A stretch of 64,000 nt of DNA from a bacterium. Lineage in GTDB: Bacteria; Patescibacteriota; Minisyncoccia; Phycocordibacterales; UBA2100. The position numbers were made by a program, and so were the translations under genes. The stretch spans positions 3,030 through 67,029 of the forward strand of contig JAUSHX010000013.1 in the NCBI GenBank assembly GCA_030648265.1, read 5' to 3'. Positions 1-64,000 of the stretch are shown here, in pieces. A model generated the notes under the pieces. That model saw only the letters and a list, made by a program, of their open reading frames with translations, was not told where the DNA came from and searched no databases. Positions within the stretch are counted from its first letter, which is position 1. Each line of letters begins with the position of its first letter.

Positions 1-561
1 ATCTCACGATTTCTATCTTCTCGCCGAATTTTTGTATGGCCGAATCTATAAGTCCGCGAATAGTTATTGTCGGGTCCTTCACGTACGGCTGTTCCAAAAG
101 AATACGCTCTTTGAGGTAGCTTTCAATCTTGCCTTCCACGGCACGCGTGCGCACCGCCTCCGGAAGGTTCGCTGCCTCTTTCTCAAATACCTCAATCGCC
201 GCCCGCTTGTCCTCTTCCCGCACATCCGCGCGCGATTTGAATTGCGGATTCATGGCCGCAACATGCATGGCGATTCCATACGCAAGTTTTCCGAACTCCT
301 CGTTCTTTGCCACGAAATCGGTTTCGCAGGCGAGAACGACCGCCCCCACGACACTACCGCCCGCGTGCGTGTAGGCGCTTGCCACACCCGCGCCGAGCGC
401 ACGGTCGGATTTCTTTGATGCAATAGAGGAGCTCTGCTTGCGGAGAATTATTTTTGCCTTTTCCACATCCCCATCGGCTTCCTGTAATGCCTTCTTGCAC
501 TGCATGACAGAAACCCCAGTTTCATCCCGCAACGACTTTATAAGTTCAGTGGTGATTTCCA
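1..561 (-). CDS. tsf: Elongation factor Ts, N-terminal part (gene continues beyond window start)
   Basis: Reverse complement of 481-561 translates MEITTELIKSLRDETGVSVMQCKKALQE, the EF-Ts N-terminal signature. It lies downstream of rpsB as in the conserved rpsB-tsf pair. It is absent from the ORF track because the stop lies off-window. Confidence 0.7.
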
Positions 562-680
562 TAAATCGCGCCAATCTACAAATTTATCCCAATCTACAAA
601 TGGCTACGAATTTGACGTGCGTTATTTGCGGATATTTGTAGTATTCGTATCATTCGCAGATTGGGACTTTGTTTTTCCCT
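562..680 (-). repeat. Family-2 intercistronic repeat (CCAATCTACAAAT ... ATTTGTAGATTGGG), copy 1 of 4
   Basis: Direct and inverted CCAATCTAC(A/G)AAT motifs plus TATTCGTAGCCATTCGTAGTATTCGTATCATTTGTAGATTGGGAC. It sits between the tsf start and the rpsB 3' end and overlaps the rpsB C-terminal codons. Confidence 0.75.
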
Positions 681-1473
681 TCTCAAACGCTTCTGCAATT
701 GTCTCCGCGACAAGGCGAATACTCCGCACCGAGGTATCGTTCGCGGGCACCGGATACTGCACCATTGAAAAGTCGCAGTCCGAGCTGGAAAGGCCGATGA
801 CGGGAATGCCGAGCTGATTCGCTTCGCGCACCGCGGTTTCCTCGCGCTTCGTATCAACAATGAAAAGCGCCGAGGGAAGGTCAAGCATTTTCACTAGGCC
901 GCCGAATCGCGCGAGAAGCTCGGTGATTTCGCGGTCAATGAGAAGCCGTTCCTTTTTTGTGTATTTCTCAAGTTCCCCGCTGTCGCGCTCGCTCATCAAT
1001 TTCTCCAGACGGTCAATGCGCTTGCGGATATTCTTGAAGTTCGTGAGCGTACCACCTATCCAGCGTCCGGCGACATACGGCGCTCCGATTCTCTCGGCAA
1101 CTTCTTTGACGATATCAACGGCCTCGTTCTTTCCGCCGACAAAGAGAAGCTGCCCTGCTCTCCCGATTGCCTTCTCGCCTGTCTGCGCGCTCCGCTCGCC
1201 TGTGTGCAACGCGCGGGCAGTTACAGGCAGGCCTGACCGTGCTCCACGTGCAGGCGCGCCGGCGACAACCGCAGGACTCCCCGCAATCGAGCTCGCAAAT
1301 GCGCATGCCGCTTCAAGCCGTCTCTGCGTTTCCTCAAGGTCAAAGATGTCGTTTCGGTCTTTCGTGCCGAAAATAAACGGCGAAGCCGTCGGATGGCGGC
1401 GCGTGCGGGAGTACCCGAAATGCGCACCTGCCTCAAATAGCGTTTTAATGTCTTGTGTTACTGCCGTCATCAT
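622..1473 (-). CDS. rpsB: 30S ribosomal protein S2, with a GC-rich internal insertion of about 40 aa
   Basis: Motifs AGAHFGYSRTRRHPTASPFIFG, GGTLTNF and IPVIGLSSSDCDF. The last 14 codons overlap a family-2 repeat. Confidence 0.9.
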   Translation of the reverse strand: MMTAVTQDIKTLFEAGAHFGYSRTRRHPTASPFIFGTKDRNDIFDLEETQRRLEAACAFASSIAGSPAVVAGAPARGARSGLPVTARALHTGERSAQTGEKAIGRAGQLLFVGGKNEAVDIVKEVAERIGAPYVAGRWIGGTLTNFKNIRKRIDRLEKLMSERDSGELEKYTKKERLLIDREITELLARFGGLVKMLDLPSALFIVDTKREETAVREANQLGIPVIGLSSSDCDFSMVQYPVPANDTSVRSIRLVAETIAEAFEKGKTKSQSANDTNTTNIRK

Positions 1474-1570
1474 GTGGCGTGCACTTTAACACGGCATATA
1501 GGCAATAGGCAATAGGCGGACTGTATCAGAATGGCCTGCTGCAGTCGGAAAATTGTGATACAATCTCGCC

Positions 1571-2191
1571 ATGAACGAAAAAGAGAGCCACCACAGGAAA
1601 GAACGTACCCTCGTTATCATCAAGCCGGATGGCATCCAGCGGGCTCTCATTGGCGAGATAGTGCTGCGCTACGAACGGCTCGGCCTCAAATTGGTCGGCC
1701 TCAAGATGGTCGTTCCAACGGTTGAACAGATAGAGGGGCACTACACGCTTGACCCGAATTGGATGCGCGTGACTGGCGAGAAGACAATTAAGAGCTATCA
1801 CGACAAGGGTTTGACGCCTCCATCCGAAGACCCGCTCGCCATTACGGCGGTCATTCTCAAAAATCTTAAGAAGTACATGACAGCCGGGCCAGTGATAGTA
1901 ATGGCATGGGAGGGCGCGCATGCGGTAGAGCTCGTCCGCAAAGTGACGGGCGGAACGGAGCCGCGGTCGGCACAAGTCGGAACCATCCGCGGAGACTTCG
2001 TGGTGGATTCGTACATCATGTCCGACCAAGACGACAGAGCTGTCCGCAATTTAATTCACGCATCCGGTTCGGTTCCTGAAGCGGAAATGGAAATCCCCCA
2101 CTGGTTTCGCGCAAAAGAACTGGTAGAGTATAAGGTATCGCATGAGGACATCCTCTATGCGAAAGAATTACAAGGTATTTTAAACCAATAA
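1571..2191 (+). CDS. ndk: Nucleoside diphosphate kinase (long form with an insertion of about 40 aa)
   Basis: ERTLVIIKPDGIQRALIGEIVLRYERLGLKLVGLKM plus catalytic-region motifs. TGaTACAAT lies 6 nt upstream of the ATG. Confidence 0.85.
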   Translation: MNEKESHHRKERTLVIIKPDGIQRALIGEIVLRYERLGLKLVGLKMVVPTVEQIEGHYTLDPNWMRVTGEKTIKSYHDKGLTPPSEDPLAITAVILKNLKKYMTAGPVIVMAWEGAHAVELVRKVTGGTEPRSAQVGTIRGDFVVDSYIMSDQDDRAVRNLIHASGSVPEAEMEIPHWFRAKELVEYKVSHEDILYAKELQGILNQ

Positions 2192-2382
2192 TGCGTATGG
2201 GAGGATTAGAACAACAGGGGCCTCAAAAGAGAAATCTAGATAGGGTATTTAAAGCAGGCGAAAGTGACAACCAATGGATGACTGACCCGGAGACCGGACA
2301 AGTAATGTCCGAAAAAGACTGGGAAGCAAGAAGAAAAGAACGGCTTGAAGACCAAACGCATCGCCGCGACGAACTCCATTAG
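2191..2382 (+). CDS. Hypothetical small hydrophilic protein (63 aa)
   Basis: ORF only; no recognisable domain. Confidence 0.25.
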   Translation: MRMGGLEQQGPQKRNLDRVFKAGESDNQWMTDPETGQVMSEKDWEARRKERLEDQTHRRDELH

Positions 2383-2648
2383 TTTTCCACACTTGCATGT
2401 TCGGTGGCAGTGGTATACTGAACGCAGCGACAGGTATAACACCTGCTGGTACAACTTAGGGAGCTCGAATCGCTTTAGACTCCGGTCTGAATGCTGAGAG
2501 CACCCACCTGGTAAAACCCAGGCTTGCCGTGCCTGCCGCGCATAGAAACTCCGCATCCGCGGGGTTTTTGTGTTTTGGAGCGTTCGAAATCGGTGCCCGG
2601 TAGCACCTATCGCAACAGAGGCCAAGTCTGATATATTGGTTACTTAAC
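2383..2648 (+). promoter_or_regulatory. Untranslated leader of the leuCDAB-ilvE operon containing a hairpin plus T-run (possible attenuator or riboswitch-like leader)
   Basis: A 265-nt non-coding gap before leuC. A GC hairpin (ccgcatccgcgggg) followed by ttttt lies at about 2548-2580. No clear T-box consensus. Confidence 0.3.
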
Positions 2649-4055
2649 GTGAGTATGGTTAATGCAAAGAAAACTCTGTACGAAAAGATATGGGACGCTC
2701 ACGTGGTGCGAGAGGCTAAAGGCGAGCCCACTATATTGTATATAGACCTGCACCTGATACACGAGGTGACGACTCCGCAGGCATTCACCGGGTTGCACAA
2801 TCGGAAGTTGCCTGTCCGCCGCACTGACTTAACCATCGCGACCATGGACCATTCGGTTCCATCAATTAACCGAAAGAAACTGCCGTGGCCGGATGCGCTG
2901 GCGCAGAAGCAAGTGGGGATGCTCGCGGATAATTGCAAGAAATATGGTATCACGCTCTACGATTTGGACAGCAAACATCAGGGCATCGTGCACGTTATCG
3001 GGCCGGAGCTCGGCCTCACGCAGCCGGGAAAAACTGTCGTCTGCGGAGACAGCCACACTTCCACTCACGGCGCATTTGGCGCGCTCGCCTTCGGCATCGG
3101 CACATCGGAAGTGGAACACGTCCTCGCCACGCAGTGCCTCCTGCAGAACAAAACGAAAACGATGGCGATAATCATTAATGGCACGCTCCAGCCCGGCGTC
3201 TATTCCAAAGACATCATTCTGCGCATCATTCACGAGCTCGGGATTGCTGGCGGAATCGGCTACACGTTTGAGTACCGAGGTAGCGCCATACGCGCGCTCT
3301 CTATGGAAGCGCGCATGACCATCTGCAACATGAGCATTGAGGCCGGGGCGCGTGCGGGAATCATTGCGCCCGACCAAACGACAGTTGACTATCTGGAGAA
3401 GCGGGTGAAGTTCAAAAATGATTCCGAAAAAAAGAAGGCTATCGCTAGGTGGCTTTCGTGGCAAACCGACAAGGGAGCAAAGTTTGATAAAGAAATCGTC
3501 ATGGATGCGGCAACGATTGAGCCGATGGTCACATGGGGTACGAACCCCGGAATGTCCGTGGGCATCACCAAGAAAATACCTGATGGTGGCGGCGAAGATA
3601 TCAAGCAAGCTTTGGAATACATGGGGCTCCAAGGAGGGCAAAAGATGCGCGGCCAAAAAATAGACTATGTGTTTATGGGCAGCTGCACGAATTCCCGCAT
3701 TGAAGATTTGCGCGTTGAGGCAAGCATTATTAAAGGCAAGAAGATTGCGCCCGGCGTTACCTGCTACGTCGTACCCGGTTCATACGAGGTAAAACACAAA
3801 GCCGAGGCCGAAGGATTGGACAAAATATTCTTGTCGGCCGGATGTGAGTGGCGCGAACCCGGGTGCAGTATGTGCATCGGCATGAACGGCGACCTCGTGC
3901 CTTCGGGCAAATACTGCGCCTCCACTTCAAACCGCAACTTCATGGGCAGGCAGGGCAAGGGCGCCCGCACGCTCCTCATGTCGCCTGCGATGGCCGCCGT
4001 TGCCGCGATTGAAGGCGCTGTCGGAGACGCGCGAGAATATTTAGAAGATGTATGA
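2649..4055 (+). CDS. leuC: 3-isopropylmalate dehydratase large subunit
   Basis: Aconitase-family motifs: [17 protein letters not shown] and [11 protein letters not shown]. Confidence 0.95.
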
Positions 4056-4151
4056 GCGAAGCGAATTACATATTCTTAACCCAGCACCTTTCGCGAAAGG
4101 TGCTGGGCGCAAGTTGTTTCTAAACTCGGTTACTCGTTAAGAAAAACTAAT
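4056..4151 (+). repeat. Family-1 intercistronic palindromic element, copy 1 (only plus-strand copy)
   Basis: GCGAAGCGAATTACATATTCTTA-ACCCAGCACCTTTCG|CGAAAGGTGCTGGG-CGCAAGTTGTTTCTAAACTCGGTTACTCGTTAAGAAAAACTAAT-ATG. It fills the whole leuC-leuD spacer, and the leuC stop plus last codons (LEDV*) lie inside the conserved left arm. Confidence 0.85.
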
Positions 4152-4745
4152 ATGCGAACCTCACAATTCAAAGACTTAACCGCAACGCTCGCGCCATTAC
4201 TACGGGATAACGTGGACACTGACCAAATTATTCCCGCGCGTTACCTGACTGCCACCAATAAAAAAGGATTCGGCAAGCGGCTGTTCATGGATTTGCGCTA
4301 TGAGGAAGACGGAAAAACGCCGAGGCCGGATTTCGTCCTGAACCAAAAGAAATTCAAGGGCGCGAAAATCCTGCTCGGCCACAAAAATTTCGGCTGCGGC
4401 TCTTCCCGCGAACACGCTCCGTGGGCGCTTTTGGGGGCCGGATTTAATGCTGTTATCGCAATTTCATTCGCCGATATCTTCAGGAACAATTCGGCAAAAA
4501 ATGGACTGCTTCTAATTGAACTTCCGAGAAAAATAATAGACATGATGCACACCGAGGTTGTTGAGAATCCGAAAGAGAAAGCCGCTATCAACCTGAAGAA
4601 CCAAACAATAACGTGGAAAAAACAGGCTCATTCGTTCCCAATTAATCCATTCGTTAAGAGGTGCCTCATGGAAGGATTGGATGATATCGGCTACACTCTA
4701 AGCTTCGCAGACCAAATCAAGGCATACGAGCAAAAAACTAGATGA
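4152..4745 (+). CDS. leuD: 3-isopropylmalate dehydratase small subunit
   Basis: DNVDTDQIIPARYL, GCGSSREHAPWAL. Confidence 0.95.
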   Translation: MRTSQFKDLTATLAPLLRDNVDTDQIIPARYLTATNKKGFGKRLFMDLRYEEDGKTPRPDFVLNQKKFKGAKILLGHKNFGCGSSREHAPWALLGAGFNAVIAISFADIFRNNSAKNGLLLIELPRKIIDMMHTEVVENPKEKAAINLKNQTITWKKQAHSFPINPFVKRCLMEGLDDIGYTLSFADQIKAYEQKTR

Positions 4746-6496
4746 AAGATTCAAAGAAAAAATACCGCCCGTTCACTCCCGTAGATTTGAAGGACAGAAC
4801 GTGGCCGAATAAGACCATCACTCAAGCCCCCCGCTGGTGCTCGGTGGATTTGCGCGACGGCAATCAGGCGCTCGTCACGCCGATGAACCTTGAGCAGAAA
4901 TTGAACATGTTCAAACTGCTGGTGGACATCGGGTTCAAGGAAATTGAGGTCGGCTTCCCTTCCGCCTCGCAGGTTGAATTTGATTTTGTCCGCATACTTA
5001 TTGAACGCAAACTTATACCCCTAGATGTGACCGTCCAAGTGCTGACGCAAGCGCGCGAACACTTGATAGAAACCACGTGTCGTTCTCTTGTCGGCGCCAA
5101 GCGCGCGCTCATACACATGTACAATTCCACCTCGGAACTCCAGCGCCGCGTCGTATTCCGCATGGGCAAACCGGAAATTAAAGAGATGGCCGTCAAAGGC
5201 ACCGCATGGGTGCGGCAGTATAGCGAGAAATATCTGTCCTCCAAAGGAGGATCCGCCTCGGGCGGAAAAGCTACCGAGGTTCTGTACGAATACAGTCCCG
5301 AGAGTTTTATGGGCACCGAACTGGATTATGCCGTAGAGGTCTGCGATGCGGTCATTGAGGAATGGAAGCCGCGCGCGGGAGAGAAAGTCATCATCAATTT
5401 GCCCAACACGGTGGAAATGTCCACGCCCAACATTTACGCCGACCAGATAGAGTGGTTCTGCCGTCACTTCAAGTCGCGGGATAAGGCTATCATCAGTCTC
5501 CATGTGCACAACGACCGCGGATGCGCTGTCGCCGCGACGGAGCTCGGCATGATGGCGGGCGCAGAGCGCGTGGAGGGCACGCTCTTCGGCAACGGCGAGC
5601 GTACCGGCAACGTGGACATCATCACGCTCGCGCTCAACCTCCACACACAGGGCATTGACCCGCAACTGGATTTAAGCGATTTGGACCGTTGCATTGAGGT
5701 CTATCAATCCTGCACCGACCTTCCCGTGCATCCGCGCCACCCATACGCGGGAGAACTGGTCTTCACCGCATTTTCCGGCTCTCATCAGGACGCGATAGAC
5801 AAAGGGTTTCAGGCGATGAAGGATTCTGGGAAACCGCTGTGGGAAGTTCCCTACATTCCGATGGACCCGAAAGATGTCGGCCACACCTATGAGGCGGTAA
5901 TCCGCATCAACAGCCAGTCCGGCAAAGGCGGCGTCGCGCACATCCTGCGCAACGAGTTCGGATACAACACGCCGAAAGCGATGCACCCCGAATTGGGGAA
6001 AATGATTCAGCGCATTTCCGATGCGACCGGCAAAGAGGTGCTTCCCGGGGCAATACAAAAGGCGTTTGAAGACGAGTACCTGAATCGCTCAAGTCCAATC
6101 TCACTCCGGAGTTTCAAGATAAAAGACGAGAGTAGCGGGAAAGGCGATGTCACGACCCTCTCGGCGGTCATAAAAATGAATGGGAAGAAGCGTACGGTCA
6201 CAAGCACCGGCAACGGCCCGATTGACGCCTTCAGTAAAGCGCTGAAGCGTGCGGGCGCGGGACACTACAGTTTCCTCTCGTACGAGGAACACGCGCTTGG
6301 CAAAGGCGAGGACGCCCGCGCGGTCGCCTACATTCAGATTGCCGATGAAAAGGGCAACTCGTTTTTCGGTATCGGCACTGACTTCAATATCGTCGGCGCA
6401 TCTCTGCGCGCGCTCTTGAGCGCCTTGAATCGCTCGGAGCAATCTGCACAAAAAGTTAAGAGAGCCTCTCCGGCACGCGCCAAGAAGCGCCAATAA
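4742..6496 (+). CDS. leuA: 2-isopropylmalate synthase (long form, about 580 aa)
   Basis: RWCSVDLRDGNQALVTPMN, HVHNDRGCAVAATELG, and the C-terminal regulatory domain. Confidence 0.95.
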   Translation: MKDSKKKYRPFTPVDLKDRTWPNKTITQAPRWCSVDLRDGNQALVTPMNLEQKLNMFKLLVDIGFKEIEVGFPSASQVEFDFVRILIERKLIPLDVTVQVLTQAREHLIETTCRSLVGAKRALIHMYNSTSELQRRVVFRMGKPEIKEMAVKGTAWVRQYSEKYLSSKGGSASGGKATEVLYEYSPESFMGTELDYAVEVCDAVIEEWKPRAGEKVIINLPNTVEMSTPNIYADQIEWFCRHFKSRDKAIISLHVHNDRGCAVAATELGMMAGAERVEGTLFGNGERTGNVDIITLALNLHTQGIDPQLDLSDLDRCIEVYQSCTDLPVHPRHPYAGELVFTAFSGSHQDAIDKGFQAMKDSGKPLWEVPYIPMDPKDVGHTYEAVIRINSQSGKGGVAHILRNEFGYNTPKAMHPELGKMIQRISDATGKEVLPGAIQKAFEDEYLNRSSPISLRSFKIKDESSGKGDVTTLSAVIKMNGKKRTVTSTGNGPIDAFSKALKRAGAGHYSFLSYEEHALGKGEDARAVAYIQIADEKGNSFFGIGTDFNIVGASLRALLSALNRSEQSAQKVKRASPARAKKRQ

Positions 6497-6498
6497 TT

Positions 6499-7605
6499 AT
6501 GCGCGGAACGATCGCAGTCCTCGCTGGAGACGGCATCGGTCCGGAAATAATGGCTTCGGCTGTTCGCATTCTGGATGCGGTTAACGCGAAATTCGGCCAC
6601 ACATTTGAAACGAAGGAAGGTGTAACGGGCGGCGTCGCATACGATAAATTCGGCGTGCACCTGCCGGCAGAAACGGTTGAGATGTGCAAAAAGGCGGACG
6701 CGATTTTGTTCGGCGCCGTCGGTGGCCCCGTGTCCGATCAGGAATCCACGCGCTGGAAAGACGCCGAAAAGAACGTCATCCTCGGTTTGCGGGAGAAATT
6801 CAATTTGTTTGCCAACCTGCGCCCGCTCAAAGTGTGGCAAGGAACGGAATCCTTTAGCCCGCTTAAGCCGGACTTAATCGCAGGGATGGACGTGCTCATC
6901 GTGCGCGAGCTCATCGCGGGCATCTACTTCGGTCCCATGCGCCGGTACGAGGTTGACGGGGAAATAACCGCGGAGGAAACCAGCCGCTACACATGGAAAG
7001 AAATTGCGAGCGTCGTCCGCATCGCGTTCGTGGCCGCGCAAAAGCGCAGAAAAAAACTGACCATTGTGGATAAGGCGAATGTTCTTGAGACGTCGCGCCT
7101 GTGGCGTGATGTCACGCGCTTTATTCACGCAGAATTCCCCGACATTGCAATGGATTTTATGTTCGTGGACAACGCGGCCCAACAGCTCGTGCGCTCCCCC
7201 GCTTCGTTTGATGTCATCGCGACCGACAACATGTTCGGCGACATCTTGAGCGACCTCGGCGGCGCCGTCGTGGGCTCTCTCGGGCTCGTGCCCTCCGCGA
7301 GCATCTCCGCCAAAGTCGGATCCGCCTCCGGCGGAAACGCTCGAAGATTCGGCCTCTACGAGCCCGCGCACGGCTCCGCCCCCGACATCGCGGGCAAAAA
7401 TATTGCGAACCCGACCGCGCAAATCCTCTCACTCGCCATGCTCTTGCGCTACACATACGATTTAGACAAGGAAGCACAGGCGATTGAGGAAGCGGTTCTT
7501 TCGGCGTGGAAGGCGGGAAAGAAAACAAAAGACCTAGCGGCGAAGGGTGAAGAGATCCTTTCTACGGATGATTTCACATCTTGCGTGATAGAACAGTTAC
7601 AGTAA
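6499..7605 (+). CDS. leuB: 3-isopropylmalate dehydrogenase
   Basis: IAVLAGDGIGPEIM, NLFANLRP, DNMFGDILSD. Confidence 0.95.
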   Translation: MRGTIAVLAGDGIGPEIMASAVRILDAVNAKFGHTFETKEGVTGGVAYDKFGVHLPAETVEMCKKADAILFGAVGGPVSDQESTRWKDAEKNVILGLREKFNLFANLRPLKVWQGTESFSPLKPDLIAGMDVLIVRELIAGIYFGPMRRYEVDGEITAEETSRYTWKEIASVVRIAFVAAQKRRKKLTIVDKANVLETSRLWRDVTRFIHAEFPDIAMDFMFVDNAAQQLVRSPASFDVIATDNMFGDILSDLGGAVVGSLGLVPSASISAKVGSASGGNARRFGLYEPAHGSAPDIAGKNIANPTAQILSLAMLLRYTYDLDKEAQAIEEAVLSAWKAGKKTKDLAAKGEEILSTDDFTSCVIEQLQ

Positions 7606-7614
7606 GATGCGGGA

Positions 7615-8586
7615 ATGCAAGCAACAAAATACATTTGGTTCAACGGAAAGCTGGTTCCCTGGGCGAGCGCGAAAATTCACGTGCTTTCGCACTCTCTCCA
7701 CTACGGTACCGGCGCCTTTGAGGGCATCCGCATGTACGAGACCGAGAAGGGCTCGTCTACAGATGCCGACCATCAACCGGTCGGCCCTGCCATCTTCCAC
7801 CTGAAGCGACACATGGAGCGTCTTATATTCTCGGCGAAAAGCCTCGGGATGAAATTGCCATACACGCTGGACGAGCTCATGCAGGCGGTCGTGGAAACGG
7901 TGCGCAAAAACAAACTCAAGTCGTGCTATATCCGCCCGATTGCTTTCTTCGGTTTCGGCGAAGTGCGCGTGCTTCCCACCAACTGCCCCGTAGAGGTGGT
8001 AATCGCCGCGTGGCCGTGGGGCGCATATTTGGGCGACGAGCCCGCCCGCATCACCGTGGTAAAAACATTGCGCATCCATCCGCAGACTCTTAGAGTGAAT
8101 GCGAAAGTCTCCGGTCACTACGTGAATTCAATGCTCGCCGGCCGCGAGGCCACCGACCGCGGATTTACCGAGGCACTTCAATTGGACTATGAGGGCAACA
8201 TCGCCGAAGGGCCGGGAGAAAATTTCTTTATCGTCAAAGGCAAAACCATTTCCACGCCGAAGCTCGGTTCAATCTTGCCGGGCATTACGCGCGAATCCGT
8301 TATGACGCTCGCGCGCGACCTCGGCTACAAAGTGGTGGAGCGCACATTGACCATCAAAGATGCGCTTTCCGCCGATGAATGCTTCTTCACCGGCACCGCA
8401 GCGGAAGTGACGGCCATCGCCTCCATAGACAACAAGAAAATGAAGAAAGCGAATGGCTCGTCTACAGATGCCGATGCCTACTCCATCGGCCCAGTGACCA
8501 AACAAATCCGCGAAGAGTTCCTGAAAATCACCAGAGGAGAAAATCCGAGGTACAAAAAGTGGCTGACGTTCGTGAACGGATACTAG
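7615..8586 (+). CDS. ilvE: Branched-chain amino acid aminotransferase
   Basis: WFNGKLVPW...HSLHYGTGAFEGIRMYE and ECFFTGTAAEV. It carries two in-frame GSSTDAD mini-repeat insertions. Confidence 0.9.
   Translation: MQATKYIWFNGKLVPWASAKIHVLSHSLHYGTGAFEGIRMYETEKGSSTDADHQPVGPAIFHLKRHMERLIFSAKSLGMKLPYTLDELMQAVVETVRKNKLKSCYIRPIAFFGFGEVRVLPTNCPVEVVIAAWPWGAYLGDEPARITVVKTLRIHPQTLRVNAKVSGHYVNSMLAGREATDRGFTEALQLDYEGNIAEGPGENFFIVKGKTISTPKLGSILPGITRESVMTLARDLGYKVVERTLTIKDALSADECFFTGTAAEVTAIASIDNKKMKKANGSSTDADAYSIGPVTKQIREEFLKITRGENPRYKKWLTFVNGY
7749..7787 (+). repeat. In-frame intragenic mini-repeat (GGCTCGTCTACAGATGCCGAC-CATCAACC-GGTCGGCCC, encodes GSSTDADHQPVGP), copy 1 of 3
   Basis: Same 21-nt core as 8465-8503 and 16031-16067 with an internal 6-7 bp inverted repeat (GCCGACC/GGTCGGC). 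It is inserted between EKG and PAIF of ilvE relative to canonical IlvE. Confidence 0.7.
8465..8503 (+). repeat. In-frame intragenic mini-repeat copy 2 (encodes GSSTDADAYSIGP)
   Basis: GGCTCGTCTACAGATGCCGAT-GCCTACTCC-ATCGGCCCA. The stem is changed in a compensatory way (GCCGAT/ATCGGC). Confidence 0.65.
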
Positions 8587-8587
8587 A

Positions 8588-8637
8588 GCGCAAACGGCTC
8601 AATTACCGGTAATTGAGCCGTTTGCGCTCTTTTTTTT
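8588..8637 (+). terminator. Rho-independent terminator after ilvE
   Basis: GCGCAAACGGCTCAATTACCGGTAATTGAGCCGTTTGCGC followed by TTTTTTTT. Confidence 0.8.
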
Positions 8638-8668
8638 ATTGCAGTCTTTTGCAAAACACTAGCATAGA
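8638..8668. repeat. Family-3 palindrome (degenerate copy: GCAGTCTTTTGCAAAACACTAGC)
   Basis: Related to CCAGTGTTTTGCAAAACACTGG at 11569-11604 and 28291-28327. Confidence 0.5.
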
Positions 8669-8857
8669 AAAAGCCCAGCGTCGCAATCGCCGGGCCTTTC
8701 GAAATGGAACAAAAGTACAATTGGTTTGGCGGTCTTTGCCGCATTTCTCATCTCAGCGTCTGGGTCCGAGGGGTCAACCGTTCTTCCCCATGATGGTTGC
8801 CCCGCTTTCGGCAATCATTGCCTGCGCTTCGCGGTAGACCTTCGCAAGTCCGGCGAG

Positions 8858-9109
8858 CTATGTTTCAGCTTCCCTGATTTCTGCCTCAGCTTTTACCCGG
8901 CCGAGATGGTACGGTATATTGCTCGTTTCCGCGGAACTGAGCTGCTTGCCGTTGATTCTGTCCGCGTACCCGCGTTCGAACGACGCGACGGCCCTGTCTG
9001 CGGCCACATCGCCGACGTAATCGCGGATCCTTATAGGACATCCCACTTTATGCGACAGAGACGGCAATCCGTTGTCAATCCCACAACACTTGCACCATTG
9101 CGTGTTCAT
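8858..9109 (-). CDS. Hypothetical protein (83 aa); the reading frame continues after an in-frame stop and may be a pseudogene
   Basis: ORF only. Sequence past the TAG stays open for about 27 more codons. Confidence 0.2.
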   Translation of the reverse strand: MNTQWCKCCGIDNGLPSLSHKVGCPIRIRDYVGDVAADRAVASFERGYADRINGKQLSSAETSNIPYHLGRVKAEAEIREAET

Positions 9110-9262
9110 TAGACTTCCTTTCCTCTTGGAAAATTGAACCTCTGAAACAGTTTCTCTGCGTCGTGTATATCACGGGCTACAATGCGGGTCAATCCGCCTG
9201 CCAAAAGCTCGAAGCTAGTCCCTAGCAGCTAGAAGCCCTGCCTGCCTTCGGCAGGTGTCCCC

Positions 9263-10324
9263 TCACCTCCCCACCAGAGGCATTGGATGTTCAAGGTACG
9301 TGTAGACGGTGATGAGGGCAAGAAGCAGACTTATGCAGAGCGGCCCGAGAAAGATTCCGACCGGCCCGAAAAACACAATCCCGCCCAAGACGGACAGAAG
9401 CACGAGCAAGGGATGCATCCGCATGCCGCTGCCCACCAGTTTGGGCGCGAGGAAGTTGTCTATGAGCCCGACAGCGAGCGCCCCCCACACCAAGAGCCCG
9501 ATTGCCGGGACAATGCTTCCGGTAACAAACAGATAAATAATTCCGGGTATGAGCACGAGCGCCGTTCCAATCCCCGGTATGAGCGCCGCAACAACGGTAA
9601 CCGTTCCCCAGAGAATGCTGTTGGGGACGCCGAAAATAGCGAAGCCGATTGCCGTCAGCACTCCCTGCAGGCCCGCTATCATCAGACTTCCCTTCATCAC
9701 AGAATTAACAGCGAGCTCAAGCCGGTCAAACACAACTCTGTCATCTTTGTCGTTAAGCGGGCTTAGCGTTATCAGCGACTGTATTAATCTCGGCCCGTCC
9801 CGCAAGAGATAATAAAGAGAGATAAAGAAAATAAATAAGTTCAGCAAAAGCACGGAGATGCCCGATAGCGCCGCGCCCAAGTGGCCCGAAAGCCACACGA
9901 GTCCCTGCTTCACATACACATCAAGATTACTTGAAAGATGCGTGAAAAAATCACCGGTCCCCGGCACAATATTCTCGGATGTGTTCCCGATGCTTTGTAT
10001 CGCGTTAACGACAAGGTTCTGCGTGTTATCTCCCTGCGCAAGAGAGGCGTAGAGCTGCGTGGATTCGCGGAATATCTGCGTGCCCAACAATGCGAGCGGA
10101 ATGAGAATGCACACAAAACTGAACAGCAGGGTCGCACCGGCCGCCAATGCTTTCCTGTTGCCGGAGTTGCGAAGCAGGGTGCGGTACAGAGGCTGGAGCA
10201 CAACGGCACACACCGCCGCGAGAACAAGCGGGGTGAGAAACGGACTGATGATGAAAAACGACAAAACCAGCGCTCCCGCAAGAACTACCAAAAGAAACTG
10301 CAATTGTAACTTTGCGCTAGCCAT
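9263..10324 (-). CDS. AI-2E family (PerM/YhhT, UPF0118) transporter
   Basis: Eight predicted TM helices; typical AI-2E C-terminal region (GIGTALVLIPGIIYLF..., PLLVLLSVLGG). Confidence 0.75.
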   Translation of the reverse strand: MASAKLQLQFLLVVLAGALVLSFFIISPFLTPLVLAAVCAVVLQPLYRTLLRNSGNRKALAAGATLLFSFVCILIPLALLGTQIFRESTQLYASLAQGDNTQNLVVNAIQSIGNTSENIVPGTGDFFTHLSSNLDVYVKQGLVWLSGHLGAALSGISVLLLNLFIFFISLYYLLRDGPRLIQSLITLSPLNDKDDRVVFDRLELAVNSVMKGSLMIAGLQGVLTAIGFAIFGVPNSILWGTVTVVAALIPGIGTALVLIPGIIYLFVTGSIVPAIGLLVWGALAVGLIDNFLAPKLVGSGMRMHPLLVLLSVLGGIVFFGPVGIFLGPLCISLLLALITVYTYLEHPMPLVGR

Positions 10325-10378
10325 GCCTGAATCATATCAGAAATAACGCCTGCCACTACAGCGGCAAACGATACAGCA

Positions 10379-11560
10379 TCAACGCCATTCTTTTCCGCTG
10401 TCCCAAATCACTTTCACTATTGAGCCAAGCGCCAGCAGTACGAGTACAAACTTCGCGATGCCGCCGATAAGAGGGATGAATCCGAGCAAGGAGAATATGA
10501 GCACGCCGGAGAGTACCGTCTTCCACGTGAGTTGATAGTCCGCCGGCTTGTAAAATTGCTTGTGTACGAGCGAGCCGACAAGGACGGAAGCCCAAGCCGA
10601 GGCGGTAAGCAAGAGCGCCCCAAACAGGAGGAGACCCAACAGGCCGAACGGGATGCCGACGAGCGTTATGAGAGCAATGACTGATGCTATCGGAAGAACA
10701 ATCAGCACGATGAGCCCGCGGCCAATCTCCAGCATCGGATGTGCCGTGGCATTGCTAATGAGCGCGAGCGTGCAGCGTTTGAACGACAATCCCAGCACAA
10801 GCGCGAACAGAAGCGCCGCCAGAAATTTACCGAAGAGAAATGCGGATAGAATCGCCAGAATTCCTGCCGGCGAAACCGGGCTTTTCTTGGAGCCTCCCTG
10901 CTCCGTGTAAGTCGTCTTCCCTTTTACCACTGCACCCTCTTCCATGACGGCTTTCGCCGCCGCTTTGTAATCCAAGTTGCCGTCTATGACGGCGTCTTTG
11001 CCGAGCGTCAATTTGTTACCCTTAAACGTCACGTTTCCCTTCACGTGCGAATTGATAGTGGCCGAACTTCCTGCGAGCTTCATGTTGCCGCCGACAGAGC
11101 CGTCGGCATTAAGCGAACCGCCCGCCCATACGACATCACCGCCGACCGCGCCTGAAATTTGCGTCTGCCCCGCGGCAACGACAACATCGTTGCCGACTTT
11201 ACCGGCGAGAGTAATATTGCCGCCGCCGATGCGCACGTCATCCCCGGCATCAGAGAACACCGATATAGTGCCGCCGCCGATGAGGATATCCTGCGAAACC
11301 GGACCGTTGACGACAATGGTGCCGCCGCCGAGAATCAAATCGCCCTTGACCGTGCCGCCGCTTGAAATAGTGCCGCCGAAGAGATACAGGTCGTTTTGTA
11401 CCGTTTCTGTCGCGGAAAATGTCGGCGTTTCGCCGGTGCGAACCTCCGCACCAAGGGCAACTACCGGAATAATAAGCGCACTTATGACAAAGGCCGCCCA
11501 CGAAACCCTAAGAGTGTTATTCATATACGCCCATTGTACCCTCCGTTTCCCCTCTTTCAA
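10379..11560 (-). CDS. Membrane protein with N-terminal signal, a bactofilin/DUF4097-like beta-helical repeat domain and a C-terminal multi-TM region
   Basis: Repeats of the form GD.ILGGGTIVVNG / DILIGGGTISV / GDVVWAGGSL, followed by hydrophobic helices. Confidence 0.55.
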   Translation of the reverse strand: MKEGKRRVQWAYMNNTLRVSWAAFVISALIIPVVALGAEVRTGETPTFSATETVQNDLYLFGGTISSGGTVKGDLILGGGTIVVNGPVSQDILIGGGTISVFSDAGDDVRIGGGNITLAGKVGNDVVVAAGQTQISGAVGGDVVWAGGSLNADGSVGGNMKLAGSSATINSHVKGNVTFKGNKLTLGKDAVIDGNLDYKAAAKAVMEEGAVVKGKTTYTEQGGSKKSPVSPAGILAILSAFLFGKFLAALLFALVLGLSFKRCTLALISNATAHPMLEIGRGLIVLIVLPIASVIALITLVGIPFGLLGLLLFGALLLTASAWASVLVGSLVHKQFYKPADYQLTWKTVLSGVLIFSLLGFIPLIGGIAKFVLVLLALGSIVKVIWDSGKEWR

Positions 11561-11568
11561 CCCCGTTT

Positions 11569-11604
11569 CTCTATTCCAGTGTTTTGCAAAACACTGGAAT
11601 AGAG
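11569..11604. repeat. Family-3 perfect palindrome CTCTATTCCAGTGTTTTGCAAAACACTGGAATAGAG
   Basis: 36-bp palindrome just upstream of the 10379-11560 gene start. Confidence 0.7.
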
Positions 11605-11776
11605 AAAATATGCTTATATTATGGCTTTGATGCTTTTACATACTCACTCCCTGACTAATGGCTACCGACTATTTCCTGTCCCCTGTTTCCTCTTGCCTTC
11701 TGCCTATTGCCTGTCCTTCTCCCGTATACTCCACTTGGGTTTGCTTACTCACGTTTCTTTTTTAAGGAGACTGCAA

Positions 11777-11998
11777 ATGTCTCGCGCTAGGTTCTCGGAT
11801 TCTCGTTGTGTCTGTTGTGAAAACAGGGTTCAACGACTTCTTTTTTGGACCCTGAAAATCGGGAAATTGTACCGGCCCATACACGTCGCTTGTTTGTGGA
11901 GATATATCTCGGGCGGCTACCAACCGAATTTTGACATATCAATGTCATCCAACCTGGCGACCTGCGTCAGGAAGACTTGGAAAATGATCTTCAGGTAA
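11777..11998 (+). CDS. Possible small Cys-rich protein (73 aa), the only ORF in this window with a canonical AAGGAG RBS
   Basis: AAGGAG lies 7 nt upstream of ATG 11777. It is followed by the terminator hairpin at 12000-12035. No homology recognised. Confidence 0.25.
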   Translation: MSRARFSDSRCVCCENRVQRLLFWTLKIGKLYRPIHVACLWRYISGGYQPNFDISMSSNLATCVRKTWKMIFR

Positions 11999-11999
11999 C

Positions 12000-12035
12000 A
12001 GGCTGTCTTAGGACCACAGCCTGTTTTCCATGTAC
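12000..12035 (+). terminator. Hairpin plus T-run (AACAGGCTGTCTTAGGACCACAGCCTGTTTT)
   Basis: 10-bp stem, 9-nt loop and a T tract on the plus strand. Confidence 0.5.
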
Positions 12036-12137
12036 CCCCTCAAGTCTCAAGGGTCATATACACCAATTGACCCGTTAACTCCCCCGCTTCGCATTCCGTA
12101 TTTCTAAACTATACGCTATTCGCTAAACGCTTCTGCT

Positions 12138-12404
12138 TTAGTACGAATACGTAATCTCCTTTATTTGCGGAAGGCTCTTTTTTATTTTCTCTTCCATCTC
12201 AACGCCGAAGTGAACGCCCGCCATGCCACATCCTTGGCAATTTCCGATAAGGCGCAAAATGACCGAGTCCGATTCCACGGCAACAAGCTCCGCCCCGCCC
12301 CCGTGCTCCGTGAACATGGGCTCAAATTCTTTCAAAACGGCCTCCACCGCCGCGATGATTTGTTTGGTGGTTTTTTTCGCCGATTTTGTAGTCTTTTTGG
12401 CCAT
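12138..12404 (-). CDS. NifU-family Fe-S cluster assembly protein (Nfu-type C-terminal domain)
   Basis: GGGAELVAVESDSVILRLIGNCQGCGMAGVHFGVEMEEKIKKSLPQIKEI. Confidence 0.8.
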   Translation of the reverse strand: MAKKTTKSAKKTTKQIIAAVEAVLKEFEPMFTEHGGGAELVAVESDSVILRLIGNCQGCGMAGVHFGVEMEEKIKKSLPQIKEITYSY

Positions 12405-12429
12405 AGGTGTGTATTCTCAAGACTTCGAG

Positions 12430-14121
12430 CTAGATTTTCTTCTTACCTTCCATTGAGACACCCTGGGAAGCTACTCGTTTTGCATTCAGTTTGGATTCAC
12501 TGCCAATCTTGCGTAGCGCAACGGCTGCATTATTAGAAATAGATTTCATTTGTTCTGAGGCATCTCCAACAGAACCAAATATTAAAGCTCCCTTAATAAT
12601 ACGATGCATATGAACGCCACGTGCTTCCTTAAAAAGCCCGTAAAAATCATTTGAGGTCAACTTTGCTAGCATTTCAACATCTTCGGGATTCCAACCACGA
12701 TTCATGGCAATGCTTTCTAGCACTTGACCGGGGTCTCTGTCGTCAACAAAAGATTCGAGTTTTTCTTTAAAAGCTTTCGTCACGTCTGGGTCTTTCACCA
12801 TGTTACCAAACGCTGAGCGTTTTAGATCGTAGAGGTCTCTCTCTTCAGGACGTTTCTCAATATAGTGTTTTAGGAGCTGACGAGCTTGTTTAGTGCGACC
12901 AAATTCTTTCAGAAAAGAGACTGTGCCATCTAGGTTTGTAGGAGTAATAACGTCAACATTTTCCACAGCAGCATTATAAATACCATCTAGGACTTCTTTT
13001 TCACCAACACTAAAAGAATCGTGATATAGATCCCAGGCTTTACTAAATGAGCCATCTTTTTTATCACGCTTAAGTTTTTCACTTAGCTTAGCCGCCACTT
13101 TGTTTAGAGCATCAACATCAAAATATCCAAGACGAATCCCGTCTAGCACAACAAGATCAAATTCATCTGTCTGAAAAAACTGGTACGCACTTAGTAATGT
13201 TTGCCATAACTTCTCCTGTTTTGTGATTTTATCTCCACCCCTTTCCAAGTCAAAAATTGGACTGAAATTCTTAATAAAATCTAAAGACGGGGCAACCTTC
13301 GGCTCGTAAACGACCCACCCAAACAGCGTAGTGGAATGTAGAGCTTGATATAAAAGGTCGGGATACGTTTCTGAGAGTAATTCTTCCAACCTTCGAGCTA
13401 TTCGCTCTATCTTTTTGATAACTCTAATGTTGACGATGCCTAGAGATGTGCAGTTCTTGTGCAACAGACCATAAATGCCTTCTCGTGACGAAAAAACAAT
13501 GTCTGCCGCTTCCAGGGGAGATGGTTTAAATTCTAATACAGTATCAGTGACTTTCTCGAGTTGTTTCTTAAAGACCTCCTTATCTTCGGCAGAAAGCTCT
13601 TCGTCATTAAGCAGTAGAGCCACCTTGCACCCACGTTGTTCTTTGAGGAGAGAGATCATGCCTAACACATCAGTAGCTTTTAGATCCCCTCCGGCACGCT
13701 CAAGATCGTCAATACAAACTATTTGATTTCTAACGAGGAAAAATAAGGCTCGTTCCGAACCTGCAAGATAGGGTTGAAAGTTGGGGAACCTACTTAGAAA
13801 AACAACTCCCTTTCTATAATTTTTCTTTATCCAACGAAGTCCAGATTGCAGTGAGTTAATGTCCGGACCTCTGTCTATCTGCTCAACTTCAATAGTGTTT
13901 TCGAAGAGAGAAAATCTCAAGTCATCTAAACTCTTCTGCCCAAATAACGAGATGTACGAGTACCTACTTAGCCCGATCTCTTTGGTACTTAATGCCTCTT
14001 TTAGATAATGACCCCATGCGTAAGTTTTCCCCACTCCCCACTTACCTTTAATACATAGAACTTCAGGTTCTTTGCTGGCAAGAAAACGCTTTATTTCTTC
14101 GTGTACCAACTTGATTGACAT
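12430..14121 (-). CDS. KAP-family P-loop NTPase (563 aa), AT-rich and probably horizontally acquired
   Basis: Walker A region GKWGVGKTYAW and the KAP-type Walker B IVCIDDLERAG. GC content is clearly lower than the neighbouring genes. Confidence 0.55.
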   Translation of the reverse strand: MSIKLVHEEIKRFLASKEPEVLCIKGKWGVGKTYAWGHYLKEALSTKEIGLSRYSYISLFGQKSLDDLRFSLFENTIEVEQIDRGPDINSLQSGLRWIKKNYRKGVVFLSRFPNFQPYLAGSERALFFLVRNQIVCIDDLERAGGDLKATDVLGMISLLKEQRGCKVALLLNDEELSAEDKEVFKKQLEKVTDTVLEFKPSPLEAADIVFSSREGIYGLLHKNCTSLGIVNIRVIKKIERIARRLEELLSETYPDLLYQALHSTTLFGWVVYEPKVAPSLDFIKNFSPIFDLERGGDKITKQEKLWQTLLSAYQFFQTDEFDLVVLDGIRLGYFDVDALNKVAAKLSEKLKRDKKDGSFSKAWDLYHDSFSVGEKEVLDGIYNAAVENVDVITPTNLDGTVSFLKEFGRTKQARQLLKHYIEKRPEERDLYDLKRSAFGNMVKDPDVTKAFKEKLESFVDDRDPGQVLESIAMNRGWNPEDVEMLAKLTSNDFYGLFKEARGVHMHRIIKGALIFGSVGDASEQMKSISNNAAVALRKIGSESKLNAKRVASQGVSMEGKKKI

Positions 14122-14187
14122 ATCTCATATTCTACCTTTTTATCCCGAACCGGAGAAACTTCATTTTCGGACCCCGAAACTATTCAG

Positions 14188-14239
14188 CAAACATCTTCTG
14201 AAGCGCATAGAGAGATGAGCATGCACGGCAATCTAGCCG
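14188..14239 (-). pseudogene. Displaced paralogous copy of the sufU 3' end (encodes ARLPCMLISLCASEDVC*)
   Basis: About 85% identical to 15978-16031, which encodes the real SufU C-terminus ARLPCMLISLYALQKMFSEGR*. Confidence 0.6.
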
Positions 14240-14254
14240 AACTGACGGAGTAGG

Positions 14255-15868
14255 TTACTGGTTGAGAGCCGCGCGGGTCGCAGGGCCGACATAGCCGGCC
14301 GCGTTAATGCCTTTGGCAGTTTGGAACTTTTTGACTGCCGTCTCTGTTACCGTCCCGAAGTAACCGGTCGCAGAGCCCGAGAAAAATCCGAGCGTGGCGA
14401 GGCGTTTCTGCAATTCCAGAACATCCGTCCCGCTATCGCGAAGACCGATGAAATTCTTGAAGACGTACGCATCGCCCGCTGTTGTAGCGGCGCCTTCACT
14501 CACGTTCGCCGTTCCGGACGAACTGGATGCTAGAGCATTGAGCGCCGCGCGGGTCGCGGGACCGACGGTGCCGACCGGCGACAACCCGTGCGCCGCTTGG
14601 AATTTCTTGACGGCGGCGGTCGTGGCCGGTCCGAAGTGACCGTTCGGAGTGGCCGCTAGGAATCCTTGCGTTGCGAGCACGGTTTGCAACTGCAAGACGA
14701 CATCACCCGTTTGTCCTTGACGCAGATTCCCGCTGAAGACGTAGCCGGAAGAAGGCGTGGAATTCGCGCTGGTGGATAGACCTGCGATTTGTGCCTGAAG
14801 TTTTGCAAGCTGGTCCATGAGCGCGGAAGATGCCGTACTACTCGCAGTGCCCGATGTGGAACTGGCGACACTCGTGGAACTTGCGGAAGTAGCGGAAGTA
14901 GATGCAGGGACTATCGGCGGCGGGACCACTCCGCCGGGGCCGAGAACGACGATGGTCTGCGTCGTAGACGCAGATTGTCCCCATGCGCCCACGGTTCCGA
15001 TTATCCGGAGGACATGGGTTCCGAAATCGCCCGCAAGCGGCGTCCACGAGAAGAGTCCCGACGCGTTAATGTTGTTGTTCGTTATGGATGACGCCGTACC
15101 CGTGAATGCATCGCCGATGGAAAAGGTCGTGGGCCAATAACCCTGAGCGCCCGCCCTAAAGGTAACGGTCTGACCGGGCGTGATGTTTCCCGCGGGAGCA
15201 AGGAGTTGGATTGTGAGCGACGGCTCCGCGCCCACGCGCACTGTTTGACTGGCTGAAACGCTGCGGCCCACAGAATCAGTGGCGTAGACCGTGAGCACGT
15301 GTTCTCCTTGCTGGGTCACATCAGGAGTCCACGAGAAGTTCCCCGATGCATCAATGTTGGTATTGAGGATGCTTGAGCCGCTGGTTCCGCCGAACGCATC
15401 GTGGAGAGAAAAAGACGGGTTGGTGAGTCGCGATACGGTCGCCGTAAACGAGAGTTTTGCGCCAATCATGACGGTTGGTCCGGGGGAAAGCGATTGGATT
15501 ACAAGCGAGGGCGGCGGTGCGACGACGATACTCACCGTCGTGCTCGCCGCATTACCGACGTTATCAGAGGCAGTGACTATGAGCGGGTGTGTGCCGATGT
15601 CGCTTTGTACCGGAGTCCAAGAGAACGCGCCGTTTCCACTGATGTTGCTGTTGGACGCGGTTGATGTGCCGAAGGGATCGGACAATATGTACAGGCTGGG
15701 TGAGAAACCAGTGGGCGTGATGGTGAATGAGACAGTGGTACCGACGGGTATCGCACCCAGAGGAGAGAGCGACTGAATGGAAACGGACAATGCATCTGCG
15801 AATGCAAAAGGTACTGCGAGGAGCATGAGCCCGGACACCGCCGCAACAAGACGCTTTACGGCCCTCAT
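14255..15868 (-). CDS. Secreted protein with repeated Ig-like/beta-sandwich modules and two C-terminal peptidoglycan-binding (PG_binding_1-like) domains
   Basis: Signal peptide. Repeated segments SLVIQSLSP...FSWTP, and two GQTGDVVLQLQ..GHFGPAT..AV..FQ motifs. Confidence 0.65.
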   Translation of the reverse strand: MRAVKRLVAAVSGLMLLAVPFAFADALSVSIQSLSPLGAIPVGTTVSFTITPTGFSPSLYILSDPFGTSTASNSNISGNGAFSWTPVQSDIGTHPLIVTASDNVGNAASTTVSIVVAPPPSLVIQSLSPGPTVMIGAKLSFTATVSRLTNPSFSLHDAFGGTSGSSILNTNIDASGNFSWTPDVTQQGEHVLTVYATDSVGRSVSASQTVRVGAEPSLTIQLLAPAGNITPGQTVTFRAGAQGYWPTTFSIGDAFTGTASSITNNNINASGLFSWTPLAGDFGTHVLRIIGTVGAWGQSASTTQTIVVLGPGGVVPPPIVPASTSATSASSTSVASSTSGTASSTASSALMDQLAKLQAQIAGLSTSANSTPSSGYVFSGNLRQGQTGDVVLQLQTVLATQGFLAATPNGHFGPATTAAVKKFQAAHGLSPVGTVGPATRAALNALASSSSGTANVSEGAATTAGDAYVFKNFIGLRDSGTDVLELQKRLATLGFFSGSATGYFGTVTETAVKKFQTAKGINAAGYVGPATRAALNQ

Positions 15869-15963
15869 ATGGTTTTAATTATACGTCAGAGGTGAAAACG
15901 CGCCAGCCTAATGCACAACCCCGTACCGTAGGGTCCGAAGATTTGAATTAACACTCTGCCTTA

Positions 15964-16374
15964 TTACCGGCCCTCGGAAAACATTTTCTGGAGAGCGTAG
16001 AGTGAGATGAGCATGCACGGCAATCTAGCCGGGCCGACCGGTCCATGGTCGGCATCTGTAGACGAGCCTATCTCTGCACTTATCAATTTTTGAATCTGCT
16101 TCGGGCCGATTGCTTTCAATTTTTTCACGGTTTTGCCGAGCATCCATTCCGTAAACATTGAACTGGAGGCGATGGACAGGGCGCATCCGGAACCGCTGAA
16201 GCGCACTTGTTCAACAATGCCCTTTTTATTTACCTTCAACTGCAAAAGGATTTTGTCGCCACACAACGGATTTTTTGCTTCCACTTTATATGTCGGGCGC
16301 TTCATCACACCAAAATTCTGCGGATTCCGGTAGTGCTCCATTATTTCCTCGCGGTATATGTCATTATTGTCCAT
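15964..16374 (-). CDS. sufU: SufU/IscU-like Fe-S scaffold protein (ORF in the track extends upstream; likely start at MDNNDIY)
   Basis: NPLCGDKILLQLKV...FSGSGCALSIASSSMFTE. It carries one in-frame GSSTDADHGPVG mini-repeat near its C-terminus. Confidence 0.8.
   Translation of the reverse strand: MDNNDIYREEIMEHYRNPQNFGVMKRPTYKVEAKNPLCGDKILLQLKVNKKGIVEQVRFSGSGCALSIASSSMFTEWMLGKTVKKLKAIGPKQIQKLISAEIGSSTDADHGPVGPARLPCMLISLYALQKMFSEGR
16031..16067 (-). repeat. In-frame intragenic mini-repeat copy 3 (encodes GSSTDADHGPVGP in sufU)
   Basis: The reverse complement reads GGCTCGTCTACAGATGCCGACCATGGACCGGTCGGCCC. Confidence 0.7.
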
Positions 16375-16485
16375 ACTTAATACAAGTTTACAGTTGACCC
16401 CGAAAACGGCTCCGCCGACGGGGCGGGCAGTGAACAGTTGACAGCAAACCACTGCTTGAATTCCTGTAGACTGTTGACTCCATAC
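16375..16485 (-). repeat. Family-4 intercistronic element (ACAGTTGACAG ... CTGTAGACTGTTGAC)
   Basis: Shares GTTGACAG / CTGTAAACTGT arms with 43054-43153 and 45028-45111; lies between sufS and sufU. Confidence 0.6.
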
Positions 16486-17709
16486 TCATGATTGGAATTT
16501 CTTCTGTATCGCATTGAGCGCTACAACTAAGCGGTCAATTTCTGCGGGAGTATTGTATACGCAAAGACTTACTCGTACCGAAGCATCCAACGAAAAACTC
16601 TCGTGCAAAATCTGCGCGCAGTGGTGGCCGGCGCGGACGGCGATGCCTTCCCTATCAAGCAGAGTCGCGATGTCGTGCGGGTGAATGCCAGCAATCGTAA
16701 AGCTGAATATCGGCGCTCTCGCATCGGCGGTTGCGGGGCCAAGGAGCGTGAGACCGGAAACATTTTTGAGCGCGCGGAGCGCGTAGGCAGTCAGACTGCT
16801 TTCATTTTTCGCAATAGTTTTTAATCCGATTTTTTGCAGAAATGAGATTGCTGCACCCAAGCCAATCACCTCGGCAACGGGGGCTGTACCAGCTTCAAAT
16901 TTCTTCGGCAGAGGCGCGTAGGTTGTCTTTGTGCGTGTAACTTGTTCTATCATGTGACCACCAAATACTTGAGGCGGCAACTTCTCCAACAATTCTTTTT
17001 TGCCGTAGAGAACGCCGATTCCTGTCGGACCGTACATTTTATGGCCGGAGAAGGCCATGAAATCACAGTTCAGATTCTGCACATCAACGTCAAGGTGCGC
17101 GACACTTTGCGCCGCATCAACCAGCACTAATGCACCAACCGCGTGAGCAAGAGCAACCATCTCCCGAACCGGATTCTCCGTGCCAAGCACGTTTGAGACA
17201 TGGGTAATGCCGACGAACTTCGGTTTGTGCTTCGCCAATAATTTCTTGTACACACTAAGATTGATTCTTCCCTCTGCAGTGAGCGGAACAAAATCAATTT
17301 TTATTTTCTTCCGGAGAGCCGCGGCCTGCCATGGAACTATCATCGCATGGTGCTCCATGTCGGAAAGCAGAATGCGGTCTCCGCGATGCAAAAAAGCATT
17401 GGCCACTCCGGAAACGACCATGTTGATGCTCGCCGTTGCCCCTGAAGTAAAAATAATCTCCTTGCGATGTTCGGCGTTAATAAAATCTTTCACGTGGCCG
17501 CGGACGCCTTCGTACTTTGCAGTGGCAGCTTCCGCAAGCGCATAGACCCCGCGGTGAACCGGCGCGTTTTTGGAGCGGTAGAACGCATCCATTCGCTCAA
17601 GAACAACGTCGGGCTTTTGCGTGGTCGCGGCGTTATCAAAATACGCCAAAGGTTTAACTCCCCGTTTTCGGAATATCGGAAATTCTTTCTTTATAGTTTC
17701 CAGCATCAT
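16486..17709 (-). CDS. sufS: Cysteine desulfurase SufS
   Basis: YFDNAATTQKP, SGHKMYGPTGIGVLYGK, and a C-terminal RAGHHC loop. Confidence 0.9.
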   Translation of the reverse strand: MMLETIKKEFPIFRKRGVKPLAYFDNAATTQKPDVVLERMDAFYRSKNAPVHRGVYALAEAATAKYEGVRGHVKDFINAEHRKEIIFTSGATASINMVVSGVANAFLHRGDRILLSDMEHHAMIVPWQAAALRKKIKIDFVPLTAEGRINLSVYKKLLAKHKPKFVGITHVSNVLGTENPVREMVALAHAVGALVLVDAAQSVAHLDVDVQNLNCDFMAFSGHKMYGPTGIGVLYGKKELLEKLPPQVFGGHMIEQVTRTKTTYAPLPKKFEAGTAPVAEVIGLGAAISFLQKIGLKTIAKNESSLTAYALRALKNVSGLTLLGPATADARAPIFSFTIAGIHPHDIATLLDREGIAVRAGHHCAQILHESFSLDASVRVSLCVYNTPAEIDRLVVALNAIQKKFQS

Positions 17710-18272
17710 ATTCTTTCCAGTTCGGCATTTATGATTTCCGCTTCCTCTGCGGGAAACTCGCTAATGAGGGCGCCGAGAAACCCGCGCACGATGAGCTTTT
17801 TTGCATCACCCCGCGCAAGGCCGCGCGAGGCAAGGTAGAACAGCTGGTCTTCGTCAATTTTGCCAACCGTGGCACCGTGCCCGGCTTTCACTTCGTTTTC
17901 CAAAACCTCCAGCCGCGGGATAGCTCGCGCCCGCGCGTAGGGAGAAAGAAGAATGACGCGTTCGCTCAAATCAGTATCGGAATTCTTCGCCCCTTTTTCA
18001 ATAACGACCAGTCCCTCATAGTTGGCGCTCGCATCGCCGTCAAGCACGCCGCGCGCCAGCGTTCGCGAGAATGTGTCTTTCGCCTTATGAATGACCTCCG
18101 TTTCCAGATGAAACGCGTTGTGTTTGGCGTAAAACACGCACAAGACCTTCACCGACGAACCCGGCTTATCCAGTATCACGCGCACGAGCAGAGACCGGTT
18201 CTCTTCCCCGAACCAGAGTATGGGAACGATTTTCATTTCCCCGGCGTTTACTCGTACCTCAATGGTTGTCAT
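17706..18272 (-). CDS. sufD: SufD-like Fe-S assembly protein (short, SufB/D C-terminal core only)
   Basis: SufBD beta-helix C-terminal motifs (AGHGATVGKIDEDQLFYLASRGL). Confidence 0.7.
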   Translation of the reverse strand: MTTIEVRVNAGEMKIVPILWFGEENRSLLVRVILDKPGSSVKVLCVFYAKHNAFHLETEVIHKAKDTFSRTLARGVLDGDASANYEGLVVIEKGAKNSDTDLSERVILLSPYARARAIPRLEVLENEVKAGHGATVGKIDEDQLFYLASRGLARGDAKKLIVRGFLGALISEFPAEEAEIINAELERI

Positions 18273-18388
18273 ATTTGTGTACCAATCAACGAATGTATTC
18301 CAATCTACAAATAACTACAAATGTTAAGCCCCGTATATTCGTAACCATTCGTAGTATTCGTATCATTTGTAGATTGGGACATACTTAT
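18273..18388 (-). repeat. Family-2 intercistronic repeat, copy 2
   Basis: CCAATCAACGAATGTATTCCAATCTACAAATAACTACAAATG...TATTCGTAACCATTCGTAGTATTCGTATCATTTGTAGATTGGGAC between sufB and sufD. Confidence 0.75.
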
Positions 18389-19792
18389 TTATCCGAGGGA
18401 ACCTTCCATTTCCAGCTGGATAAGACGATTTAATTCAACGGCATATTCCAACGGGAGCGTTTTTATGACCGGTTCAATGAATCCCTGCACCACCAGATTG
18501 ACCGCTTCCTGCTCGGAGAGCCCGCGGCTCTGGAGGTAAAAGACCTGGTCTGCGGAAATCCGTCCGACTTTCGCCTCGTGTCCGATAGTAACGTCAGATT
18601 CGTTAACAACGATGTTCGGCACCGTATTGGATACCGAAATGTTGTCGGGCATGAGGGCATCGCACTGCACGTGCGAGGCCGCGCCCCGGGCACCTTTCAG
18701 AATTTTGAGCAGACCGCGGTACGTGGAAATCCCTCCGCCGAAACTGATGCTCTTGGAAACGATGGTGGAAGTGGTATTCGGCGCGCAGTGGATGACCTTG
18801 GCACCTGTATCCTTATGCTGGCCGGGCCCTGCGACGGCGATGTTCAAATGTTCGGCGCGCGCGCCACGGCCCTTCAGAATTGAGCACGGATAGAGCATCG
18901 TGGTCTTGCTGCCCAAGCTCCCGCCCACCCATTCCTGAATGCCGTCCTCTTCCACGATTGAGCGCTTCGTATTCAGGTTGTACACATCCTTGCTCCAGTT
19001 CTGGATGGTCGTGTACCGGCATCGCGCTCCTTTTTTCACGAAAATTTCCACCACTGCGGCGTGGAGCGAAGCGGTGTTGTATATCGGCGCGGTGCACCCC
19101 TCTATGTAGTGCACGGAGGCACCCTCATCAACGATGATGAGCGTGTGCTCAAATTGGCCGGAGCCCCTGGCATTCATGCGGAAATAGGTTTGGAGCGGCA
19201 TATCCACCTTCACCCCTTTCGGTACATACAAAAAGCTCCCGCCCGACCACACCGCCCCGTGGAGGGCGGAAAGTTTGTGTTCTTCGGCTTTGACGCACTC
19301 CGTCATAAAATACTTCTTCACCAGTTCCGGATATTTCTGAACCGCCGTGTCAGTATCGCAAAAGATAACGCCCTTATCTTCCCACTTGGAGCGCAGGTTC
19401 TGATAAAAACCTTCCGACTCGTACTGCCCGATGACGCCCGCGAGAAATTCGCGCTCCGCTTGCGGGACGCCGATTTTTTCAAACGTATTTTTTATATCTG
19501 CGGGCACGTCGTTCCACGATTGGTATTTTGCGGGCTCCGTCTTTTGGTAGTAGCGCATTGCTTGGAAATCCAGTTTGCTCAAATCGGGTCCCCATGTGGG
19601 CAGGGGAATTTTCAGGAATTGTTCGTACGACTTCAGGCGAAATTCCCGCATCCACGCAGGCTCGTTCTTTGACTCCGAGATTTGCTCAATAATTTCCCGC
19701 GACAATCCCCTTTCGGTGCGAAAGAGATACCTATCCGTGAGAGCGGCAGAAATTCCCTGGTCCTTTTCTATCACTGATGTGTGCTTTCTCAT
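18389..19792 (-). CDS. sufB: Fe-S cluster assembly protein SufB
   Basis: Full-length SufB motifs, including the C-terminal GHEAKVGRISADQVFYLQSRGL. Confidence 0.9.
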   Translation of the reverse strand: MRKHTSVIEKDQGISAALTDRYLFRTERGLSREIIEQISESKNEPAWMREFRLKSYEQFLKIPLPTWGPDLSKLDFQAMRYYQKTEPAKYQSWNDVPADIKNTFEKIGVPQAEREFLAGVIGQYESEGFYQNLRSKWEDKGVIFCDTDTAVQKYPELVKKYFMTECVKAEEHKLSALHGAVWSGGSFLYVPKGVKVDMPLQTYFRMNARGSGQFEHTLIIVDEGASVHYIEGCTAPIYNTASLHAAVVEIFVKKGARCRYTTIQNWSKDVYNLNTKRSIVEEDGIQEWVGGSLGSKTTMLYPCSILKGRGARAEHLNIAVAGPGQHKDTGAKVIHCAPNTTSTIVSKSISFGGGISTYRGLLKILKGARGAASHVQCDALMPDNISVSNTVPNIVVNESDVTIGHEAKVGRISADQVFYLQSRGLSEQEAVNLVVQGFIEPVIKTLPLEYAVELNRLIQLEMEGSLG

Positions 19793-19793
19793 C

Positions 19794-20606
19794 TTATTTG
19801 ATGTAGTCCCCGTAACCCTTCTTTTCTATGGCAGTCGCGAGCGTACTGGTTCCTGATTTTATGATTTTTCCTTTGTGCATTATGTGGACGCGGTCGGGCT
19901 TAATCCAGCGCAAAATGCGATTGTAGTGCGTGATGATTAGGAGAGTTACTCCGCGCGCGCGGAGTCGGGATATTTGTTTGGCAACAAGTTTGAGCGCGTC
20001 AATATCAAGTCCTGAATCAATTTCATCAATGACGATAAGTTGTGCGGGCAGGAGCGAAAGCTGGAGAATTTCCATTTTCTTTTTTTCTCCTCCGGAAAAC
20101 CCTTCGTTCAGAGAGCACGAGAGAAAATCTTTGGAAATCTTCAAAGTGTTTGCAGTGTCTTTAATTTCCTCCCTGAAATCCGCCATTTTGAAATCCTTGC
20201 CCTTCCCCTTGAAATTGCGGACAGCGGCTGTCAGAAGATTCGTTACTGAAACTCCGGAAACTGTTTGCGGATTCTGGAACGCGAGCAAAACTCCCGCGCG
20301 CGCAATTTCGTCGGTCTTCATCTTGGAAAGCATGTGCTTGCCGAATGTTATTGAGCCGCGGGAAATCTTGTACTGCGGATTCGCGAGCAGTGTGTTTCCG
20401 AGCGTTGACTTGCCGGAGCCGTTCGGCCCCATCAAGACGCAGGTCTGCCCCCTCCGCACGACAAGGTTGATGCCGTTCAAAATAGGATTCCCTGCCCCGC
20501 CGTGCCCCGTAGCCGCTTGCGTGGTACTGGGGTAGCCAGCGCGAAGCCCTGTGGTACTGGGGTTTTCAAGCCGTACATGGAGATTTTTTATAGTGAGGGT
20601 GGACAT
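19794..20606 (-). CDS. sufC: Fe-S cluster assembly ATPase SufC with an in-frame N-terminal insertion of about 25 aa
   Basis: GPNGSGKSTL, LSGGEKKKMEILQL, DEIDSGLDIDAL. The insertion PSTTGLRAGYPSTTQAATGHGGAGN is encoded by tandem CCCCAGTACCAC units at about 20480-20570. Confidence 0.9.
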   Translation of the reverse strand: MSTLTIKNLHVRLENPSTTGLRAGYPSTTQAATGHGGAGNPILNGINLVVRRGQTCVLMGPNGSGKSTLGNTLLANPQYKISRGSITFGKHMLSKMKTDEIARAGVLLAFQNPQTVSGVSVTNLLTAAVRNFKGKGKDFKMADFREEIKDTANTLKISKDFLSCSLNEGFSGGEKKKMEILQLSLLPAQLIVIDEIDSGLDIDALKLVAKQISRLRARGVTLLIITHYNRILRWIKPDRVHIMHKGKIIKSGTSTLATAIEKKGYGDYIK

Positions 20607-20734
20607 AATAATTCATCACTACAGGCCACGCGAGGCCGTATTATGAGGCTCGATTTGCCTGCACACAAGTATTGGCCTTTCCGCAATCTATTGAGCCTTT
20701 CCCACACTCCAAGGGTAATCCTTGGAGTGAGTTG

Positions 20735-21481
20735 TCATGCACGGCTAGCGGGTACAACCCTCTCAATCCATGCAGAAATTAGTGTGGAGGCCACAGGAGA
20801 TTCCCTCACAACGGATTCTGGCTTTACTCCTTCCGGCAAGTAGCCGAATTCTTTGAGACGTGCCGCGAACTTGGAATAATTCACTTCCGGATGAAATTGA
20901 AACGTATACGCTTTCTCGCCATAGCGCAGTGCGCTGAATTTGCATGCACGACCGTCCGCGAGAAGCAATGAACCGGAAGGAAGTACAGTAACAGAGTCTT
21001 TATGTCCGTATTGTGCGACAAAGCTTTTTGGGAAACCATTAAATAGCGGGTCGCCTTCTCCGTCAGGAGTCAAGTTCACTTCATGCGAGCCGACTTTCTT
21101 TTGCTCTAAATCACTCTCAACAACGCCCCCGTGCATCTGCGCAATAATCTGATGTCCGAAACAAATTCCCAAAACGGGAAGATTCTGCGCGAACGCATAC
21201 GTAATAAAGAGACGGGTCCGCGAAAGGATTATCGCCGCCATAATGCGAGCGGGATCTTTTTCTCTCCGTCCACCGTGCAGGTCAAAATCCGAGGAACCGC
21301 CGAATATGGCGCCATCGTATCCGGAGAGCACCTCGTCGGGCATTGTCCATGCCAACCGCTCATCAAGCGCTGAAAGAAACTCAAGCTCCGCAAGCTTACC
21401 AACCGCGCGCCGGAAATTCTCTTGTTCTATGTGAATCATCTCCGGAGTCTGCCGCGATTGAATGAGGAGGATTTTCTTCAC
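20735..21481 (-). CDS. Class I (type 1) glutamine amidotransferase-domain protein
   Basis: Catalytic LPVLGICFGHQ and a C-terminal His/Glu region. Confidence 0.65.
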   Translation of the reverse strand: MKKILLIQSRQTPEMIHIEQENFRRAVGKLAELEFLSALDERLAWTMPDEVLSGYDGAIFGGSSDFDLHGGRREKDPARIMAAIILSRTRLFITYAFAQNLPVLGICFGHQIIAQMHGGVVESDLEQKKVGSHEVNLTPDGEGDPLFNGFPKSFVAQYGHKDSVTVLPSGSLLLADGRACKFSALRYGEKAYTFQFHPEVNYSKFAARLKEFGYLPEGVKPESVVRESPVASTLISAWIERVVPASRA

Positions 21482-21566
21482 TCCTCCACTATACCTCGTG
21501 AGATAACAAGCCCAAATGCCCGTCCATATTTTGCCTCATAGTGCAAAGGAGGGATGTTGCTTTTAA

Positions 21567-22073
21567 TTATTCTTCCTCGTCACGCTCAATGATATGCAAA
21601 GAGTCTTTGCAGAGAGTAAAACACATATCCGGAATAACAATCGTCATATGCTGGACGGATTTGACATACATTCTCCCTTGCTGGACGGTTGCCGAAAATG
21701 GGACGTTCATTTGCGAGAAAGTTTGATGCTCTGGCCGGACACCCTGTACTGAACCCCTGTAATTTAGTGTTGCATTTACCGCATTTCTATTTTCACTTTT
21801 AATGGTCCCCAATTTTGAAGCGGCTTTTTTACATATATCTGCAACCGGCAGATTCTCATTTAATCCTATCTTTGACAACTCTAATGCTAATTCCAACGGA
21901 GAAACAACTACAGTCTTGACTGAACAAGGAATAAAATTTATTTCTTTCTCTGTTATTTGCCTGGTCTCTTTTCTCTCCGGCGTTATATTGCCAGCCGTTG
22001 TCATTACGCCATCTTTAACTTCTTTGAGCTTTGCGATACCGAGCCTCTTGTCTAACTTCTTTTCAGAATCCAT
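21567..22073 (-). CDS. Hypothetical protein, AT-rich (168 aa)
   Basis: ORF only; no recognisable domain; composition differs from neighbouring genes. Confidence 0.3.
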   Translation of the reverse strand: MDSEKKLDKRLGIAKLKEVKDGVMTTAGNITPERKETRQITEKEINFIPCSVKTVVVSPLELALELSKIGLNENLPVADICKKAASKLGTIKSENRNAVNATLNYRGSVQGVRPEHQTFSQMNVPFSATVQQGRMYVKSVQHMTIVIPDMCFTLCKDSLHIIERDEEE

Positions 22074-22088
22074 AACGTCCTAGCTTTC

Positions 22089-23351
22089 CTAAATCAGGAA
22101 AGAGAAAATCGGACTGTCTTTTTCAATGACTTCGTATGACATGCCGATTTTGTCCATACGCTTTAAGAGCGGTTTGAAATCTTCCCTTCTGGCAAGTTCA
22201 ATTCCGATGAGCGCGGGCCCGTTCTCGCGGTTGTTTTTCTTCGTGTACTCAAAAAGTGTGATGTCGTCGGTCGGGCCCAGCGCCTCGTTCAGGTAGCGTT
22301 TAAGCGCTCCGGGACGCTGTGAGAAGTTCACCATAAAGTAATGTTTAAGGCCCTGATACACGAGGCTTCGCTCTATCACTTCCGGATACCGGCTGATGTC
22401 GTTGTTGCCTCCGCTTACGATGCACACAACAGTTTTTCCCTTCAATTCAGGCCCAATCTGGTCAAGTGCGGCGATTGAAAGAGCGCCTGCCGGTTCCGCG
22501 ACAATCCCGTCGCGCTGATAGAGAGAAATCATCGTCTCGCAGACCTTTCCTTCGGGAACGAGAATTAATTTGTCCAGCACCTTTTTGCAAAGCTTGAAAG
22601 TGAGGTCGCCCACGGTCCGCACGGCCGCACCGTCAACGAAAGTGTCCAGTTTCTCCAGAGTAACTACTTTCCCCGCTTTGAGAGCTTGGTCCATGGCCGG
22701 AGCTCCTGCCGGTTCTACCCCGATAATTTTCGTTGAAGGGCTCTTCCACTTAAAGTACGAGCCGAGGCCGGAACATAGTCCTCCGCCACCTATCGGTACG
22801 ACCACATAATCAATTTTTTCTCCGCTCTTGGTGGACAATTGTTCAAGAATCTCCGCGCCGACCGTTCCCTGCCCCGCGATGACGAGCGGGTCGTTGAAGG
22901 GGTGCACAAAAACACGCTTCTTTTTCTGCGCTACGCTTTTTGCTTCCGCGAAAGCTTCGTCAAATGTGTCGCCGTAGAGTTCTATGGTGACATACGGGCC
23001 ACCCAAGCTCCGCACGCGGTCAATTTTTTGGCGCGGCGTATTTCGCGGCATGAAAATAATGCCGTGCGTTTTGAGCGCCTTGCAGCTGAAGGCCACGCCC
23101 TGCGCATGGTTGCCCGCGCTCGCGCACACGACACCCCTCTTTTTTTCCGCCGAGGAGAGCACGCGCATCCTGTTGTACGCTCCGCGCAATTTGTACGAAC
23201 GTACGACCTGCAAATCCTCGCGCTTCAGATAAATCTTCGCGCTAAAGTGCTGGGATAATCCGGCGTGAAATTGCAGAGGTGTTTCATTCACAACGCCCCG
23301 CAAGTGCTCGCGCGCCTCTTCTACAAGCATTGGTTCAAATGTCTTTGCCAT
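22089..23351 (-). CDS. ilvA: Threonine dehydratase (biosynthetic, with C-terminal ACT-like domain)
   Basis: PLP-fold motifs: SYKLRGAYN, VCASAGNHAQGVA, GGGGLCSG. Confidence 0.9.
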   Translation of the reverse strand: MAKTFEPMLVEEAREHLRGVVNETPLQFHAGLSQHFSAKIYLKREDLQVVRSYKLRGAYNRMRVLSSAEKKRGVVCASAGNHAQGVAFSCKALKTHGIIFMPRNTPRQKIDRVRSLGGPYVTIELYGDTFDEAFAEAKSVAQKKKRVFVHPFNDPLVIAGQGTVGAEILEQLSTKSGEKIDYVVVPIGGGGLCSGLGSYFKWKSPSTKIIGVEPAGAPAMDQALKAGKVVTLEKLDTFVDGAAVRTVGDLTFKLCKKVLDKLILVPEGKVCETMISLYQRDGIVAEPAGALSIAALDQIGPELKGKTVVCIVSGGNNDISRYPEVIERSLVYQGLKHYFMVNFSQRPGALKRYLNEALGPTDDITLFEYTKKNNRENGPALIGIELARREDFKPLLKRMDKIGMSYEVIEKDSPIFSFLI

Positions 23352-23374
23352 AATATTAAGGGTTTACGAAACCA

Positions 23375-23752
23375 CTATTTTATAAGGGCCACACAGGAAA
23401 TTTCAATGAGCGCGTTCTTCGGCAATGCTGATACGCCAACTGTGGCGCGAGCTGGTTTGTGCTCGCCAAATGTTTCTGCATACACCTCATTCATGTCTTT
23501 AAAATCATTTATATCGCGCAGGTAGATGTTCACGCTCGCGACCGAATCAAAACCAACTCCCGCGGCTTGAAGAACTTCCTCAAGATTCTTAAATATCTGC
23601 TCGGTCTGCTCTTTGATTCCGCCTTTTACAAACTCCCCCGTTGCGGGGTCAGTAGGAATCTGACCCGAGCAAAAAACCAGATTTCCTGCCACAACCGCCT
23701 GCGAATACGGCCCTATTGCTTTTGGTGCCTTATCTGTGTGAATTGGCTTCAT
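23375..23752 (-). CDS. ridA: RidA/YjgF-family enamine/imine deaminase
   Basis: PKAIGPYSQAV...PARATVGVSALP..ALIEISCVA. Confidence 0.85.
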   Translation of the reverse strand: MKPIHTDKAPKAIGPYSQAVVAGNLVFCSGQIPTDPATGEFVKGGIKEQTEQIFKNLEEVLQAAGVGFDSVASVNIYLRDINDFKDMNEVYAETFGEHKPARATVGVSALPKNALIEISCVALIK

Positions 23753-23912
23753 GTTAGAGATTCTTAGCGAATGATAATGAGATTAGAAGCTCTTACACCC
23801 AGCACCTTTGTTTCATTGAGAAACGAAGGTGCTGGGTCAAGAATATGTAATTCGCTCTGCTCATAACATCTTCTAGACATTACTACAGAGGTTATGCGTT
23901 GACAATGTTTTA
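23753..23912 (-). repeat. Family-1 element, copy 2
   Basis: CATGTTAGAGATTCTTAGCGAATGATAATGAGATTAGAAGCTCTTAC-ACCCAGCACCTTTGTTTCATTGAGAAACGAAGGTGCTGGGT-CAAGAATATGTAATTCGCTCTGCTCATAAC. Fills the trpF-ridA spacer. Confidence 0.85.
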
Positions 23913-24560
23913 TCACTCCTTTCGTTTCGCTCGCTCAATAAACAACTTTACCTTTTCCAAATCTTTTGTTCCATCAGGATTTGATACGCCGGAATTCACA
24001 TCAACCGCGTACGGATTCACGGTTTTGATTGCTTCTTCTACGTTATCGGGATTCAGGCCGCCCGCAAGAATGACGGGAATAGAAATTGATTCAACAATCT
24101 TCCGGCTGATATTCCAGTCGTGCGTACGCCCGGTCCCGCCGCGTACGCCGGTCTCTTTATTGAGCGTGTCCAGCGCGATTGCATCCGCCGCCTTCTCATA
24201 TTTTTTAGCTTCTGCAATAGAGTTTTCATCAGCGACGTTGAGGACTTTCCACACCTGTACTGCTAGTGCCTTTTTGACCTGAAGAATAGTTTCGGGCGTT
24301 GCGTCCCCATAGAGTTGGAGAATCTTGGCGCCTGTCGCTCGCGCAAGTTCTATCAATCGCTCTGATTCCACGACGCTCGTCACCATCACGCTGGATACGG
24401 AGGCCGGAAGCTTCGCGATAATCTTGGCGGCATTCTCCGATTCAAGGGGCGCACGCGCTCCTGTAAGCCCCACGTGGAATCCAAGCGCGTCCGCACCCGC
24501 CGCAAGAGCGGCAAGGGCATCTTCTTCTGAACGAATCCCGCAGATTTTAATTATGGCCAT
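23913..24560 (-). CDS. trpF: Phosphoribosylanthranilate isomerase
   Basis: IKICGIRSEEDA, ADALGFHV, AGGLNPDNV. Confidence 0.85.
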   Translation of the reverse strand: MAIIKICGIRSEEDALAALAAGADALGFHVGLTGARAPLESENAAKIIAKLPASVSSVMVTSVVESERLIELARATGAKILQLYGDATPETILQVKKALAVQVWKVLNVADENSIAEAKKYEKAADAIALDTLNKETGVRGGTGRTHDWNISRKIVESISIPVILAGGLNPDNVEEAIKTVNPYAVDVNSGVSNPDGTKDLEKVKLFIERAKRKE

Positions 24561-24581
24561 GGTACGAGTATACTGTAAAGT

Positions 24582-25382
24582 GTGAGGAAAAACATTAACA
24601 TCTTAGACGAAATAGTGGAAACAAAGTGGATGGAGCTTGAAACTCTGAAAGCAATTCGGCCGCTCAAATCCCTTCAGGAAGAAGCCGGGAATTTTAAGCC
24701 CGAGAAACGCCCGTTCCGCGCACTGTTTGAGAAAGGACGTGTATTGATGGTAGAAATAAAACCACGCTCGCCTTCGGTAGAAAATCTTATCTCGGATTCA
24801 CCGCTCTCAATCGCAGACCTCTATGCAAAAAGCAATGCCGATGTGATTTCGGTCTTGACCGATGCCAAGTATTTCGGCGGTAGTGTTGAACTGCTGCGGC
24901 AGGTGCGCGCACGAGTTCCACAGGCGATTCTCCGCAAAGATTTTATTGTTGATGAATATCAGGTGTATGAAACGTTTCTTTTGCCCGCGGACGCGTATTT
25001 ATTGATTGCATCGCTACTGACGGATAGCGAACTCGCGCATTTAATCAAACTTGGGGCATCGCTCGGATTGGACGCCCTCGTCGAAGTGCGTGATGAAAAA
25101 GATATAGCAAAGGCGCTCCGCGCGGGAGCTTGCATCATAGGAATCAATAATCGCGATTTGATGACTTTCTATACTGATATTTCAGTCACAGAAAAACTTA
25201 TGAAGAGTATGCCGCAGAATACATTTGTCATTAGCGAGTCCGGTATCATGACTCCCAAAGACGCAGAGAGGGTGCGCAAATGCGGTATCAGCGGTATTCT
25301 GGTTGGTACATCAGTACTTCTATCAAAAGACCCTGTCAAAATGATAAACGAATTGAAAGAAGCACTAACCGCGCATGACTAG
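24582..25382 (+). CDS. trpC: Indole-3-glycerol phosphate synthase
   Basis: VEIKPRSPS, LLIASLL, INNRDL. Confidence 0.85.
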   Translation: MRKNINILDEIVETKWMELETLKAIRPLKSLQEEAGNFKPEKRPFRALFEKGRVLMVEIKPRSPSVENLISDSPLSIADLYAKSNADVISVLTDAKYFGGSVELLRQVRARVPQAILRKDFIVDEYQVYETFLLPADAYLLIASLLTDSELAHLIKLGASLGLDALVEVRDEKDIAKALRAGACIIGINNRDLMTFYTDISVTEKLMKSMPQNTFVISESGIMTPKDAERVRKCGISGILVGTSVLLSKDPVKMINELKEALTAHD

Positions 25383-26586
25383 GAGAATCAAGTACGGAGG
25401 GGCATACGTACCGGAGATGCTTTGGGACACGCTCCGCAAGCTTAGTGCGGAATTCGAGAGCGCAAAAAAGGATGCGGGATTTCAGAGCGAGTTCCAAGAC
25501 CTTCTCCGGAATTTCTCTGGTCGTCCGACACCGCTTATCTTCGCCGTGCGCGCAACCAGTGACCTCGGCGGTGCAAAAGTGTACCTTAAAAATGAGGGCG
25601 CCAATCACACCGGCGCGCACAAGATAACGCACTGTCTTGGCCAAGGACTTCTCGCGAAGCGCCTCGGAAAGAAGATGCTCATCGCGGAAACGGGGGCGGG
25701 CCAACACGGCGTGGCTACCGCCACGGTCGCCGCCAAATTGGGCTTGGACTGCGTCGTATTCATGGGAAGCGAAGATATCAAGCGCCAGCGACCCAACGTC
25801 TTTTTGATGGAGCGTCTGGGCACAAAAGTCGTCGCGGTGGAATACGGCAGCAAGACACTCAAAGACGCGGTGAACGAGGCGTTGAAATTCTGGATGGAGC
25901 ATCTGGACGAGGCGCACTACTGCATCGGCTCGGTCTTGGGGCCCGCCCCCTACCCCGAAATGAACCGCTATTTCCAATCAGTCATCGGGCGTGAAATCCG
26001 CGCGGAACTCATAGAGCGCCGGCACAAACTCCCCGACGCAGTCGTTGCCTGCGTCGGCGGCGGCTCCAATGCCATGGGAAGTTTTTATGAATTTATTAAG
26101 GAGAAATCTGTGCGTCTTATCGGCGTGGAGGCAGGAGGCACCGGTACAAAAATGGGAGAACACGCATCGCGCAAAATCGCGGGCGAGCCCGGCATATTTC
26201 AAGGATACAAATCACTCTTCCTCCAGACGGAAGAAGGTCAAATTGCGCCCACGCACTCTATCTCTGCAGGCCTTGATTATCCGGGGGTCGGCCCCGAGCT
26301 CGCAGACCTGTACACGAACGGCCGCGTGGAACTCACATACGCAACGGATGCGGAAGCGGTTTCAGCAGTGGATTACTTCGCGAAGCTAGAGGGTGTTATT
26401 TCCGCGCTTGAGAGCGCGCACGCGCTCGCGGAGGTGCGCAAAATTGCACCGACAATGCCCAAAGACGCAATCGTTGTCGCTACCCTCTCCGGTCGCGGCG
26501 ACAAAGACCTTTTCAACTTCGCCCGCGCGTTCAAAGACGAAAGCTTCCGCGACTTTTTGAAGGATGAATACGACCGCCCATATTAG
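25375..26586 (+). CDS. trpB: Tryptophan synthase beta chain
   Basis: GRPTPL, HTGAHKITH, GGGSNAMG. Confidence 0.95.
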   Translation: MTRRIKYGGAYVPEMLWDTLRKLSAEFESAKKDAGFQSEFQDLLRNFSGRPTPLIFAVRATSDLGGAKVYLKNEGANHTGAHKITHCLGQGLLAKRLGKKMLIAETGAGQHGVATATVAAKLGLDCVVFMGSEDIKRQRPNVFLMERLGTKVVAVEYGSKTLKDAVNEALKFWMEHLDEAHYCIGSVLGPAPYPEMNRYFQSVIGREIRAELIERRHKLPDAVVACVGGGSNAMGSFYEFIKEKSVRLIGVEAGGTGTKMGEHASRKIAGEPGIFQGYKSLFLQTEEGQIAPTHSISAGLDYPGVGPELADLYTNGRVELTYATDAEAVSAVDYFAKLEGVISALESAHALAEVRKIAPTMPKDAIVVATLSGRGDKDLFNFARAFKDESFRDFLKDEYDRPY

Positions 26587-27364
26587 ACATCCGATGTCTA
26601 ACTTTATGAACAAGCTTGACCAACTGTTCGCGGAAAAGAAAAGTGGGCTTTTTATGGCGCACATGATTGCGGGCTATCCAACAATTGAGGATTCGGAAAA
26701 AGTAGCCGAAGCGCTGGCCAAGGGCGGAGCAGACATCATTGAATTGCAAATTCCCTTCTCCGACCCGATGGCCGACGGCCCGGCGATTTCTGTTGCAAGT
26801 GATGAAGCCATTAAGAGTGGCGCGACAGTTGCAAAATCTCTGGCACTTCTTGGAAAAGTGGCGAAGCTTGGAAAGCCGGTGGTGGTGATGACCTATATAA
26901 ATATTCCATTCAGATACGGCATTCCAAAATTTGTGAAAACACTCGCGAAAGCGGGTGCCTCCGCGCTCATCGTCCCCGATTGTCCTTTTGATACCGAAGA
27001 GGGCCGCGAACTTCTTACCGCCTGCAAAGAAAATGATGTGTACCTGATTCCCGTCGTCTCCCCCGGCGTGCCGAAGGAACGCTTGGAGCAACTCGCTAGA
27101 GACGCGTCGGGTTTCGTCTACTGCACCTCGCGCCAAGGCATCACGGGCGCCAACAGCAAATTCGCCAAAGAGCTTTTTGATTTCGTGAAAGAGCTGAAAC
27201 AAGTCTTCAAACTCCCGATAGCCGTCGGCTTCGGCGTAAAATCAAAAGAGGACGTTGCCGAGCTAGCAAAAGTAGCCGACATAGTCATCGCCGGCAGTGT
27301 GTTCATTAACACAGTTAAGAATCGTGGGGATGTCGAAAAATTGACACTCATGTTAACTCGATGA
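26564..27364 (+). CDS. trpA: Tryptophan synthase alpha chain (true start may be the internal Met near 26594)
   Basis: ELQIPFSDPMADGP, AVGFGV. Confidence 0.9.
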   Translation: MNTTAHIRHPMSNFMNKLDQLFAEKKSGLFMAHMIAGYPTIEDSEKVAEALAKGGADIIELQIPFSDPMADGPAISVASDEAIKSGATVAKSLALLGKVAKLGKPVVVMTYINIPFRYGIPKFVKTLAKAGASALIVPDCPFDTEEGRELLTACKENDVYLIPVVSPGVPKERLEQLARDASGFVYCTSRQGITGANSKFAKELFDFVKELKQVFKLPIAVGFGVKSKEDVAELAKVADIVIAGSVFINTVKNRGDVEKLTLMLTR

Positions 27365-28107
27365 AAGAGATCTCGGACGGCAAATTGAAGAGTAACACGC
27401 GGAATCAAGTCGCTCGACAATTACGACATCTCCGCTCCGTAGAAGCGATCGGTGATGCAAAAGACTCCTATGAAATGAATCGTAGCGGTTCTGAGTATAT
27501 CTCCAACTTTAATGGAGTTAAGACGTTGTTCGAGTATACAAAAAAGTTACAGAGCCAGGTTATCCTTGACCTGGGCGCTGGGACGGCTAGGGCCATACGC
27601 GAAATATCAGAGAGTAATTTGGGGAGCGGGCTCGTATTCAGTGCTACGGTCTTAAGACACAGCCCAGAAATCACTAAGTATCTTGGTATAAGCAAGGTGC
27701 ATATTTCTCCTGTGGAAACTTTAAGGGGTGTGGCGGATTCTTCTATCGGATGCGTTTTGGCAAACCTTTCTATTGCTTACAGTGTTTCACCCAATCTCGC
27801 TGTCAAAAGCATTGACAGAGTTTTAGTTCCTGGCGGAGCTTTAAAGGCCGTCTTTCCTTCGCTGACTCAGAGTATTAAACGCGCAGGTGTGCTTCAAGAC
27901 TCTAGGATATTCAAGCTTGAGCTGGAGTCTATCGGATACGATACATACGAGAATCGCGGACCTCAATTAACCGTTCTCCTAGCAGTTAAACCCGGCAAAG
28001 CGATTGAAGGAGCTGCTCAGAACTTGTATTTTGCTGATGAGCTGACGGTATTCGATCAGCTAACGGACTTCGTACGGGATAGAACTACAAACCGCGCTGG
28101 AGGTTAA
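27361..28107 (+). CDS. Class I SAM-dependent methyltransferase-like protein
   Basis: Motif [11 protein letters not shown] and the post-I VLVPGGAL region. Confidence 0.5.
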
Positions 28108-28247
28108 CCGTTCTGCGCACGGTTGCGCAAAAAGTGATCCATAATGACGAGTGAGGACATCGCATCTACTATCGGGACGGCGCGCGGGAGGACGCATGGG
28201 TCGTGGCGGCCCGAGGCTTCGAGTTTTGCTACACCCGCCTTCTTCAT
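28105..28247 (-). pseudogene. Displaced paralogous copy of the aroC 3' end (intact 47-codon frame [47 protein letters not shown])
   Basis: About 85% nucleotide identity to the aroC 3' end at 28775-28930, which encodes ...[40 protein letters not shown]. Confidence 0.65.
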
Positions 28248-28290
28248 TGGAACCATTCGCGCGAATTAGACAATGCAGAAATGCTCGTTT

Positions 28291-28327
28291 TCTTATTCCA
28301 GTCTTTTGCAAAACACTGGAATAGACA
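28291..28327. repeat. Family-3 palindrome (CCAGTCTTTTGCAAAACACTGG)
   Basis: Third copy of the TTTTGCAAAA-centred palindrome. Confidence 0.6.
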
Positions 28328-28361
28328 TGACGTCAGATATTTCTCTCGTTACTGTCTATTT

Positions 28362-28397
28362 CCTTATATGCTTATTCGCGCGAATAAGCATATAAGG
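28362..28397. promoter_or_regulatory. Perfect 36-bp palindrome CCTTATATGCTTATTCGCGCGAATAAGCATATAAGG (downstream flank of hicB-like gene)
   Basis: Identical copy at 28726-28761 on the other side of the gene. Contains TATAAG. Confidence 0.8.
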
Positions 28398-28405
28398 AAT
28401 AATGC

Positions 28406-28678
28406 TCATGTGAGAACCGGCATTTTACTAGCGCGAGCAGTGAAGCGAAGATTCCCTTCCTTAACGGCCTCCGAAATAATGCGAGCTTCAATTGCTCCTT
28501 CAATACACTCGACAATCATTTCTTTCGCGTGCGATAAATTCTTGCCCCACGAGACGGTTCCCTGCACTTTTGGCGCAGTTGCAACATATCCGCCCATATC
28601 AACTTCCGGCTCAAAAACAGCCTTAAATGAGCCGTATTTCGTTTTTACAATAGCTGTTTTTATAGAGCTCTTTTTCAT
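28406..28678 (-). CDS. HicB-like (UPF0150/DUF1902 RNase-H-fold) antitoxin-family protein; no HicA partner present
   Basis: YGSFKAVFEPEVDMGGYVATAPKVQGTVSWGKNLSHAKEMIVECIEGAIE. TATAGT lies 9 nt upstream of the ATG. Confidence 0.55.
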   Translation of the reverse strand: MKKSSIKTAIVKTKYGSFKAVFEPEVDMGGYVATAPKVQGTVSWGKNLSHAKEMIVECIEGAIEARIISEAVKEGNLRFTARASKMPVLT

Positions 28679-28725
28679 GCTTGTAACTATACAATGCCAT
28701 GTTGGATTTCGCCACTACGTTTATT

Positions 28726-28761
28726 CCTTATATGCTTATTCGCGCGAATAAGCATATAAGG
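28726..28761. promoter_or_regulatory. Perfect 36-bp palindrome, second copy (upstream flank of hicB-like gene)
   Basis: Identical to 28362-28397. Confidence 0.8.
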
Positions 28762-28773
28762 AGTTATAACATT

Positions 28774-29859
28774 TCACGAGTTTTGCGCCTTGTTGCGCAG
28801 ATAGTGATCCATGATGACCAGCGCGGACATCGCGTCCACTATCGGAATCGCTCGCGGAAGGACGCACGGGTCGTGGCGGCCGGAGGCTTCTAGCTTGGTT
28901 GCCTCGCCTCCTTTTTTCACCGTGTCTTGCTCTTTCTTGATGGTTGAAACCGGCTTGAATACAACGCGGAAGTGAATTGTTTCCCCGCTTGAAATCCCGC
29001 CAATCGTACCGCCCGCGTTGTTCGTCTTTGTGTGTATTGTGCCATCCTTATCGGTGTAGAACGGGTCATTGTGTTCGCTCCCGCGCATGCCGACGCTCCG
29101 GAAGCCGAGCCCAATATCAAATCCCTTGACCGCATTGATTGAAAGCATCGCTTTCCCAAGGTCTGCATTGAGTTTATCAAACACCGGCTCGCCCAAACCA
29201 ACCGGGACATTCCGTATGACGCCTCTCACGACCCCGCCCACAGAATCGCCCTCAGATTTCACCTTTTCAACAAGCGCAATCATTTTTTCTGCCGATTTCT
29301 GGTCTGGGCAGCGGATGATATTTGATTCCACATCTTTCGCCGTGACCGTATTAAAATCCACGTCCGCGTGTATATCGCCGACTTGGTCCACGTAGCTGAT
29401 GATTTCTATGCCCAGCTTCTCTTTAAGGTATTTCTGCGCAATCGCACCCGCGGCGACGCGCGCAAGCGTCTCTCGCGCGGAAGCGCGCCCGGACCCCCTC
29501 CAGTCGCGGGCACCGTACTTCGCCTCGTAGGTGAAATCGGCATGCGACGGGCGGTACAAATCTTTGAGAGCCAGATAATCTTCGGGTTTTGTGTCTTCAT
29601 TGAGCACCATCATGAGAACCGGCGTACCCGTGGTCTTTCCCTCAAAGTAGCCGGAAAGAATATGAATTTTGTCCGCCTCTTTTCGGGGAGTCGTTATTTT
29701 ACTTTGCCCCGGGCGCCGCCTATCAAGCGCCACTTGAATTTCCTCCTCCGTTATCTCAATCCCCGGAGGGCACCCATCAACTACAACACCAACAGCCCCG
29801 CCATGCGATTCGCCGAATGTCGTTATCCGAAAGAGTTGTCCGAATGAATTTCCCGCCAT
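28774..29859 (-). CDS. aroC: Chorismate synthase
   Basis: [34 protein letters not shown]. Confidence 0.9.
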
Positions 29860-30028
29860 GTTAGATTTTGTTAACGAATGTAATGAGTTTAGAAAATCTT
29901 ACACCCAGCACCTTTCATGCATATTCTACCACTTAATCTGCGAATACCAGCTGTTGTTTGTGATTTAAATATAGCATCTGCCTAACGTTAAAGGTGCTGG
30001 GTTATAGAAAATATAGTCGCTTTGCTCC
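29860..30028 (-). repeat. Family-1 element, copy 3 (78-nt loop)
   Basis: ...TCTTAC-ACCCAGCACC-[loop]-GGTGCTGGGT-TATAGAAAATATAGTCGCTTTGCTCCTTATTTTC. Confidence 0.85.
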
Positions 30029-31846
30029 TTATTTTCTTATAACAACCCCTCTCTCCTGCAACTTTGCCACTATCTGCTCCACCGCGTGCTCCGGGGGCGC
30101 ACTTTCAGTGTCTATCGTCTCGTCAGCGGCCGCTTCGTAGAGCCCTGCCCTCTCCGCGAGCATTTTTTCCATCTCTTCCTGCGGTGTCGTCCCGGTAGTG
30201 AGTGCCGGCCGGTGAGAATCATCCTCCTCCATTCTGCTCAAAAGTATTTGAAGCGTTGCGCGCAGAAATATACACAGGCCGTTTTTCTTGACCGTCTCAA
30301 TGTTCTCCGAACGCGTGATAATCCCGCCTCCGGTAGAAATGACGGCGCCATTCTGCTCGGACACCTCGCGAATCATGTCGGATTCCAAATCCCTGAAATG
30401 GTCCCATCCAGATTTCTCCACGATATCCTTGATGCTCATGCCCGCTTTTTTTGCAACGAGTGAATCAATATCTTCGCATCTCTTTCCGAGGCGCTTCGCG
30501 AGAAGCCGAGCGACGGTCGTCTTCCCGCTCCCGCGCATGCCAATGAGAACAATGTTCGGGTCGCGCTCTGAAGTTGTGGTTTTAATGCCGATAGAATTCA
30601 ATTTCTCCCAGAACTCAGGAAATGTTTTCGTAACAACGTCAGGATTCCTTATTTCCATTCCTTGCATCTTGGTTCCTAAAACAGCGAATGCCATGGCCAT
30701 CCGGTGGTCCCAGTAGGTGTCTATGACCGCCGGTTTTGGATATCCTCCGTAAATCGTCATCGTGTCGGGGGTAGATTCGGAACGTATGCCCATTTTCGCG
30801 AGCTCTCTCTCAAGCGCCTCAACGCGCTCGGTTTCTTTCACCCGCAAGGAGCCGACTCCGGCAATATGAGTGGTCCCCGATACGCAGGCAGAAAGCGCGG
30901 CAAGCGTTTGAACCTGGTCCGGACAATCTTGCATGTTTATATCAACCGGCTTGATTCCGCGGCCTTGAATCGTTATTTGATTGTCGCCGTACTCAACCTC
31001 GTTCCCCATGTCGGCAAGGATTTTGAGGAATCCCATGTCGGCTTGCACCGATTTCGGGTTCATGTTTTTGAGCGTGATGCGCGATTGTGTAAGTGCGGCG
31101 ATAGCAAAGAAATATGAAGCGCTAGACGCATCACCCTCAACAATGTATTCATCAAGACCGTATTTTTGCCCTGCTGGAACGGCATAGGTGGATGCATCGG
31201 GAACTTCAACCTTCACGCCGAACCGCTTCATTGAATCAATGGTCATGTCAATATACGGCTTTGAGATTTGCTCGCCGATGACCTCAATATTCACTTCGCC
31301 GACCACGGGGGCAATCATGAGAATGGCCGAGAGGAATTGGCTGCTGACGGAGCCGTTCATCGTTATGGTGCCTGGGGTGAGTTTTGAGGAAGAGACGCGC
31401 ACCGGAGGAAATCCTTCTTTTTCAAGATATTCTATTTTTGCTCCGAGCTGGCGGAGAGCATTTACAAGGTCCCCGATTGGACGCTCATTCAAACGCCCCT
31501 CTCCCTGAATCGTCTTCTCTCCGGCAACAATGGAGGCAAGCGCGAGAATAAATCTGATGGTCGTGCCGGAAAGGTGCGCGTTGAGGTCGTACGAATTGTC
31601 AGCGACTGCGCGAATGTCTCCGGCGACTTCCAAATCGCCACCCTTTGAGACGACCTTGATTCCAAGCGTCTGAAGACAATCAATCATCGCCTTTGTGTCA
31701 TCGCTCACAAGCGGATTCTTTATCCGTACCGTTTTACCGACGAGTGCCGCCATAAGGAGCGCTCTGTTGGTGTAACTCTTGGAACCCGGAACAGAAATAG
31801 TAGCGTCTATGGGTTTCTCAAGCGGAAAAATCTTCGTTGTTTTCAT
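30029..31846 (-). CDS. aroA: Bifunctional EPSP synthase (AroA) fused to C-terminal shikimate kinase (AroK)
   Basis: The N-terminal 430 aa carry EPSP synthase motifs (PGSKSYTNRALL, domain repeats). The C-terminal 170 aa carry NIVLIGMRGSGKTTVARLLAKRLG. Confidence 0.85.
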   Translation of the reverse strand: MKTTKIFPLEKPIDATISVPGSKSYTNRALLMAALVGKTVRIKNPLVSDDTKAMIDCLQTLGIKVVSKGGDLEVAGDIRAVADNSYDLNAHLSGTTIRFILALASIVAGEKTIQGEGRLNERPIGDLVNALRQLGAKIEYLEKEGFPPVRVSSSKLTPGTITMNGSVSSQFLSAILMIAPVVGEVNIEVIGEQISKPYIDMTIDSMKRFGVKVEVPDASTYAVPAGQKYGLDEYIVEGDASSASYFFAIAALTQSRITLKNMNPKSVQADMGFLKILADMGNEVEYGDNQITIQGRGIKPVDINMQDCPDQVQTLAALSACVSGTTHIAGVGSLRVKETERVEALERELAKMGIRSESTPDTMTIYGGYPKPAVIDTYWDHRMAMAFAVLGTKMQGMEIRNPDVVTKTFPEFWEKLNSIGIKTTTSERDPNIVLIGMRGSGKTTVARLLAKRLGKRCEDIDSLVAKKAGMSIKDIVEKSGWDHFRDLESDMIREVSEQNGAVISTGGGIITRSENIETVKKNGLCIFLRATLQILLSRMEEDDSHRPALTTGTTPQEEMEKMLAERAGLYEAAADETIDTESAPPEHAVEQIVAKLQERGVVIRK

Positions 31847-31847
31847 A

Positions 31848-32873
31848 CTATGACTTAGGCGCGAATTTTTGCGTCTCTCTCACCAAACTCTCCAGAGCCT
31901 GCAGAGCCTTACCGCTATCAATAGACTCTTCGGCCAACTCAATTCCTTGTTTGGCATCCCGCGCAAGCCCTGCGCAGTAGAGCGCAAGCCCTGCGTTCAA
32001 TGCGACAATGTCGCGCTTCGGTCCTTTTTCACCGCTTAGAATTGCACGGACGATGCCGGCATTTTCTTCCGCATTTCCCCCACGGAGCGCCGTGACGGGC
32101 GCTTTCTTGAATCCCAGTTTAGCGGGCTCAATAACATACTTTTTCAGGGACCTTCCGGAAATCTCAAACACTTTCGTCTTTGCGCTGATGCTCGCTTCGT
32201 CCATCCCATCATCGCTCGTGATTATTAAAATGTGCGTATATCCGAGTCCGCGCGCAACCTCGGCCAATTCTTTTGCGAGGTCGGCATTTGGAACACCGAC
32301 AAGTTGGCGTTTGGTTCCTGCAGGATTTGAAAAGGGCCCGAGTACATTAAATATAGTCCGGATTTTGAGTTCTCTGCGAACTAGCACCACCTGTTTCATT
32401 GAAGGGTGATAGAGCGGAGCGAACAAAAACACCATGCCGATATTTTTAAATACTTCCTCCGCCTGCGCTGGCGTTAGTTCAATTCGTACTCCGAGAGCTT
32501 CAAGAACATCCGCGCTGCCGCATTTGCTGCTCGCGGCGCGATTTCCATGCTTTGCGATTTTCACTCCGGCACCGGAAGCTACAAAAGCGGCGGCCGTTGA
32601 AATATTGAACGTTCCGGAACCATCGCCTCCCGTGCCGACCACATCAATTGCGTCATCCGCACGCATAGAAACCATTTTCTCGCGCATCGCCTGTATAAGC
32701 CCGCGCACCTCCGCGACGCTCTCTCCCTTCATGCGGAATGCGGTAAGGATCGCAGCAGTCTGAACCGGAGTAATCGCTCCGTCCATCACATCAATAAGAA
32801 ACTGCCGTGCTTCAACAGCCGTCAAATCGTTTTTCTCCACGAGCGTATTCAATATTTCGGTTGCGTTCTTCAT
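31848..32873 (-). CDS. trpD: Anthranilate phosphoribosyltransferase
   Basis: VDVVGTGGDGSGTFNISTAAAFVASGAG, HGNRAASSKCGSADVLEALG. Confidence 0.9.
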   Translation of the reverse strand: MKNATEILNTLVEKNDLTAVEARQFLIDVMDGAITPVQTAAILTAFRMKGESVAEVRGLIQAMREKMVSMRADDAIDVVGTGGDGSGTFNISTAAAFVASGAGVKIAKHGNRAASSKCGSADVLEALGVRIELTPAQAEEVFKNIGMVFLFAPLYHPSMKQVVLVRRELKIRTIFNVLGPFSNPAGTKRQLVGVPNADLAKELAEVARGLGYTHILIITSDDGMDEASISAKTKVFEISGRSLKKYVIEPAKLGFKKAPVTALRGGNAEENAGIVRAILSGEKGPKRDIVALNAGLALYCAGLARDAKQGIELAEESIDSGKALQALESLVRETQKFAPKS

Positions 32874-32890
32874 ATGCTGATTCTAGCCTA

Positions 32891-33496
32891 TTATTTCTGG
32901 CTTAAGAAGTTGGCCAACAGTTGCTTACCTCCCTCGGTTGCGAAAGATTCCGGATGAAACTGAATGCCCTCCATCGGGTATACCTTGTGCCGCAATCCCA
33001 TTATTTCTCCAGTGTCGGGAGAAGTCGCCGTTATCGTGAGAACCTCCGGCAGCGTTTCTTTTTCCGCTACCAACGAATGGTACCGCATAACTTCAAGTTT
33101 CTGTGGGAGCCCGGTAAAAACCCCTCTGCCATCATGTTCTATGATGCTCGTTTTTCCATGCATGGGCTTTTGCGCGCGAATCACATTCCCGCCGAAGTAA
33201 TACGCCATGCCCTGCATTCCCAAGCACACGCCGAGAACGGGCGTTGTCTTTCCTACTGTTTTAAGGACGTCCGCGCATACGCCGAAATACTTATCCTCGC
33301 GCGGGTCGCCGGGCCCCGGGGAAATAATTATCCTGTCGTAGCGGCGTTTTTTTATTCCCGCGAGCGTTATTTCGTCATTCCTCACTACATCAAGAGTGAA
33401 CTTCTCGTGGCTCGCCGAAAGAATCTCCCCCACGTACTGGTAGAGGTTGAACGTGAACGAGTCGTAGTTGTCTATGATAAGGACTTTCATATTCAT
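32891..33496 (-). CDS. trpG: Anthranilate synthase component II (glutamine amidotransferase)
   Basis: VLIIDNYDSFTFNL, GVCLGMQ, HSL..E. Confidence 0.9.
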   Translation of the reverse strand: MNMKVLIIDNYDSFTFNLYQYVGEILSASHEKFTLDVVRNDEITLAGIKKRRYDRIIISPGPGDPREDKYFGVCADVLKTVGKTTPVLGVCLGMQGMAYYFGGNVIRAQKPMHGKTSIIEHDGRGVFTGLPQKLEVMRYHSLVAEKETLPEVLTITATSPDTGEIMGLRHKVYPMEGIQFHPESFATEGGKQLLANFLSQK

Positions 33497-34959
33497 GTTT
33501 GCGAAGCACCGAGGACTTTTTTCATTGCCGCTGATTTGTTTTGGATTTCCACGTATTCCTTCTTCGGTACGGAATCGTACACGATGCCTCCGCTTGTTTG
33601 CGTGTATGCGTCAGTGCCTGCGATAAAAACGGAGCGCAATGCAAGCGCGAACGTGCAATCGCCGTTAAACCCGAAATGTCCGACGCCTCCTCCATAGGGC
33701 CCCCGCGCCTCCTTCTCGTTAGCATCTATTATTTTTATCGTCTCTATCTTTGGCGTACCGCACACCGTTCCCATCGGAAACTGGCTCGCAAAACCGGAAA
33801 ACATATCTTCCTCGGGGCGGATGGTTCCCACCACCTCGCTTGAGATGTGCTGGACATGGCTGAATTTCTTCACGGTCATCAAATCGCGTATCTTTACGGT
33901 CCCGAATTTTGCCACTTTTCCGATGTCATTCCTGTGCAAGTCCACAAGCATATTGTGCTCCGCGCGCTCTTTTTCATCGTTCACGAGCTCGCGGGCTAGC
34001 TCTTGGTCCTCCTTAGGGTTCGCGCCTCGGCGAATCGTTCCCGCGAGCGGGCGCGTCGTCATTTCTCCGTCACGCAAAGAGAACAGGAGCTCAGGGCTCG
34101 CGCCGATGATTTTTTTACTTTGGAATTTAAGATAGTACATAAACGGCGATGGATTGATTTCGCGCAACCGTTCGTAAATCCCGACCGTGTCGCCGGTTAT
34201 CTTATACTTCGTCTTGAACCCGACCTCGCACTGAAACGTTTTTCCTTCTCTGATTTTTTCTTTCACATCCTCAACGATTTTCGCATGTTCCGCTTCCGAA
34301 AGACCTTCGTCTATACACTCCGCACTAAACGGCGCGGCCTCAATTTCTGACGCAATAATTTCTTTTAGAACCGCGCTTCTATCCTCGTCGTAGAAGAAAT
34401 ATGTAAGTTCGCCGGTCAGTTTATCTAGAATAAGTCCGTCCGTGTAAACGCCAAAAAGGAACTGGTCAAATTTTTCGTGCACCTTCACGTTTAGCGAGGG
34501 CTCCATGAGGTTAATCGCCTCGTAACTTAAATATCCAACGAGCCCCCCGTCGTAATTTCTTCCAATGGTGCGCTGCGGCATGATATCGCGCAGTGCGTAG
34601 TACGGATTCGGAACGGAATAGCTTGTGCCGTCAACGGTTAATTTGTTTCCTCTCCCTCCGATTAAATGCGCCGGTTCAAATCCGATTATGGAATAGCGGG
34701 AGAATTTCCCTTCCTCTCCCAACGACTCAAAAATAAAGCATGTGTCAAACCGGCGTTCTATTTTCTTGAACAAATCAAAAAACACTACGCCATCCGCAAG
34801 TTTGACGTATGTTGGCTTCTGCGAGATATGTATTTTCGGTAGGCTCGCCCCGTTAGAAATAGGACGCGCGTCCATAAAAGACGAGTCTTGGTTATGTTTT
34901 TTTGTTGTCATATGTTTTGTTGATGTGTCGCGTCCGCGATTTCTAATGGGGTTTTTCAT
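33493..34959 (-). CDS. trpE: Anthranilate synthase component I
   Basis: Chorismate-binding C-terminal motifs (GGGVGHFGFNGDCTFALALRS). Confidence 0.9.
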   Translation of the reverse strand: MKNPIRNRGRDTSTKHMTTKKHNQDSSFMDARPISNGASLPKIHISQKPTYVKLADGVVFFDLFKKIERRFDTCFIFESLGEEGKFSRYSIIGFEPAHLIGGRGNKLTVDGTSYSVPNPYYALRDIMPQRTIGRNYDGGLVGYLSYEAINLMEPSLNVKVHEKFDQFLFGVYTDGLILDKLTGELTYFFYDEDRSAVLKEIIASEIEAAPFSAECIDEGLSEAEHAKIVEDVKEKIREGKTFQCEVGFKTKYKITGDTVGIYERLREINPSPFMYYLKFQSKKIIGASPELLFSLRDGEMTTRPLAGTIRRGANPKEDQELARELVNDEKERAEHNMLVDLHRNDIGKVAKFGTVKIRDLMTVKKFSHVQHISSEVVGTIRPEEDMFSGFASQFPMGTVCGTPKIETIKIIDANEKEARGPYGGGVGHFGFNGDCTFALALRSVFIAGTDAYTQTSGGIVYDSVPKKEYVEIQNKSAAMKKVLGASQT

Positions 34960-35103
34960 GTTAGGGATTCTTAGCGAGCGATAGCGAGATTAGAAGCTCT
35001 TACACCCTGTTAAATGCGATTCTTCGAGTCGCCCCGCCCTTGGCGGGATTTAACAGGGTTAAGAATATGTAATTCGCTTCGCTCATAACATTTTCTAAAC
35101 AAA
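34960..35103 (-). repeat. Family-1 element, copy 4, with alternative stem ACCCTGTTAAAT/ATTTAACAGGGT
   Basis: Conserved arms (…GAGATTAGAAGCTCTTAC / TTAAGAATATGTAATTCGCTTCGCTCATAAC), but both halves of the stem are replaced by a different complementary pair. Immediately upstream of trpE. Confidence 0.85.
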
Positions 35104-35152
35104 AACCGCCCTTACCGCACAAGTATACCTTGCGCAATAAGGGCGGTTTTCT
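35104..35152. terminator. Bidirectional terminator hairpin AAAACCGCCCTTACCGCACAAGTATACCTTGCGCAATAAGGGCGGTTTT
   Basis: Long GC stem flanked by A-run and T-run. Confidence 0.75.
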
Positions 35153-35377
35153 ACCTCGATTTCTCTCGGTACAAGACGCGGTGCCACCTTAATTCATCCC
35201 GAGACTGTTTAACAATCGAGGGACCTCGTTATTCTTTTACGGAGAATTCCGGACTTCCACTACTGCAGAAATCACCTTCTCACCACATACAAAAGTGATG
35301 AAATCCAGGCCCAATCTCTTGGTCCTCCTTTGGAGGACTAGAGACCTGAACAGCGTTACCTAATCGCGATTGTACCA

Positions 35378-36289
35378 CTAATCGCTATCTTGTCCATGCG
35401 GAAGATTTCCGATTCGAAATACCAGGAAATACGACGGCAATTTGCATAATCCATAGCGGCTAAATACATATCTCTTGCTGCGAATTACTCTTTCTACGGA
35501 TATTCTCTTGTTTTGAAATTGAGCAATTTGTTCAATGGCTCGGCATACAAGTTCGATGTCTTCAACCACTTCAACGCCCTTCGTAATAAAATTAATTTGT
35601 CCTTTATCTGCATCAGAAAGACCGGATGGATTTGAAGGAAACTTGCCCTCCAAGATAATCTTTCCTCCGGGTTGTGTAATCTTTACTACCTCTTCAAGCG
35701 TCTTTCTCTGGTCAGTATCGAAGTCTATAAAATATGATAAAAAGACCAGGTCAAAGTTATTTTCTGGAAAGTGCAACTGCTCAATCCTGCCCGTATACCC
35801 ATGAAAGCCGTCCTCAATGATTATCTTCACGCTGGCCGGGCTCAAGTCAGAACCAAATAACTGATTGTGCTTAATGCCAAATTCGGTATGTAAAAAACGA
35901 AGGAGTTCATTACTACCTGCGCCGACATCAATAATCTTGAGATTTTTCATTTCGTCCGCTGTAATGCCGGTTATTTTTTCAAATTCTTGCCGAAAAAGAA
36001 GCGTGTTTAAGTACATATAATTTGGACGATCCAATCCCCCATATTCAACATCGTACATTGATGCAATGGCCTCGCTTGAGCTAGAACTCATTTTATAGAT
36101 GTGCTTTATCAGTTTTCGCACTGTATATAACCTTCCTATTCGCTTTAGAGCCTCAATTTTAAAGGACCAGAGTTTCCTATTGAAAAGTCCGGACATGCCG
36201 GACAGTGTGTCGATGTATATATATTCCGCTCCAAATGCCTCGGCAAGCTGAAATAATTTCTTGTCTCGCATAATGCCTCCCCCATTCAA
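35378..36289 (-). CDS. Class I SAM-dependent methyltransferase, AT-rich
   Basis: IIDVGAGSNELL (motif I), DLVFLSYFIDF, PGGKIILEG. Confidence 0.6.
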   Translation of the reverse strand: MNGGGIMRDKKLFQLAEAFGAEYIYIDTLSGMSGLFNRKLWSFKIEALKRIGRLYTVRKLIKHIYKMSSSSSEAIASMYDVEYGGLDRPNYMYLNTLLFRQEFEKITGITADEMKNLKIIDVGAGSNELLRFLHTEFGIKHNQLFGSDLSPASVKIIIEDGFHGYTGRIEQLHFPENNFDLVFLSYFIDFDTDQRKTLEEVVKITQPGGKIILEGKFPSNPSGLSDADKGQINFITKGVEVVEDIELVCRAIEQIAQFQNKRISVERVIRSKRYVFSRYGLCKLPSYFLVFRIGNLPHGQDSD

Positions 36290-36306
36290 TGAGCGGATCC
36301 CGTTAT

Positions 36307-39126
36307 CTACTGAAACGCCTGCATCGTTGGGTCTGGGGTCCTCTCTGGCTCAGCATATCTTGCCCGGATGTCCGCCTCAATTTCTTCCCTATCCTTGCCA
36401 TATGTGAGATATGAAAGCTCTTTGAGCGCAGGAACCTTGCTGGAATCATGCTCCGCCGGCTTCACTGTTTGGATGGTAAACGGCCGTGCTGGCGTGCCGT
36501 TCACAAGGAGCGACATGACGGCATTGTAATTCGGGAGGTTTTCCAAGTCGGGTGCGGTGAAGCCCGGTTCAAATTGCTTTGCAAGAAACTCGGCATCCAT
36601 CGTGCCGACGCGGAACGCGGCTTTCGTGCCGACGTTGCCGATGACGGCGTCGCGGATTTTCTCATCCAACTGTGCGATGAACTGGTGCGCAATAACGAGC
36701 GAGAGTTTGTATTTCCGCGCCTCGGAAAGTATCGTGCCGATGGACGGCGTCGCAAAGTTTTGGAACTCGTCGATATAGAGATAGAAGACAGGCAAGTCGC
36801 CTCGCGAATCAATGCGGGAGAATGCAGCTTGGAGGAATTTGGAAACCAACACAAGACCAAGAAGCGAGGTGTTGCGTTCGCCCAACCGTCCCTTGGAAAG
36901 GTTCGCGAGAAAAATCTTCTTGTCGTCCATAATTTTGCGGAAGTCAAAAGCCGATTTCTCCTGCGCGACGATGGGGCGCATGATGTCGTTCGCGAGAAAG
37001 ACATCAAACTTGCTTGAAATGTACGGTGTTACATTTTCCAAAGAGGCGTCTCCGCCGGCGGCCTCCGCGATTTTTCGCCAGAACTGGATGATGACCGGAT
37101 TTTTGCATTTTGAAATCTTAAGGTCGCGGAATGACGCGTCTGCAAATACCCGCGGAACTTCAAGGAACGTGGAGCCGGAATCTGGATCCTCCACGACCAG
37201 TTGCACGGCGTTGCGGTAGTACTGCTCAAACATCGGGCCGAACGCCTCCGGCACATCGGCATAGAGCTTGCGGAAAATCCCGTATACTTCGTCCACCACA
37301 AATGTTTTCATTTCCGGCTTTGAACGGTCGTATTCCAGCATGTTGAGGCCCATCGGACGCGCCGTGTACGCCGGGTCAAAATATATAACGTCGTTCATCC
37401 GCTCCGGAGGAATTGCAGCCAAAATGTCCTCAATGTCGTTTCCATGCGGGTCTATGAATGCGACGCCCTCGCCGTTTTGTATATCCTGAATAATCATGTT
37501 TTTGATAAGAGTCGTCTTGCCTGTGCCTGTCTGCCCGATGACGTAGCAGTGCCGCATTCTGTCGGAAGCGCCAAAATGCACAGGCGTCTCCGTCGCGCCG
37601 TAACGATTGATTCCGAGCGTAATGCCTTCGGCCGCCATCGCGACAGGCGCAGGCATTTGTTTTGCGAACGCGCGCTTCAGTTCGCGCGATGTCGTTACGC
37701 GCTCGGCGGTGAAGTGGAACATAGTTGCTACCTCGGACAAAGCGAGTGGCATTATAATAGAGCGGTCAAACGTACGATATATGAAATCGCGCAGAAAATT
37801 TTCTATGCCCCAATTCCCGACCTCTTTAAACATGAGGTGGTTTCCCCTCGGGTCGTCATATTGATTAAAGGGCGCAATCAGGTTTTGCAATATCTCCTGC
37901 GCTCGTTTCTTGTCGGGCGCCGAAGCCACCAAGCGGATAAGGACGGGCGCGATGCGGCTTTTTATCTTGCGTCCGATAATCTCCGTCGCGACCTGGTCCG
38001 AAACGCGCCGGTAATCTTTCTCTTTGTCCTCCTTGTAAACCTGCGGCATAAAAATCGCCCTGCCAAATTCATGAACGATGTCTCCCAAAACAGTCTCGGG
38101 AACTTTGAGCGCGCGCCACAGAGGCCATCCTCGCTCTATTACGCGAATCATCTTCTTGTAATGCCTGTTGTATCTGTCGCCCTCGTTGCCGACTATGAAT
38201 TGGATAGCCGCACCTTCTCCGTGCTTCGCGAGCTTGGCAAATGCTGAAAGCAGAACGTTCAATGGGTCGTGCTCAAACATCTCGTATGTTTTAAGCGGTA
38301 AGGCAGGGTGGTCGGAAAGCCGAGCAATAGCCCCCGCACTTTCTCCCTGGTAATTGAAGATGTTGTAATCGCCTCGGCTCTCTGAAATACGCGCGTTCGG
38401 AAACACAGATGATATTAAGCGTTCCGCAAGAACCTTTTTCGCATTTGGAACTCCGAGATATAAAGAAACTTCCTCCGAACCATTGGGAACGGCAATTTCA
38501 AGCGAGAAACCTTCGTTGGGAGAGATGAGGGACGTGAGCCCGGCGTAGAGCTGCTCGGAGGACGAAAGTATTTGCTCCAGTTTCATCTGTGCCTGCTGTT
38601 CTTTATCTTTTCCGCTATGCGCCTGCGGCTGAATTTCAAAAAGAACCATATGGAGTGCGCGCTTCACTTTTTCCGCCGGTGCAAACCCTTTTTCAGGAAG
38701 ACCCTCGGCAATGTAACGAACGAGCATCCGGTGCAAATCGTCTTCCAAATGCGGATTTTTCATGCGCGCCGCGACAGAGAGAGCGTTGCGTATCCCGTGT
38801 TCCGCTACGATTTTCAAAAGGCCGTCCATCTGCGCATCGTGCTCTTCCGGTTCTAGGTTGAGCGCAAGCCGTATAGTGTCGTGTTCTGGTAAAACAACCG
38901 CCTCATGCAGAACAGCATGCGCGGGCTGTGCGCCATACGCGGCAATTTCGCGCTTGGCTATGCGGTCTTTCTCAACGCGGTTTTCTGCGGTTTCCAACTC
39001 TCCTGTCTTTTCTTTCACCTTCTCGCGCAAATAGGCGAGTTCCTCTTGTGGGGATTTGAATTTTTCCGCCGTCTTCGTTATACGCTCCGAAATAAAGCGC
39101 GGTTCCGCTGCAACTAATGCCACCAT
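36307..39126 (-). CDS. Type IV secretion coupling-protein-like ATPase (VirD4/TraG/TraD family, FtsK-HerA superfamily), 939 aa with a large N-terminal extension
   Basis: Walker A HCYVIGQTGTGKTT. The C-terminal segment YLYIDEFQNF...ARKYKLSLVIAHQFIAQLDEKIRDAVIGNVGTKAAFRVG is typical of the TraG-D_C domain. Confidence 0.65.
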   Translation of the reverse strand: MVALVAAEPRFISERITKTAEKFKSPQEELAYLREKVKEKTGELETAENRVEKDRIAKREIAAYGAQPAHAVLHEAVVLPEHDTIRLALNLEPEEHDAQMDGLLKIVAEHGIRNALSVAARMKNPHLEDDLHRMLVRYIAEGLPEKGFAPAEKVKRALHMVLFEIQPQAHSGKDKEQQAQMKLEQILSSSEQLYAGLTSLISPNEGFSLEIAVPNGSEEVSLYLGVPNAKKVLAERLISSVFPNARISESRGDYNIFNYQGESAGAIARLSDHPALPLKTYEMFEHDPLNVLLSAFAKLAKHGEGAAIQFIVGNEGDRYNRHYKKMIRVIERGWPLWRALKVPETVLGDIVHEFGRAIFMPQVYKEDKEKDYRRVSDQVATEIIGRKIKSRIAPVLIRLVASAPDKKRAQEILQNLIAPFNQYDDPRGNHLMFKEVGNWGIENFLRDFIYRTFDRSIIMPLALSEVATMFHFTAERVTTSRELKRAFAKQMPAPVAMAAEGITLGINRYGATETPVHFGASDRMRHCYVIGQTGTGKTTLIKNMIIQDIQNGEGVAFIDPHGNDIEDILAAIPPERMNDVIYFDPAYTARPMGLNMLEYDRSKPEMKTFVVDEVYGIFRKLYADVPEAFGPMFEQYYRNAVQLVVEDPDSGSTFLEVPRVFADASFRDLKISKCKNPVIIQFWRKIAEAAGGDASLENVTPYISSKFDVFLANDIMRPIVAQEKSAFDFRKIMDDKKIFLANLSKGRLGERNTSLLGLVLVSKFLQAAFSRIDSRGDLPVFYLYIDEFQNFATPSIGTILSEARKYKLSLVIAHQFIAQLDEKIRDAVIGNVGTKAAFRVGTMDAEFLAKQFEPGFTAPDLENLPNYNAVMSLLVNGTPARPFTIQTVKPAEHDSSKVPALKELSYLTYGKDREEIEADIRARYAEPERTPDPTMQAFQ

Positions 39127-39144
39127 CGCTAAATTATAGCATCA

Positions 39145-40413
39145 CTATATCAACGCCTTCGCCCCGATGTCTCGGCGGAAGTATTTACCTTCAAAATGTA
39201 TCAGCTCAACGGCCTCATACGCGCGGTCAAGCGCGCCCTGAAGCGTGTCGCCCACGGCCGAGACTCCGAGTACGCGGCCTCCTGCCGTACTCAATGTCCC
39301 GCCTTGAGTTGAAGTGCCTGCGTGGAATACGACAACGCCTAGGATTTTCTCTGCTTCCTCAATTCCGGTTATGGGAAATCCTTTTTTGTACGTATCGGGA
39401 TACCCGCCGGAGGCAAGAACAATATTTACCGCAAAGCCGGAATTCCATTCAATATTCATGCCTGCAAGTTTTCCATCGGCGGAGGCTTCCAGAATATCCA
39501 ACAAATCTGTCTTCAACAGACGCATGTACACTTGGCATTCCGGGTCTCCAAAACGAGCGTTGAACTCCAGAACTTTAATGCCATTCGACGCCATTTTAAG
39601 CCCCGGGTACAAGATGCCGACGAACGGCGCCCCATGCTCCGCAAGCGCACGCAAGGTCGGGCGCACAATGCGAACTTCTATATCTTTCAGAGCCTCCATT
39701 GAAACGAACGGGACAGGTGCGATTGCCCCCATTCCGCCGGTGTTTTTTCCCGTTTCATTTTCGCCTACTTTTTTATGGTCCTGCGACGGCGGAAATAATA
39801 TGAAATCTTTGCCGTCCGCAAGCGCGTGAATGGAAATTTCCTGCCCATCCAGATATTCTTCTATGACGACTTCGTTGCCTGCCTCCTTGAACACGCGCTG
39901 TACCATGATTTCTTCAAGCGCGGACTCTGCTTCGGCGAGTGTCATACAAACGTAAACGCCCTTACCGAACGAAAGTCCGTTAGCTTTTACAACGATAGGA
40001 GCTCCGTGCTCGCGGATATAATTCAATGCGTCGTCGTGGTTGGAAAAAATCTCAAATTCGGCGGTGGGAACGCCTGCCTCCCTCATCAGGCGCTTCGCAA
40101 ATGCTTTTGACCCCTCAATGTGCGCCGCCGCTTTCACCGGACCCCACACGCGCAACCCGCGCAGCTTGAACAAATCTACGATGCCCTCTCCCAGCGGATT
40201 GTCAGGCCCGACGATTGTCAAAGCCACGTTTCTTTCCTTTGCGAACTTCACCAGATTCTCAAAATCCATTGCGTCTATCGGCACATTTTCACCTAAAGCC
40301 CCGGTGCCGCCGTTTCCCGGCGCAATGTAGAGTTTCCCGATGCGGGGCGATTGCGCGAGTTTCCACGCAAGCGCATTTTCCCTGCCTCCTGTGCCAACGA
40401 CCAAAACATCCAT
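39145..40413 (-). CDS. purD: Phosphoribosylamine-glycine ligase
   Basis: MDVLVVGTGGRENALAWKL and ATP-grasp motifs. Confidence 0.9.
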   Translation of the reverse strand: MDVLVVGTGGRENALAWKLAQSPRIGKLYIAPGNGGTGALGENVPIDAMDFENLVKFAKERNVALTIVGPDNPLGEGIVDLFKLRGLRVWGPVKAAAHIEGSKAFAKRLMREAGVPTAEFEIFSNHDDALNYIREHGAPIVVKANGLSFGKGVYVCMTLAEAESALEEIMVQRVFKEAGNEVVIEEYLDGQEISIHALADGKDFILFPPSQDHKKVGENETGKNTGGMGAIAPVPFVSMEALKDIEVRIVRPTLRALAEHGAPFVGILYPGLKMASNGIKVLEFNARFGDPECQVYMRLLKTDLLDILEASADGKLAGMNIEWNSGFAVNIVLASGGYPDTYKKGFPITGIEEAEKILGVVVFHAGTSTQGGTLSTAGGRVLGVSAVGDTLQGALDRAYEAVELIHFEGKYFRRDIGAKALI

Positions 40414-40459
40414 GGTTGGATTATATACGAGAATCCGAGAAAAGGTGTCGTATGTATAT

Positions 40460-40495
40460 GGTACAATCCATCAACACCTGTTGATGGATTGTACC
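40460..40495. promoter_or_regulatory. Perfect 36-bp palindrome GGTACAATCCATCAACACCTGTTGATGGATTGTACC abutting the ATG of the PaaX-like paralog 1
   Basis: Identical copy at 41101-41136 immediately after the same gene. Contains TACAAT. Confidence 0.8.
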
Positions 40496-41074
40496 ATGGC
40501 AAGAACATCCAATATGAAAACGACAGTGAATCAGAATCGGCGTGAGCGAACAGTGCAAATCCTCAAAATGGTTGCTGTCGGCGCACTTATCATTGGCATC
40601 GGTGCTGTACCATCTCCGCGGGCAGTTGGTAGGCTTCTTGCTGAACTAACACTTGGAGATAGCTCGAGAAATAGAAAATATGCGAGTCGGAAAATTAGAG
40701 AATTGAAAAAGCGCGGTTTCCTTGAGAAGCACGGCGTGCGGTATGCAGTCAGCGACAAAGGCCAACGAATACTCTCTCGCGAGCGCATTATGACCCTTGA
40801 GATACCAAGCTCCCGCAGGTGGAATGGGAGGTGGTATCTCATCATGTTTGACATTCCGCTCACGCAATCGTATGCACGGCAGGCACTCAATACGCTGTTA
40901 CTCGGCATGGGTCTGGTACAGTACCAGCAGTCGGTACTTATATATCCGTACCCCATCAAAGAAACGGTGCTGCACGTCTGCAGGTTTTACAAAGTCACTC
41001 GTTACGTATCTTTCGTTACGGCGGATAATGTCGACGGCGCGGACAAACTCAAAGGTCAGTTTGGCTTACCCTGA
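40496..41074 (+). CDS. Membrane-anchored wHTH + PaaX_C/Cas2-like domain protein, paralog 1 (likely start at MARTSN)
   Basis: N-terminal TM helix (MVAVGALIIGIGAV), a wHTH segment, then RWNGRWYLIMFDIPLTQSYARQALNTLLLGMGLVQYQQSVLIYPY. It is a paralog of 49699-50286 and 58780-59346. Confidence 0.55.
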   Translation: MARTSNMKTTVNQNRRERTVQILKMVAVGALIIGIGAVPSPRAVGRLLAELTLGDSSRNRKYASRKIRELKKRGFLEKHGVRYAVSDKGQRILSRERIMTLEIPSSRRWNGRWYLIMFDIPLTQSYARQALNTLLLGMGLVQYQQSVLIYPYPIKETVLHVCRFYKVTRYVSFVTADNVDGADKLKGQFGLP

Positions 41075-41100
41075 ACTTGCGCCGAGCTCACTCATGTAGC

Positions 41101-41136
41101 GGTACAATCCATCAACACCTGTTGATGGATTGTACC
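41101..41136. promoter_or_regulatory. Second copy of the paralog-1 palindrome
   Basis: Identical 36-mer. Confidence 0.8.
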
Positions 41137-41163
41137 GCCGTCTATGAGTCATGAGTATCCGAT

Positions 41164-41697
41164 CTATCGACCGTGACTATCAAGATGATGCATGGCCTCT
41201 TCGGGCGTACCGACAAAGTGCACTGAATTCATGATATCGTCCCTCAAAAATCCTTCGTCGTTCATTCGCTGTAACTGCTGTTTAAGCCCATCGTAGAAGT
41301 GGTCTGTATTGACGATGACTACCGGTTTATTCTGTTCTCCGTCCTTTTTCATTCGTACTATTTCCGTGAGTTCGTTGAGTGTACCTATCCCTCCAACAAG
41401 CACGATAATCACGTCGCCACGCTCAATGAGACCTAGGTTCATATCGCGACCATTTTTCACGACTATCATTTCGTCAGCATTTTTATACGCTTTATCCTTA
41501 ATTTTCTCCTGGATAACGCCGATTACTCTTGACCTGCCACGCTGTGCAGTGCGAGCAATAAGACCCATCAGGCCTTCGTCGGCTCCGCCCCAGACCAACG
41601 CATATTTGTGCTCAGCGATCAATCGTGCAAGCGTTTCCGCCGCCCCTTTATATTTTTCTGCGACATCATACTGCGAACAGAAAACGCAGATATTCAT
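41164..41697 (-). CDS. LOG-family (TIGR00730, cytokinin riboside 5-prime-monophosphate phosphoribohydrolase-like) protein
   Basis: ALVWGGADEGLMG and VLVGGIGTLNELTE. Confidence 0.75.
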   Translation of the reverse strand: MNICVFCSQYDVAEKYKGAAETLARLIAEHKYALVWGGADEGLMGLIARTAQRGRSRVIGVIQEKIKDKAYKNADEMIVVKNGRDMNLGLIERGDVIIVLVGGIGTLNELTEIVRMKKDGEQNKPVVIVNTDHFYDGLKQQLQRMNDEGFLRDDIMNSVHFVGTPEEAMHHLDSHGR

Positions 41698-41698
41698 A

Positions 41699-42469
41699 TC
41701 ATTCTTTAGTCAAAATCTCCGGACCGTCTTTGGTAATGATGACCGTGTGTTCAAAGTGCGCTGTGCGGGAGCCGTCTTTTGTGCGGTAGGAGTGGCCGTC
41801 TTTGTCAACATAGAGTTCGCCGGAGCCGAGCGCCATCATCGGTTCTATCGCAATAACAAGTCCTTCTTCAAGTTTCACTCCGCTCCCAGGGTGCCCGAAA
41901 TTGGGCACGTGCGGTTCTTCGTGTACTTTGAGCCCCACCCCGTGGCCCGAGAGATTTCGCGGAAATCCAAAGCCGTATTTTTTCGCGATGCGCTCAACGG
42001 CATAGCCGATATCCCCTGTAGTATTGCCGATTTTCGCCACCGCGATTCCAATTGTAAGAGCCTCTTGCGTTCCGTTCAACAAACGTTCGTCTTCCGGGTT
42101 CCGTTTTGTTCCCGCAATTACGGTAACCGCCGAATCGGTAAAAAATCCTTCATGCTTTATTCCAAAATCAAGGCATACGACATCGCCCTCTTCTATAGAA
42201 GTGTCATTCAATGCGGCAGGGCTGTGAACGATAACGTCGTTCACCGAAACGCACAGGCCGGATGGATACGGCTCTTCATTTTTTCCGCCTTTGTATCCGT
42301 AAAACGCCAGTTCATCGCCGTCTTTCGCGACCATTTCCCGGGCCATATCTTCCAGCTCGCGCGGAGTAATGCCAACTTTTACCATCCCCGACAAAATACG
42401 TAAATGCTTCGCGAGCCGTCTCCCTCCCTCGCGCAGTGCTGATATTTCCGTATCTCTTCTCGCGATCAT
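41699..42469 (-). CDS. map: Methionine aminopeptidase type I
   Basis: Metal-ligand motifs: VCLDFG, HGVGL, EPM. Confidence 0.9.
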   Translation of the reverse strand: MIARRDTEISALREGGRRLAKHLRILSGMVKVGITPRELEDMAREMVAKDGDELAFYGYKGGKNEEPYPSGLCVSVNDVIVHSPAALNDTSIEEGDVVCLDFGIKHEGFFTDSAVTVIAGTKRNPEDERLLNGTQEALTIGIAVAKIGNTTGDIGYAVERIAKKYGFGFPRNLSGHGVGLKVHEEPHVPNFGHPGSGVKLEEGLVIAIEPMMALGSGELYVDKDGHSYRTKDGSRTAHFEHTVIITKDGPEILTKE

Positions 42470-43053
42470 GTAAGCTTCAGCGCCGAAAGAATATTTCTAT
42501 GAATAGTCGTGACGTCCGGTTCGCCATCAATCTCATGGATAGTGCGACAGCGGCTCTTCAGAAGTTCCAGTTGCGGTAGCACGTCGGTCTTCGTCCACGC
42601 AAGCCGTCTGCGGATTCCTTCCTCCGTGTCATCGTTGCGACCGCGGCCGATTAATCGTTTTACCGCCGTATCATCGGAAATGACAAGATTTACGACCTGC
42701 AAATCGTCTCGCTTGAAGAACTGCATCATGTCGTCAAACCCGCGGGTCTGATCGTCTCCGCGAGCAAGACCGTCCGCAATGATATGTTCTTCACCGGTGA
42801 AATTATCTACCAGTAATTTCGTCTGAAGATAAATGGCCATAAAGTCATAGATGCGTATGCCGTTGTCTATAATCTCACCGGTTAATTTGCCTGCGTATGT
42901 GCCTGTATCGCGCAGACTACGAAGTTCGTGACCCATGTCAATACGGATAACTTTGCGGTCGGACTTGGACTTCAGATAATCAACGAGCATCTGCACTTGC
43001 GTACCTTTGCCTGCGCCCTGAGAGCCGAAAAAAAGCAGCGTGACAGGCTTCAT
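42466..43053 (-). CDS. adk: Adenylate kinase
   Basis: GSQGAGKGTQ P-loop, LID-region arginines, and position in the conserved secY-adk-map order. Confidence 0.8.
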   Translation of the reverse strand: MKPVTLLFFGSQGAGKGTQVQMLVDYLKSKSDRKVIRIDMGHELRSLRDTGTYAGKLTGEIIDNGIRIYDFMAIYLQTKLLVDNFTGEEHIIADGLARGDDQTRGFDDMMQFFKRDDLQVVNLVISDDTAVKRLIGRGRNDDTEEGIRRRLAWTKTDVLPQLELLKSRCRTIHEIDGEPDVTTIHRNILSALKLT

Positions 43054-43153
43054 AAGAAAAGTTGACAGTTGACAGTTGACAGTTGACAGTGAAAAACATC
43101 TCGGCTTCGAGCTTCTGTAAACTGTAAACTGTTTGCTGTAAACTGCATGATTC
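43054..43153 (-). repeat. Family-4 intercistronic element: (GTTGACA)x4 ... (CTGTAAACTG)x3
   Basis: Tandem heptamers whose two arms are near-complementary (one mismatch per unit); lies between gmk and adk. Confidence 0.7.
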
Positions 43154-43744
43154 TTATTTTAGATTATAGCCCTCTCTTTCAAGTATCGCCACAACTTCTT
43201 CCACGGTCTCCTCCAGTTTCCCGTCGGCATTCACGACCCGATAGTCGTACTGCGGGGAGTGGAGGCGCATCTCATCCTCTGTAATGCGCATGCGCGCATT
43301 GAACTCCGTCTGTGTCCATTCCGGATTACGGGTGCGCAGGCGCGCCCTGAACTGCTCAATGGATTCGGGCATGATGAATATTGTCATAGCGTTGTACCGC
43401 TCTTTGAGAAGCTTTGCGCCGACGATGTCTACCTGCGCGAAGACTGTTTTCCCATCGGCAATGCCCTTCTCAAGTGCCGGGAGGTACGTTCCGTAGTATG
43501 TATTGAGCGCGGGAACAAACCGGTGCTCGGGAATATTTCCGCTTGCGAGCTCTTCGTCAAATTTCTCCTGCGTAAAAAAGTAGTAATCTACGCCGTCCGT
43601 TTCCCCCTGGCGCATGGCGCGCGTCGTCGCCGTGACGAGGCGCATGCAATTGGAATACTGTTTGAGTATTTCCCCGATAACGGCATTTTTCCCGCTTCCA
43701 GAAGGCCCGGCTATGACCACAACTTGTTTGCCGTCCGCATTCAT
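43154..43744 (-). CDS. gmk: Guanylate kinase
   Basis: VIAGPSGSGKN, TTRAMRQGETDGVDYYF. Confidence 0.8.
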   Translation of the reverse strand: MNADGKQVVVIAGPSGSGKNAVIGEILKQYSNCMRLVTATTRAMRQGETDGVDYYFFTQEKFDEELASGNIPEHRFVPALNTYYGTYLPALEKGIADGKTVFAQVDIVGAKLLKERYNAMTIFIMPESIEQFRARLRTRNPEWTQTEFNARMRITEDEMRLHSPQYDYRVVNADGKLEETVEEVVAILEREGYNLK

Positions 43745-43752
43745 ATATGCGG

Positions 43753-45027
43753 TTAATACTCCCGTATGGAGGTTTGCGCGTCAACTTTCTTAACTACATC
43801 CAACACAACGGAGACAACGATCAGGAGCGCAGTGCCGCCGATGGTGACCGCGGTAATTCCCGTAATGCCTTGCAATATGAGCGGCAGAACCGCCAAAAAT
43901 CCCAAGAACAGCGCACCGACGAGCGTAATGCGCGTAATGATGTTGCCGAGATATTCAGACGTCGTAACACCGGGACGTACTCCCGGGATGAACGCGCCGT
44001 TTTTCTGTAAATTCTTTGCGATTTGCGTTGGCTCAAATGTAATCGCGGTGTAGAAGTACGTGAACAGGAACACCATTCCGAAATAGAGCGCTCCGTATAA
44101 CCACTGGTTCGCCAAAACTGAAACGACCCATGAGGCGGCGGAGGCGACTAATGCGATGGAGCTCTTGGATAGGAATGTCGCTATCATTTGCGGGAAAAGC
44201 AGAATGGAAAGCGCAAAGATGATAGGCATAACCCCAGCCTGATTAACTCGAAGCGGCAGGTATGTGGAAACACCTCCCATGACTTTCATACCGCGCACAC
44301 GCCTCGCGTACGTGACAGGTATCGGCCGTTCGGCCTCCGTGACAAAGACAACGCCCGCAACAATAACGGCGGCGACTACGGCAAAGCCTACGTACGCCGG
44401 CAATTGAGAAATATCAAAACTGAAGATAAATTGCGATATTGCGCTCGGAATGCCCGCGACAATGCCTGCGAAAATCAAAAGCGACACGCCGTTTCCAACA
44501 CCAAATTCCGTAATAAGCTCACCTATCCACATGAGCAGAAGCGCACCTGCAGCTATGACCATTACATTTGTAAGTGTTTGCATAAAATCCATTTCAGGGA
44601 CAACGCCGCTCTGGCGCAAAAGAATGAGAAAACCGAACGCCTGAATGAACGCGAGCGGAACTGTCAGGTATCTCGAATACTGCGTAAAGCGCATTCTCCC
44701 GGAATCTCCTTCCTCCTGATACATCGCCTTCAAGGAAGGAGAAAGTACCGAAACAAGCTGCATGACGATTGAAGCGGTGATGAACGGAGAGACTCCAATC
44801 ATCATGATAGAAAGGTTAGAAAATCCGCCGCCGGAAAAGACGTTGAGAAGGCCTAAGAATTGGTTGTTGCCGAGGAAATTTTCCAGTGCGGCTACATTGA
44901 TTCCCGGAATAGGAATTGCGGCAAGAAGGCGAAACACAACGAGGGCGCCGAGAACAAACAGAACGCGGTCGCGAAGAGTCTCGTCGGTGACGATAAGCTT
45001 GATCTTGCGATAGAATGTGTCCCACAT
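43753..45027 (-). CDS. secY: Preprotein translocase subunit SecY
   Basis: Ten TM helices and the conserved GVMPIIFA and NPGGRT-like segments. Confidence 0.9.
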   Translation of the reverse strand: MWDTFYRKIKLIVTDETLRDRVLFVLGALVVFRLLAAIPIPGINVAALENFLGNNQFLGLLNVFSGGGFSNLSIMMIGVSPFITASIVMQLVSVLSPSLKAMYQEEGDSGRMRFTQYSRYLTVPLAFIQAFGFLILLRQSGVVPEMDFMQTLTNVMVIAAGALLLMWIGELITEFGVGNGVSLLIFAGIVAGIPSAISQFIFSFDISQLPAYVGFAVVAAVIVAGVVFVTEAERPIPVTYARRVRGMKVMGGVSTYLPLRVNQAGVMPIIFALSILLFPQMIATFLSKSSIALVASAASWVVSVLANQWLYGALYFGMVFLFTYFYTAITFEPTQIAKNLQKNGAFIPGVRPGVTTSEYLGNIITRITLVGALFLGFLAVLPLILQGITGITAVTIGGTALLIVVSVVLDVVKKVDAQTSIREY

Positions 45028-45111
45028 AAAAAGTTTACAGTTGACGGTGAACAGTTAACAGTAAAGAGGTCCCTGAGTTTCCTGTAATCTGTAAACTGTA
45101 GACTGTGAACT
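45028..45111 (-). repeat. Family-4 intercistronic element
   Basis: TTTACAGTTGACGGTGAACAGTTAACAGT ... CTGTAATCTGTAAACTGTAGACTG between rplO and secY. Confidence 0.65.
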
Positions 45112-45561
45112 TCATATCGTTACGGTTCCGCCCGCCTTTTCAATCGCAGCGCGTGCAGTAGCGGAAACCACGCATCCTTTGAAATGCAATTTCTTGTCTG
45201 TTCCCCCGCCCATAATCTTGATTGGCGGAAAGAGAGGGCCGCGCGCGCGAATTATCATTTTCTCCTTCAACGCCTTCGGGGTAATCTCTGCGCCATCGGC
45301 AAAAATCTTTGCCACAACCGAGAGCGAAACCGGGATTGCGTCCTTGCGCGAAGGATTGACCGTACGGCCGCGATTCTTTCCGTATCCGCGGCGCTTGGGC
45401 AGTTTCTTTATGATGTCGCGGAGCTCCGGACGTTTCTTTCGGCCGGCACGGGCGTTCTGACCCTTTGTGCCGCGTCCCGCTGTTTTTCCGCGCTTGCCGC
45501 CGCGCCCCACGCGCATGCGCGAACGCGCCGTTATTCTTTTCAAGGTGTGTAATCCCGCCAT
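45112..45561 (-). CDS. rplO: 50S ribosomal protein L15
   Basis: RVGRGGKRGKTAGRGTKGQ. Confidence 0.9.
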   Translation of the reverse strand: MAGLHTLKRITARSRMRVGRGGKRGKTAGRGTKGQNARAGRKKRPELRDIIKKLPKRRGYGKNRGRTVNPSRKDAIPVSLSVVAKIFADGAEITPKALKEKMIIRARGPLFPPIKIMGGGTDKKLHFKGCVVSATARAAIEKAGGTVTI

Positions 45562-45563
45562 AA

Positions 45564-46199
45564 TTATTTTGAGACCGCTTTGAGTGCAGCCATTGCAGCG
45601 CGTGCATTGTTCAGCGGATTCTTGGAACGTGAGAGCAGTTTCGCCGTAACGTCGGAAATTCCCGCCAGTTCCAATACGGCTCGCACCGATGAACCGGCCA
45701 CAAGTCCGCGGCCGGGACTCGGCCTGATTTCCACGACCGATGCGCAGTACTTTGCTTCCACGTTACGCGGAATGCTTCTGGTTTTTGTGAGATTAATCGT
45801 GAGCATACTGCGCTTTGCCGCACGAGTCGCCTTTTCTATCGCCAACGCGGTGTCGGCGGCTTTCCCCAAGCCGACACCGACGCGCCCCTTCTTGTCCCCA
45901 AGAACGATGGCGACGCTGAAGTTAAAGCGCCGTCCGCCAGCCATAACGCGCGCGACGCGCCGAATGCCGATAAGTTTCTGGGCAAATTCGCTTCTGCGCT
46001 CATCGCGCTCCTTCCGTGGTCCTCGAGAAGGGCGGCCACGCATTCCTCCGCGGTCGCGGTCTCCCCCGCGGCGCGGAAAAGCCTTTTTCTCCGGCTCTTT
46101 CGTTTCAACGGGCACAACAGTTTCGTCAACTGGCAACAGGACTACTTCCGGTACAACAACCTCCTCCGCTTCGTCTATTATTTTTGGTTCAGCAGACAT
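45564..46199 (-). CDS. rpsE: 30S ribosomal protein S5 (with N-terminal extension)
   Basis: GRRFNFSVAIVLGDKKGRVGVGLGKA. Confidence 0.9.
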   Translation of the reverse strand: MSAEPKIIDEAEEVVVPEVVLLPVDETVVPVETKEPEKKAFPRRGGDRDRGGMRGRPSRGPRKERDERRSEFAQKLIGIRRVARVMAGGRRFNFSVAIVLGDKKGRVGVGLGKAADTALAIEKATRAAKRSMLTINLTKTRSIPRNVEAKYCASVVEIRPSPGRGLVAGSSVRAVLELAGISDVTAKLLSRSKNPLNNARAAMAALKAVSK

Positions 46200-46385
46200 A
46201 TCTTAGATTTAATTAGTGAGCGAAGCGAGCTTAGTAAATCTTAGACCCAGCACCACTTTTGAACTCCAGCAGTTCTTGCCGATGAGTTCTGGCTGTGATT
46301 GCTTTCGGTAGTTTTGCATAATTATCATAAGTTTCAAAAGTGGTGCTGGGTAAGTAAAATATAGTCGCTTTGCTCCTTATTTTAT
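46200..46385 (-). repeat. Family-1 element, copy 5 (stem ACCCAGCACCACTTTTGAA / TTCAAAAGTGGTGCTGGGT)
   Basis: Conserved arms. The loop is related to copy 15. Confidence 0.85.
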
Positions 46386-46724
46386 TTAGAATTGAAGTCC
46401 GGCGGTGCGCGCGGCATCAGCAAACGCTTTTATCGTTCCCTGGTACTGGAACCCGCCGCGGTCAAACACGACGGCCTTGATTCCTTTTTTGCCCGCGAGG
46501 GAGGCAAGAGTACCCGCGGCCGCTTCCGCGCGCTCTTTGGGAGTCTTTCCCTTCGCGTCATCGGACGATATGGCGGCGAGAGTCACCCCCTTCGCGTCAT
46601 CAATGAGCTGGGCGATAAGGCGCGTGTTTGATTTGTATACCGAGAGGCGCGGGCGCTGTTCCGTGCCGATGACCTTGGCGCGGACGCGGCGGTGCCTGCG
46701 TATTCTGTTATCTTGTTTTGTCAT
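46386..46724 (-). CDS. rplR: 50S ribosomal protein L18
   Basis: RLSVYKSNTRLIAQLIDD. Confidence 0.9.
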   Translation of the reverse strand: MTKQDNRIRRHRRVRAKVIGTEQRPRLSVYKSNTRLIAQLIDDAKGVTLAAISSDDAKGKTPKERAEAAAGTLASLAGKKGIKAVVFDRGGFQYQGTIKAFADAARTAGLQF

Positions 46725-46836
46725 GTTAGTTTTTCTTAACGAGTGATAACGAGTTTAGAAACAACTTACACCCAGCACCTTTCGCGAAAGGTGCTGGGTA
46801 AAGAAATAGTAATTCATTTCATTCATAACGATTTCA
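46725..46836 (-). repeat. Family-1 element, copy 6 (fully palindromic core ACCCAGCACCTTTCGCGAAAGGTGCTGGGT)
   Basis: Fills the rplF-rplR spacer from the stop codon to the start codon. Confidence 0.9.
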
Positions 46837-47382
46837 TTATGCGGCTGCGCTTGTGACTTTCTTACCCGCCTTCTTGCGTACGACCTCTCCTTCATATCGG
46901 ATGCCCTTGCCCTTGTACGGCTCCGGCTTCTTGAGTGCCCGCACTGAGGCCGCAAACTGACCAACCTGCTCCCTGTCAGAACCAGAAACCGTTATGATGT
47001 TCTTCTCAACGGTAACGTGCAGACCTTCCGGAATTGCGACTTTGACGGGATGAGAAAAGCCGATTGCGAGCGAAAGTGTTTTTCCCGAAAGCTCGGCTTT
47101 GAAACCGATGCCCTCTATCTGAAGTTTCTTCACAAACGGTTTGGCTACGCCCTGAATCATGTTGCGAATGTGCGCGGCATACGTTCCCCACAGGGCGCGG
47201 GCAAGGCGGGTTTCTGCCGTGGGCACAACGGTGACCGAGCCATTCTCAATATTGATGGAAATCTGCCGGTGCAGAGCGCGCGTGAGAACGCCGTCCTTTC
47301 CTTTGACGCTGATTATTCCATCGGCCACGGAAATTTCCGTGCCCGATGGTATTGCGATTGCTCTTTTTCCGGTGCGGCTCAT
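46837..47382 (-). CDS. rplF: 50S ribosomal protein L6
   Basis: Two-domain L6 motifs. Confidence 0.9.
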   Translation of the reverse strand: MSRTGKRAIAIPSGTEISVADGIISVKGKDGVLTRALHRQISINIENGSVTVVPTAETRLARALWGTYAAHIRNMIQGVAKPFVKKLQIEGIGFKAELSGKTLSLAIGFSHPVKVAIPEGLHVTVEKNIITVSGSDREQVGQFAASVRALKKPEPYKGKGIRYEGEVVRKKAGKKVTSAAA

Positions 47383-47650
47383 GTTAGTTTTTCTTAACGA
47401 CCGAGCACTTTCTGACGATGCAGGTCTGAATAACTGTTTTAATGTTCCTTTTCGTGTTCATGTTTTTATAATCAATTAGCTTCTGAAAGTGCTCGGGGGT
47501 TTAGAAACAACTTACACCCAGCACCTTTAACGTACAGAATGCCGCGGGTTGGCGGAGTGTATTCCTTTGCGTTGTGCTTGATAAGTAAGTTCATATTGCT
47601 GGAAAAGGTGCTGGGTAAGTAAAATATAGTCGCTTCGCTCCTTATTTTAC
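47383..47650 (-). repeat. Family-1 element, copy 7, with a second hairpin (CCGAGCACTTTC...GAAAGTGCTCGG) nested in its arm
   Basis: Conserved arms. An extra 95-nt hairpin sits at about 47404-47500. Confidence 0.8.
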
Positions 47651-48046
47651 TTACCATATCTCAAACAACGCCTCGCCTCCGACATTTTCTTTGCGCGCCT
47701 CTTTGCCCGTAAGAATTCCCTTGGGAGTTGAGAGGACTAGGGTGCCGTGGCCGTACCGCACCGGCATAATTTCGCTCACGCTCCGGTACATCCTCCGTCC
47801 CGGTTTTGAGATGCGCTTTACGCCGTGGATGACGTGGATTCCGTCGCTGTCATATTTGAGAACTACGTCCAGTGTCTTGCGGACCTTTTTCCCTTTCTTG
47901 TCTATTGATGCGACAAATCCGGCATCTTTCAACTTTTCGGCGACCGCCAGCTTGAGTGAAGAAAACGGCACGGAGACCGATTCCTTTTTCACGGCCCCCG
48001 CATTCTTGAGGCGGATTATGAAATCACCAATCGTATCGTTTACCAT
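47651..48046 (-). CDS. rpsH: 30S ribosomal protein S8
   Basis: DTIGDFIIRLKNA. Confidence 0.9.
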   Translation of the reverse strand: MVNDTIGDFIIRLKNAGAVKKESVSVPFSSLKLAVAEKLKDAGFVASIDKKGKKVRKTLDVVLKYDSDGIHVIHGVKRISKPGRRMYRSVSEIMPVRYGHGTLVLSTPKGILTGKEARKENVGGEALFEIW

Positions 48047-48167
48047 GTTAGTTTTTCTTGCGAGCGTAAGCGAGTTAGAAACAACTTACACCCAGCACCT
48101 TTGTTTCATTGAGAAACGAAGGTGCTGGGTAAAGAAATAGTAATTCATTTTATTCATAACGATTTCT
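48047..48167 (-). repeat. Family-1 element, copy 8
   Basis: ACCCAGCACCTTTGTTTCATTGAGAAACGAAGGTGCTGGGT core. Confidence 0.9.
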
Positions 48168-48353
48168 TTACCAAGAGGACTTCTTAATTCCCGGAATGTT
48201 TCCTTCAAGCGCCTCCTCGCGGAAGCAAATACGGCAAAGATTGAAATCACGCAGGAAACCGCGCGGGCGCCCGCATTTGAAACAGCGCCGGATTACCCGG
48301 CTCTTGAACTTGGGCGGTCTTTGCGCCTTTACAACCATTGACCTCTTTGCCAT
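48168..48353 (-). CDS. rpsN: 30S ribosomal protein S14 type Z (61 aa, zinc-binding)
   Basis: [23 protein letters not shown]. Confidence 0.9.
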
Positions 48354-48395
48354 ATCAGATTTTGTTACGAGCGAAGCGAGTTAGAAAATCTTATA

Positions 48396-48688
48396 CCCAG
48401 CACCTTGTTTGTTTACGACAGACTGTTTTTAAGGCGATTCTTTACATAAGTGCGAGCGTTGCCATATTGCTTGAGTTGCAATTCGCGCCTTACCGCGTCT
48501 TGCTTCGCTTTATAGCTCTCGACATAGACATACTCCCATGGTCGACCGCGACTCGTTGCCGTGACTTGTCCGCTGTTGTGCGAAGCAAGACGCTCATCAA
48601 GATTCTCGGTTCTGCCAAAGTAAAGAACGCCTTTTTCAACACTGCGGATTACGTACACATGGTACATAAACAAACAAGGTGCTGGGTT
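48396..48688 (-). mobile_element. Candidate GIY-YIG mini-element: 21-bp perfect terminal inverted repeats enclosing a single nuclease ORF
   Basis: The TIRs are identical over 21 bp. The ORF start lies 10 nt inside one TIR and the stop overlaps the other. Copies 2, 8 and 17 look like internal-deletion derivatives (ACCCAGCACCTTTGTTTC...GAAACGAAGGTGCTGGGT). Confidence 0.6.
48413..48667 (-). CDS. GIY-YIG nuclease family protein (UPF0213/YhbQ-like), 84 aa
   Basis: MYHVYVIRS..GVLYFGRTENLDERLASHNSG...WEYVYVESY...A..RE.QLK. The ORF track starts 2 codons earlier at a TTG. Confidence 0.75.
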   Translation of the reverse strand: MYHVYVIRSVEKGVLYFGRTENLDERLASHNSGQVTATSRGRPWEYVYVESYKAKQDAVRRELQLKQYGNARTYVKNRLKNSLS

Positions 48689-48929
48689 ACGAAAATCATA
48701 GTCGCCTCGCTTCGCTACGGCTTCTTGATTTTCAGTAATACCCCGAAGGAGAAGCTAGAAACTCCTGCATCCTGCCTTGCGGCTGAAGATTACGGAAGCT
48801 TCTTCGCGTGACCCTGTTCTTCGTCCAACTTGTGGTTGAAAAACAAAGCCCCCAACGAGGCTCCGAAAATATACGCGAGATGCGGATGAAAGTCAAACTT
48901 CAAAAAGTCTGTTCTGAAACTAATTCGGA

Positions 48930-49529
48930 TCAAAACTTGTCTATATCGTCATTTGCTTCCCGACGCTCTTTTCTTCTTTTGAATATTTCTTCTTGAGAAA
49001 GTTTTCTACCGGGTACAAACCCCTCTCGCTTTTCCTGCTTTTGGCCTGTTTTAACTAGCATTTTCTTCCATGCGGCATCCAACGCGGGCCCAAGTTCATC
49101 AATAGGGAACCTGCGGAGAATCATCTCCCTTTCGATAGACCACGTATGCTCACCGTGCGTGGCGTAGTCAGACCCCCGTTCTCTGCGCACAGCGCTCTTT
49201 TGTTGATGAGAATCTTTTCCGAATGTGATTTTGCTGTTTATAGTACCTATGGTTTCCTCCTTTTCATTGGGATTGCGGAGGTAGTTAGTCATTCTTGATG
49301 AATAATCTACTATTTTTATCATTTCGTCATCAGAAATAGGGATTTTAAGTTCCTCTATTTCTTTTCTGAGGAAATCTTCAAAAATTGCATTGTCTACCAT
49401 TTCCTCTCCCGCGGTCTGTCCCGATTCTTTTGCTTTATCCGCCATGAGTCCTTCAAACTTCTCCGTACTCGCCTCGTGTTCTTTCTCTCGCTCGGTAGAA
49501 GCGTTTCTTTTGCCCATTTCTAGTGCCAT
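48930..49529 (-). CDS. Hypothetical hydrophilic protein (199 aa)
   Basis: ORF only; charged and low-complexity; no recognisable domain. Confidence 0.35.
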   Translation of the reverse strand: MALEMGKRNASTEREKEHEASTEKFEGLMADKAKESGQTAGEEMVDNAIFEDFLRKEIEELKIPISDDEMIKIVDYSSRMTNYLRNPNEKEETIGTINSKITFGKDSHQQKSAVRRERGSDYATHGEHTWSIEREMILRRFPIDELGPALDAAWKKMLVKTGQKQEKREGFVPGRKLSQEEIFKRRKERREANDDIDKF

Positions 49530-49657
49530 AATTTTATGCCTTATTTCCTAATTTCTTAATGCTACCCCCACCCTCCAGATACGCAAGCGGCAAAAGTGGA
49601 CATCAAAAGTCTCTCCGCCTGCTTTTTTTCTCTTCCCTTTCACCTTTCTGGGGATAA

Positions 49658-49703
49658 CCCATGTCCCTATCCAGTGGCTATAGCTATAATATAAGGACAT
49701 GGG
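49658..49703. promoter_or_regulatory. Hairpin CCCATGTCC-CTATCCAGTGGCTATAGCTATAATATAA-GGACATGGG overlapping the start of PaaX-like paralog 2
   Basis: Contains a perfect TATAAT 8 nt before the ATG. A near-identical copy lies at about 50311-50356 just after the gene. Confidence 0.75.
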
Positions 49704-50286
49704 AAGAATGGAGCTCGCGGCAAAAAAGCGCCGGAGGAAAGAGAACGTCCAACAGATAGTGCTGGGAGTAGTCGCGGTTGCGGGCATACTTGCAGTAACA
49801 ATGATTGCGCCCAATATTTTCCAAGCTATTCCGCGCCTGTTGGGCGATAAATATAAGTTTGGTTATCGAGCGCGTACCGCCGCCGGCCGCCTTGCGCAAA
49901 AGGGATACGTACGCTTCGTGGAACGAAACGGCAAGAAGTTTGTGGAGATAACAGAGAAAGGAAAACGCGCATACGCATTGGAAAAGGCAAGATTCACGGC
50001 ATACACAAACATCAACAAGCGCTGGGACAAACGCTGGCGAATTGTTGCTTTTGACATCCCAGAGACTCGGCGAGGAACACGCGAACGTGTGCGCAGACTG
50101 ATGCGCGAATTCGGGTTCCTTAAACTACAAGACAGCGTTTGGGTATTTCCCTACGACTGCGAGGAACTTATTACAATGATGAAGGCAGAACTGCGGATTG
50201 GTAAGGATATCCTGTACATAATCGCGGACACTATCGAGAACGACCAATGGGTGAGAAGACAGTTTAACCTTCTCAAAGAATCATAG
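49699..50286 (+). CDS. Membrane-anchored wHTH + PaaX_C/Cas2-like domain protein, paralog 2
   Basis: TM helix VLGVVAVAGILAV; wHTH AAGRLAQKGYVRFVERNGKKFVEITEKG; RWDKRWRIVAFDIPETRRGTRERVRRLMREFGFLKLQDSVWVFPYDCEEL. Confidence 0.6.
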   Translation: MGRMELAAKKRRRKENVQQIVLGVVAVAGILAVTMIAPNIFQAIPRLLGDKYKFGYRARTAAGRLAQKGYVRFVERNGKKFVEITEKGKRAYALEKARFTAYTNINKRWDKRWRIVAFDIPETRRGTRERVRRLMREFGFLKLQDSVWVFPYDCEELITMMKAELRIGKDILYIIADTIENDQWVRRQFNLLKES

Positions 50287-50310
50287 TGTCGTCCTATTTC
50301 TCTCGGTTTT

Positions 50311-50356
50311 CCATATCCCTATCCAGTGGCTATAGCTATAATATAAGGACATTGGG
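50311..50356. promoter_or_regulatory. Second copy of the paralog-2 hairpin
   Basis: CCATATCCCTATCCAGTGGCTATAGCTATAATATAAGGACATTGG. Confidence 0.75.
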
Positions 50357-50413
50357 CCATGCAAGATACACCTCCAAAGAGTGCGCGGGCGACGACAGTA
50401 TCTTTCTGTTTTT

Positions 50414-50959
50414 CTATTTCTTTGCTTCTGCTTCCTTCAGCGGCAATCCCAAGTACCTTAAGAATGCCTCCGCCTCTTTCTTATTTTTTGCCGTTGTGAC
50501 AACCGTCACCGCGAGTCCGAAGATATCCTTGCTGTCTTCATCGGATGTCTCGGGGAATACGATGTTCTCCTTGATGCCTATCGTGATGTTGCCCATTTCA
50601 TCTATGGTTTCAGGCCGAATGCCGCGGAAGTCTTTTGAGCGCGGGAGAACAATATGAATGAGTTTGTCCAAGAAGGTCTGCGCCCGCTTGTTGCGCAACG
50701 TGACTTGAAAGCCGACTTGGTCGCCCGCGCGGATTTTAAAGGTTGCAATGGATTTTTTGGCCATGCGCGCCGCCGGTGCCTGCCCCGTTATTCTCGTCAG
50801 GCGGTCTTTGATAACCTCGCGCTTTTTAGGGTCATGCTTTGCGCCGACTCCGGTTGAGACGACAATTTTAGAAACCTTCGGCGCCTGCATAACGCTCTTG
50901 TAGTGAAATTCCGTTTTGAGAGCTTCAAATGTTTTGTGCTGTGCTGTTTGTGTTTTCAT
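50414..50959 (-). CDS. rplE: 50S ribosomal protein L5
   Basis: PKVSKIVVSTGVG... Confidence 0.9.
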   Translation of the reverse strand: MKTQTAQHKTFEALKTEFHYKSVMQAPKVSKIVVSTGVGAKHDPKKREVIKDRLTRITGQAPAARMAKKSIATFKIRAGDQVGFQVTLRNKRAQTFLDKLIHIVLPRSKDFRGIRPETIDEMGNITIGIKENIVFPETSDEDSKDIFGLAVTVVTTAKNKKEAEAFLRYLGLPLKEAEAKK

Positions 50960-51090
50960 GTGTTAGAGATTCTTAGTGAGTGCTAACGAGCTTAGAAGCT
51001 CTTACACCCTGTTAAATGCGACTTCGTCGCCCCGCCTTTGGCGGGATTTAACAGGGTCAAGAAATTATAATTCGCTTTGCTCATAAAAAT
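50960..51090 (-). repeat. Family-1 element, copy 10, with alternative stem ACCCTGTTAAAT/ATTTAACAGGGT (same variant as copy 4)
   Basis: Loop GCGACTTCGTCGCCCCGCCTTTGGCGGG, similar to the copy-4 loop. Confidence 0.85.
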
Positions 51091-51399
51091 TTACTTGACT
51101 TCCTGCCCGCTTACAACCGCAACGCGGACGCGGACGCCCTCTTTTCGTTCAATGCGGATGCGGGTCGGCTTGCCTCCCTTCGGGTCCGCAAGCATCACGT
51201 TAGAAGCATGAATGGACATCGGCTTCTCTATAATTTGCCCTGTGCGGTTCTGCGCCGACGCCTTGCGGTGTTTTTTGACCATGTTCACGCCATCAATAGT
51301 GACGCGGTTCTTTTTAGGCAACACATGCGCAATCGTGCCCGAAGCGCCGCGATTCTTGCCCGCTATAACTATTATTTTATCTCCTTTCTTTAGTTTCAT
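51091..51399 (-). CDS. rplX: 50S ribosomal protein L24
   Basis: KKGDKIIVIAGKNRGASG (KOW motif). Confidence 0.9.
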   Translation of the reverse strand: MKLKKGDKIIVIAGKNRGASGTIAHVLPKKNRVTIDGVNMVKKHRKASAQNRTGQIIEKPMSIHASNVMLADPKGGKPTRIRIERKEGVRVRVAVVSGQEVK

Positions 51400-51573
51400 G
51401 TTAGAGATTATTAGCGAGTATTCCGAGCTTAGAAGCTCTTACACCCAGCACCTTTTACGCCAATGCTGTTGGTTGCAGGATAATACTGTCTAAGCGCGAT
51501 TTGGGCAAGAAAATTCATAGAGATTTAAAGGTGCTGGGTTTAGAAAAATATAGTCGCGTTGCTCCTTATTTTT
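51400..51573 (-). repeat. Family-1 element, copy 11 (78-nt loop identical to copy 12)
   Basis: The loop TTTTACGCCAATGCTGTTGGTTGCAGGATAATACTGTCTAAGCGCGATTTGGGCAAGAAAATTCATAGAGATTTAAA is repeated in 51946-52100. Confidence 0.85.
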
Positions 51574-51945
51574 CTAAACGACCTCAGGCGCCAATGTTAC
51601 GATTTTCTGATAGCCCCGCTCAATCACCTCGCGCGGGATGGGGCCAAAAACGCGATTTGCTTTCGGTTCCTTCTTTTCCTTCTCTACCAACACAACCGCA
51701 TTCTCGTCAAAACGAATGTATGAGCCGTCTTTTCGGCGGAAGGCCTTCTTTTGCCGGACGACCACGGCGCGGTAAATCTCTTTCTTCTTCACCGATTTGC
51801 GCGGCTGGGCGGTCTGAATTGAAATAACGACTTCGTCGCCAAGTTCTGCATAACGGCGCTTTGAACCGCCGAGAACTTTGAAAACACGTCCGATGATTCC
51901 TCCGGAGTTGTCAGCAATTTTTACGAGTGAACGCGGTTGGATCAT
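51574..51945 (-). CDS. rplN: 50S ribosomal protein L14
   Basis: MIQPRSLVKIADNSGG. Confidence 0.9.
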   Translation of the reverse strand: MIQPRSLVKIADNSGGIIGRVFKVLGGSKRRYAELGDEVVISIQTAQPRKSVKKKEIYRAVVVRQKKAFRRKDGSYIRFDENAVVLVEKEKKEPKANRVFGPIPREVIERGYQKIVTLAPEVV

Positions 51946-52100
51946 GTTAGTTTTTGTTACGAGCGAAGCGAGTTAGAAAATCTTACACCCAGCACCTTTT
52001 ACGCCAATGCTGTTGGTTGCAGGATAATACTGTCTAAGCGCGATTTGGGCAAGAAAATTCATAGAGATTTAAAGGTGCTGGGTAATGTAAAACATAGTCG
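51946..52100 (-). repeat. Family-1 element, copy 12
   Basis: Same loop as copy 11. Confidence 0.85.
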
Positions 52101-52370
52101 CTACGCTTCTTGTTTTACTATTATGAACCGTTTGAGCTTGGAAATAGGTCGTGTTTCGCGGATTGTCACCTTCTCACCGACCGCCGCCGTGTTCCCCGGA
52201 TTGTGTACAAGGAATTTCTTACTGCGCTTCATGTACTTCTTGTATTTTGGATGCTTCACGTAACGTTCAACCTGAACGGTGATCGTGTCTTTCATTGCAG
52301 ACTTGACGACCACTCCCTCAAGGAATTTTCCTTCCTGCTCTATACTTGTTGAATTATTTTGTTTTTCCAT
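52101..52370 (-). CDS. rpsQ: 30S ribosomal protein S17
   Basis: GVVVKSAMKDTITVQVERYVKHPKYKK. Confidence 0.9.
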   Translation of the reverse strand: MEKQNNSTSIEQEGKFLEGVVVKSAMKDTITVQVERYVKHPKYKKYMKRSKKFLVHNPGNTAAVGEKVTIRETRPISKLKRFIIVKQEA

Positions 52371-52503
52371 ATGTATGTTCCAATCTACGAATATATTTCA
52401 ATCTACGAATATATTCCAATCTACAAATAACTACAAATGAGCGGCGTCGTATATTCGTAGCCATTCGTAGCATTCGCATCATTTGTAGATTGGGATTTCA
52501 TAT
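52371..52503 (-). repeat. Family-2 intercistronic repeat, copy 3
   Basis: CCAATCTACGAATATATTTCAATCTACGAATATATTCCAATCTACAAATAACTACAAATG...CATTTGTAGATTGGGAT. Confidence 0.8.
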
Positions 52504-52698
52504 TTATTTATTTTGTTCGTTCTTCCTTGATTGCACCTCGGTCAATATTTGCGCTATCTCTCTGCGCACATTCCTGCCTTCCCTGACATCCCGTACTCGG
52601 CTTCCTGCTCCACCGAAGCGGAACACCCGCAACGCTTCGCGCTTTTCCGCAACAGTACGCAGTAATTCCTCTGTGCTTTGTGATTTTATGTCATTCAT
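52504..52698 (-). CDS. rpmC: 50S ribosomal protein L29 (ORF track extends 15 codons upstream into the repeat; likely start MNDIKSQ)
   Basis: STEELLRTVAEKREALRVFRF. Confidence 0.8.
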   Translation of the reverse strand: MNDIKSQSTEELLRTVAEKREALRVFRFGGAGSRVRDVREGRNVRREIAQILTEVQSRKNEQNK

Positions 52699-52813
52699 AA
52701 TGTTCCAATCTACGAATATATTCCAATCTACAAATACCTGCAAATGAGCGACACCGTATATTCGTAGCCATTCGTAGTATTCGTATCATTTGCAGATTGG
52801 GACTTCATAGGGT
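52699..52813 (-). repeat. Family-2 intercistronic repeat, copy 4
   Basis: CCAATCTACGAATATATTCCAATCTACAAATACCTGCAAATG...CATTTGCAGATTGGGAC, with compensatory T/C changes in the stem. Confidence 0.8.
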
Positions 52814-53236
52814 TTACTGCCTGTCAATAATACGAACCTTGAACGGCAGTTTCTTGCCTGCTTTTCGCAGAGCCTCGCGAGCCATTGCTTCGGGAGCGCC
52901 GTCCACTTCAAAAATAACGCGTCCCGGTCGCACATCAAAAACGTAGCCCGCCACGTCGCCTTTTCCGCTACCCATGCCGACTTCCGCCGCCTTTTGCGTG
53001 CGGGGACGGTCGGGGAAAACGCGAATCCAGACTTTTGCGCTTTTTCCCGCGGCTCGCGTGAGCGCCCGGCGCGCCGCTTCTATCTGATTAGAAGTAAGAC
53101 GGGCCTGTCCCATGGCCTTGAGACCGTAGGAGCCGAAGGCGAGCGTGAGCCCGCGCGTCTCCGGCCTCACCAGACGGTCGCCCCGTCTGCGGCCTGTTTG
53201 CCATTTGCGATGCGCTGTTTTTTTAGGAGCCAACAT
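52814..53236 (-). CDS. rplP: 50S ribosomal protein L16
   Basis: RKWQTGRRRGD...GSGKGDVAGYV. Confidence 0.9.
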   Translation of the reverse strand: MLAPKKTAHRKWQTGRRRGDRLVRPETRGLTLAFGSYGLKAMGQARLTSNQIEAARRALTRAAGKSAKVWIRVFPDRPRTQKAAEVGMGSGKGDVAGYVFDVRPGRVIFEVDGAPEAMAREALRKAGKKLPFKVRIIDRQ

Positions 53237-53473
53237 GGTAGATTTTTACTGAGCGAAGCGATGATAATCGGTATTAATACTCATATTGGCTCCTCGGCTC
53301 GGAAAAGAAAGTGAGTACACTTCCTTTTCACTCGCCCTACGTCGCCAATAAAAATCACCACCCAGCACCTTTACACCCAAAGTGCTTTCCGATGTGCAAA
53401 GGATTTTTGTAACTCTATTTTGGATATTGTAGTTCATAGTGCTGTAAAAGGTGCTGGGTCTCGATAAAAATAG
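53237..53473 (-). repeat. Family-1 element, copy 13 (arm carries an extra insertion)
   Basis: ACCCAGCACCTTTACACCC...GCTGTAAAAGGTGCTGGGT, with about 90 nt of extra sequence in the arm nearest rplP. Confidence 0.8.
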
Positions 53474-54148
53474 TCACTTCGTTCCTTTTTTATCGGAAAA
53501 TATTTCCCCCCTGTATATCCAGACTTTTACGCCCAAGACACCGTACGGCAGGTACGCAACTTCGCGCGCAAAATCAATGTCGGCGCGCAGAGTCTGCAGA
53601 GGCACGCGCCCTCGCTTGATTTCCTCCGTTCGCGACATTTCGGCGCCTCCCAAGCGGCCGGCAATGGCAATGCGAACCCCCTGCACGTCCCTGTTTGCCA
53701 TTACTTTCTCAACCGTTTGCTTCAAGACTCTCCGGAACGGCATGCGCTTCTCCAATCCTTCGGCCACCATGTAGGCGACAACCGGAGATTGCGACTCCGG
53801 CGAGCGGACTTCTTCAATATCCAGTTTCACCGTCCGCGGCTCCACGCCCTTTATCTTACGGATGAGTACCTCTATCTCTTTGGTGAGCTTAACGCTCCCC
53901 TCGCCGCCGCGGCCGATGACAAGTCCCGGACGGGATGTCTTCAGAAGGACGCGGACAATCTTCTCTCTCCGCTCTATTTCTACAGATGTAATATAGTTCC
54001 CGCGCAAACGTTTCTTGATAAAACGGCGGATTGAGGAGTCAATCATAACGTTCTCGCGGTATTGCGCCGGAGTCTTTGAGAACCAACGGGATTTCCAGTC
54101 ACGGATTATTCCCAGGCGGTGTGCGAACGGATGTACGGTGTGGGTCAT
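53474..54148 (-). CDS. rpsC: 30S ribosomal protein S3
   Basis: KH-domain motif GLVIGRGGEG and C-terminal domain. Confidence 0.9.
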   Translation of the reverse strand: MTHTVHPFAHRLGIIRDWKSRWFSKTPAQYRENVMIDSSIRRFIKKRLRGNYITSVEIERREKIVRVLLKTSRPGLVIGRGGEGSVKLTKEIEVLIRKIKGVEPRTVKLDIEEVRSPESQSPVVAYMVAEGLEKRMPFRRVLKQTVEKVMANRDVQGVRIAIAGRLGGAEMSRTEEIKRGRVPLQTLRADIDFAREVAYLPYGVLGVKVWIYRGEIFSDKKGTK

Positions 54149-54309
54149 GTTAGATTTTGTTATGAGCGAAGCGAGTTAGAAAATCTTACACCCAGCACCT
54201 TTTGCGATAATAATGCTTTGGGTCGCAGGATGATACTGTTTAGCGGCAATTTGAGCAATGAAGTTCACAGTGCTTAAAAGGTGCTGGGTCAAAATTGTGA
54301 TATTGGTAT
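54149..54309 (-). repeat. Family-1 element, copy 14 (loop related to copies 11 and 12)
   Basis: Loop TTTTGCGATAATAATGCTTTGGGTCGCAGGATGATACTGTTTAGCGGCAATTTGAGCAATGAAGTTCACAGTGCTTAAAA. Confidence 0.85.
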
Positions 54310-54675
54310 TCATGATTTTTTTGCCACAATTTTGGCTTTTGCAGGCTTTACCTTTGATTGTCCAAGCTCAATTTTGATAATGCTGTATGTTTTGCGCAAA
54401 GTACCGGAGCGGCCGCGGCCGAACGGGCGCGCTCGGCGCGCAACTGCCCCTTTGTCAACACTCACGTGCCTCACGAAGAGCCCCTCGGGAGAAATTCCGG
54501 AATTCCGCGAGTTCGCAACGGCCGACTCCAAAAGCTTGCTGAACGCCTCAGAAGATTTCTGCATCAAAAATGAGAGCGCCACGCGCGCCTGCGGAACCGT
54601 CTTCCCGCGTATCAAATCCGCGACAAGGCGAACCTTCCTCGGCGACTGATGATAGTTTGTGAGCAGTGCTTTCAT
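54310..54675 (-). CDS. rplV: 50S ribosomal protein L22
   Basis: QSPRKVRLVADLIRGK. Confidence 0.9.
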   Translation of the reverse strand: MKALLTNYHQSPRKVRLVADLIRGKTVPQARVALSFLMQKSSEAFSKLLESAVANSRNSGISPEGLFVRHVSVDKGAVARRARPFGRGRSGTLRKTYSIIKIELGQSKVKPAKAKIVAKKS

Positions 54676-54861
54676 ATCTTAGATTTAGTTAGTGAGCGAA
54701 GCGAGCTTAGTAAATCTTAGATCCAGCACTAATTTTGAGCTCCAGCATGTTTTGCTAATACGTTCTGGTCGTGGTTGGTTTCGATAGTTTTGCATATATT
54801 TATGAAGTTTCAAAATTGGTGCTGGATAAGTAAAATATAGTCGCTTCGCTCGTTATTTTAC
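54676..54861 (-). repeat. Family-1 element, copy 15, with stem ATCCAGCACTAATTTTGA / TCAAAATTGGTGCTGGAT (covarying version of copy 5)
   Basis: Arms and loop about 80% identical to copy 5, with paired substitutions in the stem. Confidence 0.85.
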
Positions 54862-55209
54862 TTATTTCTTCGCTTTCGCGGTGTCCGCTGTAGTTTTCGC
54901 AGCTTGGGCAGTGGCAATCTCGGCGGCTTTGGCCGCAGTTTCAATTTCCTTCTGCATCTTGCCTCCGTGTCTGATGAATTTCGTGGTTGGAGCGAATTCT
55001 CCCAAACGGTGTCCTACCATATCTTCTGTCACAAATACGTCATCAAAACTCTTGCCCGTGTGGACCGCAAACGTGTAGCCGACAAATTCAGGCGCGATCT
55101 GCGACCGGCGCGCCCACGTCTTAATAGACCCCTGGCCGCTTTTTCGGCTGGAGACTTTTTTCGCGAGTTTGACGTCAACGAATGGACCTTTTTTTAGTGA
55201 ACGTGTCAT
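54862..55209 (-). CDS. rpsS: 30S ribosomal protein S19 (with Ala/Lys-rich C-terminal tail)
   Basis: SLKKGPFVD...TFAVHTGK. Confidence 0.9.
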
Positions 55210-55400
55210 GTTAGAGGTTTGTTATGAGCGAAGCGAATTAGAAACTCTTACACCCAGCACCATTTTGATATCCGTATCATCATTTGCCATTTTGAGATTC
55301 TGCTGAGACCGTCTCAACAAAGCACTGCATTTGAGAGTAAGTCGCAGGATACCAAAATGGTGCTGGGTTGTGAAAATCATTGTCGCCTCGCTTCGCTACG
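55210..55400 (-). repeat. Family-1 element, copy 16 (its arm next to the stem is near-identical to the arm of the GIY-YIG copy)
   Basis: GGTGCTGGGTTGTGAAAATCATTGTCGCCTCGCTTCGCTACGGCTCCTTGATTTTC compared with copy 9 GGTGCTGGGTTACGAAAATCATAGTCGCCTCGCTTCGCTACGGCTTCTTGATTTTC. Confidence 0.85.
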
Positions 55401-55492
55401 GCTCCTTGATTTTCTACAAAATCCCGCGGCGGCGGGATTGGCACAATGTATAGGAAATTAGGCACTTAGTCAAATTTAGCCTGATATTTCCT

Positions 55493-56341
55493 CTACTTGC
55501 GTTTGCCAACTCTGCGTCTGGTAACCAAAAATACGTTGGAATACTTCTTCGGACGACGGGATTTCTGACCCTTTCCGGTCGGTTTGCCCCACATTGAACG
55601 CGCTCTGCGGTGTCCGCGGCCCTGGCGCCCCTCGCCTCCGCCGTGCGGGTGGTCCACCGGGTTCATCGCAGTACCCCGGACAGTCGGTCTCACTCCCATC
55701 CAGCGTGTACGGCCCGCTTTTCCGATATTCACAAGACGGTGTTCCTCGTTGGAGACTTCTCCGACAGAAGCCCATGCCGTGCCGATGACGCGACGGACTT
55801 CCGTTGACGGCATTTTCAAATGCGTATAGCCGGCGTCCTGAGCGACGATTTCGCAATAATTTCCGGCGGAGCGTGCGAGGCGCGCGCCGTTCCCCGGTTT
55901 CAGCTCTATGTTGTACACGAACGTTCCCACCGGCAAATTGCCGAGCGGCAAACGGTTCCCCAGAGTTACCGGCGCAGTCTCGGAAACAACGAACGTATCG
56001 CCCACCTTCACTTTTTGCGGAAGCACGACGTAGCGCTTCTCGCCGTCTGCATACACGGCAAGGCCGATGAATCCGGAACGGAACGGGTCGTATTCTATTG
56101 ACGCGATTCTTGCCGAAATATTCTTTTTGTCATAGATGAAATCTACCATGCGATAGTTGCGCTTGTGGCCGCCTCCCTTGTGGCGTGTAGTTATGCGACC
56201 CTGATTATTGCGCCCCACTCCGCGCTTGTATCCGCCGACAAGCGATTTCGTCGGCTTGTGGCCGGAAAGAAGTTCCCGATAGTTGAGGCGTGTCATTCCG
56301 CGCGCCCCCGGCGACGTTGGTTTGTATATTTTTAGTGTCAT
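55493..56341 (-). CDS. rplB: 50S ribosomal protein L2
   Basis: GRNNQGRITTRHKGGGHKR and the C-terminal GTAMNPVDHPHGGGEG. Confidence 0.95.
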   Translation of the reverse strand: MTLKIYKPTSPGARGMTRLNYRELLSGHKPTKSLVGGYKRGVGRNNQGRITTRHKGGGHKRNYRMVDFIYDKKNISARIASIEYDPFRSGFIGLAVYADGEKRYVVLPQKVKVGDTFVVSETAPVTLGNRLPLGNLPVGTFVYNIELKPGNGARLARSAGNYCEIVAQDAGYTHLKMPSTEVRRVIGTAWASVGEVSNEEHRLVNIGKAGRTRWMGVRPTVRGTAMNPVDHPHGGGEGRQGRGHRRARSMWGKPTGKGQKSRRPKKYSNVFLVTRRRVGKRK

Positions 56342-56460
56342 GTTAGTTTTTCTTAACGAGTAATCGAGTTTAGAAACAACTTACACCCAGCACCTTTGTT
56401 TCATTGAGAAACGAAGGTGCTGGGTCATGAAACTGTAATTCGCTTTGCTCATAATAATTT
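56342..56460 (-). repeat. Family-1 element, copy 17
   Basis: ACCCAGCACCTTTGTTTCATTGAGAAACGAAGGTGCTGGGT core. Confidence 0.9.
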
Positions 56461-56835
56461 CTATGAAAGGTTAATCGTTTCCCCTTTCTTGAGGTACACG
56501 TAGGCTTTCTTTCCACCGCCCTTCACGCCGAGCTTTCCCGTTCGGGCACTGCGCTTTCGCTTGCTCGGTACCGTAACGATGTGCACTTTGCGCGGAGTGA
56601 CCGTGTAAATTGCCCGCACCGCTTGTGCGATTTGCTGTTTGTTCGCATCCAAGGCAACGTCAAAAACATAGACGCCCTGCGCGCTGTGCCATGTAGACTT
56701 CTCCGTAATGCGGGGTTTTACGATAACGTGAGAAAGTCCGAGACTTTCACGCGCTTCGCTAACTGGTGCGGACTTAGGATTAGCGACCGCTACCGGCTTT
56801 TTCTCCGTCTTCTTTGTTTTGCTGAATAGAGCCAT
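56461..56835 (-). CDS. rplW: 50S ribosomal protein L23 (with N-terminal extension)
   Basis: VIVKPRITEKS...YVFDV...AVRAIY. Confidence 0.85.
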   Translation of the reverse strand: MALFSKTKKTEKKPVAVANPKSAPVSEARESLGLSHVIVKPRITEKSTWHSAQGVYVFDVALDANKQQIAQAVRAIYTVTPRKVHIVTVPSKRKRSARTGKLGVKGGGKKAYVYLKKGETINLS

Positions 56836-56883
56836 ATAAATCAGGGTTTAGGTTTTAGGGTATAGGTTATAGATAAATTCAAA

Positions 56884-57627
56884 TTAATTCTTCTTGGATG
56901 CACGGGACTGAATGATTGCAACGGACGCTTCAGGGTTTTCAATGACGATATACGCGTTACCGAGAACAGAAACCGGATTGATATTCCTGACGCTCACACA
57001 CTCAACACTGCCGATGTTGCGGAAACTCTTGGCGGTTGCGGGAGACAGGTCGGCAAATGCAATGAGCGCGGCATTCTTTTTCTTATTAGCGAGTCTTTCA
57101 AATCCAACAATCCCGGAAAGCGTGACGAGTGTTTGCCTGGCGGCCGCCGTCTTTGGAACGTTCAGCCCGAATGAATTGACAAAAAGGATTTCGCCGTCCC
57201 TGAACTTGCGCGAGAGTGCGGCAAAAAGCGCCTTTGCACGCATCTTTTTCGGAATTTCGCGCGCATACACTTTCTCTTTCAAGGGACCGTGCGTCACGCC
57301 TCCGCCTTTCCATATCGGAGAGCGTATGGAGCCGTGACGGGCGCGGCCGGTACCTTTCTGCTGCCATGGCTTTCGCCCGCCTCCGCGCACCTCGCCGCGA
57401 CTTTTTGTGTGCGCAATGATATTCCGCGCATTGGCCTGCATGGTCGTCACCACCTGGTGCATGAGTGCATCGTTCCACTTCACGCTAAAAACATTTTCCG
57501 GAAGTTCCAGAGTTCCCGTTTTCTTTCCCTGCGCGTCATAAATATCCGCTTGCATGCTGCGAGGAACAACCGCGTTGTTTTTCGGAGTCTTGGGTTCCTT
57601 TTTCAGTTTTATTATTTTTGTTGCCAT
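56884..57627 (-). CDS. rplD: 50S ribosomal protein L4
   Basis: GGGRKPWQQKGTGRAR. Confidence 0.9.
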   Translation of the reverse strand: MATKIIKLKKEPKTPKNNAVVPRSMQADIYDAQGKKTGTLELPENVFSVKWNDALMHQVVTTMQANARNIIAHTKSRGEVRGGGRKPWQQKGTGRARHGSIRSPIWKGGGVTHGPLKEKVYAREIPKKMRAKALFAALSRKFRDGEILFVNSFGLNVPKTAAARQTLVTLSGIVGFERLANKKKNAALIAFADLSPATAKSFRNIGSVECVSVRNINPVSVLGNAYIVIENPEASVAIIQSRASKKN

Positions 57628-57650
57628 AAATCTTTGCTTGATATGAAAAA

Positions 57651-58319
57651 TTATCCGCGGATTTCAACGAGTGTCCCCGGCTTCCCCGGAACCGCGCCGC
57701 CGATAAGAAGCGTATTCGTCGCCACGTCAATCTGAAGCACGCGAAGATTTTTCACCGTAATGCGGTCCCCTCCCATTCGGCCGGCCATGCGCATGCCTTT
57801 TGCAACTCGCCCTCCGGCGCGTCCGCCGCCGCCGATTGAGCCAGGCGAGCGTTCCTTGTTCTTTTGTCCGTGGCTTCTTGGACCACCGTGAAAGCCGTGC
57901 CGTTTAACAACGCCTTGAAAACCTTTTCCTTTTGATATCGCAGACACGGTAACGAGGTCGCCCTCTCTAAATACGGAAACATCTATGACCTTTCCGCGCT
58001 CAAGTCCGCCATCCGTGGGAAATTCACGCAAATTCCGGAAAAGCCCCAGGTATTTTCCGCCAGAGGCGCCCGCCTGCCCGGCCGGCAGGGATCCGCCTTC
58101 GGCGGAGAAATGTCCAAGTTGCGGTTTTGCAATATTCTTTTCTTTTTTGGTGCCAAAACCGACTTGCACCGCGGTGTAGCCGTCTTTTTCCTTGGTCTTA
58201 ACCTGCGTTACTGTAAGAGGGCCCGCAGTAATTATTGTGGCGGGAAAGATGACGCCCTTGTCATCAAAGACCTGGGTCATTCTTCCTTTCGTGCCGAGCA
58301 TAAACTTGTTAGATTTCAT
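57651..58319 (-). CDS. rplC: 50S ribosomal protein L3
   Basis: GTKGRMTQVFDDKG...GKGFQGVVKRHGF. Confidence 0.9.
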   Translation of the reverse strand: MKSNKFMLGTKGRMTQVFDDKGVIFPATIITAGPLTVTQVKTKEKDGYTAVQVGFGTKKEKNIAKPQLGHFSAEGGSLPAGQAGASGGKYLGLFRNLREFPTDGGLERGKVIDVSVFREGDLVTVSAISKGKGFQGVVKRHGFHGGPRSHGQKNKERSPGSIGGGGRAGGRVAKGMRMAGRMGGDRITVKNLRVLQIDVATNTLLIGGAVPGKPGTLVEIRG

Positions 58320-58500
58320 TGTGAACGCAGTGAACTAGGAAATCTTACACCCAGCACCATTTTTGCATCCCTACGATTCGTATTACTTCCCGATTTGGTT
58401 GAGACTGGCTCAACAAAGTCAGACACTTTTCACGCTAGAACGGATACAAAAATGGTGCTGGGTCGTGAGAATTATAGTCGCGCACTGCTCGCTCCTTAAT
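58320..58500 (-). repeat. Family-1 element, copy 18 (loop related to copy 16)
   Basis: ACCCAGCACCATTTTTGCATCC...TTGAGACTGGCTCAACAAAG...CAAAAATGGTGCTGGGT. Confidence 0.8.
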
Positions 58501-58707
58501 TCCCTACGAAAAAATCGCGCAACGGCAAATCGCTTGCGCGAGATACCATTGGTCCCTCCCCAATTACGGGGCGTGCCCCAGAATTGGGGAGGGACGTAGC
58601 GTTGGGGAAGTATACATACAGGCTCCCAAAATGCAAATATATGCTACCCGAGTTCAATGTAGAAGTGCACAGCCAAGTACACTCATGTTTTGTCGTGAGT
58701 AAACACT

Positions 58708-58741
58708 GTACCGATTCTGCGCGACCGCGTATAATCGGTAC
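58708..58741. promoter_or_regulatory. Palindrome GTACCGATTCTGCGCGACCGCGTATAATCGGTAC at the 3' side of PaaX-like paralog 3 (contains TATAAT and GATTC/AATC half-sites)
   Basis: Near-copy of 59347-59380. Lies about 400 bp upstream of rplC. Confidence 0.7.
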
Positions 58742-58779
58742 GGGACGTCTCTTCCAATACATCCTCTCAAATATAATAA

Positions 58780-59346
58780 TCACGATAGTCCGAATCGTTT
58801 TTTGAGCGGGATGTCACCCTCGATGGTGTCAACAATCATATAGAGAACATCTCTCCCGACGTGAAAATCGGCCTTAATCATAGTAATAAGGTCTTCGCAA
58901 TCATATGGATACACCCATACGCTGTCTTGAAGTCGCACGAAGCCGATATCTTGAAGTATGTGCCGTAATTTGTCTCGCAATCCCTTGCGATATTCTGGAA
59001 TATCAAAAACTAACACGCGCCACTTGCGGTCCCAATGCCGTGGCTTGTCTTCGGAATAATCGCGCGCCCGAAGTATACGGAGTGCGCACTCGCCTTTTGC
59101 GGTGAGCCGCAACTTTTTGCCTTCCCACGCGAGAAGCCCTGCTCGCGCAAGCCTGTCGCAAGAACGTTCCACGACATTTTTCTGCCGCGGCGACCGTATG
59201 ATTCCTAGTTTTGCCATAGCCCCGACAACGTTTGGAGCGACAATAAATACGCTCACGAGTCCGGCAAACTTGACCGAATCAAGGATAATCCTCTTGAGTT
59301 CATTTTTACGCGTTCGTCTTTCGCTTTCCGCTTCCTTAATCCCCAT
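58780..59346 (-). CDS. Membrane-anchored wHTH + PaaX_C/Cas2-like domain protein, paralog 3
   Basis: TM helix FAGLVSVFIVAPNVV; wHTH RLARAGLLAWEGKKLRLTAKGE; HWDRKWRVLVFDIPEYRKGLRDKLRHILQDIGFVRLQDSVWVYPYDCEDL. Confidence 0.6.
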   Translation of the reverse strand: MGIKEAESERRTRKNELKRIILDSVKFAGLVSVFIVAPNVVGAMAKLGIIRSPRQKNVVERSCDRLARAGLLAWEGKKLRLTAKGECALRILRARDYSEDKPRHWDRKWRVLVFDIPEYRKGLRDKLRHILQDIGFVRLQDSVWVYPYDCEDLITMIKADFHVGRDVLYMIVDTIEGDIPLKKRFGLS

Positions 59347-59383
59347 GTACTGATTCTACGCGACCGCGTAGAATCAGTACATG
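59344..59383. promoter_or_regulatory. Perfect palindrome CATGTACTGATTCTACGCGACCGCGTAGAATCAGTACATG overlapping the start codon of paralog 3
   Basis: TGATTC-N18-GAATCA half-sites resemble a PaaX operator. TAGAAT lies 6 nt upstream of the ATG on the coding strand. Confidence 0.75.
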
Positions 59384-59468
59384 TTTCGGAGTGTACAACC
59401 ATTGTGGACAGCCACGAGCAATGCTCGTTACTGCGTGTGTCGAGTTTCTCTTCTTATTTCTCTATCAC

Positions 59469-60416
59469 CTACAATTCCTCAAAAATCGGAATGATGTTGA
59501 CTGTCTGTATTTCCGAGAGCGTGGCCGGAGTAACGCCGGCGTAAGCCGCGCACGTGAGTGTGTACGTGGTCTGGCCCGTTATCGCGCTGGATGTTTGGCC
59601 GCTAGCTCCGGACGACAATCCTGTCCATGAATCGCCGTTCGTACCGGTAACCGTGCACGATGTCACATTGCTCACCTCCCAATGAACCTGCGTGGTGTCT
59701 CCGCTTGACAGAAGCGACGGCAAAAGCTGGAGATGGCCGGTAAATCCAACAGATGAAATAAAGGACGGCTGCGGGTATAGGCACGCGCTTGAACCGGAGG
59801 AGCAGAATGCCGGCGCAGTGCAGGTTGCATATGTAGTGGTCTGGCAGAAAGAATCCGTGTATAGAATGGTTTGCGTTCCGGAGCAGGAGTATACAGGCGT
59901 ACAGCTCGGACCGCTCGCCAGCGAGAAATCCAGCCAGCCGACAACATCGCTTCCCCACGCATATCCGGAAAGCGTCCCGTTAACGTCTTGAGTGACCCCG
60001 TATCCTGAACCGCTTAAACTAATCCAACCGTCCCACCCACCGCCATAAGAGAGTGCTCGGAGCCATCCCGTGAGCGCGTTGCCGTTAAATTTGGCCCTGC
60101 AAGGATTAGCGGGACAGCCCGAAAGCTCCGACTCATTCGCGGTAATCCAACCGATGTTGTCGCTCCATGCGTAGCCGGAAAGTTTCCCGTTGGTATCCAT
60201 GGTGAGCCCGTAGTTGGAGCCGCTTAATGAGACCCATCCGATGTTGTCGCTCCATGCGTAACCCGAAAGATTGGACGTGTCGGCGAATGCAAAGTTCTTA
60301 TTCTTCAAAGAGCCGGCAGAGTTCAGAAAGAATAGCAAAACTGCCAGTCCGGCAAGCAATATAATAATCTGCTTAAAACGAAGTCTTTCTACTATTCCCT
60401 TGCCAGTGAATGCCAT
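59469..60416 (-). CDS. Secreted repeat protein (GYAWSDNIGW[IV]SL.G..YG.T.D.NG.LSGYAW repeats) with Cys-rich C-terminal region
   Basis: Signal/anchor helix, three or more copies of the 35-aa repeat, and a Ser/Thr-rich tail. Confidence 0.5.
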   Translation of the reverse strand: MAFTGKGIVERLRFKQIIILLAGLAVLLFFLNSAGSLKNKNFAFADTSNLSGYAWSDNIGWVSLSGSNYGLTMDTNGKLSGYAWSDNIGWITANESELSGCPANPCRAKFNGNALTGWLRALSYGGGWDGWISLSGSGYGVTQDVNGTLSGYAWGSDVVGWLDFSLASGPSCTPVYSCSGTQTILYTDSFCQTTTYATCTAPAFCSSGSSACLYPQPSFISSVGFTGHLQLLPSLLSSGDTTQVHWEVSNVTSCTVTGTNGDSWTGLSSGASGQTSSAITGQTTYTLTCAAYAGVTPATLSEIQTVNIIPIFEEL

Positions 60417-60425
60417 ACCTCTTTA

Positions 60426-60767
60426 TTATTTCTTTAATGATTCCAGCAGTTTTATTTTTTCCGCATCCTGTGCTGGTGTCGCGTTGTTTTTCGGAGAACT
60501 GGCTGCATTGTTCAATATCTTCTCTTTCGCACTGTCGCTAACGGTACTTGCCGGAGCGTTTGTCGATGACGTTAGACTGTTGAGCGCATTTATTTTTTGC
60601 TCATCTGTCGTTGTAATCGCAGGAAGTCTATTAGTGTTTTCACTGCCGACCACATTGGCGTCTTTGCCGACAGTGGCCCTAGCTGTGAAATACGACATAT
60701 ACACGACGTACCCCGCAACCGCCACGGCAATCACTCCCGCAACAATCAACAAAGGTTTATTACTCAT
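60426..60767 (-). CDS. Small membrane-anchored Ser/Thr/Ala-rich protein
   Basis: One N-terminal TM helix and a low-complexity tail. Confidence 0.35.
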   Translation of the reverse strand: MSNKPLLIVAGVIAVAVAGYVVYMSYFTARATVGKDANVVGSENTNRLPAITTTDEQKINALNSLTSSTNAPASTVSDSAKEKILNNAASSPKNNATPAQDAEKIKLLESLKK

Positions 60768-60846
60768 AGCAAAAGTATCTTTAATGATAGCACCTTATTC
60801 AGTATTGTACCGCGAAAGTTGAGACAATGCTGTCACTATTCACAAA

Positions 60847-61488
<642 letters not shown>

Positions 61489-61566
61489 GGAATTATTGTA
61501 ACACTTTTATTTTTGCGAAAAACTTCGCGGTGCGTGAAAATCTGCTGATCATGGTATAATGCACAT

Positions 61567-61959
61567 ATGTTGAGCGATTCTCTCTACGATTTCATATCAG
61601 GGCGCAAGCATCTCATCTGGTATGTCAAGGATTACCGCGCGCTCAACGAGGAAGCGGTCGTGGAAGCGACACTTAACTATGGTAATTGGGACGATGTTCA
61701 GAAATTGATTAGAATCCTCGGTATGGAGAAAGTCGCGCAGATATTCCGCAAGCAAATGGTGACGGGGAGACAGCGTGGAAATTACTATCCTGAGACTGCG
61801 CATTATTTCACGCTCTATTTCAATAAATATGTGCCACTATCCGCTCGTTCAAGAAAACTTATTGAAAAGCAAAGAATAAGTTTGTCGCCAAATATTAAGT
61901 CAAGTGGGTTTTCCCTCCGCTCCTTTCACAAAGAAAGTAATCCGCAAGCCAGAATTTGA
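61567..61959 (+). CDS. Hypothetical protein (130 aa)
   Basis: ORF only. Its 3' end abuts the first copy of the repeat that flanks the toxin-antitoxin module. Confidence 0.3.
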   Translation: MLSDSLYDFISGRKHLIWYVKDYRALNEEAVVEATLNYGNWDDVQKLIRILGMEKVAQIFRKQMVTGRQRGNYYPETAHYFTLYFNKYVPLSARSRKLIEKQRISLSPNIKSSGFSLRSFHKESNPQARI

Positions 61960-62011
61960 AGCGCCCGATGAGGAAATAAAGCGCGCGCTTACGGAATATG
62001 GTCTCTCGTAG
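61905..62011 (+). repeat. Direct repeat, copy 1 (gene-3-prime-end-like: ...PDEEIKRALTEYGLS*), flanking the Phd/MazF module
   Basis: TTTTCCCT...GCGCCCGATGAGGAAATAAAGCGCGCGCTTACGGAATATGGTCTCTCGTAG is about 85% identical to 62686-62788. Confidence 0.65.
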
Positions 62012-62080
62012 TCATGAAAAGAAATCTCATCCATTCTTCCATAGTCGCTAGTCTCCGAGATGGAAATTCATTGACAAATC

Positions 62081-62356
62081 TTGTACATTTTGTACAATTC
62101 CCATATGAGAACAATTACAACGACAGAGGCGCGTAGAAACCTCGGAACGCTCATTGACATGGTGCGCGACACGGGTGATGTGGTTTTGATTGGCCGGCGG
62201 GACAATATGGAGGCGATTCTGATGAAATACCCGAGAGATTACAACCGGGAGTTGAATGATATTACAAATATAAACACTCTGTCTCAAAGCTTTGATTTTT
62301 TGAGCGAGGAAGCGGATATATATTCGGAAGCCGATTTAAAAAAGAAATATGCCTAA
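62081..62356 (+). CDS. Phd/YefM-family antitoxin (likely start at the internal Met, MRTITTTEARRNLG)
   Basis: TTTEARRNLGTLIDMVRDTGDVVLIGRRD. Overlaps the downstream toxin gene by 8 nt. Confidence 0.6.
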   Translation: MYILYNSHMRTITTTEARRNLGTLIDMVRDTGDVVLIGRRDNMEAILMKYPRDYNRELNDITNINTLSQSFDFLSEEADIYSEADLKKKYA

Positions 62357-62678
62357 GAAGGGAACGATTGTTTTGGTCCCGTTTCCATTTACCGATTTAT
62401 CTGGAGTCAAAGTTCGTCCGGCTATTGTAATATCAACTGTAGCGATGGGGAAAGATGTTGTTGTCGTTTTCATTTCATCCAAGAAGGAGGTTAAAATTCG
62501 GAAATGTGATTTGGCAGTTTCCCCAAGCTCGGCAAATGGCCTTAAAGTAGATTCGGTGGTTAAATGCGGGAAAATAGCAACGCTTGAAAAAAGAATCATT
62601 CTTGGGGAGCTTGGAACTTTGGAATCTTCTGTAATGATAGAGGTAGATAAAAAACTTAAGCTCGTTTTGGGCGTATAG
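62349..62678 (+). CDS. MazF/PemK-family toxin (endoribonuclease fold)
   Basis: KGTIVLVPFPFTDLSGVKVRPAIVIS...LGELGTLESSVMIEVDKKLKLVLG. Confidence 0.65.
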   Translation: MPKKGTIVLVPFPFTDLSGVKVRPAIVISTVAMGKDVVVVFISSKKEVKIRKCDLAVSPSSANGLKVDSVVKCGKIATLEKRIILGELGTLESSVMIEVDKKLKLVLGV

Positions 62679-62685
62679 TATTTTC

Positions 62686-62788
62686 CCTTCTTTGATATCA
62701 AGTTGGCCAGGCAGATAGTGTTGCCGGGGTCTGAAGTGCCCGATGAAGAAATAAAGCGCGCGCTTACGGAATATAGTCTTTCATAAAG
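62686..62788 (+). repeat. Direct repeat, copy 2, flanking the Phd/MazF module
   Basis: ...GTGCCCGATGAAGAAATAAAGCGCGCGCTTACGGAATATAGTCTTTCATAA. Confidence 0.65.
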
Positions 62789-62848
62789 GTTCCTCGGGGC
62801 AAGCGCCGAGGAGCACATCGGATTTTGTTGCTGTCCTTCTTGTTGAAA

Positions 62849-63358
62849 TTACTTAGGCACCGGCGGGACGCCCAATGCTTTGGACGGGACCGATATATTG
62901 ATTGATACAGCCGTTAACGCTCCTCCGCCATACACCGGCTCTTTGGTTTGAATAGATACTAGTCCACCAACGACCAATGTACCGCCAGATACGACAGTGT
63001 CTTTAGTAATAGTGGCGGTCAAGTTTCTAACTGAAGCAGGTAGGGTCTGCGACTTCTTGAAATCAAATGTATCAAGGGCGGAGAGATTGACGAGACTGGT
63101 CTTTATCACTACTTCACTCGCGGTTGAAGAAACGACAGTGCCGGAAATAGTTCTGGTCGCGAGAAGACTGTCTTTGATGGCCTGCGCCTGATTGAAGGCC
63201 GGTTGATTTTGCGATGCTACCTCTTTCTCACTTGAAGTTTTGCTTATTTGTCCGTTTCTAATCTGACTAATCTCCTGTTGTTGCCAGACAACAAAAAGGG
63301 CGAGTGCGATGATGGCGAGAGAGAAAACGACGGTGCTTTTTTGTATGTTGTTTTCCAT
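62849..63358 (-). CDS. Hypothetical membrane-anchored protein (169 aa)
   Basis: N-terminal TM helix; Ser/Thr/Val-rich. Confidence 0.35.
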   Translation of the reverse strand: MENNIQKSTVVFSLAIIALALFVVWQQQEISQIRNGQISKTSSEKEVASQNQPAFNQAQAIKDSLLATRTISGTVVSSTASEVVIKTSLVNLSALDTFDFKKSQTLPASVRNLTATITKDTVVSGGTLVVGGLVSIQTKEPVYGGGALTAVSINISVPSKALGVPPVPK

Positions 63359-63366
63359 AATAATTT

Positions 63367-64000
63367 TTATGGTTCTAGGTGTCCGATGGGCGTGTTGGCA
63401 CAGGATGACTGCGTCGGATTATACGTACTACCATCACAATAGTAGTAATATGTCGTCCCGCTTTCTGGGTCCCACCCGTAAACATTTACAATACAAGTCG
63501 CTGAACTGGTCAGAATCCCTGACACTGTAAGTTCCAATCCACTCTTAAAACAACCCCAAGATTCTTGATACACTTGAGAACCATAGACAGTCGGGCCGGC
63601 GGGGCCTTGCGGACCCGTTGGACCAGTGAGTCCCGTTGCGCCAGTTGCTCCTGTCCCACCAGTTGCTCCGGTTGCTCCAGTTAAGCCGGTTGCACCTGCT
63701 GGGCCTGCCGGTCCCGTTGCACCTGTTGCTCCGGTAGTTCCTGTTGCACCCGTTGCTCCAGCCGGACCTGTTGGTCCTGGAGGCCAACTCGTAACGCAGG
63801 ACGCGCCGATGCAGAATTTCGGAGAAGTAATGGCGCTAGTGTTCACTATTGTTCCCCCCGATAAGTATATGGACATGGAGTCAAAGATAGTGTTGTTGGC
63901 CGAGAAATCTCCATGTTTGATTTGAGTAGTAATGCCGGTATTTATGGGTGTATCGGTGTTCCCGTCTGGCGGAGCGGCTGTTGGCCCTGTCCATGCATAG
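63367..64000 (-). CDS. Second collagen-like triple-helix repeat protein (paralog of 60847-61488); the N-terminus runs off the window end
   Basis: The reverse-strand frame beyond the annotated Met continues ...[22 protein letters not shown]..., matching the conserved N-terminal region of the paralog. GATGATG tracts follow. Confidence 0.55.

Follow-up and report, generated by a model that had tools for sequence, protein, structure and literature searches.

The leader of rpsN in a 64,000-nucleotide stretch of patescibacterial DNA (the whole stretch analysed, hereafter the window) contains an 84-aa GIY-YIG nuclease gene that occupies the loop of one long stem, and we interpret this unit as a mobile, selfish, IVS-like "gene-in-a-stem" element (probability about 0.6); its nuclease is likely to recognise the element's own hairpin. 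The same element type colonises rRNA genes as well as the mRNA leaders of ribosomal protein (r-protein), translation and other housekeeping genes, and its architecture offers an explanation for the unexplained non-intron GIY-YIG insertions in rRNA genes of CPR/Patescibacteria. Three separate literatures are hereby joined, namely those on rRNA IVSs, on nucleases of hairpin repeats (Ssn/NTS, REP/RAYT) and on homing endonucleases. The r-protein operon of this streamlined genome, which lacks Shine-Dalgarno sequences, is densely occupied by dynamic structured intercistronic elements, and these bear on how translation of internal cistrons starts in such organisms. If the nuclease were Ssn-like, its very small size (84 aa) together with a defined 10-bp hairpin core might make it a structure- or ssDNA-specific reagent.

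Layout of the cassette and its nuclease

The GIY-YIG cassette lies on the minus strand, immediately upstream of rpsN as transcribed. Its parts and neighbours, in the order of transcription, are:

48840-48896, minus strand: promoter-like site TTGACT-17-TATATT, then a G+C hairpin and a T run, at the upstream edge of an island of high identity
48688-48737, minus strand: 5' flank hairpin, stem GAAAATCA/TGATTTTC, loop GCCGTAGCGAAGCGAGGCGAC, fold -16.2 kcal/mol
48667-48687, minus strand: 5' arm of the central stem (mRNA sense), core ACCCAGCACC plus extension TTGTTTGTTT, abutting and pairing the ATG
48413-48667, minus strand: gene for a single-domain GIY-YIG nuclease (84 aa, Slx1/UPF0213-like lineage), filling the loop exactly from start to stop
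48395-48415, minus strand: 3' arm of the central stem (mRNA sense), extension AAACAAACAA plus core GGTGCTGGGT, holding the stop codon
48354-48394, minus strand: 3' flank hairpin ATAAGATTTT...AAAATCTGAT, ending right at the rpsN ATG (48353)
48168-48353, minus strand: rpsN (S14, 61-aa zinc-ribbon type; Pfam Ribosomal_S14, 2.7e-22), the host gene served by the 3' flank of the cassette

A preliminary description of this DNA had reported a compact single-gene GIY-YIG unit bounded by a perfect 21-bp inverted repeat, and this was borne out: the two 21-nt arms (48395-48415, ACCCAGCACCTTGTTTGTTTA, and 48667-48687) are 100% complementary, lie 251 nt apart and form a stem that grows to 23 bp if one G:U pair is counted. 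The stem consists of a G+C core (ACCCAGCACC/GGTGCTGGGT) and an A+T extension by which the start codon is paired with the stop region, the ATG facing the last sense codon and the stop (CGT|AA) in the 23-bp form. Read from a TTG the open reading frame (48413-48673, minus strand) encodes 86 aa, and read from the ATG at 48667, the start used in all homologues, 84 aa. This ATG overlaps the arm by 1 nt and does not lie 10 nt inside it as first described, while the stop codon (TAA, 48413-48415) is indeed located within the other arm. Two further details had to be corrected, as the element had been placed after rpsN, in place of upstream of it, and the rplE-rpsN interval had been taken for a simple spacer; it measures 2.06 kb and also includes a 199-aa ORF (48930-49529, minus strand) and a PaaX_M/Cas2-like gene (49699-50286, plus strand).

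The core was unchanged in most homologous cassettes and differed, by one or a few partly compensated bases, only in cassettes with the most distant proteins. Compensatory stem changes were found for example in L019 (TTATTTGTTT/AAACAAATAA) and L040 (CTCAACAC/GTGTTGAG). Stem mismatches were more often G:U than A:C in the sense strand (16 vs. 6), a modest excess among non-independent copies by which selection on the stem at the RNA level and at the DNA level are inseparable. The stem of the 3' flank covaries across 26 copies (GTAAG..CTAAC, CTAAG..CTAAG, ATAAG..CTAAT), and the architecture of the 5' flank recurs with covarying stems in other copies and in relatives. The 5' flank hairpin was defined by inspection and folding of each copy; MAFFT misaligned the stems, and automatic alignment and folding gave no consensus. 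Its loop GCCGTAGCGAAGCGAGGCGAC and the 3' flank loop have complementary sequences, and continuous loop-loop pairing is present for the GAGCGAAGCGA / TCGCTTCGCTC subtype. General pairing between the two flanks was rejected, because the other flank subtypes lacked it on inspection.

No sigma-70-type promoter was detected in the region of the 5' flank hairpin, and the sole good match (10 of 12 promoter positions, 48896-48868) lies further upstream, followed by a terminator-like hairpin at 48865-48844. The region 48840-48896 is 92-98% identical to the relative L042 (coding flanks: 65-85%), and a module composed of TTGACT-17-TATAGT, a hairpin and a T run also occurs upstream of the cassette in L011. 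We infer that this region may act as a promoter.

Slx1 is a structure-specific nuclease. As the preliminary description had proposed, the 84-aa protein was searched against Pfam and matched the GIY-YIG model PF01541 over residues 3-76 (E = 3.3e-16, 59.8 bits, cut-off 22.6). Residues Y5, Y16, G18, R26, H30, N31, E50, E62, and N70 were invariant among 25 homologues (55-95% identity). Based on the alignment with UPF0213 and Slx1 and general knowledge of the fold we take Y5, Y16, R26, H30, E62, and N70 to be catalytic; the loss of catalytic residues, once named as an argument against the nuclease, was not found, as these residues are intact on alignment. The AF2 model (pLDDT 85.8) matched Slx1 (TM 0.68, rmsd 1.8 A), UPF0213, HIGLE, I-TevI, and UvrC-N in Foldseek, the nine best matches being Slx1, UPF0213, and HIGLE; because the E-values are only about 3e-3, the placement is given at the level of a lineage. 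With phmmer the PDB sequences 1zg2 (2.2e-5) and 1ywl (1.1e-3) as well as SLX1 (2.8e-3) were recovered. By both sequence and fold the protein thus belongs to the Slx1/UPF0213 (YhbQ-like) lineage. It is made up of the catalytic domain and one C-terminal helix alone and has no sequence-reading DNA-binding domain. The dN/dS values of 0.03-0.16 indicate strong purifying selection on the nuclease and hence point to a functional protein. Searches of NCBIfam and PHROGs were uninformative on both the nuclease and the 199-aa ORF. A phage origin was rejected, since a search of IMG/VR returned no relative of the 84-aa protein; matches to the 15-mer GGTGCTGGGTGTAAG numbered 38, all of them unpaired, in line with chance.

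Hairpin family in the window

The core ACCCAGCACC had 32 matches with at most one mismatch in the window, against 2.3 expected by chance, and these matches form 15 hairpin pairs in 64 kb (about one pair expected), i.e., the cassette and 14 more. The preliminary description had counted conserved arms in 17 other spacers; in agreement with this 17 instances of the 3' flank were located in the window, and every one of them lies flush against the ATG of a gene in the same orientation, in a genome that makes no use of Shine-Dalgarno sequences. The core and the outer flanks on either side are common to the cassette and the hairpin-only copies, as had been stated for the "family-1" repeat. The members other than the cassette are:

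48090-48130, minus strand: hairpin-only copy, 41 nt, both flanks, rpsN/rpsH spacer
47516-47616, minus strand: hairpin-only copy, 101-nt hairpin, rpsH/rplF spacer
46770-46799, minus strand: hairpin-only copy, 30 nt, rplF/rplR, the element being the entire spacer from stop to start
46245-46351, minus strand: hairpin-only copy, 107 nt, rplR/rpsE spacer
51443-51539, minus strand: hairpin-only copy, 97 nt, rplN/rplX, loop identical to that of the copy at 51987
51987-52083, minus strand: hairpin-only copy, 97 nt, 5' of rplN
53360-53459, minus strand: hairpin-only copy, 100 nt, rpsC/rplP, 3' flank atypical and expanded
54190-54289, minus strand: hairpin-only copy, 100 nt, rplV/rpsC spacer
54721-54827, minus strand: copy with a variant core (ATCCAGCAC...), rpsS/rplV spacer
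55252-55368, minus strand: hairpin-only copy, 117 nt, 5' of rpsS
56385-56425, minus strand: hairpin-only copy, 41 nt, rplW/rplB spacer
58349-58463, minus strand: hairpin-only copy, 115 nt, 5' of rplC
29903-30002, minus strand: hairpin-only copy, 100 nt, spacer from aroA/aroK to aroC
23797-23837, minus strand: hairpin-only copy, 41 nt, spacer from trpF to a RidA/L-PSP gene
4079-4108, plus strand: hairpin-only copy, 30 nt, leuC/leuD spacer
51006-51057, minus strand: family flanks around another central hairpin, ACCCTGTTAAAT...ATTTAACAGGGT, rplX/rplE spacer

The flanks of the copy at 4079-4108 are inverted and hence again co-oriented with the genes, here on the plus strand. The 3' flank loop of the copy at 47516-47616 holds a further nested hairpin (47403-47494, core GAGCAC/GTGCTC), and a second copy of the ACCCTGTTAAAT...ATTTAACAGGGT hairpin is located at 35004-35059. 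At the site in L014 that is orthologous to 55252-55368 the GIY-YIG gene is present between homologous flanks. Hairpin-only copies were seen only in the window and its near relatives (L014, L027, L028, L041/42).

Deleted GIY-YIG genes were considered as the source of the medium-sized loops and rejected, as an hmmsearch of the six-frame translated window with the family profile recovered only the real gene. The cassette had been described as the autonomous, or at least the least-decayed, member of the family; with no trace of the GIY-YIG gene in their medium-sized loops, the hairpin-only copies are not simple deletion derivatives of it. One loop peptide, MNFLAQIALRQYYPAT..VK, bears a loose likeness to the GIY-YIG C-terminal LKQYGNARTYVK. 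At gathering thresholds no Rfam family was found in the window, nor were any tRNAs.

Relatives, insertion sites, and mobility

About 25 distinct relatives carry the 84-aa gene in an equivalent stem; all derive from uncultured organisms, and those that are named belong to the Patescibacteria. The gene-in-stem architecture is kept over 51-99% protein identity with compensatory changes in the stem, and the cassette is always in sense orientation. An ORF without flanking inverted repeats had been put forward as evidence against the unit; none was encountered apart from L033, a decayed copy with damage to the ORF as well as to one arm. Among protein-coding genes the cassette was located 5' of rpsN, rpsS, rpsL, rplJ, rplK, fusA, gap, hsp20, and sodA. 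In five relatives it was inside or adjoining 16S rRNA (L036, L040, L062, L039, and L057), the first three having it within the SSU rRNA matches. These 16S rRNA relatives represent at least two insertion sites, where the bare stem sits at helix tips and the flanks are absent, and in mRNA contexts the cassette brings two flanking hairpins, of which the 3' one ends at the ATG of the host gene. The preliminary description had proposed that intercistronic sites are targeted. What stood of this is the position directly 5' of start codons, mostly of r-protein, translation and other housekeeping genes, and what did not is the intercistronic nature of the sites as such, 16S rRNA helix tips being used as well. 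Most GIY-YIG cassettes are solitary, with no extra hairpins nearby in the DNA retrieved around them.

Comparison of the window with L042 revealed an island of 92-100% identity (48880-48373) in a background of 65-85%, broken solely by a swapped 5' flank (65-67%). The GIY-YIG gene has a pS of 0.16 and 99% amino acid identity between the two, against a pS of 0.52-0.74 and 76-98% amino acid identity for r-protein genes. As far as sequence comparison goes, this island shows that the cassette has moved, either horizontally or by gene conversion. The mobility suggested at the outset is likewise apparent from the at least 10 different sites occupied in relatives, and judging from the alignments the gene-in-stem unit has moved between bacterial lineages.

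The modules in orthologous spacers differ between relatives and are missing altogether in L011, which has the cassette and yet short, element-free spacers elsewhere in the operon. In L042 a bare 99-nt hairpin, absent from the window and from L027, is nested in the 3' flank loop, and equivalent spacers are taken up by another, unrelated family of repeats, so that module swapping and nesting are both seen among the copies. No target-site duplication was seen when filled sites were compared with other sites, a weak negative result as these comparisons include no clean empty site for the full cassette.

Known systems, proposed mechanism, and alternative explanations

The excision of rRNA IVSs by RNase III leaves rRNA fragments that are not religated, and the 23S IVSs of Leptospira and Coxiella are examples of ORF-bearing IVSs. 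Like these, the relatives in 16S rRNA genes (not the window copy) have an inverted-repeat stem, an ORF in the loop and a position at rRNA helix tips. In contrast, the window copy and most relatives reside in mRNA leaders or intercistronic spacers, and the mRNA copies possess two additional flank hairpins, which provide the stretch preceding the next start codon. Non-intron rRNA insertions with GIY-YIG ORFs in CPR bacteria, and the removal of rRNA IVSs by RNase III, have been described (Tsurumaki et al., 2024, PMC11270868), and that study describes no stem, conserved core, mRNA sites or hairpin-only family.

REP/REPIN-RAYT "REPtrons" and IS200/IS605 elements employ HUH Y1 enzymes (RAYT and TnpA, respectively). 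They resemble the present unit in that inverted halves of a dispersed, short intergenic palindrome lie on either side of one nuclease or transposase gene, and action on ssDNA hairpins is proposed for both; they differ in that the enzyme here is a GIY-YIG protein, and REPs neither sequester a start and a stop codon in one stem nor are tied to start codons or rRNA. The Ssn nucleases are single-domain GIY-YIG proteins that bind and cut genomic hairpin repeats as ssDNA, and their authors noted the likeness to IS elements and, as drawn here, to REP/RAYT (Chenal et al., 2025, PMC11893778). Both they and the present protein have less than 100 aa and a single domain, with a gene embedded in hairpin repeats that are scattered between genes in many copies, and in both the repeat is oriented and has a conserved non-palindromic flank; for the present cassette the many-copy cognate hairpin is a trait of the near relatives of the window only. 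The gene here sits within one split hairpin with paired start and stop codons, whereas the Ssn gene lies between two complete repeats, and the cassette is tied to rRNA genes and to the start codons of r-protein, translation and housekeeping genes. The nearest solved relatives here are UPF0213 and Slx1. The SRM/NTS motif HGTCWYN(0-2)YYVSBRHN(0-5)WNVSBRGN(0-2)RNCYNB had no match on either strand of the window (shuffle mean 0.5). The earlier view that the layout is non-standard therefore holds in part: GIY-YIG ORFs in non-intron CPR rRNA insertions (PMC11270868) and single-domain GIY-YIG nucleases associated with hairpin repeats (PMC11893778) are already published, but the layout of a gene in one stem differs from Ssn/NTS and REP/RAYT. 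We found no published account of the stem, of the sites in mRNA leaders or of the family of hairpin-only copies.

With homing endonucleases (I-TevI, T4 Seg) the unit shares the GIY-YIG core, a selfish location in or beside essential, well-expressed genes, a gene far more alike between genomes than its flanks, and the possibility of decay. Homing endonucleases are about 200-250 aa long, in contrast to 84 aa without a DNA-binding domain here; moreover, the ORF is free-standing with no intron ribozyme (no Rfam matches in the window), and its many target contexts have the hairpin alone in common. Correia (Neisseria) and ERIC/IRU (enterobacterial) elements are imperfect palindromes of about 100-150 nt in operons, with TA duplications or other termini. 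They are likewise co-transcribed, form RNA hairpins that ribonucleases can process and exist as size variants through internal insertions, but they are not flush against start codons, and we know of no cognate gene inside a copy of these families.

For the gene-in-a-stem element we propose that this sense-oriented unit, lodged in strongly transcribed host units, would express its nuclease either from a promoter or by read-through. At the RNA level a dsRNA endonuclease of the RNase III type could cut the insert out via the long stem, after which the host mRNA or rRNA would still work and the sequestered start codon of the nuclease would be freed. At the DNA level the nuclease may read its own hairpin, extruded as ssDNA or as a cruciform in heavily transcribed DNA, and nick or cut it, and repair from another copy might then spread or exchange loop contents and cassettes. 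The hairpin-only copies would be non-autonomous relatives or targets that expanded in the lineage of the window. A bolder version, which we put forward tentatively and consider possible rather than probable as a whole, is a protein-only analogue of mobile introns that acts on structure and not on sequence. Here the Slx1-like mini-nuclease would recognise its own CCAGCAC hairpin, a cut at the extruded hairpin would lead to copying or cargo exchange into loops anywhere, in mRNA leaders and at rRNA tips, and removal of the RNA stem by a dsRNA nuclease would render the insertion phenotypically silent and release the nuclease mRNA; the hairpin-only copies in the r-protein operon would be non-autonomous offspring.

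Among the alternatives, a domesticated Ssn-type system is unlikely. The host would keep a site-specific ssDNA nuclease whose recognition sites, the ACCCAGCACC hairpins, have a host function, e.g., in the control of recombination or of incoming DNA, and the gene would merely lie within one such site. There is precedent in an Ssn protein of about 94 aa, likewise a lone GIY-YIG domain, with its hairpin repeats on both sides of the gene and in hundreds of copies per genome (PMC11893778), the core is constant in most cassettes, and the strong purifying selection (dN/dS 0.03-0.16) also fits a domesticated host function. Yet the published SRM motif is missing from the window, the hairpin that holds the gene is a split one, most cassettes have no additional hairpins in their vicinity, and the cassette changes sites and lineages and decays (L033) in the manner of selfish elements; the best neighbours in sequence and fold are UPF0213 and Slx1 and not a distinct clade, Ssn being compared by description only. 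It is also rather doubtful that the tripartite hairpins are host or independently mobile RNA modules for intercistronic processing, stability or translation start, with the GIY-YIG gene an opportunistic passenger in one loop that has no part in the spread of the hairpin-only copies. Co-orientation with transcription and an end at a start codon in 17 of 17 copies, in a genome lacking Shine-Dalgarno sequences, would suit such modules, as would the covarying flank hairpins, the loops unrelated to the GIY-YIG gene, the ACCCTGTTAAAT central hairpin with the same flanks and the unrelated repeat family in equivalent spacers of L042; against them stand a phylogenetic range of the cassette far wider than that of the hairpin-only copies, the presence of the same core also in the 16S rRNA copies, which lack the flanks, and L011, whose cassette alongside short element-free spacers is hard to fit to a general host need.

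The arms had been described as terminal inverted repeats, and perfect repeats around one ORF, together with many short copies with equal ends, do recall a conventional insertion sequence, with the GIY-YIG protein as a cut-and-paste transposase that binds the 21-bp ends and with short copies that would be MITEs. We consider this very improbable: the arms act like two sides of a single RNA or ssDNA stem, with substitutions that are compensatory and keep the pairing, and with start and stop codons within the stem, while the repeats of the short copies are just 4-20 nt apart and amount to simple hairpins. Further, no target-site duplications were seen, the protein is an 84-aa catalytic domain without a known transposase fold, and the medium loops did not derive from the gene by deletion. 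Many bacteria have small GIY-YIG genes of the UPF0213 type, so an ordinary YhbQ-like housekeeping gene could in principle have come to lie by chance between palindromic, terminator-like sequences; the probability of this is negligible, as exact, conserved arms with covariation occur at 25 or more loci, the gene occupies at least 10 non-orthologous sites, rRNA genes included, and it is far more alike between genomes than its neighbours are.

A nuclease gene enclosed in a stem

The 84-aa GIY-YIG gene on the minus strand upstream of rpsN belongs to a gene-in-a-stem unit that is conserved, moves horizontally and encodes a functional nuclease of Slx1-like type. The unit is lodged in sense in genes for ribosomal proteins, translation factors, housekeeping functions and rRNA; judging from their identity, these genes are usually strongly expressed. 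In the window it comprises the following features:

48395-48415 and 48667-48687: inverted-repeat arms of 21 nt each, 251 nt apart
48667, minus strand: ATG of the GIY-YIG gene
48840-48896, minus strand: promoter-like TTGACT-17-TATATT (sequence match), with a G+C hairpin and a T run directly after it

The preliminary description of a 21-nt inverted repeat around a GIY-YIG ORF was confirmed, as the arms are perfectly complementary and the ORF between them matches the Pfam GIY-YIG model (E = 3.3e-16); its interpretation as a mini-element bounded by these repeats was partly supported. The element had been placed after rpsN but lies upstream of it, as transcription in this region runs along the minus strand. 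What had been taken for a simple rpsN-rplE spacer is an interval of 2.06 kb that also holds a 199-aa ORF and an opposite-strand PaaX_M/Cas2-like gene, and a start 10 nt inside the arm does not hold for the 84-aa product, whose ATG is the start common to all homologues.

With one G:U pair allowed the stem extends to 23 bp, the outer half G+C-rich and the inner half A+U-rich; the ATG then pairs with the last sense codon and the stop, and the ORF is therefore exactly the loop. The 406-nt transcript folded far more stably than shuffled sequences (z = -6.7). Sense-strand stem mismatches show a modest excess of G:U over A:C (16 vs. 6), by which selection on the stem at the RNA level and at the DNA level cannot be separated. 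The promoter-like module has a counterpart in L011, a more distant relative's locus (TTGACT-17-TATAGT and a hairpin, about 2775-2845), and is 92-98% identical to that of L042, a relative's locus with the cassette at the same site, far above the coding flanks.

The product is a GIY-YIG domain alone. Y5, Y16, G18, R26, H30, N31, E50, E62 and N70 are invariant in 25 homologues (55-95% identity), as is the family-specific C-terminal motif LKQYGNARTYVKxR, and pairwise dN/dS values of 0.03-0.16 for the gene place the protein under strong purifying selection. The closest solved sequences were the UPF0213 proteins BH0048 and EF2693, and SLX1. The AF2 model is confident (pLDDT 85.8) and superposed best on Slx1 (TM 0.68, rmsd 1.8 A, 38% identity), UPF0213 and HIGLE, with I-TevI and UvrC lower. 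Slx1-type enzymes are structure-specific nucleases.

Insertion sites, exchange and the hairpin family

Protein searches returned 42 close homologues, nearly all of exactly 84 aa and all from metagenomes or MAGs; the few with a taxon label are Patescibacteria. IMG/VR viral contigs held neither relatives of the protein nor paired hairpins. Across about 25 distinct contexts, every intact locus recovered carries the gene in the same type of stem and in sense to the host unit. Ten or more non-orthologous sites harbor the cassette, with fusA, rpsN (the site in the window), rpsS, rplJ, gap, rpsL, rplK, hsp20, sodA and others downstream. The cassette lies inside the 16S rRNA gene at two different positions (loci L036, L037, L040, L062 and L039) and just upstream of the 16S 5' end in L057; Rfam SSU models confirmed its placement in L036, L040, L062, L039 and L057. 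The core 10-mer ACCCAGCACC is unchanged in most cassettes, to roughly 55-60% protein identity, and the stem extension covaries (TTGTTTGTTT/AAACAAACAA; TTATTTGTTT/AAACAAATAA; TTTTT/AAAAA). In the most distant proteins' cassettes the core itself is altered with compensation (CCCAGCACTT... and CTCAACAC/GTGTTGAG). The copy in L033, with a premature stop and a damaged arm, is thus decaying. Both flank hairpins accompany the stem in mRNA contexts even at 54-61% identity; in rRNA contexts the stem stands without them.

The rRNA-embedded copies in L036, L037, L062 and L057 carry a TATAAT box (L062 TGCTATAAT) inside the loop, 6-8 nt before the ATG; ribosomal-operon copies are without it. This motif suggests an own promoter and a near-leaderless mRNA for the rRNA-embedded copies. 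In L040 (region 9662-12631) the stem-bearing 16S gene also holds a group I intron (11178-11456), and a short way downstream of the gene is a match to a group II intron domain (12542-12631).

Comparison with L042 gave evidence of mobility. The neighboring ribosomal proteins are 76-87% identical (98% for rpsN) and their genes are close to saturation at synonymous sites (pS 0.52-0.74), vs. 99% identity and pS 0.16 for the GIY-YIG gene. In a sliding comparison an island of 92-100% identity extends from about 48880 to 48373 over a background of 65-85%; its sole break is the 5' flank (about 48760-48690, 65-67%), which was swapped for another subtype. In the rpsN>rpsH and rpsH>rplF spacers of the window and L042, modules of 5' flank and central hairpin were exchanged while the site-specific 3' flank stayed. 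Upstream of rpsS, between homologous flanks, the window has a copy with a 117-nt loop and L014 a GIY-YIG gene. L011 has the cassette, and its other spacers are short (4-55 nt). In L042 the 3' flank hairpin of the cassette has a bare 99-nt hairpin in its loop, an insertion absent from the window and from L027, and a similar nested hairpin occurs in the window at 47403-47494; hairpin loops are therefore insertion sites, like rRNA helix tips. The L010 contig joins the upstream context of the fusA site (S7, UDG) to the 3' flank of the rpsS site and the rpsS start, as compared with L001 and L014; the join stems either from a jump in the assembly or from true recombination of two cassette copies in one population.

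In the window the core has 32 matches at ≤1 mismatch (2.3 expected), which pair into 15 hairpins with total lengths of 30, 41, about 100, about 115 and 293 nt. In mRNA sense the element consists of a 5' hairpin, often with the upstream gene's stop codon in its stem and typically with the loop AAGGAGCGAAGCGAC; a central stem ACCCAGCACC...GGTGCTGGGT with a variable loop; and a 3' hairpin of ~45 nt whose final bases continue directly into the next gene's ATG. Pairing of the 3' hairpin is backed by compensatory changes among 26 distinct copies (GTAAG..CTAAC, CTAAG..CTAAG, ATAAG..CTAAT), including A-U to U-A and U-A to G-C swaps. A 3'-flank profile search found 17 copies in the window, all co-oriented with and flush against a start codon, including the lone plus-strand copy (leuC-leuD); 13 of the 17 are in the S10-spc ribosomal-protein operon. 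Other central hairpins occur within the same flanks (ACCCTGTTAAAT twice, ATCCAGCAC once). Among all gene starts of the window almost none has a Shine-Dalgarno sequence, and the element therefore supplies an A-rich region before the start codon. The sole frequent AAGGAG belongs to the 5' hairpin loop, at a distance of 100-300 nt from the start codon that follows.

Relation to known systems and proposed mechanism

In its mode of action the cassette resembles an rRNA intervening sequence (IVS) and also an Ssn/NTS or REP/RAYT pair, and in its spread a homing endonuclease gene; it is a demonstrated member of none of these families. The window lacks the SRM motif by which Ssn repeats are defined. 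Unlike classical homing endonucleases the cassette has no DNA-binding domain, intron or intein; unlike REP/RAYT it has no HUH enzyme; and unlike IS/MITE elements it shows no target duplications or deletion-derived short copies here. GIY-YIG ORFs in non-intron rRNA insertions of CPR were already reported (PMC11270868). That text uses "stem-loop" solely for rRNA secondary structure, never "hairpin" or "inverted repeat", and describes no stem around the ORF, conserved core, mRNA-leader sites or hairpin-only family; literature searches gave no other description of the stem, the mRNA-leader sites or the hairpin-only family. We regard the cassette as an IVS-like and Ssn-like hairpin-nuclease element of a new form.

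At the RNA level, the 23-bp stem would hide the start codon and a dsRNA endonuclease would cut the stem, by analogy with rRNA IVSs, which RNase III removes without religation (PMC11270868). The nuclease mRNA would thereby become free for translation, and the host rRNA or mRNA would stay usable. At the DNA level, the nuclease likely recognizes the hairpin of its own cassette once this is extruded from DNA under heavy transcription, since conservation of the core goes with that of the protein, as does divergence, the enzyme has an Slx1-like fold, and the single-domain GIY-YIG enzymes of the Ssn family bind hairpin repeats of the genome in ssDNA form (PMC11893778). With repair from another copy, cassettes and loops would then be spread or exchanged, which would explain the identity island, module swapping and nesting. 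The proposed mobilization of the hairpin-only copies by this nuclease is the weakest step. Their loops are unrelated to the GIY-YIG gene, and such copies were observed in near relatives of the window only.

Surrounding genes and other repeats

Loops of ~100 nt (47516-47616, 51443-51539, 51987-52083, 54190-54289; L041 285-379) each contain a short ORF starting MN... (MNFLAQIALRQYYPATNSIGVKGAG, VNFIAQIAAKQYHPATQSIIIAKGAG, MNLLIKHNAKEYTPPTRGILYVKGAG) that continues in frame across the 3' arm (AAA GGT GCT GGG). About six synonymous and about seven non-synonymous changes separate the 51443 and 54190 copies, and the ORF could be translated or reflect RNA constraint; an origin as a GIY-YIG remnant was rejected for lack of homology to that gene. 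Further features are:

49699-50286, plus strand: gene with PaaX central Cas2-like domain, ~190 aa, E about 1e-19
58780-59346, minus strand: gene with PaaX central Cas2-like domain, ~190 aa, E about 1e-19
51946-52813 (rplP>rpmC and rpmC>rpsQ spacers), and L042 732-848 and 4845-4980: second repeat family
43054-43095 and 45028-45070: heptamer-like runs in the minus-strand upstreams of the 42466-43053 gene and secY

The second, unrelated intercistronic family (~115 nt, ...AATCTACAAATGATACGAATACTACGAATGGCTACGAATAT...TTTGTAGATTGGAATATATTCGTAGATTGG...) ends at start codons and in L042 fills spacers that in the window hold family-1 elements (the core-stem hairpins). The heptamer-like runs (CTGTCAACTGTCAACTGTCAACTGTCAACTT; CTGTTAACTGTTCACCGTCAACTGTAAACTT) directly precede two start codons.

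Directly upstream of the cassette, the rplE-rpsN interval is a hot spot of variation (window 48354-50413; L042 1395-3000; L011 2392-3000), holding the PaaX_M/Cas2-like gene and 199-aa ORF in the window, an HTH_8 gene in L011, and in L042 a two-gene pair, toxin-antitoxin-like by eye, with a 200-aa homologue. Other cassettes, too, stand behind a foreign gene within an operon (UDG ahead of fusA, a LamG-domain gene ahead of rpsS). Of the PaaX-domain genes, one is next to the cassette and the other at the start of the ribosomal-protein operon. Genes at 2649-4745, 23913-24560, 28774-31846 and 33493-34959 encode leuC/leuD-type aconitase-family subunits, PRA isomerase, anthranilate synthase, an EPSP synthase-shikimate kinase fusion and chorismate synthase, a set unusual for Patescibacteria, the group of all labelled nuclease relatives.

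Follow-up and report, generated by a model that had tools for sequence, protein, structure and literature searches.

How kilobases of accessory genes can lie within a conserved cluster of ribosomal-protein genes is the question raised by a locus in an ultra-small bacterium (Kaiserbacteria). Bacterial gene order is classically shown to be conserved by the S10-spc-alpha cluster, on which CPR phylogenomics and binning are built. The spc cluster is autoregulated, one of its own proteins (S8) binding an mRNA structure. PMC9297842 cites Cerretti et al. 1983.

The sequence comes from a metagenome-assembled genome, and the window referred to below is the whole 64-kb stretch that was analysed. The 16S rRNA of the organism is located outside it. 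The ribosomal-protein operon is oriented on the - strand. The gene rplE (uL5; 50414-50959, - strand; Pfam Ribosomal_L5 and L5_C) is the final gene of the upstream ribosomal-protein transcription unit, and rpsN (a short zinc-ribbon-type uS14 of 61 aa; 48168-48353, - strand; Pfam Ribosomal_S14) is the first gene of the downstream unit, rpsN-rpsH-rplF-rplR-rpsE-rplO-secY. The gap between them measures 2,060 bp (48354-50413) and holds three ORFs. The gene order is identical to that of the spc operon of E. coli and B. subtilis (rplN-rplX-rplE-rpsN-rpsH-...-secY), but here the operon is cut between rplE and rpsN, with kilobases of variable genes in the cut, and rpsN has its own predicted promoter and a leader of ~127 nt that matches nothing in Rfam.

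An earlier note on this DNA had described the 2-kb gap with its three ORFs, and in this respect it was correct: the coordinates hold and both flanks are confirmed by Pfam. It had also read the gap as one foreign insertion that splits the operon. We consider it likely, instead, that the interval is the fill that this genome carries in a lineage-wide variable slot, located at a native transcription-unit boundary.

Variable DNA between rplE and rpsN

With rplE as the query, 80 related loci were retrieved. Among the 50 Kaiserbacteria loci with RplE at least 65.5% identical, the distance from rplE to rpsN ranges from 182 to 4,298 nt (median 1,114) and exceeds 400 nt in 44. The neighbouring junctions in the same clade reach at most 184 nt (rplX-rplE), 181 nt (rpsN-rpsH) and 271 nt (rpsH-rplF). 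The ORFs in the rplE-rpsN gaps of relatives are mostly unrelated to one another, 94 of 147 being singletons. A methyltransferase is present in the gap of 13 loci, and other gap ORFs include YafQ/ParE, MazF, HepT, Fic and EamA. The content of the gap is accessory, as the earlier note had held, since sister genomes with 86-89% identical RplE contain different fills: 280 bp with no gene in L002, and other genes in L001 (1.5 kb), L003 (1.9 kb) and L004 (3.4 kb). A synteny comparison did not find the same genes in all relatives for the interval as a whole.

The variable DNA is always located between the rplE stop codon and the rpsN promoter. The distance from the stop to the -35 box spans 1-4,060 nt across loci, and in minimal genomes the -35 box begins 1-9 nt past the rplE stop. 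The distance from the rpsN promoter to the ATG is 162-283 nt and is larger only where a GIY-YIG element is inserted. Because the variable DNA always lies upstream of a conserved promoter, the break predates this genome. The boundary formed by the promoter and leader is conserved across the clade, and the idea of an insertion into a formerly continuous operon has to be given up. Accessory DNA would enter and leave between the rplE stop and the rpsN promoter with both units intact. Since its gain or loss there would break neither unit, accessory genes would accumulate at this place.

The fill in the window is made of three independent modules: a PaaX-type cassette, an ORFan, and a GIY-YIG element. 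In L081, the PaaX cassette is followed directly by the leader without the 199-aa ORFan, and the contig stops before rpsN. L003, L004 and L170 have the order leader, GIY-YIG element, rpsN, and lack the PaaX-like gene and the ORFan of the window. Modules that are found separately in other genomes do not fit one 2-kb insertion. No integrase, transposase or recombinase domain was found by Pfam in the interval, and the window has no tRNA or other Rfam match at gathering thresholds. A phage or plasmid origin was considered and rejected, as neither the interval nor the PaaX-like protein has relatives in IMG/VR, INPHARED or PLSDB. Composition and codon usage, which the earlier note had proposed as a test of the three genes, are native for the PaaX-like and GIY-YIG genes, with |z|<1 in codon use, GC and GC3. 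For the ORFan, GC3 is 0.427 (z=-1.8).

The predicted rpsN promoter and the leader RNA

The best promoter match in the region is a predicted rpsN promoter, TTGACT-17 nt-TATATT (48868-48896, - strand; 10/12). In an unbiased profile anchored on the RNA matches, TTGACT and TAnnnT are invariant at a fixed offset in 52/52 loci, with a spacer that mostly varies; a motif search located the promoter motif in 49 of the 52. The earlier note had argued that genes inside the operon imply read-through or internal promoters, and candidates for the latter are present: the -35/-10 pair upstream of rpsN, kept in all 52 loci, and a TATAAT at 49685-49690, 8 nt ahead of the ATG of the PaaX-like gene. Consensus and conservation are the grounds on which these promoters are predicted.

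Downstream of the promoter lies a leader RNA of ~127 nt (48738-48864, - strand), defined by a covariance model as a three-way junction of P1, P2 and P3/P4 and carrying a GNRA loop. The model, R1, gave one match per locus in the window and 50 genome loci, no match elsewhere in 947 kb, and 4 further matches in later loci. In the leader alignment 93.9% of cells are paired and compensatory changes occur at 24 of 31 pairs. Double-change cells number 183, where shuffles gave 47.7 and slid controls no more than 36, these covariation counts deriving from an alignment fitted to the model itself. RNAalifold on a plain MAFFT alignment recovered 11 pairs only and was replaced by a hand-set structure and the covariance model. 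Against Rfam, positions 48000-50600 gave only chance-level matches (E>=0.7).

The 5' end of the leader can alternatively fold as a terminator-like hairpin with a U-run (48844-48865). A plain 5' hairpin or terminator, GCCUC-GUAG-GGGGC with the U-run, was rejected, as single-sequence folds and covariation place these bases in P1 and P2; the hairpin is retained only as an alternative conformer of the leader. It would form in transcripts from the rpsN promoter too, unless the start site lies inside the hairpin. In the short-uS14 Kaiserbacteria, rpsN and the following genes would be driven by their own sigma-70-type promoter, with a transcript that opens with the structured leader. The natural guess for the ligand of the leader is a ribosomal protein, for example S8 or S14. 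The leader resembles the Rfam ribosomal-protein leaders (L10, L20, S15, S4 and others) in being a conserved, covarying 5' UTR structure of a ribosomal-protein unit. It differs from them in that it reaches no family even at E<0.7 and is confined, as sampled, to the short-uS14 Kaiserbacteria clade. The upstream unit presumably terminates after rplE, where no convincing intrinsic terminator was found; read-through across the antisense PaaX-like gene could therefore occur.

The PaaX-type gene and its protein

The first module past rplE contains a PaaX-type gene of 195 aa (49699-50286, + strand), antisense to the operon and facing rplE in convergent orientation. A gene in this arrangement cannot belong to the operon transcript, so the view that all the foreign genes are read within that transcript fails here. 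The gene had been described as a PaaX_C/Cas2-like regulator. The Cas2-like part of this description stands, whereas the domain matched is PaaX_M, the middle domain (E=4.7e-19, with a weak Cas2 match), and PaaX_C is absent. The central Cas2-like domain (PF20803) scores 68.7 bits against a cut-off of 24 bits. Pfam detects no ligand-binding PaaX_C domain, the chain ending at residue 195, and the PaaX equivalog TIGR02277 scores 43.3 bits against a cut-off of 264.55. An exact look-up of the protein returned no record.

In the AF2 model, the Cas2-like domain has a pLDDT of ~90. A winged helix is predicted with helices 40-47 and 53-67 and a beta-wing at 71-84, at a pLDDT of 54-74, and N-terminal residues 3-49 fall below 50. 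The N-terminal hydrophobic helix was considered as a membrane anchor or as helix 1 of the PaaX N-domain, and no claim is made given the low confidence of AF2 there. The best Foldseek match is E. coli PaaX (8a39; E=3.8e-5 over 191 aligned columns), and Cas2 structures match residues ~113-176 with a target-normalised TM-score of about 0.6.

This CPR family is very common, with at least 477 clusters of the cassettes at 50% identity, and is misannotated as Cas2. The public annotation arises because the NCBIfam cas2 model scores just above its cut-off (25.6 bits vs 24.5), across 45 residues only. No adjacent cas1 gene and CRISPR array accompany the PaaX-type gene, whose neighbours are ribosomal, and the window has no CRISPR-like array, judged by the lack of any 14-mer recurring at least 3 times at 45-100 nt spacing. 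The immediate neighbours are rplE and the ORFan, and no paa catabolic genes are adjacent. The protein is like PaaX, the E. coli repressor of phenylacetate catabolism, in its best fold match and in its domain order, a winged helix and then the Cas2-like middle domain. It is unlike PaaX in its length of about 190 aa without a C-terminal ligand domain, in having its own palindrome on both sides of the gene and no paa genes nearby, and in belonging to a family with several diverged paralogues per genome.

Palindromes of the PaaX cassette

PaaX binds a palindromic operator. The hairpins that the earlier note saw bracketing the regulator are confirmed as two copies, 96% identical, of an imperfect palindrome of 45 nt. 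The 5' copy (49659-49703) holds the TATAAT at 49685-49690 and ends in the start codon at 49699-49701, and it is likely to be the operator and promoter of a leaderless mRNA. The 3' copy (50311-50355) lies where rplE and the PaaX-like gene converge, between their stop codons, and an equivalent is also present in L005 and L081. All 10 curated cassettes have the flanking pair, and in 8 of them the palindrome ends exactly at the ATG. A pair with a score of at least 12 was found in 67/76 metagenomic cassettes, spaced 605-690 nt apart, compared with 0/76 in two controls.

The window contains three PaaX paralogues, each with its own palindrome pair, and the same holds for four relatives. The second immediately precedes rplC, where the same cluster begins, and the third lies between purD and a LOG-family gene. 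Palindromes of the two other paralogues are located at 59344-59383 (paralogue B) and 40458-40497 (paralogue C). The palindrome of the present gene occurs only at its two flanking positions in the 64-kb window, and the copies are more alike within a cassette than to their orthologous counterparts (window vs L081). A dimeric PaaX-type protein would bind both palindromes. Binding to the 5' copy, which overlaps the -10 box and the leaderless start, would cause autorepression, and the 3' copy, where rplE transcription arrives, may act as a roadblock or insulator.

A PaaX-like gene is present in the rplE-rpsN gap of 13 loci with RplE identities of 48-89%, convergent with rplE in all but one; the 6 of 61 informative metagenomic loci with this placement are counted among the 13. 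Other members of the family lie, for example, behind gyrA or in a cluster of glycosyltransferase genes. Presence in 13 diverged loci makes the module an old or recurrent resident. Its recurrence in this gap may mean that it is functionally tied to the operon and not a passive passenger.

The ORFan and the GIY-YIG element

The second module contains the hydrophilic hypothetical gene of 199 aa that the earlier note had reported at 48930-49529 (- strand), and it is indeed present there. It belongs to no Pfam or NCBIfam family, and among 5.8 billion proteins its relatives are itself and one 86% homologue only. A SurA_N_2 match fell below threshold and was ignored. Upstream of the ORF is a promoter-like element of ~55 nt (49546-49612, - strand) with a possible TTGCGT-16-TAGCAT. 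This element is near-invariant in L001, L003 and L004 (two copies), and the ORFs behind it in these genomes have no similarity to the ORFan (E>0.3). The module would thus be a lineage-specific ORFan behind a conserved promoter-like element.

The conserved promoter and leader separate the PaaX-like gene and ORFan from the third module, a family-1 palindromic element of ~380 bp (48354-48734, - strand, boundaries approximate) located between the leader and the rpsN ATG. Its GIY-YIG ORF (PF01541, E=3.3e-16, residues 3-76; - strand) spans 48413-48673, or 48413-48667 from an ATG at 48667. The latter is probably the true start, giving 84 aa as in the homologues (n=36, nearly all 84-86 aa). By eye, the motifs VYVI...LYFGRT and the later acidic residues are present. 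The protein consists of the catalytic domain only, with no separate DNA-binding domain found by Pfam. The gene lies in the loop of the element, whose inner arms form a perfect 21-nt inverted repeat: the upstream arm (48667-48687, TAAACAAACAAGGTGCTGGGT on the + strand) overlaps the start codon and the downstream arm (48395-48415) overlaps the stop codon.

The family-1 arm ACCCAGCACCTT has 28 matches in the window, where 0.19 are expected, and about 14 ORF-less copies in the window have this arm and the outer flanks in common with the GIY-YIG unit. A search of the loci for the exact pattern ACCCAGCACC-N4-34-GGTGCTGGGT had no match; a plain arm search did match. The statement that every other spacer of the operon is a single family-1 element is mostly true, with exceptions: the rpsQ-rpmC-rplP spacers carry an 18-nt tandem repeat distinct from family-1, and the rplW-rplD-rplC and rpsE-rplO spacers are short. 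Compared with L001 and L002, where the site is empty, the GIY-YIG element is a clean insertion; it is shared with L003 and L004. Units with the same arms and outer flanks occur upstream of fusA, rpsN, rplJ and hsp20 in other genomes, and a variant-arm copy lies upstream of rplX in L007. They are always on the strand of the host gene, with the right end abutting its ATG. No clear target-site duplication was found at the rpsN junction.

Since the unit is found upstream of several different genes, the family-1 repeats probably have their autonomous parent in it. A palindromic mobile element of ~380 bp would thus lie downstream of the leader, ending at the rpsN ATG, as the parent of the ORF-less repeats. 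It presumably moves by transposition or homing. To our knowledge, GIY-YIG is not an established bacterial transposase class, and as a complete transposase, an 84-aa nuclease that lacks a DNA-binding domain is a weak candidate. The element resembles REP/RAYT and IS200/IS605-type elements and intercistronic palindromic repeats (ERIC, BIME, Correia) in being a small single-ORF unit with hairpin-forming ends and many ORF-less palindromic derivatives in transcribed intergenic spacers, and in a start codon buried in a stem. It differs from this group in that its ORF is a GIY-YIG nuclease and not an HUH/Y1 transposase. A further difference is that the copies stop right at the start codon of the gene that follows, and those seen to carry the GIY-YIG gene precede translation or stress genes. 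The catalytic domain and the insertion between genes are shared with free-standing GIY-YIG homing endonucleases (phage T4 Seg, I-TevI), in contrast to which the window protein has ~84 aa and only the catalytic domain, and the element has long palindromic arms, multiple unrelated insertion sites and ORF-less derivatives.

Alternative explanations

A single recent horizontal insertion, in which one ~2-kb foreign block entered a continuous essential operon and is read through, would explain why the closest relatives lack the interval or have another one, and why the ORFan is somewhat AT-richer (GC3 z=-1.8). It is very unlikely. Synteny already contradicts it, since the three modules are distributed separately. 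A conserved promoter and leader lie between the ORFan and GIY-YIG modules, one gene is antisense, and the PaaX-like and GIY-YIG genes have native composition. Pfam and Rfam found no integrase, transposase or tRNA in the interval, and the phage and plasmid databases gave no match. An assembly or binning artefact, a chimeric contig joining unrelated DNA between rplE and rpsN, comes to mind for any metagenome-assembled genome, but we regard it as practically negligible. The junctions of rplE, PaaX-like gene and leader were independently assembled in L081, those of rplE and PaaX-like gene in L005, and those of leader, GIY-YIG element and rpsN in the independent assemblies L003, L004 and L170.

Old residence with differential loss is less easily dismissed, although we still think it unlikely. 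Here a PaaX-like gene, perhaps with others, already followed rplE in the clade ancestor and was lost or replaced in most descendants. The 13 loci with this gene in the gap span RplE identities of 48-89%, and chance placement at one particular intergenic site would be far rarer. However, the gene is missing from 4 of the 5 closest genomes, the remaining island genes are not shared, and a neighbour-joining tree spreads the members next to rplE over at least 4 clades, mixed with members from other contexts. The cassette could also be a working control part that ends or insulates the rplE unit at the 3' palindrome or regulates neighbouring units. Its recurrence at the rplE 3' end, the second paralogue directly upstream of rplC in the same cluster, and the lack of an ordinary terminator after rplE agree with such a role. 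Against it, about 90% of informative family members are located elsewhere, most Kaiserbacteria have no PaaX-like gene at rplE-rpsN, the palindrome occupies only the two flanking positions in the window, and the third paralogue sits between purD and a LOG-family gene; we judge this role improbable. A variable slot at a native boundary is the reading that we prefer.

Implications for the lineage

The slot is like genomic islands and integration hotspots in that variable genes, toxin-antitoxin modules and ORFans occupy one core-gene junction while the adjacent junctions are fixed. It is unlike them in having no integrase, tRNA/tmRNA or att-type boundary and no clear compositional deviation, and in its place within the gene cluster that bacteria conserve most. 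It is not among the islands described in a survey of Patescibacteria (PMC12455944). Our literature search found no description of the slot, the PaaX cassette or the GIY-YIG element, and by that search the covarying rpsN leader RNA, the palindrome-bracketed PaaX-like family and the GIY-YIG element appear to be new objects.

A wider reading, which we advance tentatively and would not yet favour, is that the locus contains two undescribed self-contained CPR elements: a GIY-YIG palindromic transposable or homing element, and palindrome-bracketed PaaX/Cas2-like cassettes. If this is true, a structure-specific nuclease of 84 aa mobilises its own element as well as many ORF-less hairpin repeats of one large family, which would land directly 5' of the start codons of highly expressed genes and supply the translation-initiation region. 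The PaaX/Cas2-like cassettes would be orthogonal protein-site pairs, selfish or chromosome-organising, and not ordinary regulators. Such elements, taken with the rpsN leader RNA, would then have colonised and partly rewired the ribosomal-protein cluster of CPR bacteria.

With the hypervariable slot, the S10-spc-alpha cluster of this lineage can no longer be assumed to form a single unit. Tools for binning and island prediction may misbehave at this place, and the slot would serve as a natural landing site at which to study how genomes of <1 Mb gain and lose genes.

The Gap Between rplE and rpsN

The ribosomal-protein cluster of the window runs on the - strand as rplC-rplD-rplW-rplB-rpsS-rplV-rpsC-rplP-rpmC-rpsQ-rplN-rplX-rplE and, after a gap, as rpsN-rpsH-rplF-rplR-rpsE-rplO-secY. 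The L30 gene is absent from this cluster; to our knowledge, CPR bacteria generally lack L30. The nearest RplE relatives (86-89% identity) belong to Candidatus Kaiserbacteria genomes. The earlier note correctly described 2,060 bp and three ORFs separating the rplE stop (50414) from the rpsN start (48353), and the coordinates, ORFs and domains were confirmed. The ORFs encode a 195-aa PaaX_M/Cas2-like protein (49699-50286, + strand; PF20803, E=4.7e-19), a 199-aa ORFan with no family in a family search (48930-49529, - strand), and a GIY-YIG protein identified by domain match and homologues (48413-48673, - strand), probably 84 aa from a start at 48667. The regulator gene had been taken to be transcribed within the operon and to encode PaaX_C; instead, this PaaX-like gene is antisense to the operon, and the matched domain is PaaX_M.

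The rpsJ (S10) gene normally heads the cluster, upstream of rplC. It is not present there in the window (58320-59470), where a family-1 element (a palindromic repeat that fills many spacers of the cluster), a 95-aa ORF and PaaX-like paralogue B occupy the operon strand. Long collagen-like G-x-T repeats occur in two predicted proteins (60847-61488 and 63367-63876), which adjoin other secreted-looking proteins.

A Variable Slot Across Relatives

Eighty related loci were fetched with RplE, and rplX, rplE, rpsN, rpsH and rplF were located in each. Within the clade defined by RplE identity of 65.5% or more, rplE and rpsN lie 182 to 4,298 nt apart (median 1,114), with more than 400 nt between them in 44 of 50 loci; the three neighbouring junctions measure at most 184, 181 and 271 nt. 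No rpsN lies within 6 kb downstream of rplE in two further loci, L011 and L026, reflecting either an island larger than 6 kb or relocation of the downstream unit. Gap ORFs are mostly mutually unrelated (94 of 147 are singletons). A SAM-methyltransferase recurs in 13 loci and a small antitoxin-like protein in 10; other recurrent ORFs are YafQ/ParE, MazF and HepT toxins, Fic, an EamA transporter, an inositol monophosphatase and the PaaX-like gene. Content differs across all five of the closest genomes: the gap of L002 is 280 bp long and gene-free, those of L001, L003 and L004 have 1.5-3.4 kb with other genes, and that of L005 carries the PaaX-like gene. Synteny had been proposed as a check on the insertion. 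The fills do differ, but the interval is a lineage-wide hotspot, not a peculiarity of the window's genome.

Predicted Promoter and Leader RNA of rpsN

The minimal gap of L002 holds a TTGACT-17-TATATT promoter and then conserved sequence, both of which are found again in the window at 48896-48738. Of 52 loci, 49 have the promoter motif ahead of rpsN. Its -35 begins anywhere from 1 to 4,060 nt past the rplE stop (1-9 nt in L024, L052, L022 and L030), and the promoter-to-ATG span is 162-283 nt, except where the GIY-YIG element is present. A second profile, anchored independently on leader RNA matches, has TTGACT in all 52 sequences, a spacer whose first 11 nt vary, a -10 of TAnnnT and a variable discriminator. 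This pattern is the one expected of a working promoter, as predicted here. All the variable genes thus lie upstream of it, between two transcription units.

The leader, a structured RNA of about 127 nt upstream of rpsN, folds from single sequences into a three-way junction that divergent relatives share (-51 to -59 kcal/mol). In P1, GGGG pairs with CUCC; in P2, which has a variable apical hairpin, GCUUUGUUUUU pairs with AAGAACAAGGUC; in P3, GAAGCUUC pairs with GGAGCUUC; and P4 forms a hairpin that ends in a GNRA loop. Ten sequences were used to build a covariance model, which gave exactly one match in the window (48738-48864, - strand) and one in each of 50 loci, always just upstream of rpsN, with no further match elsewhere in 947 kb; L081, L114, L170 and L171 also matched. 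In the leader alignment, 93.9% of cells are paired and 24 of 31 pairs have compensatory changes. Double-change cells number 183, versus 47.7 +/- 7.8 in shuffles and at most 36 with slid partners. Because the model guided the alignment, these counts are biased towards the structure, but the margin is still wide. The leader matches no Rfam family. An alternative 5' fold, GCCUC-GUAG-GGGGC followed by a U-run, is terminator-like and mutually exclusive with P1 and P2; it could halt transcripts coming from upstream or act as an attenuator. S8 or S14, both ribosomal proteins of this unit, would be the natural candidate for the leader's ligand.

The leaders of L002 (2960-3050) and L042 have an extra insert of about 85 nt between the 5' hairpin and the RNA core. 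The stretch from leader to rpsN ATG often houses other small palindromic inserts, such as ACCCTTCGACTTCGCTCAGGGTAAAATTTCTTCAAAATTTT just 5' of rpsN in L008, L029, L033 and L049. A family-1-like copy with a short loop and arms ATCCAGCACC occurs in L012 (7700-7790).

Three Independent Modules

Three mutually independent modules make up the window's mosaic fill. The PaaX-like protein combines a winged helix with the Cas2-like domain. Its AF2 model has a mean pLDDT of 70.7, rising to about 90 across the Cas2-like domain, and its best structural match is E. coli PaaX (E=3.8e-5), followed by Rv0674, 3l09 and Cas2 structures. Unlike PaaX, it lacks PaaX_C and scores far under the PaaX equivalog cut-off. 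Its public label, 'CRISPR-associated endonuclease Cas2', arises because the protein, at 25.6 bits, just clears the 24.5-bit cut-off of the cas2 model; there is no CRISPR-like array within the window.

As the earlier note recognized, the gene is bracketed by its own hairpins, two 96% identical copies of a 45-nt palindrome. The 5' copy holds a TATAAT and, 8 nt further on, ends in the ATG, so that the mRNA is predicted to be leaderless. Paralogues lie at 58780-59346 (39% identity) and about 40496-41074 (26%, tblastn), in cassettes with their own palindrome pairs: 58707-59383 with CATGTACTGATTCTACGCG, and 40458-41138 with ATGGTACAATCCATCAACA, whose copies are 100% identical. Thus three cassettes with different pairs lie within 20 kb, and L039, L044, L049, L079, L081, L082 and L084 also have their own distinct pair. 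A metagenome scan returned at least 597 relatives. Among 76 evaluable loci, the flank-to-flank repeat score was at least 12 in 67, versus none of 76 in two internal controls, with palindromes spaced 605-690 nt apart. Within a cassette the two copies agree in details in which orthologues differ (window versus L081); the two sites therefore co-evolve. At E<=1e-30 the family has 477 representatives; among the best 150 of these, nearly all are 160-260 aa and most about 190. We infer that a dimeric protein would bind both palindromes and would repress its own gene at the 5' copy. The 3' copy faces incoming rplE transcription and, when bound, may block or insulate. In 13 loci, 6 of them among 61 informative metagenomic loci, a PaaX-like gene lies in the gap between rplE and rpsN. 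In a neighbour-joining tree, these members fall into at least four clades, intermixed with members from other contexts, and may reflect old residence or repeated arrival. A 63% identical cassette in L082 (3961-4640) lies antisense in a co-directional cluster of glycosyltransferase and sugar-nucleotide genes, a second case interrupting an operon-like array.

A search of 5.8 billion proteins gave no match to the ORFan beyond itself (an NCBI MAG protein) and a single homologue at 86% identity. Upstream lies an element of about 55 nt (49546-49612), with a possible TTGCGT-16-TAGCAT and a G-run, that is conserved in sister genomes. It is nearly invariant in L001 (6802-6847), L003 (7181-7221) and L004 (7996-8047 and 8867-8935, a tandem duplication), where it precedes, at the corresponding position, four ORFs unlike the ORFan and mostly unlike each other. 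This looks like ORF replacement behind a fixed, putative promoter. In L081, the PaaX cassette is followed directly by the leader, without the ORFan.

Alignment with L001 and L002 reveals the third module as a clean insertion of about 380 bp between the leader 3' end and the rpsN ATG, common to the window, L003 and L004. A GIY-YIG cassette had been noted here; the gene is present and lies within a family-1 repeat. The left part forms an outer hairpin, the perfect 21-nt inner arms overlap the ORF at its start and stop codons, and the right outer hairpin reaches the host ATG. The 84-aa nuclease lacks a DNA-binding domain. In other genomes, homologues 58-92% identical precede fusA, rpsN, rplJ and hsp20, and each shares the strand of its host gene and has the same arms and outer flanks; their stop codons are 46-62 nt from the fusA, rplJ and hsp20 starts. 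A 39% identical homologue with variant arms lies upstream of rplX. The ORF-less family-1 copies of the window have the same arms and flanks, and L002 has no family-1 copies (spacers 5-33 nt). The simplest reading is that the GIY-YIG element is a putative mobile element with MITE-like derivatives.

A single family-1 element was said to fill every other spacer. This is mostly so, but the rpsQ-rpmC and rpmC-rplP spacers (52374-52429, 52699-52736) instead hold an 18-nt tandem repeat, TATGTTCCAATCTACGAATA, in 3+2 copies, and a 110-nt direct repeat. Some family-1 loops of about 100 nt contain small ORFs (47516-47616, 51443-51539, 51987-52083, 53360-53459 and 54190-54289). These lie on the operon strand, begin ATGAA(C/T) and run into the arm, e.g. 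MNFLAQIALRQYYPAT...KGAG; loop sequences are 78-100% identical in three ORF-carrying copies.

Origin and Significance

An assembly artefact is excluded because every interval junction is seen in independent assemblies. The genes had been suspected to be foreign; the PaaX-like and GIY-YIG genes have codon use and GC typical of the window (|z|<1), and the ORFan has a low GC3 (z=-1.8). The interval has no match in phages, plasmids or IMG/VR and no recombinase. Our statements on expression, binding and mobility are inferences from sequence. We rate the kinds of feature involved (integration hotspot, autoregulated repressor, palindromic mobile element, ribosomal leader) as already known, with the window's feature a variation on these. 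No description of the palindrome-cassette or GIY-YIG-element family architectures was found in the literature, and the element or the palindrome-bracketed cassettes stand a fair chance of representing a new kind. The feature reported as an insertion splitting the operon is real and unusual, but in this clade the operon has a native break at rplE|rpsN, which is the variable slot.
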